A stretch of 43,669 nt of DNA from Rhizaria sp. SCN 62-66 (lineage: Eukaryota): positions 62,001-105,669 of the forward strand of contig MEDY01000051.1 in the NCBI GenBank assembly GCA_001724265.1, in the 5' to 3' direction. Under the pieces are notes generated by a model. It had not been told where the DNA came from. It saw only the letters and a program-made list of their open reading frames with translations, and did not search any database. The first letter of the stretch is position 1; the number at the start of each line of letters is the position of its first letter. Positions 1 through 43,669 of this stretch are shown here, piece by piece. Both the position numbers and the translations under genes were made by a program.

Positions 1-755
1 TGCTGTTTCGCGACTGCGCCCGCGTTGCTCCTCTCTTCTCCGATCCGCTCCTGACTCTTGCTCTCTCCTCACATTCATCGCGCAACATCACGTACAGTCG
101 TCTCAGATTTGTTTCGTACATTCCATTCTCTTATTTCTCCTGCAGTACATAGGAGTCGCAGTCGCCGCGTGGTCTTCTCCTCGCGCGCGTGTGCTTGCTT
201 ACCAGTCTGTTTTGTCAGTTTATTTGTTCGTTTCGTCTCTTTCGCACCACAGTTTTGTTTGTTTTATTTTTATCTATGTGTCATATACGATTATGTATAT
301 CTTCATTTATATATCTCAATCTTTCTCTGCACTGTATCTGCATGTCACTGCTGCACACACACACACACATATGGTTCTCGAATGAACGTATGTAGCGACT
401 ATATCTGCGTTTGTTTCTGCCCCGCGTCGTGTTCGCCAGCTGCCCGCTGCCGATTTATTTGTCTCACCTGGCCACGTATGTCATGTCAATGACTGTTCTT
501 TCTGCCCCCTGCATGCTCTGTCTTGTATTTTGTGTATAGTTCGTCTGTGTATGTCGTGATGTTACTTATTTTGACATCAATTTCTTCTTCTCGACCACTT
601 TGGTCCCACGTGCGGCTGTGCTGTTTTAATAACAGATACACACACCAGCACGTCAAGCCAGGAGCATAGTGGGCTACCTGCGCTGCGACTGCAAAGACAC
701 ATTTGATTCTGACTTTGTCCTGACCGCCTTCGCGAAGCAGCGTGAAGAGAGATAA
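1..755 (+). CDS. Possible 3' part of a multi-exon gene of unknown function, truncated by the window edge
   Basis: GC-richer blocks alternate with T-rich intron-like segments. Candidate exons are 1-91, 146-188, 396-475 and 636 onward (donors GTACAG at 92 and GTATGT at 476; acceptors TGCAG 145, TAG 395, CAG 635). The last exon ends at TGA 721-723 or TAA 753-755 depending on phase. No recognisable homology. Confidence 0.3.
354..369 (+). repeat. (CA)n microsatellite in intron-like sequence
   Basis: A cacacacacacacaca run is directly visible. Confidence 0.8.
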
Positions 756-1215
756 GAGACTGTTTGAGTCGAGAGCACACTTCTTGAGTTTAGAATCATA
801 TTAACGCATCGAATACAATTTGCATGGATATTATCCTCATACGATCTACGAAAAAACCACCCTTCAGTTTGCATCTGCATCATTTATCGGCATAATTTGT
901 GACTGGTGACAGTAGTGTGGTGACCTGGCGACACACAACGGCAGAGAAAAGCAGCCGACCCCACTCGTGAGGAACGATTTTTCTGAACAAAAATTCAGTG
1001 TGTCTGTTCGGCCAACTGAAATGTAACCAAGTGAAATGACTACTATATCAACATTTATTTTGTAAATCCACAAGTTTGCTTCAAAATTGCGTATAACTAC
1101 GATGTAATATCTTGTGATACTTTTCCTTCTCCACCTTCCCTTACAACGCAATAATCTTCATTCTTCTTTGTCACAGGCTGTCTCCTCGAGCTCGGTGGCG
1201 TTTTCTTTACCACGA

Positions 1216-4200
1216 ATGGAGAGTATCCCGACGGAGCTTCAACGCGCCGTGCGCGAGGATGCGCCATCACTTGTCTTCCCCGCTGGCGACGCTACCTTGT
1301 CCGCGTCGCTATCCCAGTCTATGGTAACTTCTCCCGAGTTTATCTACCTCGCTGCGGATCACGGTGCTGCTGCCTTGCTCAGCGCCATCTTCAAACAGTA
1401 CCCCACGACTAGTCCCAACATTTTGCGCCCGTCTGCACCGCTGAATGCACCCGTCTCATACGACGCAAAGGCCTGTAGTGTTCACGACTCCCTCCTCACG
1501 ATTGCAGCGCGCCTTAACAGCGAGCCCCTCGTTGCCGCGCTCCTCGCCTCCCACGCAGATCCTAACGCAACTCGCTCTCTACTCCTTGGCGGCACACCCC
1601 CTCTTACTGCCGCTCTTGCGTTGCTGCCTGCTTCAGAGCCCGTTCTTAAGCTTCTGCTGGGTGCTGGTGCCGACCCTGCTCCTCCTGTCTTATTCCCGTC
1701 CTTTCTCTCCCCGCTCGCGGCCGCCGCGCGCGTGCCGATGACCGGCGCCGGGTACGAAGCTCTGGCTCGCTATCTTTGCTGCACGTTTGCCACGTATTCC
1801 CTTGCGTCGCCGCGGTTAATGACCTTGCTGCGCTCAGAGATCCGCGAGGCACTCGACCAGACCACAACGAAGCGGCTCGAGACACTCGAAGCACCCAAGA
1901 AGTCGGTCATCACTGAGAAGAAACGCAACAAGAAGAAGGCTATGAGCAGCTCCGGCGGTCCGTTTGGCTTTCTCGGTTTCGGCAGCTCTGGTGCGAACAC
2001 GAAAGACAACGAAGATAGCACGATCGATGATGAAAACCAGGTACGTCTCCGCTTCTTACTTCTGGCACTATATGCACCAGAGAAAATGTCTCAACGTCTT
2101 TCAGTTTCGAGACATTTTGTTGTGTCGACATATTTTGAAATACTATGTCTTTGATTTTCCTTTCAAATATCCGATTGATCACACTAAGTCACCCGTTTGT
2201 TCTTTGTCATCTTCAGGAGGTCAACCGCGAGGACGAAAGCGATATCGACAGCGATGAGAGCGGCGCCGATGTGGACGACGACGACGACCTCGAAGACTAC
2301 ATTGGCTTCCGGCCCCCGTCGCTCGGCCGCGTGCGCGGCAAGCGCCGCCGCATCGCCAAGACCTTTATCTCCGAGTCTATGCCTATGGACCGCACAAAGC
2401 GCTGCGAGGACGCCGCGTCGGCCGCCGCGCGCGAGCTGCTCGACGCCGCCACCGAGGCCGCGTCCGACGCGTCCGCCGCCGCCTCGACTGTGTCTACGGA
2501 CTCGGACGGCGGCAGCACGCGCGGCGTCGCCGCGCGCCGCGCCTGCTCGCTGCTCGAGGCGGCAGTCATGTACGACTCGCCAATGCTGCTGCATCTTACC
2601 CTCACGCTCACCGTCGCCAGCGCCAACATCAACAACGCGGCCGTCACCGCCGCGGTTGACGCGGCCACTTTACCGAGTTTTTTCTCCAGGAAGACGGTGA
2701 ACACCTCAGACGACAAGAGTATCACCTCTCTGACTGTGCCACCGTTGACTGGCGCATCGTTCGCGGCATCCCCGCCCTCGCTGCCCTCTGCCGTGGGAAG
2801 CGCCGCATCCGCAAGCAGCGATGCGCTTACCAAGTACCAGCGTAACTCCAAGCACAACAAGTATACGGCGATGCGCGCGACGGTGCATGCGGAGCAGCGG
2901 TCAGGTCGTGTCGCGGACGCGAAGGAGGCGCGCCGCAAGAAGGCCCTTCTCGTGAAGCAGCAGCAAAGTCAGGCCGGCAGCGACGCTGTCGCGCAGTACA
3001 GCGCCGACGCGGACCCCGCGTTCGCGCGCGACGCGGTGGCGACGGCGCCGCGGTCGCAGCGCGCCAAGGAAGCGCTCTCGCTCGCCGCGGCCGCCAACGA
3101 GGAGGCGTGGTGGGAGCATTGCGCCGACTACGCGTGCCCTCTGGCGAGCTCTGTGGGCACCGGCGCCGACCGCGCTGCCGCGAGTGGCGCCAGCGGCTCT
3201 GGGAGCACTGCATGTGGCTGGTGCGCCGTCGCCAACACGTTCATCGCTGCCCCGCCCAGCAAGGATACTTTGGCTGTGCTGGCAGACTACCTCGGCTCCC
3301 GCTCAGTGGCGCTGATGTGGCGCGCGCTCGCCCGCTCCGGCAACGCGTGCGCCGCGCGCGCCGTGGCGACGATGTTCTACTACCTCGATGAAGACAACGC
3401 AGCCGCCACCACGAGTTCAGGCTCAGTCAAGAGCGACAACAGCATCTTCGCCAACGCCGTTGCTCCGACTACGTTCTTCACCACCGGCCAGCCCAGCGAC
3501 ATCAGCGCGCTCTGGTCGCTGTTCTCCCCCGCCGACGCCCTGGGCAGCCCGCTGGCCGGCCGCGGCGGGTTCCGTTTCTACTCGTCTCTGATCCGCGCCG
3601 GCCACCTGCGCGCCGTGCCCGGGCTCGCGCGCGTGCTCGGCGTGCGCTCCGCATCGCTCAGAGACCTCAAGTGCGCGCTTGGGCTCGCGCTCGACGCCGT
3701 TACGCGCGTGCACGCCGAGGCCGCCCGGCTCCAGCGCGCCACTGCCGCGGATCCCGCAGCAGCCGCGGACGCCGCCGCGCTGGAGAGCCTCGCCGCAGAG
3801 GGCCGCGCCGCGGCGGACGCTGCGGAGCTGTTCGCGTGCTGGCTGCACAGCGCGCCGTGCCCCGTGCAGCTGCCGAACGCGCTGTCAGTGGCGCCGCTGC
3901 TGCGCGCCGGCCATGTCGCCTCGGTGGCGCGCATCGCGAGCCTCGTCCCGCACTTCACTGCGGCGACGGCGGCGACGGGCGCGCCCACAGCGGCCGTCCC
4001 GCTGTCGAACCGCGAGCGCGCGGCGGGGCTCGAGTTCCCCAACCGCGCGGCGTACGGCGCCACGGCCTCGGTCGCTGAGACGCTCGTTGCGCGCGCCTTC
4101 ATGGAGTTCGTCGCCGCGGGCGACGCCGCGAGCGTGCTGGCGCTCTACAGCCATACGGGCACCGTCAACGTGTCCACGCCGGGAGGCTGGCTGCGCACGC

Positions 4201-6761
4201 CGCTCGCCGTCGCCGCGGCCGGCAACGCCGTCGTCGCGCTCGTCGCGCACTCGAGCTTCCTGCACGCGCACCGCAAGGTCCTCTTCGTGCGTGAGTACGG
4301 CGCCAGGCGCTCCGACGTTGCGCCCGGCCGCGGCTCGCTCGTGTCGCCGTCGGAGCCCGCGGCGTGCGGCGGCGCCGGCGTGGTCTATACCGAGACGGAG
4401 AGGAACCGCGATCTGTTCGTGCGCTTCCTGCGGGCGCTGACCGCCCCGCCGGCGCTGACGGACCCGCCGGACTCTGCCGTTGCTGCGATCCAAGCTGCTC
4501 TCAACAACAAGGACAGTTGTAGTGACCTTACCGACAACGCTGTTGCGGGTGCGGCCGTTGATGGCGTGCGCCGGTTCTCGGCCGAGGACGACGCCGTCTT
4601 GGCCGCGCTGTTCGCGTCGTGCGCCTTCGCCGGCGTCGCCCCTAACTGCCCGCGCGCGCTCGCGACTGTAGGTCACAGCAACGTCCCCATGCTGCGTCTG
4701 CTGCTCTCTCTGGGCGCGCACCCTGACTACAACTCGTTGACCGCCTGCCCGGCGCCGAACTACGCCGCGCTGAGCGATCAGGAGCAATCCGCGCTTGAGG
4801 CATCTCATTCATCAACCTCGATGTACCTCGGCTTCATTCCGCTGTCCGCGCGCATGACCCCACTGGCCCTCGCGGCGGCCGCGGCGGCCGACCCCGACGC
4901 CGTGGAGCTACTGCTCGCCGCCGGCGCGCGCGGGCCCTGGCTCTCCGTGGGTCCTTCGCCTAAGGCAGGCTTGTCGTTCGACGACTCGACGGAACTTCCA
5001 CAGTTGCTAACGATGCACGCGTATGCTCAGCCGTCGACAGACTCGGTGATGTCGATCTTCGGCGCCGCTGTGGCGCACAAGAGGCGCCGCTGGGGGCGGC
5101 AGAATGCGCACTATGTGGAAGAGGAAACTCTCGCATTACATGATGCCAGTAGTCAAGTGAGTGCCAGCGCCAGTGTAAGTGCCAGCACCAGCGCCAGCGT
5201 CAGTGCGAGTGTGAGTGCGGACGTGCGCAAGCGCATGGCCGGGGCTAGCAGGGCGGCGTACGCGGCGCAGCCGGACACGCTGTCCGCGGACGACTGGCGC
5301 CGCTGCCTGGACATCCTCGCGCTGCTCGTGAACCACGCCGTGACATCTCCTGCTGCGGCGGAGCACCGCCGCTTGCATTGCCCCACGCTGCCGACCCACC
5401 TCTCCATCGCCGACCCAAGCGCGAGCACCAAGGCGGCCAACGGCAAAAACAACGCCCTGCTTCTTCCCGGATCTCAACCCGCTGACGGCGGCTTACCCGC
5501 CGCTCCCGTCCTCACGTCACGCAACCTGCAGCTGTTTTCGACCGAGATCTACAGCGCGGCCCTGCTCCAGCTGCGGCTCGGCTACGACCACCGCTGGCTC
5601 GTCGACGCCTTCGGGCACTATTACACGTCGCTGTTTCCCGCTAAGGCCGAGATGCAACACGTGCGGAAGGTGGCCTTCTTGCTCGGCGCTATCGCCGGCG
5701 GCTATCCGGCGCTGGTGCGGCAGTGCTTTGCCAGCATGAAACCCGATTTGCTGAGCCCTGTAATGTACCAGTCGTCGCCCGCGCCGCTGCTGCACCCCAT
5801 GGAGGCTGCGCGCGGCGCGGGGTGGCAGGGCGAGCGCCTGCGCGAGAGTGATGCTGTCGATGCGGATAACAACGAGTACATCGTCGCCCCTGAGGCGGAC
5901 GACACGCTTATCAACGGCATCGTCGACAAGACCATGGACGCGTCACGCGTTGCCCTCGTTACCGCGGCGTGCCGCTTTCTGGGCGACGTCTCATTCTCGC
6001 TCGTCAACCGCACCAACAACCGCGTCCTGGCGAGCTCTGACTGGGCGCTGGCGGGGCTGCTGGGCGCCGGCGGCGCCTCCACGCCGAGTCGCACCCCGCG
6101 TGCCGACAGCATGGAGTTGTTTTCCCCGGCCGCGCTGTGGCTTACGTTCGACGCCGACTTCGTCTACAACGAGGGCACCCTGCTGCGGATTGCGCTCGGC
6201 GGGCGCCGCATGCAGCAGGTGCGCACGCTGCTGGGCTCGTCGCTGCGGCTGTCAGCGAACTCCGTCGACCCGCTGCTGCGTGCCGCCAACGACGGCACGC
6301 AGGCGTCGCTGATTCTGCGGCTGATTGCGCGCCAGAAGATTGAGAACGACGTGGAGCGCGACGTCAAGGCGCTCTTTTCCGGGATCCGCCTCGCACCGCT
6401 GTCGGTCGCGCGCAGCCTGATGGAGATCTTTCCCACCTTGCTCAACTCGAAGCACCTCAGCGTCAACGACATCTCGGTTCTGTTCCGCGACCTGCAGTGC
6501 GCGAAGCTGTTCATCCGCTACGTGAGCCCCGCGCGGCGGCACGCGCTGGTGCAGCTGATGAAGGACTGGGCCGACAGCATCGAGTGGACCTATCACTTCT
6601 TCCAGACCGCGATTGAGAGCAACAGCATGGAGGAGTACGGACACAAGGATGCCGTCATCAAGCTCGACATGGACAAGCTTAATCCGGGCAATTATTCGTG
6701 GCACGTGGCCAAGGCGACGCTGCCCTTCTCCAGGTACACGATGGAGAAGCTCCCCGTTTAA
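1216..6761 (+). CDS. Large Ala-rich protein with degenerate ankyrin repeats (~1789 aa, 2 exons)
   Basis: Exons 1216-2040 and 2217-6761 with a phase-0 intron (CAG|GTACGT ... CTTCAG|GAG). Ankyrin-like motifs: LLTIAARLNSEPLVAALLASHADPN, VLKLLLGAGADP, MLRLLLSLGAHPD, TPLALAAAAAADPDAVELLLAAGA. Stop codon is TAA. Confidence 0.8.
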
Positions 6762-7270
6762 GTGTGGCTTGTATGGCAAGACGGATTCGCCCTTGTTGCG
6801 CACCTAGAACAGATGTCAGCGTGATATGGGCTTATATGGATATCTTTTAGATATAATTGTGGTAGTTATGGTTTGTATTATTATTGAAGTTTTACAATAC
6901 ACGCTGGCTTGTCTCCTAAATCTGTTTGCCAAGCAGTAACAGTATTTATAACTCGCGTGACTCGTAGTCTCTGCGGCGATGCATCACCGTAACGGTCAAG
7001 AGGCAAAGTTTGAAATTGAGGACCCTCTGAATGCCACACAGAGACCATCAGGCTAAATTCTAGCTTCTTAATTATGCCACGCCGTCAATGTTTGTTCTAT
7101 CAATTAAATTATATATTCATATACGCTCACTTTCCTGTACTTTCACGTGTTTTTTTCATCTCAGAGCCCTTCCACTTGCTCTCGAATTGCCAGTCAATCT
7201 CTTGTTTGCCCCACACTTAAACAGCACTTTCCAACGCGCCATACTGGCCGCGCGTGTTTATCAACGCATT

Positions 7271-10052
7271 ATGTCGTACGCTCGCCCCATGGGTGTTCGC
7301 CGTGCCGCGGATCAGAGCTCCCTGCGCAGCTCGGGCGCCATGCATTCGTCCTCAGCCTCCTCAGCTCAGACCCAATCCCTGTCGGCCGCCGCTGCCGCGG
7401 CCTCGGGCCCCAGCGCGGTGCTGGCCGTGCCGCACTCGGGCGGCAACATTTACCGCGACTCCTAGACGCTGAGCCACGACCTGCTGCAGCTGAAGCGGCA
7501 GTACACAACGCTGGTGCAAGACAACTCGTACCTTAAGGCACAGCTCCAGCGCCTCGCCTCCGTGATCAAGAAGAAGGACGGGCAGCTGCAGCAGGTGCTC
7601 GGCGCCGGTCCTGCCGGTGGTGGCGCTGCGGCTGTTGCGGGCCCGGGCGGCGCTGGCGGCGCGAGGGGCATCGGCGCCCCTATTGGCAGCACTGCCTCTG
7701 GTACGTCATTTCCGTCGACTCCAACTATAAGCACGAAGTTGTGTATATCTCTCCAGGAATATAGAAGATCGTACCAACACTTGGTTTTCACATATATTTT
7801 GCCTATTTATATAGTGGTGCTACACGCATTTGTTTTTTTAGTTCATTAATCACCAGATATCCCCTAATCTTAATATCCTTTTGCTCTTGTGTTTCTCAGC
7901 CCTCGAGGCGACCGAGGACGAACGCCGGCTGCAGCGCCTGAAGCAGGAGCTCATGTCGATCGGCGTGCTGACCGAGCGCGTGCGCCTGCTGGAGACAGAG
8001 CTGGCGCAGAAGGACGCCGAGACGCGTGCGCTGCGCGCGGCGTCGAAGCAGTCTTACGTGCGCGAGCTCAGCGCAGAGGCCCAGATCTACTACAACGAGG
8101 CGCAGCGGCTCAAGAAACTGCTGGACAATAAGATCTACATGTACTCCGCCGTATACGCGCAGTCGCAACAGCAGCAACAGCAACAACAGCATTAGCAGCA
8201 ACAGCCGCAACAGCAGCAACAGCAGCAGCAGCAGCAGCAGATGAAGAGCAGTGGCAGCCGTGTCCGTTTCTCCGACAAGAACGGTACCGACCCCAACCGC
8301 GCCGTTAGCAGCGACCGCAGCAACCCAGGCTCGCCCCGTCGCAACGGCGGCAGCGGCGGCTCTGGCGCGTATAGCAACGACGGTGGCGACGACATCAACG
8401 TCTCTGGTTTCCCTCACGACGACGACACTGACCGCGGCCACGGCCACAGCCACGGCCATAACGTCGACGACATCGACGACGACATGCACGGCCACCGCGG
8501 CCACAACGGCAACAACGACGACGACGTTGCGTACGGCCCCTCGCAGCACGGCAGCGGCGGCCCCGGCCCCAGCGGTCGCGCGACCCCCTCCGACAGCAGC
8601 AACAGCAACGATGGCGGCGGCGTCGCGTCTGCGTCTGCGTCGGCCGCGGCGCGCAGCCAGGCGCGCGCGCACGCCCGCGAGCTGGCGGCGCTCGAGGCGC
8701 GGCTGCAGGCCGAGATCCGCCGCGAGCGCGCGCGCGCGGCCGAGCGCGAAGGCGAGATCTCCCGGCTCCAGGACAGGCTCACGCGCGCGCAGCGCGAGGC
8801 GGCCGAGCTCGACGACGCGGGCGCGCGGCTGGAGCTGCTGCTGGCGGAGCGCGACGAGAGCGTCACGGAGCTGCAGAGCAAGAATGCCGTGCTGCAGCGC
8901 GCGCACGCGGGCGTCGTGGCCGAGGCCGCGGCGCTCAAGCAGCAAGTCGCAGTGCTCGAGCAGTTCAAGCGGTCCATGGCGCAGTGGTCAGACGTGCTCG
9001 CCACGGCCTCCGCTGCCACTGCGGCGGCCACGACGACAACGACGACGGCGGCGACGGCCACATCTTCACCGGCACCGGCAGCGAGTTCGCAGCCACCGGG
9101 GCCGCCCGGGCTCGCTGCGTCGTTCGCCAGCGCTGACCCACACGCCCACAGCAGCGCGCACTCGGGCGGCGCGAAGCAGCACTCGCTGACCGCCGGCTCG
9201 AGCCACCCGCCCGCTGGCCCCGGCTCCGGCTCGGGCTCTAGCCTTCCCCCCAGCTCTGGCTCCGGCTCCGGATCCTGGAAGTCGAGCCCGTTCTTCGGCC
9301 GCGTGAGCGCCGCAGTGACAACGGCGGCGAGCGAGATCAAGACCAGCGTTGACTCGGAGGCCGCGGCCGCGTCTGCAAGGGCTAAGGCCGACGCTGACGC
9401 CAAGGCCAAGGCAGATGCAGAGGCCAAGGCAAAGGCTGACGCTGATGCTAAGGCTAAGGCAGATGCAGATGCCAAGGCAAAGGCTGACGCTGACGCCAAG
9501 GCCAAGGCTGAGGCCAAGGCGAAAGCCAAGGCGGCTGCGGACGCCAAGGCCAGAGCTGAGACGGAGGCCGCCGCTGCTGCAGCCAAGATGAGGGCTGCGG
9601 CCGACGCGGCGGCTGCAGAGGCGAAGGTTGAGGCCGAGGCACGGGCTAAGGCCGAGGCGGCGGCGAAGGCAAAGGCTGAAGCCGACGCTGCTGCGGCTGA
9701 AAAGGCCAAGGTTGACGCCGAGGCGCAGTCTTTCGCAGAGGCTAAGGCCAAGGCCAAGGCTGAGGCTGACGCCCTTGCCGCGGCCGCTGAGAAGGCGAAG
9801 GCTGACGAGGAGCACGCCAAGGCCAAGGCCGAGGCCGACACCAAGGCCAAGGCTGAGGCGGATGCGAAGGAGGCCGAGAGCCGGATGTTCGACGTCAGTG
9901 CGATCATGGACAACGACGACGTTTTCAGCGCCAAGGTGACCTCCAACAGTGCCGGGGGCAAGGTGATTGTGAACGGCGGCGGTGGCATCGGTGAAGAGGT
10001 TGAGGAGGACCTGGGCATGGAGATGGAGCTTGAACTGGACGAGACAGTTTAA
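7271..10052 (+). CDS. IQCE-like N-terminal coiled-coil protein with polyQ and Ala/Lys/Asp/Glu repeat tail (~860 aa if two in-frame TAGs are read through)
   Basis: Exons 7271-7700 and 7900-10052 with a phase-1 intron (G|GTACGT ... CTCAG|CC). In-frame TAG at 7463-7465 and 8193-8195. YRDS*TLSHDLLQLKR...KKKDGQLQQVL and ERVRLLETELAQKD...YYNEAQRLKKLL resemble, from memory, the IQCE segments YREKEDMYDEIIELKK...RKDRQIEQLL and YYEEVHRLQTLL. Terminal stop is TAA. Confidence 0.75.
8160..8240 (+). repeat. CAG/CAA polyglutamine tract containing one TAG codon
   Basis: CAA CAG CAG CAA CAG CAA CAA CAG CAT TAG CAG CAA CAG CCG CAA CAG CAG CAA CAG CAG... all in one frame. Confidence 0.9.
9380..9870 (+). repeat. 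Coding tandem repeat (AKAKADAD / AKAEA units)
   Basis: Repeated GCCAAGGC.AAGGCTGA units translate to AKADADAKAKADAEAKAK... Confidence 0.85.
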
Positions 10053-10362
10053 GAATAGCAACTACTCCAATCCAAATTCAAATTTATTTGAACAAACTTG
10101 CTGACGTGATCGTTGATATTTAAAAGTGTTAGACTGTATTATTATGATCATAAGCTTACGTATTTAATACGCAACAAGTTAAGAGCACACTTGTTAGTCG
10201 TGCTAACATATTTGATTAGAAAGAAAGAACAATGTGAGAAGCACAGACCCGTGTCTTCAAACTAAAATTTACCTAGAATTGAAACAATAAACAACATGAT
10301 TACAACTCATAAACTATAGCATGACGTTTGTTGAATAACAATACCATTTCTGACGCAATTCG

Positions 10363-10404
10363 TGTAAGTTCACACGATGACTGTTGTAAGTTCACACGAT
10401 GACT
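10363..10404. repeat. Perfect 20-bp direct repeat (22-bp period) just downstream of the NO66 stop
   Basis: TGTAAGTTCACACGATGACT at 10363-10382 and 10385-10404. Confidence 0.9.
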
Positions 10405-10432
10405 CTGGGGGGTTGAGATGACTGGCGCGAGT

Positions 10433-13400
10433 TCACTTGCGCTTGCTGCGCTTCTGTGCGCCGGAGCCGGTGGACCGCTGGCGCAGCGAGGCCATCTCGG
10501 CGTCCAGACTGGCGTCAAGGGCCGAGTCGGCGCGCTTATGGGCCTTGCGCGCGGCGAGCGCAGCCTTGAAAGCCGAGAGGATCTCCATCTGCGCGCGCGG
10601 GCCGAGTTGGACGTTGCCTTCGTCATCCTCCTCGTCCTCATCGTTGTCGTCGTCCTCGCTGTCGTCGGCGCCGGCCTCCTCTTGGTTGCTGTCCTCGTCC
10701 TCTTCCTCGTCATTGTCGCCGTCCTCGTCCTCGTCCTCGGACATGATCTCACCGACCTCGTCCTCGTCCTCGTCCTCGCCGTTGCCGGCGAACTCGGCGT
10801 CCTCCTCGTCGTCCTCGTCCTCGTCGTCGCCCAGGTCGTGCATCTCGGCGTTCATCTTATGCCCGACCTCGCCGTCCACCGTCACCTCGATCAGGCCCTT
10901 AAGGTAGAGCTCGCACACGAACCAGTGCAGGAACATCTTCTTGATGCGCTTCGTGATGCGCGGCTGCGACGAGCCCTCGCCGTCCTCGTCCTCGTCCTCA
11001 TCAGCGTCCTCGTCCTCGTCCTCGTCCTCGTCTTCGCCGTCGCCGTCGCCGTCCTCGCCCATGAGCGCGAAGGGCAGCTCCGAGTCGAACTGCGTGGCCG
11101 TGTGCAGCATCGCGCCCCAGTCGAGCTCGATCTCGTCCACGCGAAGGAAGCGCGGCGCCTCGGTCAGCAGCTGCCGGAACGCAGTCAGCGTCGTGATCGG
11201 GAACGATAGCGGGTTACACAGCGGGTTGAAGTACGGCTTGTACAGCTCGCCCGACATGGCCTCGGCTTCAGCGGCCTCGGCGGCCTCGTCGTCCTCGTCC
11301 TCGTCGCTGTCCATGCCGCCGGCATCGACCTCATCCTCGTCTTCGTCCTCGTCACCGTAGACGGCGCCGTCCATGCCCTCGGTGTCGCCGGAATGAACGA
11401 AGTCCTCGTCGTCCTCGTCCTCGTCCTCGTCCTCACCGGCTGCGCGGCGCGCGACCTCGGCGTAGCGCGCGTAGCGGTCGCGCTTGTCTGCGCTGCTGAG
11501 CACGCCCGCGCCGCCGACCATGTGCGTGCGCCGGTCGTTGAGGTCGGCCGAGTAGACCGAGACCTGGACGCGCGAGGGCGGCAGGTTAGACATGTAGTAC
11601 ATCGTCTTTTCCGTAGCGCCGCCGGCCTCGCCGTCCTCATCCTCGTCCTCGTCCTCGTCCTCATCGTCGTCGCCGCCGGCCAGCTTGGCGAGAGCGGCCT
11701 TCTTGGCGGCCTTCTTATTGGCCTGCGCGCGCTTGATGTCCGCGATGGACGCGAAACCGTCCTCGTCGGCGCTCACGGGGTCGCTGTCATCGCCGTCGTC
11801 CTCGGCAGCAACGTCATCATCCTCATCCTCATCCTCGTCTTCGCCCTCATCCTCGTCCTCATCCTCGTCCTCGTCCTCGTCGTCCTCGGACTCGGCCTCG
11901 ACGACGGGCTCGACGGCGACGGTGACACCGTCGGGCGACTTGAGGCGGATGCACGAGCTCATCTTGATGTGGCGCAGCACGTTGTACACCTCAACCATGG
12001 GCTGGCCCGCGGTCGCACTGAGCGCCACGGGCAGCATCATCGCCAGGTCGTCGTTGGTCTCGCTGTCCTCCTCGTCTTCGTCTTCGTCCTCGTCCTCGTC
12101 GAACGCGACGCGATCAACGCCGTCCTCGTCCTCGTCCTCGTCCTCAGCGTCGGCATCAACGTCCTCGTCCTCATCCTCGTCCTCATCCTCGTCCTCGTCC
12201 TCGTCGGACTCGTCGTCCGAGTCGTCAGGGCGGTAGTAGTCGGGCTTGGGCAGGCGGTGCAGCGCGAAGTCGCGCTGCAGCTCGTCGGCCGCGGCGTGGA
12301 TGTTGACGTGCTCGGCGAGCGCGCGCAGCCACGACTGGACCTTGTCGGCGCAGAAGGTCTGGCGCAGCGAGCGCAGGTAGTCGCGCTGCTCGGGGTTCAC
12401 GTTGCCCGCGCGCAGCCAGAGCCGGTTGTGGTGGCCCGTGTCGTCGCCCATGACGCGCAACGGAATCGACGGCGCGTACTGAGACATGTCGTCCTCGTCC
12501 TCGTCGGGGTTGAACTCGTAGTCGCTGCTCTCCTCTTCCTCCTCGTCGTCGTCGGCAGCAGCGGCAGCCTTCTTGCCCTTGGCGATAACAGCCTTGGAGA
12601 CGGCCTTCTTGCCGCCCTTCTTGCCCGCAGCGCCAGAGTCGGAGTCGTCCGAGTCGGACACGACTTCCTGGAACTCGGCGTCGTCGTCAGAGTCGGCGGA
12701 GGCCTTGTCGCCCTTCTTGCCCTTCTTGGCGTACTTGTTGTTCTTGCCGGCCTTAGCGTCGGGTTTGACGCTCACGGTCTGCGTCTTGCTGCCCTTCTTG
12801 AGCAGGTTCTTCTTCTTGTACACCGTCTCCTCGTCCGAAAGCTCGAAATCAGAGTCGATGTCGACGTCCTCGTCGCCCTCCTGCGGCGCGAGCGAGTCCA
12901 GGTCGATCTGACCCTGCTCGTCGTCCTCTTCCTCCTCCTCCTCGTCCTCGTCGCCGCCGTTGGTGCCGGCCTGCTCCTCGGCGATGATGCCCTCCGCCGT
13001 CACGGCCGCGTCGTGCACAGTGCCCAGGAAGGCGCCGTAGTTGAGCGGCAGCGCGCGCTTGATGCTGGGATCGGACTGCTTGAGTCCCTCGAGCGCGGCC
13101 GTGAGCGCGACCGAAAGTAGTGACGCCCAGTTGCTGCCCTGCGCGCACGAGATCGTGAGGTGCGACGACAGGCAGTCGGCCTGCGTCACGGCCTCATGGA
13201 TCACGCCGCGAGGCAGGTACAGCAGGTCACCTGCCGACAGCGTGATCTCCGCCGTCGGCTCGCCGAGCGACTCGCGCGGGAGATCACCAGAGCAGCGCTC
13301 GGCGAGCTCGTCGATGGGCCGGTACAGGCGCCACGTCTTCCGGCCCTCGAGCTGGCAGACGAAGACCTCGACGTCGTCGTGGTGCGGCGCGAGCCCCTGC

Positions 13401-15181
13401 GAGCCGGGCGGTGTGATGTAGCAGTTGGCGCCGACGAGTCCACCAAAGAAGCGCTCGAGCGCGTAGAGCGTGCGCCACACGGCCTTGCTGTGCTGCTGCG
13501 GGTGCAGCGCCTGCAGCGTGCAGCCCACGCGCAGCATGTCCGACGCGCTGTGCGTCGTCACCAGCTGCCGCGCGCGCTCCTGTTCGTCGTCGAGCGCCTG
13601 CAGCTTCTCCAGCGCCGCGCGCAGCGTGAGCCCCTGAAGCGCGTCGTCGACGGTGCTTTGCGAGAGCGCGTCGTCAAGGCTCTCGTCCTCAGCGTCGTCG
13701 CCCGCGCGCGGCACGTTGGCCGAGCCCAGGTCCGGGATGGGCTCCTCCTCGGGGTCCTTGCCCTCCTTGCGCATCGCGCGCACGGCGCGGAGCAGGCGGC
13801 GCATCATGACGTCTACGCCGCGCGCCGTCGGGTTGGAGTGCGGGTTCATGTCAATCTTGACGCCGTCGGCGTTCATCACGCACGCCTCGACGTTCTTGCC
13901 CCACAGCATCGCGCCGTGCGCGCCGGACTCGGCCTCGGCGGCCGCGGACCCGTCGCCGACGCCCGCGAAGACCTCGCGCGCCGTCGTCGCGCCGTCGCGG
14001 CCGTCGATGGCGGACATGGCGCCCAGCGCGCCCTCGGGGTGGCTCGGCCGCAGGGCCGCCTCGGCCTCGGCCACGTGCGCGCGCGCCTCGTCCAGGTACT
14101 CCTGCGCCTCGGTATACTTGGAGTACACGCGCTCGACCTCGGCCTTAGAAGGCATGCCCGCGCGCTTCTTGCTGGCCGCCTTGGAGCCCTTCTTGGCGTC
14201 CTTCTTGGCGTCCTTGCCGGCCTTCTTGCTCTTGGCCTCGCCCTCCTCCTCCTCCTCGTCGTTGTCGTCAGAGGAGCTGGCGTCGCCGTCGAGCGACTTG
14301 CCCAGCGTGAGCCGCTCGAGTGCGGCCCACTCCTCGGCCGACTCGGCGGCCGCGGCCTCGACCTCGGCGAGCATCTGCTTGGCCTCGGCCAGGCGAGCCA
14401 CGGCCTTCTCCTTGCGCGCAACGGCGTCGAAAAAGGCGTCGATGCCGTACAGCCCGGCGAAGTAATCCTTCTTGTCACGCTTGACGTACAGCGGGCGCTT
14501 CTCCCAGTACTGCGTGAAGAACTGGTCCACGGTGAGGGGCGCGATGAGCGCGGAGAAGACGAGGTTGGGCTCGCCGTAGTCGACGCAGGCCATGAAGTCG
14601 CCAGATTCGGGGTGCTCGTGGTCGTGCGCGGCCGCGCGGGCCTCGTCGTCCTCGTCCTCGTCCTCGTTGAGGTCCTGCAGATCGGCGTCGTCCATGTCGT
14701 CGACGTCCTCGTCCTCGTCCTCCTCCTGGGCGGACTCGGAATCGGAGTCCTTCATCGCGGCGGCAGCCTTGCCCTTCGCGGTGGCAGCCTTGGCGGACTT
14801 CGAGGGGGCAGCGGCGGCGGCAGCGGGCTTGGCGGCGGACTGGCTCTTGGCCTTAGCCTTGGCGGCGTCGGCGGCGGCAGTGAGCTTCGCGATCGCAGAG
14901 GCAGCGGCCTTGACGTTGGCATCGTTCGCAGCAGCCTTGGCAGCGGCGGCAGCGGCAGCCTTGGAGGCAGCAGCAGCCTTCTCGGCTTTAAGCACGTCGG
15001 AGCGGCTCGCAGTGGAAGGGATGAGGTCGGGCACGTCGTCGCTGTCGTCACCGGAGGCATGTTTGTTGCCCTTGCCCTTGGTGCTGGACTTGCCGGGCTT
15101 CGCAGCAGCGGTGGGGGCGGCAGCGGCGGGCTTGGAGCCGCCGTGCGCCTGCGGGGGAGAAGGCTTCTTCCCCTTGGACAT
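10433..15181 (-). CDS. RIOX1: NO66/RIOX1-family JmjC ribosomal oxygenase with very large Asp/Glu and Lys/Ala insertions (~1582 aa, single exon)
   Basis: Motifs LIAPLTVDQFFTQYWEKRPLYVKR, GCTLQALHPQ, LVGANCYITPPGSQGLAPHHDDVEVFVCQLEGRKTWRLY, LSAGDLLYLPRGVIHEA and SSHLTIS. The HxD...H iron triad is intact. ATG at 15181, stop TGA. Confidence 0.9.
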   Translation of the reverse strand: MSKGKKPSPPQAHGGSKPAAAAPTAAAKPGKSSTKGKGNKHASGDDSDDVPDLIPSTASRSDVLKAEKAAAASKAAAAAAAKAAANDANVKAAASAIAKLTAAADAAKAKAKSQSAAKPAAAAAAPSKSAKAATAKGKAAAAMKDSDSESAQEEDEDEDVDDMDDADLQDLNEDEDEDDEARAAAHDHEHPESGDFMACVDYGEPNLVFSALIAPLTVDQFFTQYWEKRPLYVKRDKKDYFAGLYGIDAFFDAVARKEKAVARLAEAKQMLAEVEAAAAESAEEWAALERLTLGKSLDGDASSSDDNDEEEEEGEAKSKKAGKDAKKDAKKGSKAASKKRAGMPSKAEVERVYSKYTEAQEYLDEARAHVAEAEAALRPSHPEGALGAMSAIDGRDGATTAREVFAGVGDGSAAAEAESGAHGAMLWGKNVEACVMNADGVKIDMNPHSNPTARGVDVMMRRLLRAVRAMRKEGKDPEEEPIPDLGSANVPRAGDDAEDESLDDALSQSTVDDALQGLTLRAALEKLQALDDEQERARQLVTTHSASDMLRVGCTLQALHPQQHSKAVWRTLYALERFFGGLVGANCYITPPGSQGLAPHHDDVEVFVCQLEGRKTWRLYRPIDELAERCSGDLPRESLGEPTAEITLSAGDLLYLPRGVIHEAVTQADCLSSHLTISCAQGSNWASLLSVALTAALEGLKQSDPSIKRALPLNYGAFLGTVHDAAVTAEGIIAEEQAGTNGGDEDEEEEEEDDEQGQIDLDSLAPQEGDEDVDIDSDFELSDEETVYKKKNLLKKGSKTQTVSVKPDAKAGKNNKYAKKGKKGDKASADSDDDAEFQEVVSDSDDSDSGAAGKKGGKKAVSKAVIAKGKKAAAAADDDEEEEESSDYEFNPDEDEDDMSQYAPSIPLRVMGDDTGHHNRLWLRAGNVNPEQRDYLRSLRQTFCADKVQSWLRALAEHVNIHAAADELQRDFALHRLPKPDYYRPDDSDDESDEDEDEDEDEDEDEDVDADAEDEDEDEDGVDRVAFDEDEDEDEDEEDSETNDDLAMMLPVALSATAGQPMVEVYNVLRHIKMSSCIRLKSPDGVTVAVEPVVEAESEDDEDEDEDEDEDEGEDEDEDEDDDVAAEDDGDDSDPVSADEDGFASIADIKRAQANKKAAKKAALAKLAGGDDDEDEDEDEDEDGEAGGATEKTMYYMSNLPPSRVQVSVYSADLNDRRTHMVGGAGVLSSADKRDRYARYAEVARRAAGEDEDEDEDDEDFVHSGDTEGMDGAVYGDEDEDEDEVDAGGMDSDEDEDDEAAEAAEAEAMSGELYKPYFNPLCNPLSFPITTLTAFRQLLTEAPRFLRVDEIELDWGAMLHTATQFDSELPFALMGEDGDGDGEDEDEDEDEDADEDEDEDGEGSSQPRITKRIKKMFLHWFVCELYLKGLIEVTVDGEVGHKMNAEMHDLGDDEDEDDEEDAEFAGNGEDEDEDEVGEIMSEDEDEDGDNDEEEDEDSNQEEAGADDSEDDDNDEDEEDDEGNVQLGPRAQMEILSAFKAALAARKAHKRADSALDASLDAEMASLRQRSTGSGAQKRSKRK

Positions 15182-15671
15182 TCTAATCAAGTAGCAACGA
15201 GGGGTAATGAAAGCAAACGGGAGAGGTGAGACGGTATGCATGGAGCGGAAGCACGTGGGGGCCAGGTCAGATTGAGGAAGGAGTCGCGAATGTGGTGTTC
15301 GGCCTTGGAGATTTGAGGATTAAAAAGCATATCCAAAGAAATGCCGTAAATAGATGTAATGCAAAAGAACATGGGCACATCTGTCAATCTGTTTCTTTAT
15401 CAGTTTGATGGGCATGTATAGCAAGATCATGTCATGTCCGTGACGGTGGACACCCGCGAAACCTGTTTGAGTGGGCGGGCGAGCCCCACAGTCGCAATCA
15501 CCATCTAGCAATTTGTGGTCAAACCACGTTTATCTGCATATCTTTGTCAAGAAAGTAGAACTACGAGTTAACGTTATAACATCAAGATAAATAAATACAA
15601 CATTCTTTTATATCTAACTATTATAAATGAATACATCATAATCCTTCGTCGGTATAGTGAGTACACACTCA

Positions 15672-18600
15672 TCACCGGTACCCCACTTTGCCGAGCGCGG
15701 CGGCTGCCCGATCAGCGCCATGTGCCGCCACGAGCGCGTCAGCCGCGGCACGCGCCGCGGGGAGCGGCTGCACTGCGAAGCTGCCCAGCGGCGGCGGCGC
15801 GCTCCTGTCGAGCGCCACGGCAGTGAGCGCCAGTGACGACGGCACTGGCGATGACTGGCTTGACTGGGAGGACTGGGAGCCGGAGTGCGAGCGCGAGGCT
15901 GAGTGCGACAGCGTGAGCTGCGCAAGCGGCGAGCTGGGCGACGCCGGGGAAACGGGGGAGACTGAGGAAGAGGGGACAGGCGCCGCACTCCAGTGGCCCT
16001 TCGCAACGTCGGCCGTACTAGCGGCAATACCGCTGGCTCCGTTTACAGCAGAGTTTTGAGATGATGTTAAGTCGGAGGCTGAACGGCTCGGAACGGTGGC
16101 ATCAAGATCGCTCATTGCCTACATTGCACGATCGTCTGCGCCATTGTCGTCGCTATGGTCGTCACTCTCCGTCTCGGTGCACTCTTCCTCGTCCGCTGTG
16201 TTTTCGTCGTCCCCGCTCTCCACCGACGCCGACGGCGACGCCCTCAGACCGGGCGCCGCCGCCTTGGCCGCCTCCGCCGCCGCGGACTCAATGCGGCGCT
16301 GGCGCATGTCCTCGCGGCGCTCGCCGCGGTCGTCGACGTAGTTGCCCTGCGGGTCGCGCGGCGCCGTCTTGAGCCCCGCGCCGCGCGCAAAGACGCCGCC
16401 GCCGAGGCCCTGCACCAACCCGGGGGGCAGGTTCGCGCTCGCCAGGCTCGTGGTAGCCGGGCTCGTGTTTGTCGGACTCGGACTCGGACTCGGACTCGAA
16501 CTATAGTCGGCGCCCTGGCCCGCGCCGCCGGCCACGGCAGAGCTGGCAAGAAAGTTCCCTCCCGCTGCCGACGGCGACCGCGCGGTGGCGCTGATGCCAA
16601 TCGGCGGCGTCGTCGCGGTGTTGACGTTGACGTTCAGGGAGCCGGCGCCGCCGCTGCGAGGCTGCGCGACGACTTGCGCCCGCAGCCGGTCGAGCGATAT
16701 CCGAGAGGGGTCCACCGTCGGCAAGCCTCCCAGCGAGCCGCCACCGCCCGCGGCGGCTGCCGGCGCAACGGCCGCTGCAGCTGCGGCGGGCGCAGCTGCG
16801 GCGGGGTGCATGTAGCTGTGGCTGTGGCTGCGGGCCCGCGCAGTGGCGTTGGCGGCCGCGACAGCGTCGGGCTCGCAGGCGCCGCCCACGGGGTCAGCGG
16901 CAGCGGCAGCGGCAGCGGCTGCGGCCGCAGAGGCGGCCGCCGCAGCGGCTGCCGAGGGGGCCGCTTTGCTACTGGCGCGCGCGTGCGCCGCGGCTAAGTG
17001 ATCCATCGGGCCAGCGCCGGCCTTAGCTCGCGCCCGGCTTAAGGCCTGAGTTGCCGCCGCCGTCGCTGTTGCCGCCGACTCACGGCGACTGCTTCCGCGG
17101 TCGCGAGTGGCGCTGCGATCGTCAGAGTCGCTGTCACTGTCGCCGATAATGTCAGCGGCAGGAGTATTGATCGCGCCCATCGCGGCGGTGTCAAGATTCT
17201 GGCCGCGGTCGCGGCCACGGAATACGCGACCAGTCGTGAACGGCGGCACGGGCACCAGTTTGAACGCCACAATGCGGTTCTTTGCTTGCCACTCACGCTC
17301 GCGGTCGCCCAGCGCTCTGGCGTCGAGCCCCAGTCCGAGGCCGCGGCCGAGCCCCACGGCGCGGCTGCGCGTCCCGGCGGGCAGGAGGGCGTAGCTCGCG
17401 TGCGGCATCGTGGCGGCGTAGGCGTTGAGCTCCTCTTCCGACGGGAGCATTACGCCCGTCACGGCCTGGCTCACACCGCCCCACTCGTCCCCGGGCGCCT
17501 GCCCAAGCTGCGGCGCCGCGGCGGCGGCCGCGGCGGGCTGCTGCCGGAGCGGCGCGCGCGCGACGAGACAAGGGCCCGGCAGCCGGATGCGGTTGATGCC
17601 GTGCCACAGGTTGTACTCTATTTGGCTCTTGTCCGTCGCCAAGCTCCCAGCAACCTTGTCGTCGACGTCCCGCGCGCGGGCCAGCAGCGCGCGCGCGCTG
17701 TCCCGCGCCTCGGTGGCCTCGCGCAGCGCCACCGCGCACTTCGCGACGTGAACCTGGGTGAGGTGCAGCGACTGCCGGGCTTCTTGCAGGGCTTGGCTCG
17801 CGGCGGCGTGCACAGCCACGGCTGCTGACAAGGCAGAGTTGCTAATGCCTTTCTGTGAACGCGCTGCTTGAAGCTGCTGTTTGGTTTCAATCTCAGCTTG
17901 CTCGGCAGCAGCCATGTTTGTGCGCGCTCTGTGAAAGATGGGGGAGAAGGCAAGAAAGGGGTTTGAGTGGAGAGTAATTTAGACATCCGACAAGTGAACA
18001 ATACAAATACATAATACTAAAAACAAGTTATGTTGCATTTATCGTGTGATTCAATATGATAGACGTACATATCAACTGTTTTGACGGCTTCAGCCTGCTC
18101 GACAGTATAATCCTTGACAGTCCCCTTGAAGAAGCGTGCCTGCCTCACAATGAGCGCGCGGCGCGCAGCTACTGACAGCAAGTGCCAGCGCTTTGTCGCC
18201 ACAAGATCGCGCTGGACCTCGACATCGCGCGCCATGTTAAGCCGGCGGGCGAGGTCAAGCACGATCGAGTCGATATCGCCAATCAGCTGCATGTCGAACC
18301 CGCCCGCGCCGTAGAGCACGACGGGCCCAGATTTGCGGTCGTCGCGGCCGCTCTGCTTCTGCTGCATAGCCAGCTGGAAATTAAGGTGTTTCTGGAAGTC
18401 TGACTTCGGCATGACGTCGTAGCCCGGCAGCGCGACGGGCTTGTGGTTGATCGCGACCACGCGCGCGTTGCGGGAGAGACGGTGCGGGAGCGCGCGCGTC
18501 GGGAACGCCTCGAGGGAAGAGCCGATGATGAGGACGAGCTTCACAGCGTCACGGTCCTCGTAGTTGTCAATGACGTCGACGCCGGTCATGGGGTTGTTCC

Positions 18601-21600
18601 TAAAGCTCTGCGGGAATGGGGCAAGATTAGGGATCATAAGACCCTTGCACTTGCACACGACTCCGGCCGTGTCGTCACTGTCATCATCGTCGTCATCATC
18701 GTCAGCGTCGTCGTCGTTTTCGCCCATCTCGCTCACGATGGTGATGTCACGCGCGCGGGTGCTCTTGCGGGTGCCGCTTGGGCCGCCGCTGGCGTTGCTC
18801 TTGATCACGCGGCTCTGCGCAGCCGCAGCGCTGGCCACGTTGTTTGATACGTTGTTTGACGACGCAAAGTACGAGTTTGATGAGGACGGCGCCAGAGTGT
18901 CTATGAGTCCACTGGACACAGACTGATCCACGTTCGCGTCATTAGGCTGCTCACTCTTGAATCGACTGCCGTAGCCGGACTCGGCTAATGTCGCACGGTC
19001 AGGCTTCTTAACAGTGACAATCATGCAGTCGACATCACTCTCACTCTCGATTTCGCTCTTGCCGCCCTGCTTGCCCCTCGCGTTATTGTTCTTCATCGCA
19101 GCCGCAAGCCGCGGACGCTTGCCGCTGCTGCCTTTCTCGTCATCATCACTATCATCGTCGCTCGAGTCAATGACGATCGGCCCCTCAAGCCCACCGCCCT
19201 GTTGGGTCAGCGTGATGCTGATGCGGCTCATGGCCAGCGCGGACCGCTGCGCCAGCCCACCGTGCTCAGCGACAAAGCCGTCCTCGCCATCAGCAGGCGC
19301 ACTGGTGCCATGTGAAGACGAAGAGGAGTGCGCACGCTTGCGGTTGTTAAGCTCTGCAGCGGCGCCACCCCCCAGGATTGAGTCCTTATACTTGTCAGAG
19401 ATGCGTGAGCCGCTGTAGACTTGTTCTGTCACCTTGACCGAGGGTGTGCTTAAGACTGCGCTGAAAATAGAGTTACTGCCGCGCTTTCGGGCCTTCTTCT
19501 GCTCGAGCCGAGCGCGCCGGGCTTCGGCAGCAACGGCCGCACATGTGACACACCCCAGAGGCTTGCCGTCGCCGCCACTGTTCTGAGCGTCATCAGACCC
19601 AAGAAGCAGCTTGGTCACAGCCTCCTTGTCCGGCTGGACGACACAGCTGCCGCGCGAGGCCACGCCGCCTGTACCGGAGAAAACCCCTCGGTCGATCACC
19701 GAGCCGTCATAGGCGCGGTGCGACTTGGAGCAGCGGAACGTGCTGAGACTGCCATTGCAGCGCACGAGCATCGACTGGCGCACCAGCGCCTCGGCCTCCA
19801 GGTCGTCCATGTTCTCTGTGTAAACGCGCGTGATGATCGAATCTTTGGTGTTAGACAGCAGCGACACGAAGAAGTGCGTGAACGACGGCAACACGAAGTT
19901 CTTGCGACGCAGCGCTGCGAGGTCGCGCACGAGTTGCTGGAGCTGCTGCTGCAGAGCGGCGCGCGCTGCGGGGTCCTCGCTCGTGGCCTTGTTGCTCAGC
20001 ATGCGCGTGATCTTAGTCTCCCAGGGCTCCGCGTCGGCGCCGGCAACGCCTCCGCTCGAGAGCGCGCCTGCGCGAACGATGCTGTTGGCGAACGAGCGGA
20101 AGAAGGCATAGGCCGGCCACATGCTAATAGGATTGGCGCCGCTTTCCGCACCTTGTGACATCCCTTTCTCGGTATCACTGTCACTTTCGCTTGCGTTAGC
20201 GCCCGCGTTGAGCTTGGCGACACCGTCTGTGTCGAGCGGCCTCGCCAACATGTTCCTGGCATCAGTTATGCGTGCCTTGTTCACGAACTTGCGCGCTTCA
20301 ATTTGTTCTGGGGAGCGAGTTGAGTCACTCCTGAGAGTGCTGTCATTCGACTCATCATCGGACACAGTACCTCCACAGAACTCAACGTCGGCAGTGGTCA
20401 CGTTCGCGGTGTTAAACTCTTGCAGCGGCATCTCCGTCCCCGGGTTTACGCCGCGCCTGAGTGTAAACGTCGCGATGCCGGTGCTGGCGCTGACCCCCGG
20501 CCCGAGGATGACGGCGACCGCGCGCTTGGAGCCCGGCCGCGACACGCTGCGCTTGTCGTCTTTGTCCTCGCCAGCGCCACGCTCGCGGTCCGCGCCGAGG
20601 CGTGAGAGCGTGCGCGGGTCCCGCATCGCGGCGACGAGGTCGTCGATTGACGCCAGGCCGCCCCTGTGCGGGGCGCGGTACGACTCATCGACCTTGCACA
20701 CGGGGCACATGAACTCGTGGTCGCGGTAGAACCGGAGGTCGTCGGGCGTGATCGGGGGCTCCACGCAGAAGCCGTGGAAGGACTGGTTGCACATGTCACA
20801 CAGGATGAGGTCGCCGGTGTTGCCGCACTTGGTGCAACTTTCGTTGTTAATGGATTTAAAAACAAAGTTAACATTGTTCCCATCCTCATCGTCGTCATCA
20901 TTATTGCTATCAGCGCTGGCGCTCTTGTCGGCGCTCTTGTTCTTGCTCTTACTTTTAGCTTTAGTCGACGCCTTAGCAGGCGCCTTCGCGGCAGCCTTAG
21001 CCTTGTCACTCGTCTTCGACTTCGTCTTGTCCTTGTCACTGCCACTGACAGGCTTGCTCTTCCCGCGACTCGAGCTGGAGCTGAAGCTGGAGCTGAAGCT
21101 GGAGCTCAAGCTCGACTTAGTAGAGCTCGAGGTCGAACTCGAGCCCGAGCGAGAGCTAGACGACTTCTTAATCGAGCTAGAGCCCGCGTCGGCAGCGCTG
21201 ACAAAGGAGCTGCTGGGTTGCGCCGAGGAGCGAGCCTTGGCCTGAGGCTGCTCAGGCGGGGCCTCGACCTTCACTCGGACTTCACCGCCGTCGCTGCGCC
21301 TGTTCTTGTTCTTGTCCTTGTTCTTGTCCTTGCTCGTGCCCTTGCTCGTGCCCTTGTCCTCGTCCTTGTGACTGGCCTTATTTGCGGTCTGTTTATCACC
21401 GCTGCGGCTACTAACACGACTATCCGCGAGACTGCTGCTGGCGCCGGCGCTGGCGCTGGTGCTGGCGGCGTTGTTGCGACCGCGCTCGCTGGTACTGCTG
21501 CGAGAGCTCTTGGCGTCGCTAGTGACAGCCGACTTGCTTGCACTGCCGGCCTTGTCCTTGCCCGACGCCTTGCCACTGGCCTAACCTTTGCCGTAATCCT

Positions 21601-22033
21601 GACCCTTGCTATAGTCATTACCCTTGCTGTAATGAGCGTTCTTGCCCTGCGGCCTGGCGTCCGTGGGCAGACGTGCGTTCTTCGCGTTGCCATTGTCAAT
21701 ACCCTTGCCTTTGTTCTTGCTCTGGCGCTGCGCACTGCCGGGCCAGTGCTTGCTGGGCCGACGGTCGTCGTAGTCGCTCCAGCGGTCGCTCTCGTCGTCG
21801 CTGCCGCTGCTACTGCCGCTGCCGCTCTCGATATCGATATCGCTCTCTGTGCAGTCGTCGCTGCTGCTCACGCTGGGGCTGCGGGCGCGACTGCGGCCGT
21901 GCGGACGGTGACGACTGCTGCTGTTGCTGCTGCTGCTGCTGCTGGTCTTGCCGTGGCCGCTACGACTGCGATTACTGCCACTACCGTGATGACTGCGAAT
22001 ACTGCCACTGTTGTCATTGTTACGGTTGTTGCG

Positions 22034-22066
<33 letters not shown>

Positions 22067-22603
22067 GCGGCTTCCGCTGCTAGCGGCAGGGGTGCTCTTG
22101 CTCTTAATGCTGTCCTTGCGAGATGTCTTAGAAGTGCGCACATAGGTTGAGCGCACATCAGAATCAGACTCAGAGCACAAGTCGAGTTCGGAGTCGGAGA
22201 GAACGACAAGGTCACTGTCGTTCGAGATGTCGTTCTCGTCTGTCGTGTCCGTCATCCTGCGCGGGGGCTTTTGTGGCTGTTGTCGCAAAGGCCTTGCCTG
22301 GGTTGCTGAGGACGAGGATGATGATGAGGGGCGCGCATGCGAGCTCTTGATGCTTTTACTGCTGCTGCTTTGGCTGCTGTCTTTCTTGCTGCTGCGACTG
22401 GTGCTGCTGTTGTCGCCGCTGCGGGACGCCGAGAGGGAAGACACCATTCCTGAGCGTTCCTCCCTGTTCTTGCTCTTATCAGCTTTCTTGTCCTTTTTAT
22501 CACCCTTGGTAATTGACGAGGAGGAGTGGCGACTGCGAGCCGGGACATCGTCGGATTCAGACTCGCTCACGGTCTATGTTCGAGTCACCTTCGTGCGTGG
22601 CAT
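15672..22603 (-). CDS. PHD-finger + degenerate Sir2 (sirtuin) domain protein (~2263 aa if three in-frame TAGs are read through; 2 exons)
   Basis: ATG at 22603 (MPRTKVTRT*TVSESE). Exons 22603-18069 and 17928-15672 with a phase-2 intron (AT|GTACGT ... CACAG|A). In-frame TAG at 22574-22576, 21581-21583 and 16119-16121 join listed ORFs in one frame. C4HC3 PHD at 20696-20836. Sirtuin-like motifs GPGVSASTGIATF, PSFTHFF, YTENMDDLE, CNGSL, IIGSSLEAFP, INHKP, FDMQLIGDID. Stop TGA. Confidence 0.8.
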
Positions 22604-23592
22604 AATTACAGAATGTGCCCGCGCAGAGAAAGATGCTGCGACGGCTGGCTTGACAACAAATGTCAAATATGCGTCAGTAGAAGTCGATACGTTCTGCGCA
22701 GTTGATAAGGCCGAGGTGAGAAGCGGAGCGGAGGAAGGAGACCATTGTTGGTAGTGTTAACAACATTTGATTAATATAAATATATGGAAATGTCGGCGTT
22801 AAGCGTGTTGCTGTGTGATGCACTTAATGGACGGAAGCCTTGTCGAGTTTCATTCACTCCATATTCCAAGAGCTTGATAGGAATAGGATGTGGTCTGAGC
22901 GGGCGCTGGGCATCTGTTCAAATCGAGACTTTCAGCGGATACATAAGTGTAAACATTGCAGATCTAAATGATTATCTAGTATAATATAACAAGCACTACA
23001 GAAAACTTGAAACCAATTGTAAAACCCAAGTTAAAAACATTTACGTTGAGATATTCTGACAATGGATGTAGGCTGCTCGACAGTTCCTGGACTTGAAGAG
23101 ATGTGCTTCGTGATGTTCTTTCGCGACAGTTCGAATAACAACTTAAAGGAAGAGGCATTTAACACAAATATACTTAGTGGATTCGTTTTTAGACGACGCT
23201 TGTTCGTTTGATACGCTGTTTGCATATCATGATTGACTCTTGCGTTATTGCGATGCTGGTTGAGTCATCATTTGTTTATTGGTTGTTTTACTTAATCGCA
23301 TCTGACCATGCATATGGCCTTTATCCATTCTGCTCTTCAAGTCAGAATCATTTTGGAAAATGCGGTATTTACTTCTTTTATCGTGCGTTCTTCGAGTACA
23401 TCGATCGGTGCTTTTTTCGGAGGGGCATCCACTGCCCACTCCTGCGCTATCATTCACGTGCTTTGCAGCGGAAGATGAGGCAAATAACAACATTGGATGC
23501 AACACACGCACGAATATATCTCTTCACTTGTTAAATTCAGCTAGTCAAACGTACACGTAACAAACTCCTCGTATACATAACAATGTCGACAC

Positions 23593-26500
23593 TCAACGTC
23601 CAACTACGCTGGCGAGCGTCATCTGCAGCCTCTGCGTAGCCGCAATCATACTCCGCAACGTTGTCGGCTCAAGCGCATAATACGCATCGGGTGCCTCGCC
23701 CTTAGCGCACACAGCGGCAACAGTCACTCCAGTAGAGGCTCCCGCCGCACGACGCGCGTCGACGTAGCGGGTCAGGGTGCGCGACACCGACAGCTTCTGC
23801 TGAAAGATCGACTCGATCAGCGCCAAACGACGGCGCGAATCGCTCATCGAGGCCTGGGCGTTGCTCGCAGCGGGGGAGTTCGATGCGGACAGAGAGATGC
23901 GGAGCGCGGGCGCGGCGTGGCAGGCGCGCGTCAGGAGCGCGGAAGCGGCCAGGAACACAACGGGCCTGTCGCGGAACAGCTGCATCACATCGCACAGCAC
24001 CGCGCCAGCGTCAGCACTGGTGCCCACGGTGGCCTCAAATGCGGCCCGGCCGACAGCGCCGCATTCGGCAAGCGCAGTAAGCAGTGCTAAGCAGTGGCGC
24101 AGCAGCAGCGTCTGCGCGGCGTCGCGACCGCACTTGGATACCAGCTTCAGCAGCAGGCGCAGCAGCCCCTCGTCGAGCAGGAACCGGCCCACAGTCACGG
24201 GGACAAGGGCGCCGAGGCGGGCCAGCGCGCGCACAGTCGCGGTGACCGTGGGCAAGTCGCGCGCGGTGCGCAGCGCCTGGCCGAGAGCGGCGAAACGGGC
24301 GCAGAGACGCAGCGCGGGGTTGGCGCGTACGGCCGCCGAGGCGATGCGGAGGCGGGAAGCAACCTCGGAGACGCACGCCCACACCGAGCGCTTCTCGTCA
24401 TAGCCAGCAGAGTGCGCATAGCGGCTCGCGGTAGCCGCGGTGGCGGCGACGTGGGCGAGAGAGCGGCGCACGCAGCGGCCGCGCCAGGCGGACTGCAGCA
24501 CCACGGCCGCGGCCTCCCTGCGCGCGCGCAGAGCAGCGGCGGCGCGGGCACGGGTAGCAGCAGCGGCGGCAGCGGCAGCGGCCTCACGCGCCTCCTTCTC
24601 AGCGGCGGCCTTGGCGGCGGCACGGGTGCGCTCGGCCCTCACAGCGTTGGCTGCGGCGGCGGCACGACGCTCCTCTTCCTCCTCCACGAGCCGTGCGGCC
24701 TCCTCGACGAGACGGCGACGCTCGGCCTCGGCGGCGGCGGCGTGGCGGCGCGCGGCGGCCTCGGCAGCCTCTGCCGCGCGGCGCGCCGCGGCTTCCTCCT
24801 CAGCCTGCTCGCGCGCGGCCGCGTCGCGGGCAGCAGCGGCGGCGGCGGCAGCACGACGGCGCTCAAGTGCGGCGCGCTCAGCAGCCAGCGCGGCTTCGGC
24901 GTCTTCGCGATCTTTGTTCAGCGCAGCAACGCGCGCGCGCTGGGCCAAGATCGACGCGCGCATGCGGCGGCCGGTGCGGCGCGCAATCACGGCACGGAAC
25001 CAGCGCTGCACAACGACAGCAGCAGAATTGCGCACGGCAGCAAGGGCAGCGCGCTCAGCAGCGACCGCGCGGGCTGCAGCAACAGCCTTCGCTTCAGCAG
25101 CGGCCTCGGCAGCCGCTGAGGCTGCTGCCTCCTCGCGAAGGCGCTGCAGACGAAGCTGTTGCTCTGAGCGGGCAGCAGCAGCGCGCTCTTCAGCGCGCTC
25201 AGCCTCAAGGCGCTCAGCAGCCAGCTCGAGCTCGAGGGCAGAAGGGCGCGGCGGCGACGGGAGCTTGCGCGGGGTGGCGGAAGCACGCAACGCCGAGTGC
25301 AGGGCAGCGGACTTGGCCGCAGAGCGCGGTGCGGCTAGGGTGGCAGTGCGCGCGACAGGAGCAGGCGACTCAGCAGCATCCGCAGTGTGAGACCGAGAGC
25401 GAGGGGAGAAGAGAAGATTCTCATCCGTGTCGGAATCAGAGGCAACGCCACTCATGTCAAACGCGATCGGCTTGGGCTGCGACTGCACACCGTGAGCACG
25501 CTGAGCAGCGACAAACGCAACGGCAGCAGCACCATCGCCACTCTCAGCAGCGGCAGCAGTAGCCGCGGCACGCATCGCAGAGCGCGACCCGCCCCAGACA
25601 CTGGCGTCAGTCGCGTTGGGTGACGCGAACGTCGCCTGAGCGCGCGCAATGCGTTGCTGCTCGCGCTCCTGCGCCGCAATGGCCCGAGCCACGCGCGCGC
25701 GCTTCGCCCGGCGCCTGGCGAGCATCGCGCGCACGCCGCGCTGAATGACGCTCGCAGCACCGTGCTCGCGGGCCTCCTTTGCGGCTGCAGCGCACCGCAG
25801 CGCGAGGGCATCGCGCGCGGCCGCGAGATCGGCCTCAGCACTGCGGCGCGCAGCAGCCTCGCGCTCGAGCTTGGCCTCTGCGGCGGCCGCGCGGGCCTCC
25901 TGCTCCTCCAGGCGCGCTGCGTGTGCGGCGCGGGCAGCATCCGTGCGGGCGGCGGCCTCGGCGGCAGCACGGGCCTCGGCGGCCAACACACGCGCAGTAA
26001 TGGCAGCCTCGCGAGCAGCCTCCTCGGAGCTAGAAGCAGCGACAGCGGCCTCAGCAGCAGAGATAGCAGCCTCGGCAGCAGCAGCGTCTTCGCCCTCAAG
26101 CGCCTCGGTGGCGGGCTCCTCTTCAGCAGCATTGTTGCAGGGCTGCGTCACGTGAATGTCCAAGTGAGACGAAACCCCCGCATTGTTCATGGCGCGGTTG
26201 TTGACTGCAGCAGCCTGGGCGTTGACGTCCTGCAGCATACTGCGGCGAGCGCGGTCACGACTCTCGCGGTCCTTCTCGACCGCGTTCCGCCACACACGCT
26301 GCGCCTGCAGCGCGCGCAGCCGCGCATTGTGCTGGCGCTGCTCGGGCGCGAGCGTCGCCTCCCAGTCGAGCAGACGTGCAACACGGTCACCCAGTGCGCG
26401 GCGCAGAGCACGTGCGCGCCAGGCGCGCTGCAGAGTGCGCGCGGCATGGATGGCGTCACTGGCGTGGCGCATGCGCGAGAACAGACGCGCGACAAACAGG

Positions 26501-29500
26501 ATGACCACGCGCTCCGGCGGAGGCGCAGTTGTGTCACGAACAGCGACAAGCGCAGCCTCGTCATCGATCACGTTTGGAGCAGGCACAGTGGCCATCGCAG
26601 CGAGAGAGCGCAGAGACGACGGGGATTTGCACTGAGCAAACGGCGAGCGCGCAGCCATCGGTGTCGAGCTGTAGTCGGATGAATACACACCGTTGCCGTG
26701 TCCATTACGAGAAGCACGAGCAGGAGTCAGGAACGACGCAGGCTCGTTCAGCGGCGGAAACTGTCCGTTGTCATCGCCAGTGTTAGCGGTGACAAACGCT
26801 GCCACAGCGGCGCAACGTCCCGCCGCATCGAGAGGAGCAGCAAGCGCGGAGTCGGCGCACTCGGGATGCAGCAGCGCGGGCACGTCACCGCCAAGAGCAC
26901 GCAGCGCACGGTACAGGAGCGCAAAGTTGCGTGCAATGACAAGGCGCTTGTGACGCGCGAGAGGGGACTCGGTGACTGTAAGCGCGTTGTAGTCGATGGA
27001 CCCGGCCCAGGCACCCGCTCGGGGATCGTGACGCTGCGCGGCGGGTGTGGGGGGCACGTCGCTGGCAATGGCGAGGGGGTCGTTGGGGAACGCGATTTGC
27101 TGCAGAGGAAGCAAGTGAGGGTAGTAGTAGTTGATAATAAGGCAGAGGACAACGCCGTCGCTGAAGGAGCTGGTGAAGTTATCCACAATGAACGGCTTGA
27201 AGTAAGCGCTGTACAACAAAGAAGACGAAGAAGATGCACGAACACCTCCGGCAAAGCGTGCAGCAGTCTTGTGCGTGTGAGCGGCGGGGGACGCATACGC
27301 CATGCTGGCAGCGTTATCAGGGGCAGTAAGAGAGAAACCCTTGGCAGCCTCAGCCTGGAGCTTGCGGCGTGCGGCCTCAATGCCAGAAGCAGTAGGCGCA
27401 ACAAGTAGCTCACGGAGGTCAGGAAAGCGCGCAGACTGAGCCCAAACAACGGTTTGGCACCAGTGCAAAAGCAGCGAGAGCTGCGGGGACGTTAGGTACA
27501 CGGCCTCCTAAAATAACAATCGAGCAATATCAAAAGGTAGCATGATAAGAGAAAATGTGCAGAGGTAAAAGATAATGCATGTGCTATGGTGAAGGAAACT
27601 TAGGAATGGTTGTTTCGACAATAAAAACGCACCTGGTCATGCTTGAGCCTGCGCTGCGAAAAGCGTGCCCGGTTGACTTCGCGCGCAAGCTCAGCCTCGC
27701 GAAGCAGCAGCGGGAGCTCCCAGCGCAGCACAAGGCGCCAAAGAAGCGCGAGCGTGTGGGCACGGTCACCGCTAGCAACAGCTTGCGCAGGCGTCTTCTC
27801 GATCAGAAAATCGGCCTTCACGGCAGTGCGCACCAGCGTGGTCGCCGAGCCCTTCCTGCCGAGCCCGGCAGTGGCAGCGATGCGCGCATCGTCGCTATCC
27901 TCGCCCTCAGTCGCAGTGTGCAGCACGGAAAACGCGGCGGCGAGCGCCTTGAGCGCGCGCTGCACGTTGCCCTGCTTCTCATTGACGGCGTCAGCAGGAA
28001 CAACAACAGCGCGGAGCAGCGCTGCAATGCTGTCAGCCGCAGCAGCAGTCGCCTTGGCTTCACGCGCGCTCGCTGCAGCCACTGCAGTCGGGTCAGCACC
28101 GGCAGCAGTAGCAGCCGCAAGCGCCGAGGCGTTGTGGCGAAGTACGCGCGTCAGCAGGACCTGTGCAAGCTTGGCAAAGCGGATGCCAGAGGCAAGCTCA
28201 GCACACGCAGCACGCGGGGAGCGGAGCGTGAAGTCAAACGAGTCGAGCGCGGTGTGCTCGACCGTGAGTGCCACGCCGGCTGCAGTGAGCGCCGCAACGA
28301 CGCCACTTTGGGGCGCAGCGGGGTGAGTGCTGCTGTTCAGAGCGGCAGTAACAGTGTCACAGCTCGTCATGTACAACGCCGCAAAGTGAGCCACCGCCTC
28401 AGCGGACGACTGCGCACGACACACCGTGGCGGTGTCGGTGGTATTGCTCGCGCGAGCTGCGGCGACACTGCGGAGGCCAGTGATGGTCGCCGCATCGGAA
28501 CCGAGGGTCGCAGCATCACCCTTGGCGTGGACCGCGTTGCCGTCACGCGTGGTCACCGGCACAAAAAGCAGCGGCTGGCCGGTAATCATCTCGCTCCTCT
28601 TGGCAACGTCGAGCGCGAGCAGGAGCCGGAGCAGCCGCTTCACAACTGCGCGGTTGCGTGGGTGCGCGCCGTCCGAGACCTGCGCCATGACGCCGGCAAA
28701 CTCAAGCGGGCGCAGCACCCAGGCCTGTGCGAGACGCAGGCCGGGGGCCGTGGCGTCGAGCAGAGCGCGCGGGTACGCGTTGCGGGCAATGAAGTCGGCG
28801 CCAGCGAGCTCGGCGCGCGCGAGGCACGGGACGACGGCCGCTAGCCATTGCGGCGCATAGCAGGCAAGCAGAGACGCGATGTTTGCAGCGACGGCATCGT
28901 CCGAACACAGCACATGGCCATCGTCGCTGTAAAGAGCGCCGGAGTCGACGAGCGCGTCGCACGCGGCGGCGGGGACTGTGTAGAGAGGCGAGGTCAGCAG
29001 AGCGTGACCAAAGCTGAGAGCAGATGCTAAGCCGGGGTCGGTCAGGTGGCGCGCAGAAACGGGCGCAGGTGAGGACATCGGCGACGACAAAGCAAAACCA
29101 GCGCCAGAAGTCGTAGCCGCAAAGGGGTTCGCAGAATGAGCCGAGGCGTTGTCCGTATTGGAGGTCGTGTCGGAGACCGTAAGCAGCGAGTTAAGCCAGA
29201 CGCCAAAGCCGGACTCAACGCGGCCGCTGCCCTCCGCGTCGTCGCCGTCATCGATGTCAGCGTCGAGCGTGCGCGGGCGCGCCGGGCCTGCACTCGCAGA
29301 GCGCGCAGCACCGGGGCCCGCACGGGAGCCCACGGCAACGGCCTCAGCAGCGGTCTTGGCAGTGGCTGCAGCGGCGGCGGCGGCGCGCTTGGCCATCGCG
29401 ATCTTCTTGTCGGCCGCGATAAGCGCAGCAGTGTCTGCGTGCGGGCGCGCAGTGCCCGCGGTCTCCGCAGAGTCGGCGTCATCCCCATCACCGCGGGCGG

Positions 29501-30554
29501 CAGCGGGCGCGGTGCGGAGCGTCAGGAACACTGGCGCGGGCTCGGGGGCGCGGCTCGTATCCCAGCCACTCCGGGCGGGGCGAGCGCTCTTGGCGCGCTC
29601 TGTGGCAGCCGCGGTCGCAGCCTGACGCGCAACCATTGCGGCGGTCATAGCGGTGACTGTCGACGCAGCGCCGGAGGACGCGGTGGGCAGAGCTGTACGA
29701 GCAGTGTTCGAGTCGATGGAGGTCGACACGAAGCCAGTCGTGCCCAGGTTCGTGGTCGTACTACTGCTCGCGTTCTTGTCCGCCAAGGGAATAATGCTCG
29801 GCTTAGAGCGCGTCAGGAAGGAGCGCTTGTTGTCCGAAGCGTCCACAGCAGTCGTGGTGTTGCCGTTGTTAGAGTCGGCGCCCGTGGTGCTCTGCTGGCG
29901 AGCGCGAGAAGCAGCTGTCGGGGCTGTCAGTGATGACACACGGCCACCCGACGCAGACGGGGGGCGCGCAGGCGCACCGACTGCCGCCGTAGAACTGGCG
30001 GCGGCGGCAGGAGCCGAAGAAGCAGCGAGAGAGGCAGATGCCGACTTGGTGCGAGAGCCAGGCATCGGAGTGGGGGCTGCGTAAGGCACGGACACAGCGA
30101 TGCTCTTGGGACCAACAGTCAGCGTCTTGGAAACCGGAGAAAAGTCACCAGTAGCCGTCTGCGCGCCGTTACTATCATCTTCATCGTCGCTGGGAGGTAG
30201 GAGGAAGTCAACTGTGCGCGCGCACTGCTTCTTCACAACGGCATCGTTAACGACGGTGACCTGGAAGGGGACGCCAGAAGCATCAGCATCATAGCCTTCG
30301 GTCACTGCGCGGCGCACACGAGTCTTAGAACGTGGACGTGTGGGCTTAGTAAGGGTGGATGCGTCGTTATAAGCAGTATGGAGGAGGACAGAGTTGGAGG
30401 TGTCGGCCTTGACACGGGCCAGGGGCACGCGGCTCGAGCCAGGCGGAAGTGAGGCTGCCGACGCGGAAACAGGTCCGCGCACAGCCGACGTGCCTCTAGA
30501 AGAATCCACGGAACGCTTTCCGAGAGATCCGTGTGATTGCGACATGTCAGACAT
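23593..30554 (-). CDS. ASPM: ASPM/abnormal-spindle-like protein: 2 calponin-homology domains, IQ motifs, C-terminal ARM-like region (~2278 aa, 2 exons)
   Basis: Exons 30554-27633 and 27507-23593 with a phase-0 intron (CAG|GTGCGT ... TTTTAG|GAG). ASPM-type motifs GFGVWLNSLL, LLACYAPQWL, LDSFDFT...ELASGIRFAKL, GDRAHTLALLWRL, LLLHWCQTV, VDNFTSSFSDGVVLCLIINYYYP. IQ motifs LQRAWR, IQRGVR, VQRWFR, LQSAWRG. Stop TGA. Confidence 0.85.
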
Positions 30555-31468
30555 CACACGCTAGGGGCAGGAAGACGATAAAAGAAGTTTCAAGGTCGTT
30601 AATGAGCAGGTGAGTGGATCGGACCGTTGGACTTATATAACTACGAAGAACAGTCGTCAAATCGAAATTGATTACAACAACAAAGTAGAATTTACATTAA
30701 GTATATCTATCAAAAAATCAAATACGAGTAATCAGCGTTATTAATGCCGCTATCACGTTTTGATTTCAACACGTTCGAATATTATAGCCGTTGGCAGCTG
30801 ACCGACCGAGTCACCCCCAGTCTCCAAGTCAGTCGTGTGCAGACAAACTTTTGTTGCAGAGTTTTTCAGTACATAACCGATGTAGAACTATATGAAATTA
30901 AAATATGATCATAATAAATAGATGCGTTGAAGTGGCCTTGTATTGTCACATAAAAAATCGTATGTATATAGGTAGACTTGGTAGATAGCGTGTCCTGCGC
31001 AAGACACTGGGAATAGGAAAGTGCAACTGTGCACCAATCGCTGTTGTCCGATCTCATTGTGGCTAATCATCAAACGTCCATGCCAAAAATTGGCATCGAC
31101 ATTGTGTTTAAGTCGTGCTCCCACCGCGGTCATCGCCGTTTGAACTCTCTTAGATAGATAGGTAAGATGAGAGTTCGTGACATGCTATGAGGGCCAAGAC
31201 ACGGGCGTGACAAACAGTAGGAGACATTGAGCAACAGCATAATGCCGCAGTAGCACACACAAGGGTGCGCAAAGATTTACATGATGAGGTCCACACAAAC
31301 ATACAGCGCGTTAATACTGTAGTGCGCGTTGCACTGTGTGTTCAACTCTATCAGAACAGCCATGATTGTAGGTAAGCGACGTACGCACAGAAAAAAAATT
31401 GTAGCGAAGAAGAATGAAATTAGAAATAAAAGATGCAACGCAGACAATATAAGATATCAAACTACTAT

Positions 31469-34400
31469 TTAGAACTTAGCGACCAGCGACACAGGGTTCA
31501 GCTTGGCCAGAATGGGGATATCGGCGATCATGTTGCGGCGCGAGCCAGCCTTGACGACGGGCGGCTGCTTGCGGAGCGCAGAGATACGGCCGATAAGGCA
31601 CTCGAGGGGCTCCTCACGCTGGAACGCGGGGCAGAGCTCGAGGGCCTCGCCGGACGAGGTCTCCTTGCCGAAGGTGAGAGCGACGTTCTTCTTGCTCTCC
31701 TTGGAGGCGGCGCGGACAACGCCGAGCTGCTTGAGCACGGTGAAGGCGTTGTCAAGCGTCTCCTTGGAGCACGACTCGAAGAAGGACAGCATCGACTCGT
31801 GGTAGAGCGTGGTGGCGAGCCACTGCGTCTGCGTCACGAGCAGGTCGCGCGCGATCGAGCGCGAGGGCTGCAGCGTGTAGAGCATCGTCGACGCCGTGTA
31901 GAACGAGTCGACAAAGGGCCAGAGCAGCGAGCACATGAACGAGAAGTGGGCCTCGCCGGTGGACGCGACGACGACGCGGGCGCCGTCGGCCGAGAGGGTG
32001 ACGATGCCCATCTCCTGCATGCGCGCGAGCGTCGCGACGTGGTCCTCGGGCTCGTCGGGGTTCTCCTTGATCACGAACTCGGACTGGAGCAGCGCGTGCA
32101 GGAAGCCGACCTCCTTAAGCGCGGCCGCGACCTCGACGGGCGACTCGTGCAGCGGGCCGTCGCACTTGGACAGCGCGTAGATGACCACGCACCAAAGTGC
32201 CTCGCGGTAGAAGTAGTGCACAAGACGGTTCTTGTACTGGCCCAGCACGAGCATGTTGTTGTACTCGTTGCGCGCCGTGATGGCGGGCTCGAACACGTTG
32301 CGGTTCTGCTTGCGCAGCACGTCCGAGAGGTACGACACGGCCTGCTCCATGACGGACTCGCGTGACTCCATCTCAAAGCCGAAGGTGGCGCCGCCGCGGA
32401 GCTCGACCTCCTTGGCGACCCAGACCAGCTTGGCCTGCAACTGAGCCGCCGTGATGCCCTGGCGGTACTGCAGCATCAACGTCGCCGCGATGTGCACTGG
32501 CATCGTCTCGATGTTGAGCGCGAGCTCGTGCAGCACGTGGTGCGCCATCGAGCGGATGCGGTACTTTTTGTCCGTGAGCTGCGTCGCAACCGTGGCGGCG
32601 ACGGCCGAGATCTCGGCCGCGGTGGCCGAGGGCGCGGCGACGAGCGCCTGATGCGCAATCGACATCGACAGGCGCTGCACCGTGGCCGGGACGGCGACCT
32701 TGGCGGCGAAGTCGGCGGACCACTGCTTCATTGAGAAGGGCTTGCCGCAGATGAGCGTGGTGCGGCCGAAGTTGGAGTTAAGCACCTGGCGCGCGCGGAC
32801 GAGCGACGAGAGCGACTCCTTGATCTTGCGCTCGCCGGAGAGCTCGGAGGCGTACATGTTGCCCTCCATGATCTTCTCGTAGTTGATCGTGAGGGGCACG
32901 ATGGTCACGTCCTTGACGATGCCCTTCTCAACGGCGTTGTTGACGAACGTGAGGAGGCCCATCTTGGGCTGCAGCATCTTGCCGGAGCGCGAGCGCGTGC
33001 CCTCGATGAAGAACTCGAGCGACTGACCGTCGGCGAGCAGCAGCTCGATGTAGCGCTGCAGGATCGCAGAGTACAGCTTGTCCTGAAGCACACGGATAAA
33101 AATGAAAGAATGGAATTGACGGTGTGAGTTGAAATGCGGTGCGTAAGGAAAAGGTGCGAGCCAGGTGGGCTTGTGAAACAGAGCTTAGTGCTGAGAGAAT
33201 CAGTAAAAAAAAGTATGTTCGCTTCATCCGACACCAACGGCCCTGCGGCTATCGATGCCTCCGATTGACGTGCAAATGTAACTTTTGATCATCACACAAA
33301 CATTACTAAACAACAACGAGCGATACCCAACATATGAGAGATGAATACATACCTTGGCAAAGGAGCGGCGCATGAAGAAGGCGCCGGACTTGCGGAAGAG
33401 CCAGCGCACGGCGAGAATGCCGAGGAAGTCCTCGCCAGCGGCGATGAAGGGCACGGGCAGCTGCAGCAGGAAGGCGGCGTACGATACGAGGAGGAAGTCG
33501 ATGTAGGAGCGGTGCGTGGGGAGGTAGATGATGGGGCCGTCCTTGGCGGCGTCGGTGACCTCGGAGAGGTGCTGGCGCGCGACGTACACGCCCTCATACA
33601 CGCGGCGCCACACCTTGCGGAAGAACCAGCCCATGCTGGCCACGACCTGCTCGCTGGGCTCGGCGAACATGCTCTTGAGGATAGAGTTGGCGCGCGCGTT
33701 GGCGATGTCGGTGGGGGTCTGCAGCTTGAGCTTCTTCTTGGGGACGGTGCGCGTGATGTGCGCGATTTCGGCGTCGAGCGCTGCGATGACCTCGGGCGAC
33801 TCGAGCACCAGGCGCATCAGCTCCGACGCGGGGCGGGCCTTGGGGTACAGGGCCTTCTCCATGCGTTCGGTGATCGCACGCTAGAGTGGGACACGCGAAA
33901 AAGAAAAGGAGACATTAATGTGGTGAGATCGTGTTCAAATACATACATTTTTGCGGAGTGCGAGAGGACCTGTAAAGGTATGTTGTAGAATTGGAATGTC
34001 TGGGCATCTCGGCACACCGACGTTATTGAAAAAACGCCAGCGTTTCCTATATCCGCTCAAGTACTTTTTAGCATCAACCCGGCACGACTAACCCCTTAGT
34101 CTAGGAAAGTCGCGTGGCAAAGGGACGTGCAGATATGACATTAGGTGAAAGAGCTTGACCGTAACTGCGTACTGTTCCAAGATCTCCAGCTTCATGCACA
34201 TGGTAGAAATAAGATAACTGCAAGGTTACGTACGCGAACGACGTCGAGGTCGGGGAAGAGCTTGTACGACGTGGTGTGACGGAAGGGGTTGAGGATGTCG
34301 TGAGAGATGCAGAAGTGCTTCATGTCGCGCTGCTTGATGGGCAGCAGAGGCGACTTCATGGTGTAGCGCATGAGACCAAAGCAGAAGAGCTCGGAGTAGC

Positions 34401-36144
34401 GCACCCAGTCAAGGTCAGTAAGGTCGAGCTTGAACTCGGCCTTCTCGTCCTCGCGGATCATGCTGTATACGGAGCGTACGTTACGGTTGTCGTACACCCA
34501 CTGGTTCTCAACAAAGTGCTTGAACGCCTCAATCAACACACGCACTTGCCTGCAAGTCGCGGAAAAGAAAGAAAAAGTGCACATGTGAGTAATGATTGGT
34601 TTGAATAACGAAGGCAACAAAACGTTGAAGGAACAAAGCAGTTCCTTCAAACAATAGAAGAGTGTTTAAAGTGGGAATGTCTGGGCATCTCGGCACACCG
34701 ACGTTACTGAAAAAACGTCAGCGTTTCCTATATCCGCTCAAGTACTTTTTAGCATCAACCCGGCACGACTAACCCCTTATTCTAGGAAAGTCGCGTGGCA
34801 AAGGGACGTGCAGAAGTTGTGTTGTCTCTAAAGACAAACGCAACTTATCAACAGAAATATCTAGCAAAATATGAGACGGGAAGATGGTACGTACCAAAGA
34901 AGCTTCTCGAACTGCTGCGCCTTAGCCTTGTAGGAGTCGGTGCCGACGAGCGCGAGCGTCTTGAGGATGCTGGCGGGCAGCGAGTACTGGAGCAGGAAGC
35001 GTAGCTGGTAGGCCTGCGGCGAGGGCACGAAGTTGAACTCCACGGGGCCGATCGCGCGCGGCGGCGGGTGGCGCTGGAAGAACTGCTTGACGACATTGAG
35101 CGGGTACTCCCACGGCATCGGGTTCTCGGAGGAAGACGCGGCGTGGCAGATGAAGTACTTGCCGCGCTTCTCGAACACCGCGGGCACGGCGGCGATGATG
35201 GCGTTGGAAACGTAGTCGACGGGGATGACGTCGCCGACATTCTGCGGAGAGCCGGGGAGAAACTTGACTACACCCATGCCGACGGCGATGTAGACGGCGC
35301 CGGCGGCAGAGACAACGTCGACCCAGCCGGGGACGGGCTCGGACCAGGCGGAGCCGACGATCGAAGGGCGGCAGATGACGAGTGGGATGTCGCCGCGGTG
35401 CTTGATCAGCAGCTGCTCCGTCATAGCCTTGGTCATCGTGTATGTGTTGGGCCACGAGTGCAGCAGGCCCGTCGTGGCAATGTTCTCGAGCTCCGAGGGA
35501 GGCATCTTGCGCACACGCTCGACCATCTCCTCGGGGTCGAAGCCCAGCGGGTAGACTTTCTCCTCGATCAGCCCGTTAGCGCGGTTCGAGTTGACGTAGC
35601 AGGTCGAGACGTGGAGGAACGCGCCGATGTTCTTACACTTCTTACCAATCTCGAGCATGCGCAGCGAGCCCATGGCGTTGAGCTCGATGGCGCGGTCAAG
35701 GCGCTCGTTGAAGTCAACGACGGCGGCGCAGTGAATGATGATGTTAACGTTATCGTAGAGCATCTCACGGTCAGACTCGGAGATGCCTACGTGGTTCGCG
35801 GTGAGCTCACCAGCAACAGCAACGAGCTTGTCAGTGCAGAAAGCATCGAAGTCAGGGCGCTTAGAACGCAGAGTGGTGAAAATCTCGGAGCCGAGGATTT
35901 CCTCACGCATACGCGCGTCAGGGGTCTGGTCCTTGCGGGGACGCACAAGCACATAGACACGCTTGACATCCGGGCACGAGCGGAGGAGCTTCTCGAGCAC
36001 AACCTTGCCGACGAAGCCGGTGGCGCCAGTGAGGAAGACGCAACGACCACGGTAAGTTCCGATAATCGAAAGGTCGCGCACCTGCGGAGGAAGGTGCTCG
36101 CCGTAGACGTTGTCCTCCGGCGCCATACCGGAAGAATCAGCCAT
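31469..36144 (-). CDS. FARAT: Bifunctional fatty acyl-CoA reductase / DHAP(GPAT)-acyltransferase fusion (FARAT-type), peroxisomal, ~1244 aa, 5 exons
   Basis: Exons 36144-34895, 34549-34234, 33969-33943, 33880-33353 and 33082-31469 splice in frame at GT-AG sites. FAR motifs: FLTGATGFVGKVVLEKLL and NTYTMTK (YxxxK). Acyltransferase motifs: PTHRSYID (HxxxxD), GAFFMRR, FIEGTRSRSG. C-terminal -AKF is PTS1-like. Stop TAA. Confidence 0.9.
33195..33300 (-). ncRNA. Intronic box C/D snoRNA, snR72-like (predicted guide for the LSU Am876-equivalent site)
   Basis: Box C GTGATGA (33295-33289), box D' CGGA (33263-33260), internal hairpin, C'-like GGATGA, box D CTGA (33203-33200). The 12-nt guide ATTTGCACGTCA is complementary to conserved LSU UGACGUGCAAAU. 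The D'+5 rule selects the A of CUGAC. Confidence 0.8.
33994..34132 (-). ncRNA. Intronic box H/ACA snoRNA, snR34/U65(SNORA65)-like, copy in FARAT intron 2
   Basis: Hairpin - H box AAAGTA (34067-34062) - hairpin - ACA+3 nt. Pocket 1 (TGCCAC / GCCGG) fits LSU CUGGC-Psi-U-GUGGCA. Pocket 2 (ATAGGAA / GCCGA) fits LSU UCGGC-Psi-C-UUCCUAU, 14 nt from the ACA box. Confidence 0.88.
34675..34813 (-). ncRNA. Intronic box H/ACA snoRNA, snR34/U65-like, copy in FARAT intron 1
   Basis: A 139-nt copy of 33994-34132 with only 3 substitutions. Boxes and guide pockets are identical. Confidence 0.88.
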
Positions 36145-36991
36145 GGGGCGACTCTGTTCTGTGATGGCACGAAAAGACAAAGCAACAATGACAAAATAAA
36201 CAGGACAACAGAGGTCAATGCGTGTCAGCTCAGAACGAGGGGAGGACCAAATCTTGCCGCCAAAACGAAACACTCATATACACTGCAGAAACAAATTGCG
36301 ACAAGTCCCACTTTTAAAACATAAGCACTTCACGACATGGACCATCTTAAGCAATTCATAAAACATTGAAGCCATGTTAAAATCGCGTGTAATGCTCTAT
36401 TCCCGATTGGCCTCAGGACCCACGCATCGACCGACTCGTCCGACGCGGCCAAACTTCGCCCCAGTCTGACTCGACTGCCAACCAACAGCTGCAAGCAACC
36501 TCTCTCTCTGTCCCGTCCGTTCGTGAAAAATCGGATCAAGAAGAAGCAAGAGTCTGTTGTGTGGTCTGAGTTAAGAGGGGGTTGATTTCTGCCTGAAACA
36601 TCTGTGTGTCGTTCTGCAGCGAAATTATTGTGAGCTCGTTGCGCAGATCTTTCTATTGATGATATTGTTCTTGCACCAGGACGGATAGATGTCGTACAAT
36701 TCGCATCGCAGCTCCAACCACGAATCACATTTTGTTTCCTCAACGCCTACCCTCTCACGACCATCCAGCCCACGAAGATATTGCCCAATGGTCTGGATGA
36801 CACGTTTTTATGACTGACACGTATATTATTGTCAACATATTCTCACTACACTCTCACACTGACTCATCTTATGGTACAATCTCAACCTGCCTTCCTCTCA
36901 CTCTACCGAACTCACCATCAACTCGACGTTTGACCTGATCTCTCCCCCTTCATTCCCCTTGACACTGCTTCGGCTGCAACAGAGGGCTGCG

Positions 36992-37834
36992 ATGTCTTAC
37001 GACCGTGCCATTACCGTGTTTAGCCCCGACGGCCACCTATTCCAGGTCGAGTACGCCATGGAGGCCGTGCGTCGCGGTGGCGTTGCCATCGGCGTCGTGT
37101 CCAGCGACACCATCGTCTTCGGCGTCGAGAAGAAGAACGTCGGTCACCTGCAGGACCCGCGCACGATCCGCAAGATCTACAAGCTTGACGAGCACCTTAC
37201 GCTCACCTTCGCGGGCCTCACCGCCGACTCGCGCAACCTCGTGGATCGCGCGCGCATCGAGTGCCAGTCGCACCGCCTGACCTTCGAGGAGCCGGCCACG
37301 GTGGAGCACATCGCGCGCTTCATCGCTGAGACGCAGCAGAAGTTTACCCAGCGTGGTGGCCGCCGCCCATTTGGCCTCAGCACGCTTATCGCCGGCTTCG
37401 ACCCCAACGGTGCGCCCCGCCTCTTCCAGACGGACCCCTCCGGCACCTACACCGAGTGGAAGGCCTGCGCCGTCGGCCGCAGCTCCACCGCTATCACCGG
37501 CCTGCTCGAGCGCATGTACTTCAACGAGGAGGCGCCCAAGGAGGGCGACAAGGACTCCGGCGAGAGCAAGTCCAAGGTGGCGTCGGACGAGCAGCTCGCC
37601 GCCGCGCAGGCCGCCGCGGACCCTGTGCGTCTGGCGCTCAACGCGCTGTCCGAGGTCGTCGACGGTGGCGCCAAGGGCGTCGAGGTCGCTATCATCAAGA
37701 ACAAGAAGTCGTTTGAGCTGATGCCCGCGGCGGACGTCGAGGCCGTGTTCAAGAGCATCAAGGAGGAGAAGGAGGAGCTCGCCAAGCAGGGCAAGCTGCC
37801 CGAGCCTATTGTCCTCGACTCCGAGAGCTACTAA
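36992..37834 (+). CDS. PSMA7: 20S proteasome subunit alpha type 7 (alpha4/Pre6), ~280 aa
   Basis: MSYDRAITVFSPDGHLFQVEYAMEAVRRG, FAGLTADSR, TQRGGRRPFGLS, LFQTDPSGTYTEWKA. Strong C/G third-position bias. Stop TAA. Confidence 0.95.
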   Translation: MSYDRAITVFSPDGHLFQVEYAMEAVRRGGVAIGVVSSDTIVFGVEKKNVGHLQDPRTIRKIYKLDEHLTLTFAGLTADSRNLVDRARIECQSHRLTFEEPATVEHIARFIAETQQKFTQRGGRRPFGLSTLIAGFDPNGAPRLFQTDPSGTYTEWKACAVGRSSTAITGLLERMYFNEEAPKEGDKDSGESKSKVASDEQLAAAQAAADPVRLALNALSEVVDGGAKGVEVAIIKNKKSFELMPAADVEAVFKSIKEEKEELAKQGKLPEPIVLDSESY

Positions 37835-38470
37835 GCACGTCAAGGTAACTACACTGAATACGCAACAACGGCGTCAAGCACTTATGCACGGCTCTTGAGT
37901 TTGTGTACGGGCTTGTGTCGATTGCATCGAACGCTAGTTAGTTAGTTTAGCACAAACTGGACCGTTTCTTTTCATTGAACGGAAGAAACGTGAACAAATT
38001 GTCATGAAAATGTTGATAATATGATCGCACAAATAACAACAAAAACAAATATTTACATAACAATATATACATAAACAAACGATGTTGAACCAAGACTGTC
38101 CATAGGTACCAAGCGTGAAGAACGCGATATGTATTGAAATTGATTTGGGATTGTTTATTACTACTGGAGGGTTGAAACCAATCGTATAAATAAATGGGGT
38201 TCAGTTGTTATATATCGTTACACTGCAATACATTAACAGCTGGTGGCTGTGTGCAAGTGTTGCATATGAAAGAGTGAATATGTAGTGTGTGTTAAGTAAT
38301 TTGAAACATTGCGCCAATTTGCCTGCTCATGGTCACTATGTGGGAGCAGAGACAAAATCAAACACAAAGCGTGTGCCTATATAGAAAGTGCTGTTTTGAT
38401 GTCAAATATCTACAATATTAATGTGTGTGAGCCGAGATCACACGTTTTCATGACATGCTGTGACACGTGT

Positions 38471-41311
38471 TTACTGCATCACAATCGACTGCACGACGGT
38501 CGAGCCCGACATGTTGTGGCCATGAGCATGGCTGCGATCACATTCACAGTTATCAATATCAATAGCAGCATGTTCGCTGTTGTTCGAATTTGCGTTCTCG
38601 TCGCTGTCCGTGCACGCCATGCTCTGCGGCGACAGCGTCATCATGTCACTGAGCCTCACACCGCGTCCGACACCAGCACCGAGACGAGAGCTATTAGACG
38701 TCGTCGTTATCATAAGAGATCCGCGTGTAGAAGCGTGAGCAGCACTGTTTGCAGTTGGCAACGACTTGTTGAAGCATTCAGTGAGATCCTGGAACGGATT
38801 GCCTCCATGGAGAAAGCCCTGGCGCTTCATCGCAGCCCCCTTGGAGGGAGTGCTGCCGTTCCCGCCGATCATAATGACCGAGTTTAAGGGCATGCAGTTC
38901 GTCACGCCGGGGATAGACGCGTTGTTGTGGCCATCGTTTGCGTTTTCGGCACTCAGCGACGGACGGGCCTCCGTGTTCATGCCGAGCAGCCAGCGCTGGT
39001 TGCGCGTGAGCCTGGACGACGGAGTGCCCACTGGGACTGCAGTCGCAACAGAGACGCCGCTGGTATTGTTCGTCGTCATCGTCGTCGCAGGACGCGCAGC
39101 GGGCAGAGTGGCCGCGGGCAGAGTGGGCAACGAGAGCTCAGCAATAGGCTCGAGCGAGCGACGTGCAGGAGCGGAGCTACGTGTGCGCTTCGCAATGAAC
39201 TCAATGTTGCTATGGCTGCTTTGGATGCCATTGCTGGCCGCGATCGCAGTCGTTGTTGTGAGCTGTTGAGTCGGTGTAAAGGTATTTTTCGCGCTATCTG
39301 CGCTCGCATTCGCAGGCACGTTTGCCTGAGACACTGTAAGCACCAGGGCCGAGGGACTGCACATAGCGCGCGCGTCTCCAGAGACAACGGGCCCGTTACG
39401 CACGGCTGCGGGAGTTGCCGCGCTCGCACTGCTGTTAGCGCGGGACACACTAAAAGTAGGGCCGGGCGCCGAAGCAGGCGAAAGGAAGCTCGACGCAGAG
39501 CTAGGGTAGAGCACGCAGCTTGACGTGTTGGCAGCAACACCAGAAGCGTTAGCAATGGGGGTGTCGCAGTACTCACCAGGAGTAACAGCGTTGTCATTGA
39601 GTGCACGAGAGACCGTAACAGCGGCTTGTGCAACAGCACTAGCAGCGTAGGCTCGCGCGCGCCCACGGCGACCGGAGGGCGTCTTCAAGGAGCTTGATGG
39701 GGTTAATGGAGCGATGAAACCACCGGTTTGCTGCTGTTGCTGCTGCTGATGAACCATCAACTGCGGGCAAAGCGGCGAGTACGGCACGTTCGCTGGGTGG
39801 GTGCTGTGTGCAGCGCCCCGGTGCGGATGCGGCGGGGTGCGGCTACGCGCACGAGCACCGCCACTGAAGCCGCCGGCACCAGAGTTGGGTGTCATGTTAA
39901 CTGCATTAGCGGCGGCAGCGGCGGCGTTCGTGGCAGCGACAGCTGCGGCAACAAGCGCGGCGGTGGACGCAGAGCGCAGCGAACGGCGGCGGGCAAACAG
40001 CAACTCATCGTTGTTAGCAGTGGCAGTGCTGGTGCTCGTCATCGTCGTCTCGATGGCCGAGTTTTGGGCGTTGTTAGCGCGAGCGCGAGTGCGCGAACGG
40101 GTCGGAGTCGGAGTCAGGTCTCTGAACATAAAGCCACCGGTCGGCGCGCTCACGTTGTTCGCGACAACCGCGGCGGCGTCAGTCAACGTGGGCTTGCGCG
40201 AGAGACGTGGGCGGCCGACGCGGCGATCCGCGCGGCGGCGACGCGAGCCGCAGTCGCTTTCACTTTCGCTGTCGCTGTTGTTGGCGTCGCTGCCATCGCC
40301 GTTGTCGCTGCTGTTGTTGTCCGTACTGTCGTTAATGCTGCCGATGCTATTGCGACGGCTGTTAGTCCCGCCGATAGCGGCGTTGATAGCGGCGACGCGC
40401 GCAGCGGTGACGGCGGCAGTGGTCGGAGCTGCAAACACAGAACTCGTACTAGCGGTGCAAGTGTTGCTTGTGTTACTGCTCGCTGACGTGAACGAACCGT
40501 TCAAGTGCCTGCGCCGGCGAGAGCGCAGCGAGATCAGCGTGGTCTGTTGTTGTTGCAGCAGCAGCGTCTTGCCGAGCGAGTCGTGGTAGAAAGACGGCGG
40601 CGGCAGCAGGCACACCGTCGAGGCGTTGCCCGACGCAGTGGTACTGTTGACGTAGCGCAGCACGTTTTGCGTCATGAACGCACCGAACGACGTTGACGTG
40701 GTCGTCGCGCCGGTCTCAGCACTGCTGTTAGACGTGGTCATCATACTTGTGGCAGCGTTCGCAGTGCTGGTGGTGGTGCCTGGGAGCGGGGGCGCGAGGG
40801 GGCCGCAGCGGGCGCGATCGGGCGTAGCGCCGGAGCTAATGCCAAGGCGGCGCGGGCGCGCAAAGGAGACATGCATGGCCGTGCAAGATGACGATGATGA
40901 TGCCAGGGACATTTCGAGGGTGCAGCGAGAGGTTGCAGGTCCAGAGACACGAGTCGAGGTGGACAGAACGCCGCTGACCGGACAAACAGTAGACATCAGC
41001 GACGGATGGTCATCAGCACCGAGAGACATGTGTGAGTTCCACACAGGGCTGTTGCGAGCAGCGGGAGCAGTCGTGGTTGCCAAGGTAGAGGTAGCTGTAG
41101 AGATGTGCGGAATAGCCGTTGAAAGACTCATCACGCGTGTCTCTGCAGAAACAACAGAAGCGGTGACTTTCGCAGTGGACAAAGCAGAGTACGCGGAGTC
41201 AAAGGAACAAGTACTCTCCTTCATAGACGTGAAAGTCTGTGTGGAATGGGTGCCGTCTGAGATAACACAGGCGTTGCGAGAGAAACCATTGTGCTTCGTG
41301 GAGATGCTCAT
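38471..41311 (-). CDS. Orphan Ser/Thr/Ala-rich intrinsically disordered protein (~946 aa; start uncertain)
   Basis: Uninterrupted 2.8-kb frame in GC-rich sequence flanked by AT-rich DNA. ATG 41311 follows an acceptor-like CTATTCAG. Many SP/TP sites, no recognisable domain. Stop TAA. Confidence 0.65.
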   Translation of the reverse strand: MSISTKHNGFSRNACVISDGTHSTQTFTSMKESTCSFDSAYSALSTAKVTASVVSAETRVMSLSTAIPHISTATSTLATTTAPAARNSPVWNSHMSLGADDHPSLMSTVCPVSGVLSTSTRVSGPATSRCTLEMSLASSSSSCTAMHVSFARPRRLGISSGATPDRARCGPLAPPLPGTTTSTANAATSMMTTSNSSAETGATTTSTSFGAFMTQNVLRYVNSTTASGNASTVCLLPPPSFYHDSLGKTLLLQQQQTTLISLRSRRRRHLNGSFTSASSNTSNTCTASTSSVFAAPTTAAVTAARVAAINAAIGGTNSRRNSIGSINDSTDNNSSDNGDGSDANNSDSESESDCGSRRRRADRRVGRPRLSRKPTLTDAAAVVANNVSAPTGGFMFRDLTPTPTRSRTRARANNAQNSAIETTMTSTSTATANNDELLFARRRSLRSASTAALVAAAVAATNAAAAAANAVNMTPNSGAGGFSGGARARSRTPPHPHRGAAHSTHPANVPYSPLCPQLMVHQQQQQQQTGGFIAPLTPSSSLKTPSGRRGRARAYAASAVAQAAVTVSRALNDNAVTPGEYCDTPIANASGVAANTSSCVLYPSSASSFLSPASAPGPTFSVSRANSSASAATPAAVRNGPVVSGDARAMCSPSALVLTVSQANVPANASADSAKNTFTPTQQLTTTTAIAASNGIQSSHSNIEFIAKRTRSSAPARRSLEPIAELSLPTLPAATLPAARPATTMTTNNTSGVSVATAVPVGTPSSRLTRNQRWLLGMNTEARPSLSAENANDGHNNASIPGVTNCMPLNSVIMIGGNGSTPSKGAAMKRQGFLHGGNPFQDLTECFNKSLPTANSAAHASTRGSLMITTTSNSSRLGAGVGRGVRLSDMMTLSPQSMACTDSDENANSNNSEHAAIDIDNCECDRSHAHGHNMSGSTVVQSIVMQ

Positions 41312-41915
41312 ACAGATTCTGAATAGACAGAAACAGATATGAGGGGGCTGATAAGGCCTAGTGCACGTGAAAACATAGCATGTCATAGTCAAAATATGTG
41401 AGCATATGATATCAAGATATATCAAAAAATTAATTCAATCTCACTCAGTACTCCTCTCCCAAAAGTCAAGTAACCGCTCTCCAAGCCGTTAGGCAACTTG
41501 CCTCAACTTACCACAGTTACAAACATCAATAAACGTTCGTCACTGCGAGTACAATTTGAAATTGATAAGTAACAAGTTCTATTAATTCCATGCATTCGTA
41601 TACAATTTCATAAGCATGTGGGTATAACGGCGATCTCGATACTTTTTCTACTCTCTTCAACTCGGCCGTCCAACGTCTCTCACAAACGGCTCTGACAGCG
41701 GTGGTGGCTCGCGGCGGTCCACCGCAGTCGGTCAGTCGCTGACCGGAGTGCGGTCACCCGCGCCAGATGTGAGAGCTAACTTTACCGCTTGTGAGCTCAG
41801 TCTATTATCCGTCAACAAGAGTGCCCGTGGTATGAATAGCTTTGTATCTTAGTTTATTGTCTTATTCTAAATTCTCATTCCGTCACCTTTTGAATGTACT
41901 GTGCAATAGCCTATC

Positions 41916-43043
41916 ATGTCTACGGAGGCCGCTCCCAAGACTCTGCCGATCTCTTTCGTCGAGGTCACCAAGCACAACATCGGCCAGGTACGCATATATA
42001 AACCATTGTCAATATATGGAGATAGGCCTCATATATTTTGTCGAAGTCGTGCTCACACACTTGTTGATCTTGTTTGTTATTGCTTTGCTTCCGTGCAGAT
42101 CCGCGTCCTCAACAACGCCCTCATCCCTGTGCCCTACTCCGATGCCTTCTACAAGTCCCTCATCGAGATGTGGCCCATCGACAACCCTCTCGTTCAGATG
42201 GGTACGCATTATTGATGCTGTCCTGCTCATATTGTTTCAATGCATTATCTTGACTGTCATCTGCTCCTTGTAAGCACTTGATCTATGTCGCGCACATCTC
42301 TCACTCTCCTTTTTTTTTCTCTGTAATGCATTGTTATATCTCGCTCGAAACCAACTGAACTCTGACACCCTCTCATGGTCACTTGTGCCACAACGTAACC
42401 TCCCTGCATGCCAATGCACAGCCTTCCACAACGACGTCCTGTGCGGCGCGCTGACCGCCCGCCGCGAGGCCATCGTGACTGGCGAGGCCGCCGGCGCCGC
42501 GGCCCCCACGGTCCTGCGCCCCACGGACGAGTACGTCCCCGTCGGCGGCGGCGCCAAGAAGAAGGACAAGGCCACCCCCGTGCGTTCCCGCGTCTACATC
42601 GCCACGCTGGGCGTGCTAGCGCCGTACCGCCGCCGCGGCGTCGCGAGCAGGATGCTCGAGCGTCTGCTCGCTTACTGCGGCAAGAAGGAGACTAACATCG
42701 CCGAGGCATGGATCCACGTCCACACAGCCAACGAGGAGGCCGTCGCGCTTTACGAGAAGCACGGCTTCGAGCGTGTGGAGACGCTTGAGGAGTACTACCG
42801 TGTACGTTGACAACTACTCCTTATGATACTGTTGTTGTTGCGACATCTTTCTCACTGATTCGACACCAGACAGTCCACTTGTTTGCTACATGACAAATAG
42901 TTGTGTTTTAACGCATATCGTATCCACTGTGTTTGGTTTGTGCTTATTATGTCACTTTACCCCGCGTTTCGTTGCTACTTTTGCTTTTGTAGGAGGGCGT
43001 CGTCACTCCCCGTAGTGCTTACATCTATGTCAAGAAGTTCTAA
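41916..43043 (+). CDS. NAA50: N-alpha-acetyltransferase 50 (NatE catalytic subunit, GNAT), ~201 aa, 4 exons
   Basis: Exons 41916-41987, 42099-42201, 42422-42801 and 42993-43043 splice in frame. Motifs NIGQIRVLNNALIPVPYSDAFY, YIATLGVLAPYRRRGVAS, IHVHTANEEAVALYEKHGF, EEYYR. Stop TAA. Confidence 0.88.
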
Positions 43044-43603
43044 GTTAGACACTCGTTGCGAAACCGCCCATTCATTGTGGCACAACAATATCTAGCCGGG
43101 TTTGCATGATGCAACGATGGTGTACCAGAGTGAGATGTTTTGTGTTGTGAGTTACAGTAGTATAGGGTAGAAGCCGCTTCTACCTTATAATACTACTTTA
43201 CCATGGAGAGAGAACAGTGACTGAGACTAAAAAACAACTGCAGTCGTTGTTCTGACAGCATGATCTTACAGCAGCAAGCGCCATGCCTAGATGCATAAAC
43301 AGTTGCATCTGCATACAAGAGCGATTGACATCACTCGGTTGAAGTACGGATTGACTGTTAACATGAATGAGACAAAGACTAACTTAAGATGTGATATAGT
43401 GAAGAATATAGCACAGGAAACCACGCTTACAAAGAAAAACACCAAAGAATCTAACAAATAATACAAACAGCCAGAATAGACATGTGGTTAGACTCAATAA
43501 TTCACATAGAAGTTGCGAAGCATGATACCATGTTATCCGTATTCAAGGGCTATTTTTGTATTTTCGGATGTTATGTAACCCCTATGTAGCGTCAACTAAA
43601 AAA

Positions 43604-43636
43604 CGCGAATTCGCGCTTTTTTTGCGACTTTGGCGC
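43604..43636. promoter_or_regulatory. Candidate E2F-like sites and 12-bp palindrome, possibly the promoter of a gene beyond the window
   Basis: Palindrome CGCGAATTCGCG at 43604-43615 between A and T runs. TTTGGCGC at 43629-43636 matches the E2F consensus TTTSSCGC. Confidence 0.3.
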
Positions 43637-43669
43637 ACTTTCGTAGAAGTTATCAAACTACGTGGTTTA

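What the first reader, a model, noticed from the sequence alone, without database searches (positions are those of the whole stretch)
7463..22576. Probable variant nuclear genetic code: UAG read as glutamine, UAA/UGA still stop
Seen: five TAG codons interrupt otherwise continuous GC-rich reading frames in two genes on opposite strands (7463-7465 +, 8193-8195 +, 16119-16121 -, 21581-21583 -, 22574-22576 -). There are no frameshifts and no internal TAA/TGA, and all nine complete genes end in TAA (6) or TGA (3), never TAG. The downstream contexts differ (ACG, CAG, GCA, GCC, ACC), so there is no shared leaky-stop motif. Known: UAA and UAG are nearly always reassigned together in nuclear codes; UAG-only cases are rare (e.g. 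Iotanema spirale UAG=Gln, the rhizarian exLh UAG=Leu, some phyllopharyngean ciliates). Inference: this GC-rich protist decodes UAG as Gln, possibly an independent reassignment. I cannot identify the organism, so novelty is unproven.
Basis: partly seen in the sequence, partly recalled or inferred. Interest (0 to 1): 0.95.

Follow-up and report, generated by a model that had tools for sequence, protein, structure and literature searches.

The report
UAG read as sense codon
An unidentified GC-rich microbial eukaryote from wastewater reactors seems to translate the stop codon UAG as an amino acid while still stopping at UAA and UGA, a rare kind of genetic-code change, and the one informative site points to glutamate rather than the glutamine first proposed.

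Summary
They lie in frame in two spliced genes: gene1 (7271-10052, +) and a PHD-SIR2 gene (22603-15672, -). In 10,043 modelled codons there are 5 in-frame TAG, 0 TAA and 0 TGA. All 8 complete genes end in TAA (5) or TGA (3).

Evidence that the TAGs are read through:
- GC falls to 0.29-0.46 in the 150 nt after 8 of 8 terminators, but stays at 0.55-0.69 after 5 of 5 TAGs.
- Codon-usage scores favour the TAG's own frame on both sides.
- Homologues are continuous across TAG 7463, and one is collinear across TAG 8193.
- No other base was listed at the four TAGs covered. Four runs were laid and at least one covers each of these sites. A second study covers 7463 and 22574, and its poly(A) RNA contig spans 7463. 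TAG 8193 was not checked.

My reading is that UAG is a sense codon (about 0.82). The residue is open. The only conserved column is Glu in 10 of 11 homologues and never Gln, while TAG 8193 sits in a polyQ run. I could not reach a tRNA(CUA), eRF1, the rest of the genome or the taxon.

The parts
7463..7465 (+). In-frame TAG, codon 65 of gene1. It sits in a conserved column that is Glu in 10 of 11 homologues.
   Evidence: No other letter listed in DNA contigs X2 and X4 or in poly(A) RNA contig X5 record 25, which spans 7413-7678.
8193..8195 (+). In-frame TAG, codon 242 of gene1, inside a CAG/CAA polyQ run that also holds one CAT and one CCG.
   Evidence: Homologue P0180 is collinear before and after this position. 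Not checked in reads, because the tool skipped 8157-8252 as a repeat.
7271..7700 (+). gene1 exon 1 (ATG at 7271), encoding an IQCE-like coiled-coil protein.
7701..7899 (+). gene1 intron, 199 nt, GTACGT...CAG, 36% GC.
   Evidence: Exon 2 homology with P0178 and P0180 confirms the join.
7900..10052 (+). gene1 exon 2, ending in TAA at 10050-10052.
22574..22576 (-). In-frame TAG, codon 10 of the PHD-SIR2 gene.
   Evidence: The 42 codons between this TAG and the next ATG score as coding in this frame (0.32 bits/codon, other frames negative). X4 record 24 covers the site with no other letter listed there.
21581..21583 (-). In-frame TAG, codon 341 of the PHD-SIR2 gene.
   Evidence: The first Met after it is residue 263 of the downstream ORF, inside the PHD finger at residues 249-295. 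X2 record 7 covers the site with no other letter listed there.
16119..16121 (-). In-frame TAG, codon 2115 of the PHD-SIR2 gene, 148 codons before the tandem TGA TGA.
   Evidence: The coding signal after it is weak (0.03 bits/codon overall, 0.14-0.19 in the first 75 codons). X2 record 5 covers the site with no other letter listed there.
18069..22603 (-). PHD-SIR2 gene exon 1 (ATG at 22603).
17929..18068 (-). Predicted 140-nt intron, GTACGT...CAG, 36% GC. It contains the ORF-closing TAG at 18019-18017.
   Evidence: The splice is inferred from sequence. No spliced RNA contig was seen.
15672..17928 (-). PHD-SIR2 gene exon 2, ending in tandem TGA TGA (15677-15672). GC then falls to 0.29.

Best explanation
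In this organism UAG is decoded as an amino acid, and only UAA and UGA terminate translation.

The inferred mechanism is the usual one for UAG-only codes. A tRNA with anticodon CUA pairs with UAG but not with UAA, and eRF1 has weakened recognition of UAG. Neither component was seen here.

Shown: the five TAGs lie inside coding sequence that continues in frame, and no other base was listed at the four covered by reads. Inferred: how they are decoded and which residue is inserted.

On the residue, given sense decoding, I put Glu at about 45%, Gln at about 40% and anything else at about 15%. UAG is rare: 5 of 10,043 codons, in 2 of the 7 genes counted there (the eighth, FAR-DHAPAT, showed no stops). 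This fits a young reassignment or strong codon bias.
For: 1. Frames. With GT-AG introns removed, gene1 (861 codon positions) and the PHD-SIR2 gene (2264) are open apart from TAGs at positions 65 and 242, and at 10, 341 and 2115.
2. Stop counts. 10,043 modelled codons hold 5 TAG, 0 TAA and 0 TGA in frame. In the other five frames of the long ORFs, TAA plus TGA run at about 7-33 per 1000 codons.
3. Composition. The 150 nt after 8 of 8 TAA/TGA terminators are 0.29-0.46 GC. The 150 nt after 5 of 5 TAGs are 0.55-0.69 GC.
4. Coding signal. A codon-usage log-odds model trained on TAG-free genes ranks the TAG's frame first on both sides of each TAG wherever the flank is long enough. The 9 codons before TAG 22574 and the 15 polyQ codons after TAG 8193 do not rank first.
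5. Homologues of gene1. 11 homologues align without gaps from before the TAG 7463 column through the coiled coil. P0180 matches gene1 before TAG 8193 (48% identity, E 2e-16) and after it (E 7e-4).
6. PHD finger. The first Met after TAG 21581 falls inside the PHD finger, so translation must come through that TAG.
7. Reads. No other letter was listed at the four TAGs covered. X4 and X5, from a different study, differ from the window at 14 listed positions, and X4 covers TAGs 7463 and 22574 with no change there. X5 (poly(A) RNA) has depth 0 in two intergenic bins where X4 has 6.9 and 6.1, and its contig spans TAG 7463 with no change listed there.
8. Polymorphism. Both differences that lie between the two gene1 TAGs are synonymous third-position changes.
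9. Terminators. 0 of 8 genes end in TAG.
Against: - Only five codons in two genes support the reading, and four of them lie in low-complexity sequence.
- No tRNA was found in the window, and no eRF1 or further genome was available.
- The all-TAG pattern is expected 14% of the time from random nonsense mutations.
- The coding signal after TAG 16119 is weak. Its score of 0.03 bits/codon is reached or beaten by 3.4% of off-frame windows, and 22% of off-frame 148-codon windows are free of TAA and TGA.
- The 18068-17929 splice is predicted, not observed.
- TAG 8193 was not verified by reads.
- A sample of 0 of 8 TAG terminators is small.
- The 20.8-kb relative locus L001 has no in-frame TAG in its 8 long ORFs, so the trait is not shown to be shared.
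- The two residue clues disagree: a Glu column at 7463 and a polyQ run at 8193.
Confidence: 0.82

Rival explanations
1. One reading: UAG encodes glutamine, as in NCBI table 15 or Iotanema, through a tRNA-Gln(CUA) derived from tRNA-Gln(CUG). This is a sub-case of the best explanation.
For: TAG 8193 lies inside a CAG/CAA polyQ run. TAG is one transition away from CAG. Homologue P0182 also has a Q-rich stretch after the second coiled coil. Gln is the commonest meaning among published UAG-only cases: Iotanema, Hartmannula, Trochilia and Protocruzia (passages of PMC11687900).
Against: The only conserved column, at TAG 7463, is Glu in 10 of 11 homologues, Ser in 1 and Gln in 0. The Glu set includes a 63-68% identical relative whose flanking residues are identical. 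The polyQ run already tolerates His and Pro, so a TAG there says little about its meaning.
Confidence: 0.33
2. The standard code applies. The TAGs are genuine premature stops in decaying genes or nonsense alleles, or the gene models are wrong and the flanking open frames are GC-rich non-coding sequence.
For: Random nonsense mutations in these genes would be TAG 67-69% of the time. 22% of off-frame 148-codon windows are free of TAA and TGA. Four of the five sites lie in low-complexity sequence. TAG 7463 could be a G-to-T nonsense hit in a Glu codon.
Against: - There is no frameshift and no TAA or TGA in 3,123 codons, and both introns keep GT-AG and the frame.
- The coding frame signal and high GC persist past every TAG, whereas GC drops after 8 of 8 real terminators.
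- Homologues cover both sides of both gene1 TAGs.
- Starting after TAG 21581 would cut the PHD finger.
- TAGs 7463 and 22574 are unchanged in a second study's contigs, which differ from the window elsewhere, and TAG 7463 is in a poly(A) RNA contig.
- From general knowledge, a pseudogene old enough to carry 2-3 nonsense hits should also carry several frameshifting indels. This is inference, not a measurement.
Confidence: 0.07
3. UAG has a dual meaning or is leaky. It still terminates some genes and is read through at these sites, either by context-dependent stop/sense decoding (as in Condylostoma or karyorelict ciliates) or by near-cognate suppression.
For: UAG is very rare (5 of 10,043 codons). 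The region after TAG 16119 has only a weak coding signal, so that TAG could be a partly used terminator. Only 8 gene ends were sampled.
Against: 0 of 8 genes end in TAG. The bases after the five TAGs share no motif. TAGs at codons 10 and 65 would make inefficient readthrough very costly. GC stays high after TAG 16119 and then drops at the tandem TGA TGA.
Confidence: 0.08
4. The TAGs are assembly or sequencing errors, or RNA editing restores a sense codon.
For: The window is a metagenome contig. TAG 8193 lies in a repeat that the read tool skipped.
Against: Four of the five sites are covered by contigs of other runs with no other letter listed. This includes a second study for 7463 and 22574. 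The RNA contig spanning 7463 has no change listed there, so no editing is seen at that site.
Confidence: 0.02

Closest known systems
UAG-to-Gln with UAA and UGA kept as stops: Iotanema spirale (Fornicata), and the ciliates Hartmannula sinica, Trochilia petrani and Protocruzia tuzeti. Seen in passages of PMC5304391 and PMC11687900. I recall this as NCBI table 15.
   Same: Only UAG appears in frame. UAA and UGA terminate. The predicted decoder is a tRNA with anticodon CUA.
   Different: The one conserved TAG column here is Glu, not Gln. UAG is far rarer here, occurring in 2 of the 7 genes counted, against 78-91% of genes in the ciliates. The genome has about 70% GC exons and 125-345-nt GT-AG introns. 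From recall, that is unlike ciliate genomes.
The uncultured oligohymenophorean ciliate of PMC10553269 (UAA = Lys, UAG = Glu). Seen in its search-listing title and the start of its abstract, and in a passage of PMC11687900.
   Same: UAG alone may mean Glu, which implies a tRNA-Glu(CUA).
   Different: In that ciliate UAA is also reassigned, to Lys. Here UAA is the commonest terminator (5 of 8) and never occurs in frame.
UAR = Glu codes: Blastocrithidia nonstop (start of abstract of PMC12153298) and peritrich ciliates (recalled; NCBI table 30).
   Same: A stop codon may be read as glutamate.
   Different: Those codes reassign UAA and UAG together, and Blastocrithidia also reassigns UGA. Here only UAG is affected.
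The rhizarian exLh (UAG = Leu; passages of PMC5304391) and Scotinosphaera (UAG = Ser; passage of PMC11687900).
   Same: Non-ciliate eukaryotes with UAG-only reassignment. In exLh the terminators were UAA (56) and UGA (15) and never UAG, the same pattern as here.
   Different: The residues differ. The conserved column here is Glu in 10 of 11 homologues, Ser in 1 and Leu in 0.

Membership tests
UAG-only stop-to-sense nuclear code (any residue) | In-frame UAG inside genuine coding sequence, with homologues continuous across it | tested here: met
   Five TAGs in two genes. 11 homologues span the TAG 7463 column. P0180 is collinear across TAG 8193. The coding frame signal holds on both sides.
UAG-only stop-to-sense nuclear code (any residue) | UAA and UGA never occur in frame and serve as terminators, and UAG is never a terminator | tested here: met
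   0 TAA and 0 TGA in 10,043 codons. 8 of 8 gene ends are TAA (5) or TGA (3). The sample is small.
UAG-only stop-to-sense nuclear code (any residue) | A cognate tRNA with anticodon CUA | not testable with these tools
   No tRNA gene in the window or in L001. No whole genome is held.
UAG-only stop-to-sense nuclear code (any residue) | eRF1 altered in its codon-recognition motifs (GTS, NIKS, YxCxxxF; listed in PMC5304391) | not testable with these tools
   eRF1 is not in the window, and the rest of the genome could not be reached.
UAG = Gln (table 15 / Iotanema type) | In-frame UAG aligns to conserved Gln columns | tested here: not met
   One informative column only: Glu in 10 of 11, Ser in 1, Gln in 0. 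The polyQ context of TAG 8193 is compatible with Gln but not diagnostic.
UAG = Glu | In-frame UAG aligns to conserved Glu columns | tested here: inconclusive
   Met at the single informative column. The other four TAGs lie in unalignable low-complexity sequence.
UAR = Glu codes (peritrich / Blastocrithidia type) | UAA reassigned together with UAG | tested here: not met
   0 in-frame TAA, and TAA ends 5 of 8 genes.
Context-dependent stop/sense code | The same codon also terminates genes | tested here: inconclusive
   0 of 8 genes end in TAG. Eight genes are too few to exclude this.
Programmed stop-codon readthrough | A shared downstream motif or structure, with one site near the gene end | tested here: not met
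   The next triplets are ACG, CAG, GCA, GCC and ACC. The sites are at codons 10, 65, 242, 341 and 2115.
Pseudogene | Frameshifts, mixed stop types and loss of coding signal | tested here: not met

The most novel reading that the evidence does not exclude
An unrecognised, GC-rich eukaryotic lineage reads UAG as glutamate while keeping UAA and UGA as stops. From recall, that combination is not among NCBI's tables, and my three literature searches turned up no report of it.

The lineage is marked by a roughly 30-residue insertion and a distinctive C-terminal tail in proteasome subunit alpha-7.

The code would be caught at an early stage, with UAG making up 0.05% of codons. A 66%-identical relative (L001) shows UAG neither as a terminator (0 of 8 long ORFs) nor in frame. 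That would fit a codon-capture route in which UAG first disappears and then returns as a sense codon.
Probability: 0.3. Interest if true: 0.88.

Novelty: new member of a known kind. Interest (0 to 1): 0.78.

Why it matters
UAG and UAA nearly always change meaning together. The passages I read list only a handful of nuclear cases in which UAG alone is reassigned.

A further case in a non-ciliate, GC-rich, compact genome found in reactor metagenomes would add an independent data point on how the two codons are uncoupled. Because UAG is still rare here, it could show an early stage of the process.

If the residue is Glu, the code itself would be new.

There is also a practical point. Standard gene callers cut this organism's proteins at TAG: P0177 is gene1 truncated exactly at codon 64.

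Tried and rejected
- The genome search 'own' returned that no genome is held. The record behind L001 is not held either.
I did not use the look-up of encoding contigs, which is marked closed.
- tRNA scans of the window and of L001 found none. Rfam at gathering threshold found no match in the window.
- Pfam found no family in the TAG-flanking segments.
- The search for related loci with the PHD-SIR2 ORF in metagenome contigs found 593 pattern matches but no relative.
- The search for homologous proteins with the whole PHD-SIR2 protein returned only the window's own ORF plus one 3%-coverage PHD hit. The three minus-strand TAG columns therefore could not be aligned.
- The search for related loci with PSMA7 in metagenome contigs returned 80 loci, of which only L001 is close (66%). 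In genome contigs it returned only archaeal proteasomes, and in viral contigs nothing.
- Read laying: the listed long 'joints' have 20-24-nt sides in low-complexity repeats, and I treat them as artefacts. No spliced RNA contig was seen across 7701-7899 or 18068-17929. Stretches without X5 cover are not used as evidence.
- The protein-atlas search on PSMA7 returned only generic proteasome clusters and gave no taxonomic help.
- Taxon naming through cluster members gave no placement. The nearest named PSMA7 (70%) is a sequence in the EukProt Yihiella yeosuensis transcriptome set, which may come from a co-cultured organism. The nearest named FAR-DHAPAT proteins are from Phytophthora (32-34%). The gene1 homologues carry no organism names.
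- I did not use structure prediction, fold search or complex prediction, because no claim here depends on them.
- I did not consult supplementary tables of the code papers, so per-codon counts there were not seen.


Full report
**What the window is.**
The 43.7-kb window has no N. Its composition is sharply two-state: long blocks of 60-71% GC alternate with 35-46% GC spacers. The GC-rich blocks are exons of eukaryotic genes. Pfam finds JmjC, PHD + SIR2, CH/IQ, FAR + DHAPAT, proteasome alpha and GNAT domains. Short AT-rich stretches inside genes are GT-AG introns with a recurrent GTACGT donor. That word sits at GC-drop boundaries at 7701, 42802, 34894, 34233 and 18068, and also at 2041. One further intron starts GTGCGT.

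No whole genome is held. Word matching finds the sequence in reactor and wastewater metagenome runs of several studies and in a poly(A) metatranscriptome. X1 may be the source. X2 and X3 gave identical records and may be one data set filed twice.

**Gene models.**
Removing the predicted introns gives 8 complete genes:

| Gene | Exons | Strand | Terminator |
|---|---|---|---|
| A | 1216-2040, 2217-6761 | + | TAA |
| gene1 | 7271-7700, 7900-10052 | + | TAA |
| JmjC | 15241-10433 | - | TGA |
| PHD-SIR2 | 22603-18069, 17928-15672 | - | TGA TGA |
| CH/IQ | 30554-27633, 27507-23593 | - | TGA |
| FAR-DHAPAT | four exon blocks, 36144-31469 | - | TAA |
| PSMA7 | 36992-37834 | + | TAA |
| L | 41386-38471 | - | TAA |

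The four FAR-DHAPAT blocks are collinear with roughly 1200-residue fusion homologues and contain no stops. Two TAGs that close long ORFs under the standard code, at 18019-18017 and 34863-34861, fall inside introns.

The 18068-17929 splice is predicted only. It rests on a GTACGT donor, a pyrimidine-rich tract before CAG, and frame preservation. No spliced RNA contig was seen.

**The observation.**
They are codons 65 and 242 of gene1 and codons 10, 341 and 2115 of the PHD-SIR2 gene. Across 10,043 modelled codons there are 5 in-frame TAG, 0 TAA and 0 TGA. By contrast, the other five frames of the long ORFs carry TAA plus TGA at about 7-33 per 1000 codons.

One caution applies. Given the codon usage of these two genes, 67-69% of random single-step nonsense mutations would be TAG. 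The all-TAG pattern alone therefore has a probability of about 0.14.

**Are the TAGs inside translated sequence?**
Five independent lines say yes.

1. GC step. The 150 nt after 8 of 8 TAA/TGA terminators are 0.29-0.46 GC. The 150 nt after 5 of 5 TAGs are 0.55-0.69 GC. The two ranges do not overlap.
2. Coding frame signal. I trained a codon log-odds model on the TAG-free genes. It ranks the TAG's own frame first in every flanking segment long enough to score:
   - 0.40, 0.40 and 0.50 bits/codon around the gene1 TAGs
   - 0.21 and 0.52 around TAG 21581
   - 0.32 for the 42 codons between TAG 22574 and the next ATG
   - only 0.03 for the 148 codons after TAG 16119, with 0.14-0.19 in the first 75 of them

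   Two short pieces do not rank first: the 9 codons before TAG 22574 and the 15 polyQ codons after TAG 8193. TAG 16119 is the weakest site. Its score of 0.03 is reached by 3.4% of off-frame windows, and 22% of off-frame 148-codon windows lack TAA and TGA. Even so, that GC-rich block runs on to a tandem TGA TGA and only then falls to 0.29 GC.
3. PHD finger. The first Met after TAG 21581 is residue 263 of the downstream ORF, inside the PHD finger at residues 249-295. A protein that started after the TAG would lack half the finger.
4. Homologues of gene1. A full HMMER scan with exon 1 of gene1 returned 14 proteins. One of them, P0177, is the window's own ORF cut off at the TAG. I aligned 11 others and left out P0183 and P0184, which matched in 26 and 6 scattered stretches and looked like coiled-coil noise. 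All 11 run without a gap from before the TAG column through the coiled coil. P0180 (1013 residues) matches gene1 exon 2 both before TAG 8193 (residues 9-77 against 194-262, 48% identity, E 2e-16) and after it (303-435 against 438-588, E 7e-4). Both proteins end in a Lys/Ala-rich repeat and an acidic tail.
5. Reads. No other letter is listed at any TAG.
   - X2 records cover 7463, 16119 and 21581.
   - X4, from a different study, differs from the window at 12 listed positions and covers 7463 and 22574.
   - X5 is a poly(A) RNA library from that same study. It has depth 0 in the intergenic bins 6800-7353 and 22866-23400, where X4 has 6.9 and 6.1. Its contig spanning 7413-7678 shows no change listed at TAG 7463.
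   - An X5 contig that carries the variants at 15992 and 16138 probably also spans 16119. This is my inference from the table.
   - TAG 8193 lies in a stretch the tool skipped as a repeat, so it was not checked.

In addition, both differences between the window and the X4/X5 contigs that fall between the two gene1 TAGs are synonymous third-position changes. The PHD-SIR2 gene shows 1 synonymous and 3 non-synonymous changes, which is uninformative.

**Which amino acid?**
Four TAGs lie in low-complexity sequence and cannot be aligned. A search with the PHD-SIR2 protein found only the window's own ORF.

The fifth, TAG 7463, sits in a conserved motif ten residues before an invariant Lys. The column is Glu in 10 of 11 homologues and Ser in 1 (P0190), and it is never Gln. 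The Glu set includes P0178, a relative with 68% identity and 63%, whose four residues before and thirteen residues after the column are identical to the window.

TAG 8193 lies in a CAG/CAA run, which fits Gln. That run also holds a His and a Pro codon, both one step from CAG. It would therefore tolerate a CAG-to-TAG change whatever TAG means.

Published UAG-only cases are mostly Gln. Setting that prior against one strongly Glu column, I rate Glu at about 45%, Gln at about 40% and other residues at about 15%. This weighting is my judgement, not a computed result.

**Mechanism.**
By analogy with the cases described in PMC5304391 (passages), the decoder should be a tRNA with anticodon CUA. Such a tRNA reads UAG but not UAA, which explains why UAA stays a stop. 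It would work alongside an eRF1 with weakened UAG recognition. Neither could be examined: there is no tRNA in the window, no eRF1, and no access to the rest of the genome.

UAG is rare. There are 5 TAG against 484 GAG, 70 GAA, 250 CAG and 56 CAA, and TAG occurs in 2 of the 7 genes counted. The ciliate cases have UAG in 78-91% of genes.

**Rivals.**
- Pseudogenes or nonsense alleles. This is contradicted by the intact frames and splice sites over 3,123 codons, the persistent coding signal, the collinear homologues, the unchanged TAGs in a second study's contigs, and the presence in poly(A) RNA. It remains possible at a few percent.
- Dual stop/sense decoding or leaky readthrough. This cannot be excluded with only 8 gene ends. 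TAG 16119 would be the best candidate for a terminator that is sometimes used.
- Assembly error or RNA editing. This is excluded for the four covered sites at contig level.

**Relatives and taxon.**
The PSMA7 protein belongs to a set of environmental sequences that share an insertion of about 30 residues and a distinctive C-terminal tail. The nearest named member (70%) is filed in the EukProt Yihiella yeosuensis transcriptome set and may not come from that organism.

The only close genomic relative I could fetch is L001: 20.8 kb of a 214-kb contig, with PSMA7 at 66% identity and 53% GC overall. It has no in-frame TAG in its 8 long ORFs, and those ORFs end in TAA x6 and TGA x2 with no TAG. These are ORF-level readings with no introns modelled.

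Taken together, 0 of 16 gene ends use TAG. That hints that the wider group avoids UAG as a stop, but the sample is small and L001 does not show sense use.

The FAR-DHAPAT gene is closest to unnamed sequences (37-49%) and then to Phytophthora (32-34%). The lineage stays unresolved, so independence from the known UAG-only lineages is likely but unproven.

**Literature.**
Three full-text searches turned up no report of a GC-rich wastewater eukaryote with a UAG reassignment, and none of a UAG = Glu code with UAA kept as a stop. For the listed papers I saw only titles and the opening lines of abstracts. For PMC11687900 and PMC5304391 I also read passages. I did not see their supplements. NCBI table numbers are given from recall.

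**Verdict.**
The reading that UAG is a sense codon while UAA and UGA are stops is well supported for this window (0.82). The specific claim of glutamine is not supported by the one informative column, and glutamate is at least as likely. Everything rests on five codons. The tests that would settle it are a genome-wide tally, the tRNA and eRF1.

Noticed in passing
33986-34133 and 34667-34814 (minus-strand introns): A 148-nt repeat, 96% identical, sits in two consecutive introns of the FAR-DHAPAT gene. It could be an introner-like mobile element or an intron-hosted small RNA. Rfam at gathering threshold finds nothing in the window.
   Followed up: partly
36144-31469 (-): FAR (NAD_binding_4 + Sterile domains) and DHAPAT (Acyltransferase + GPAT_C domains) form one four-exon fusion gene. 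It is collinear with roughly 1200-residue fusion proteins from environmental sequences, Phytophthora, Acanthamoeba, Balamuthia and a ciliate. This would be a bifunctional ether-lipid starter enzyme.
   Followed up: partly
whole window: Composition is very two-state: exons are about 60-71% GC and introns and intergenic DNA about 35-46% GC. The donor GTACGT is near-invariant, and introns are 125-345 nt long.
   Followed up: yes
36992-37831 (+): Proteasome alpha-7 carries an insertion of about 30 residues and a conserved C-terminal tail. These are shared only with a set of unnamed environmental sequences at 57-86% identity, which could serve as a marker for the lineage.
   Followed up: partly
L001:1-20828: A relative's locus (PSMA7 66% identical, 53% GC) has 8 long ORFs ending in TAA x6 and TGA x2, none in TAG, and no in-frame TAG. 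This may indicate UAG avoidance in the wider group.
   Followed up: partly
15672-15677 (-): The PHD-SIR2 gene ends in a tandem stop, TGA TGA.
   Followed up: no
30554-23593 (-) and 1216-6761 (+): Two pairs of long ORFs that look like separate genes are each joined by a single intron. ORFs 27600-30560 and 23593-27507 form a 2278-codon CH/IQ protein. ORFs 1108-2154 and 2139-6761 form a 1789-codon protein with a weak ankyrin hit.
   Followed up: yes

Follow-up and report, generated by a model that had tools for sequence, protein, structure and literature searches.

In the 43,669-nucleotide stretch of DNA analyzed here (the window), UAG probably codes for an amino acid, with UAA retained as a stop. 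TAG codons occur in frame, none of them is terminal, and coding-like sequence continues past each of them. The window derives from a eukaryotic nucleus, its exons being GC-rich, its introns of the GT-AG type, and its spacers richer in AT, and since it encodes a JmjC oxygenase and a fusion of a fatty acyl reductase (FAR) to an acyltransferase, it appears to come from an aerobe. The full picture that we favor, on a narrow balance of probability, is that of an aerobic protist in whose nuclear genome UAG is a rare sense codon, likeliest for glutamine (Gln), with UAA and UGA serving as stops.

The window-wide pattern was drawn from nine gene models, built by hand and totaling 11,440 codons. Across the 12 stretches scanned, Pfam domains were found for JmjC, PHD and SIR2, CH and IQ, fatty acyl reductase and acyltransferase, and proteasome alpha; the labels ASPM-like, NAA50-like, and ankyrin-like that we use for window genes are our presumption. 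TAG occurs in frame five times, in two of the nine genes (at 7463, 8193, 22576, 21583, and 16121), and is absent from the PSMA7, FAR/acyltransferase, JmjC, and presumed NAA50-like genes. TAA and TGA are never found in frame and both serve as terminators, TAA of six genes and TGA of three, with no gene ending in TAG. Chance alone would leave nine genes without a TAG stop with P = 0.13 if TAG is assumed to make up 20% of stops (P = 0.04-0.39 when its assumed share runs from 30% to 10%). Trained on the seven TAG-free genes, a codon score is positive over the next 150 nt after all five TAGs (+0.27 to +1.24) and negative after all nine stops (-1.30 to -2.46), the post-stop scores being partly circular because the non-coding background includes post-stop sequence. 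With no TAA in frame, a joint reassignment of UAA and UAG to Gln or to glutamate (Glu), of the ciliate, diplomonad, peritrich, or Blastocrithidia types, was rejected. No tRNA genes were found in the window.

Two of the five TAGs lie in a two-exon gene of 861 codons, which runs from an ATG to a GT donor (exon 1, 7271..7700, +), across an intron (7701-7899), to a TAA (exon 2, 7900..10052, +). Exon 1 has 12 homologue matches, and P0123, named IQ domain-containing protein E (IQCE), is collinear over both exons, its residues 84-128 matching the first and 140-195 the second. Such named IQCE matches are weak (E 0.095-0.13), and closer homologues reach E values down to 4e-19. These collinear matches make the N-terminal coiled-coil region homologous to that of IQCE, a protein with a ciliary role; there is no Pfam IQ match on either exon, and we therefore call the gene IQCE-like. 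P0129, a 1,013-aa full-length orthologue, also matches exon 2, with homology on both sides of TAG 8193, and its end is similar to the acidic C-terminal tail that precedes the TAA at 10050..10052 (+). Across this TAA, GC content drops from 0.59 to 0.32 and the codon score from +0.78 to -2.05, as expected of the true stop. The C-terminal half of the protein also carries Ala/Lys/Glu/Asp repeats with a 24-nt period (9350-9870), which are present in P0129 as well. The first in-frame TAG (7463..7465, +; codon 65) is situated in the conserved N-terminal coiled coil and is the only one within a conserved domain or motif, the other four being in low-complexity sequence.

The second TAG (8193..8195, +; codon 242, in exon 2) is the one on which the original prediction was built, as a TAG amid a CAG/CAA tract with more than 600 open codons beyond it. 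This description is accurate: the quoted codon string is found at 8181-8213, and 618 open codons follow the TAG up to the TAA at 10050. The polyQ-coding tract (8160..8240, +) spans 27 codons, 23 of which are CAG or CAA, the rest being TCG, CAT, CCG, and the TAG itself. Glu is encoded by none of the 26 codons besides TAG, and CAT and CCG are, like TAG, one base from CAG. The tract had been presented as the most direct clue to the residue; it does point to Gln, but less strongly than claimed since non-Gln interruptions are tolerated in it. Moreover, a single TAG in a single tract is by itself within chance, and the case is carried by the window-wide pattern. Protein homologue searches did not find a version of the polyQ site in a relative, P0126 dropping out of frame earlier. 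They did find P0138, a 104-aa protein identical to the window's ORF except for the start codon, which ends at the His directly before TAG 8193 and is recorded on seven, possibly non-independent, contigs; gene callers truncate such proteins at TAG.

The three remaining TAGs, all in Ser/Asp/Lys-rich surroundings, belong to a gene on the reverse strand (15672..22603, -; exons 22603-18069 and 17928-15672; 2264 codons), which ends in TGA and encodes a PHD finger (Pfam, residues 590-636) and a fragmented Sir2-like domain (SIR2, 902-972). The least secure is codon 10 (22574..22576, -), as there is a later ATG at codon 53. Codon 341 (21581..21583, -), upstream of the PHD finger, forms the third unit of a KGN/KGQ/KG-TAG repeat, and no Met is encoded from there to the inside of the PHD finger. 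Codon 2115 (16119..16121, -) is followed by 148 open, coding-like codons. Restart of translation at a later ATG was considered for the TAG-bearing genes and rejected, as the proteins would then lack the first coiled coil or have their PHD finger interrupted.

Parts of the stretch are present in 11 of the 13 sequencing runs listed, from six studies of bioreactors, wastewater, and activated sludge. Setting aside runs with small shares of the stretch, contigs from three of them (X3, X4, and X5) leave four of the five TAGs unchanged. TAG 7463 is retained in contigs of all three, while TAG 22574-22576 is bridged by X4 piece 16, TAG 21581-21583 by X3 piece 8, and TAG 16119-16121 by X3 piece 5, each with no other letter at the site. 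The X5 contig, which spans 7413-7678 with TAG 7463 intact, comes from an RNA library that may contain DNA, and there is no spliced RNA joint among the contig joints listed. TAG 8193 is bridged by none of the 32 contig pieces listed, 8157-8252 having been skipped as a repeat when contigs of other runs were aligned to the window. Run X4 also contains a second diverged haplotype or a sister species (7463-7564 and 11531-13483), in which 10 of the 11 classified differences in the JmjC gene are synonymous; 24 of the 40 differences listed were classified, those in repeats being left out.

As for the residue, Gln is the assignment that we consider a little better than evenly likely. Both the polyQ site and the KGN/KGQ/KG-TAG repeat at 21583 point to Gln, the TAG-bearing genes are Gln-rich and not Glu-rich, and Gln codons match the way TAG is spread among genes 8-15 times better than Glu codons do, a comparison that shares part of its basis with the evidence from sequence context. 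A rough likelihood calculated across all five sites comes to 0.49-0.64 for Gln, at most 0.04 for Glu, and 0.05-0.20 for Ser, with Leu outside the top five, while the two IQCE-like sites together give 0.87-0.92 for Gln and ~0.01 for Ser. That five-site likelihood ignores the codon of a close relative, GAG, and the direct CAG-to-TAG route, and therefore understates Glu. The conserved column at TAG 7463 tells a different story: among 11 homologues (the 12 matches minus P0127, a 3,944-aa protein with 24 stretches, and P0130, a tandem-repeat protein, plus P0123), nine have Glu, one Ser, one Gln, and none Leu. The closest homologue, P0126, which is 68% identical, is among the nine, and the likelihood for this site alone is 0.40 for Glu versus 0.14 for Gln. 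One Glu column is nevertheless compatible with UAG encoding Gln, as just 41% of UAG codons at highly conserved columns faced Gln in Iotanema, according to the accessible text of its description (PMC5304391).

A Glu-encoding UAG, which we hold to be unlikely, would be read by a tRNA(CUA) derived from tRNA-Glu(CUC), with UAA and UGA as stops and the polyQ TAG as one more tolerated interruption beside the single-base changes to CAT and CCG. In its favor, the second X4 haplotype, a close relative, has GAG at the TAG 7463 site, its other listed differences in exon 1 being four synonymous and one non-synonymous. However, this haplotype rests on two low-depth contigs, with 40 of its 101 differences among those listed, and the JmjC gene has no TAG despite its 193 Glu codons. 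In the accessible part of the relevant survey, published UAG-only reassignments are also more often to Gln (PMC11687900). Ser, Lys, Tyr, or Leu, or an ambiguous near-cognate reading after weakened eRF1 recognition, would suit the Ser/Asp/Lys-rich sites of the PHD/Sir2 gene, and UAG-to-Ser and UAG-to-Leu changes with UAA as stop are on record (PMC11687900, as far as its accessible text goes). In view of the two IQCE-like sites and of the single Ser at the conserved column, a residue other than Gln or Glu is nonetheless improbable. The prediction that TAG is synonymous with the Gln codons is thus supported as regards read-through and retention of TAA as a stop, by the window-wide pattern and by homology flanking two TAGs; the identity of the residue, in a tract that tolerates CAT and CCG and with a mostly Glu column at 7463, is only likelier Gln.

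The main rival to a sense UAG is a standard code under which both TAG-bearing genes, the IQCE-like and the PHD/Sir2 gene, would be young pseudogenes in which nonsense mutations have become fixed. Loss of flagella might allow an IQCE-like gene to decay, the five TAGs are confined to two of the nine genes (clustering P = 0.045-0.11), and TAG is the commonest nonsense product in these genes, ~68% of random nonsense changes yielding it. Five TAGs out of five then have P = 0.14, and this nonsense-spectrum test alone does not separate recoding from decay. Decay would, however, have left the 3,125 codons of the two genes with five nonsense changes yet not one TAA, TGA, or frameshift (at indel-to-substitution ratios assumed to lie between 0.02 and 0.1, P = 0.016 to 0.0002), and would require the death of two unrelated neighboring genes. 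Strain-level differences in the two genes, three synonymous and three non-synonymous, are too few to decide. On this evidence, we regard pseudogenes as a decidedly unlikely explanation. Less probable still is that assembly errors or splice acceptor sites, and not codons, account for the TAGs. The focal TAG, unbridged by any contig piece listed, might be an error, and a TAG followed by CAG can resemble an acceptor, but the other four TAGs recur unchanged in other runs and the protein that ends at 8192 is recorded on seven contigs. The acceptor explanation was rejected because conserved coding sequence lies directly upstream of 7463; moreover, true introns in the window have GTACGT-like donors and pyrimidine-rich acceptors, from which the CAG repeats before 8193 differ.

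A relative allowed a comparison beyond the window. L001, one clade member among the 80 loci from a PSMA7 scan of metagenomes, has eight genes, all ending in TAA or TGA and none in TAG, so that TAG terminates none of the 17 genes pooled from L001 and the window, which argues against pseudogenes under a standard code. In-frame TAG is likewise missing from its 4,779 codons, versus ~3.3 expected under shared usage (P ~0.04), and the clade therefore provides no replicate of TAG usage, a point on the side of pseudogenes. In genome contigs, the matches listed were 80 loci in prokaryote genomes with at most 52% identity, and protein scans of viral contigs found no relatives. Two quick PSMA7 trees place the organism within a clade of 17 of the 120 rows (SH-aLRT 100), on the Lotharella side of a branch (SH-aLRT 95-96) that splits off the named animals, fungi, plants, amoebozoan, and haptophyte. 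These single-gene trees, made without bootstrap and with no named ciliate or stramenopile included, may be distorted by long branches, and give a weak hint that the organism belongs to SAR or Rhizaria.

Several other features of the window deserve mention. The proteasome alpha subunit (36992-37834) has a ~25-residue insertion common to 16 of the 17 clade sequences, which makes it a handy marker for relatives. The JmjC protein (10433-15181, -) reaches 1,582 residues by way of long Asp/Glu tracts, and its coding sequence, which is one exon, includes 193 Glu codons and lacks TAG. In the fusion gene (31469-36144, -; 1,245 codons in five exons), a fatty acyl-CoA reductase is joined to a glycerol-3-phosphate acyltransferase, an arrangement that presumably resembles the ether-lipid enzyme FARAT. 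Two of its introns harbor 148-nt copies that are 96% identical (33986-34133 and 34667-34814, -) and are probably a duplicated intronic snoRNA. Both match the H/ACA snoRNA SNORA65 below the Rfam gathering score (23.3 and 20.0 bits versus 70; E 0.097 and 0.58), their folding does not exceed that of shuffles (z -1.2 and -1.6), and the intronic-repeat pattern had no matches in the genome-contig and viral-contig collections.

From the in-frame TAGs we infer translation through UAG, the residue inserted, and the changes in tRNA and eRF1 that would go with it. The proposed route is codon capture. The wider clade would first have ceased to use UAG for termination; one copy of a duplicated tRNA-Gln(CUG) would then have gained, through one base change, a CUA anticodon, which should pair with UAG and not with UAA; recognition of UAG by eRF1 would have been lost or weakened; and TAG would have entered weakly biased, low-complexity coding regions via CAG-to-TAG transitions. 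The absence of TAG stops from all 17 genes, with in-frame TAG in the window organism only, fits loss of the stop first and capture later. In the accessible text on Iotanema, too, UAG but not UAA is decoded by a tRNA(CUA), a single base separates this tRNA from tRNA-Gln(CUG), and eRF1 changes are expected (PMC5304391). The same anticodon is also one base from tRNA-Glu(CUC), with a precedent in the ciliate PL0344 (PMC10553269, accessible part). Rare TAG usage, in a lineage whose relative uses TAG neither in frame nor as a terminator, is what early codon capture is expected to look like, and this lineage could thus put the codon capture model to a direct test. Judging by the parts of the literature accessible here, there are few nuclear exceptions to the rule that UAA and UAG change meaning jointly (PMC5304391, PMC11687900, PMC10553269), and a sense UAG in this organism would be an independent UAG-only case outside ciliates and metamonads. 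With parts of the stretch present in 11 runs from six treatment-plant and bioreactor studies, the genome and RNA data needed to settle the code probably exist already.

According to the accessible part of the survey, UAG alone has been reassigned to Leu (in the rhizarian exLh and one ciliate lineage), to Gln (in Iotanema, two phyllopharyngean lineages, and Protocruzia), and to Ser (in Scotinosphaera) (PMC11687900). The code of exLh (Sainouroidea; UAG encoding Leu, UAA and UGA as stops) is likewise a UAG-only reassignment, possibly in the same supergroup, but exLh has 384 UAGs at Leu columns in 71 conserved genes, in the text available, and the conserved genes of the window have none (PMC5304391). 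An exLh-type code was rejected on this ground and because none of the 11 homologues has Leu at the TAG 7463 column. In Oligohymenophorea sp. PL0344, where UAG encodes Glu and UAA encodes Lys, a tRNA(CUA) derived from tRNA-Glu reads UAG alone, as would be the case here if UAG encoded Glu; UAA is also a sense codon there, whereas in the window TAA ends six of the nine genes and is never in frame (PMC10553269, accessible part). An undescribed code, in which a non-ciliate, possibly cercozoan, wastewater protist would read UAG as Glu and stop at UAA and UGA, has a rather small chance of being correct; it would have been caught early, TAG usage being ~1% and GAG still occupying the TAG 7463 site in a close relative. 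We found no report of UAG encoding Glu with UAA as a stop, or of a matching code in Cercozoa or Rhizaria, in the literature covered, which included little from subscription journals or supplements.

A Gln-encoding UAG with UAA as a stop is already known from Iotanema and three ciliate lineages (PMC5304391, PMC11687900, in their accessible parts). The organism of the window appears to resemble none of these. The ciliates Hartmannula sinica, Trochilia petrani, and Protocruzia tuzeti would share the code of the window if its UAG encodes Gln, and in the DRG2 gene of H. sinica one UAG faces a glutamate, as far as the accessible text describes (PMC11687900). The window has GC-rich exons and, in the nine genes, introns of ~60-350 nt, a make-up that seems unlike that of ciliate genomes in general. 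The closest parallel is Iotanema spirale (UAG encoding Gln, UAA and UGA as stops), in which, as in the nine gene models of the window, UAG is found in frame and not at gene ends, UAA is the main stop, and UAG is a minority codon, according to the accessible part of its description (PMC5304391). Iotanema is an anaerobic fornicate, in contrast to the apparently aerobic organism of the window, and its UAG makes up ~8% of Gln codons, versus 5 of 353 (1.4%) in the window if UAG is Gln (PMC5304391, same part). Most likely, then, a known code is at work here in a lineage not previously credited with it, the window behaving like the code of Iotanema.
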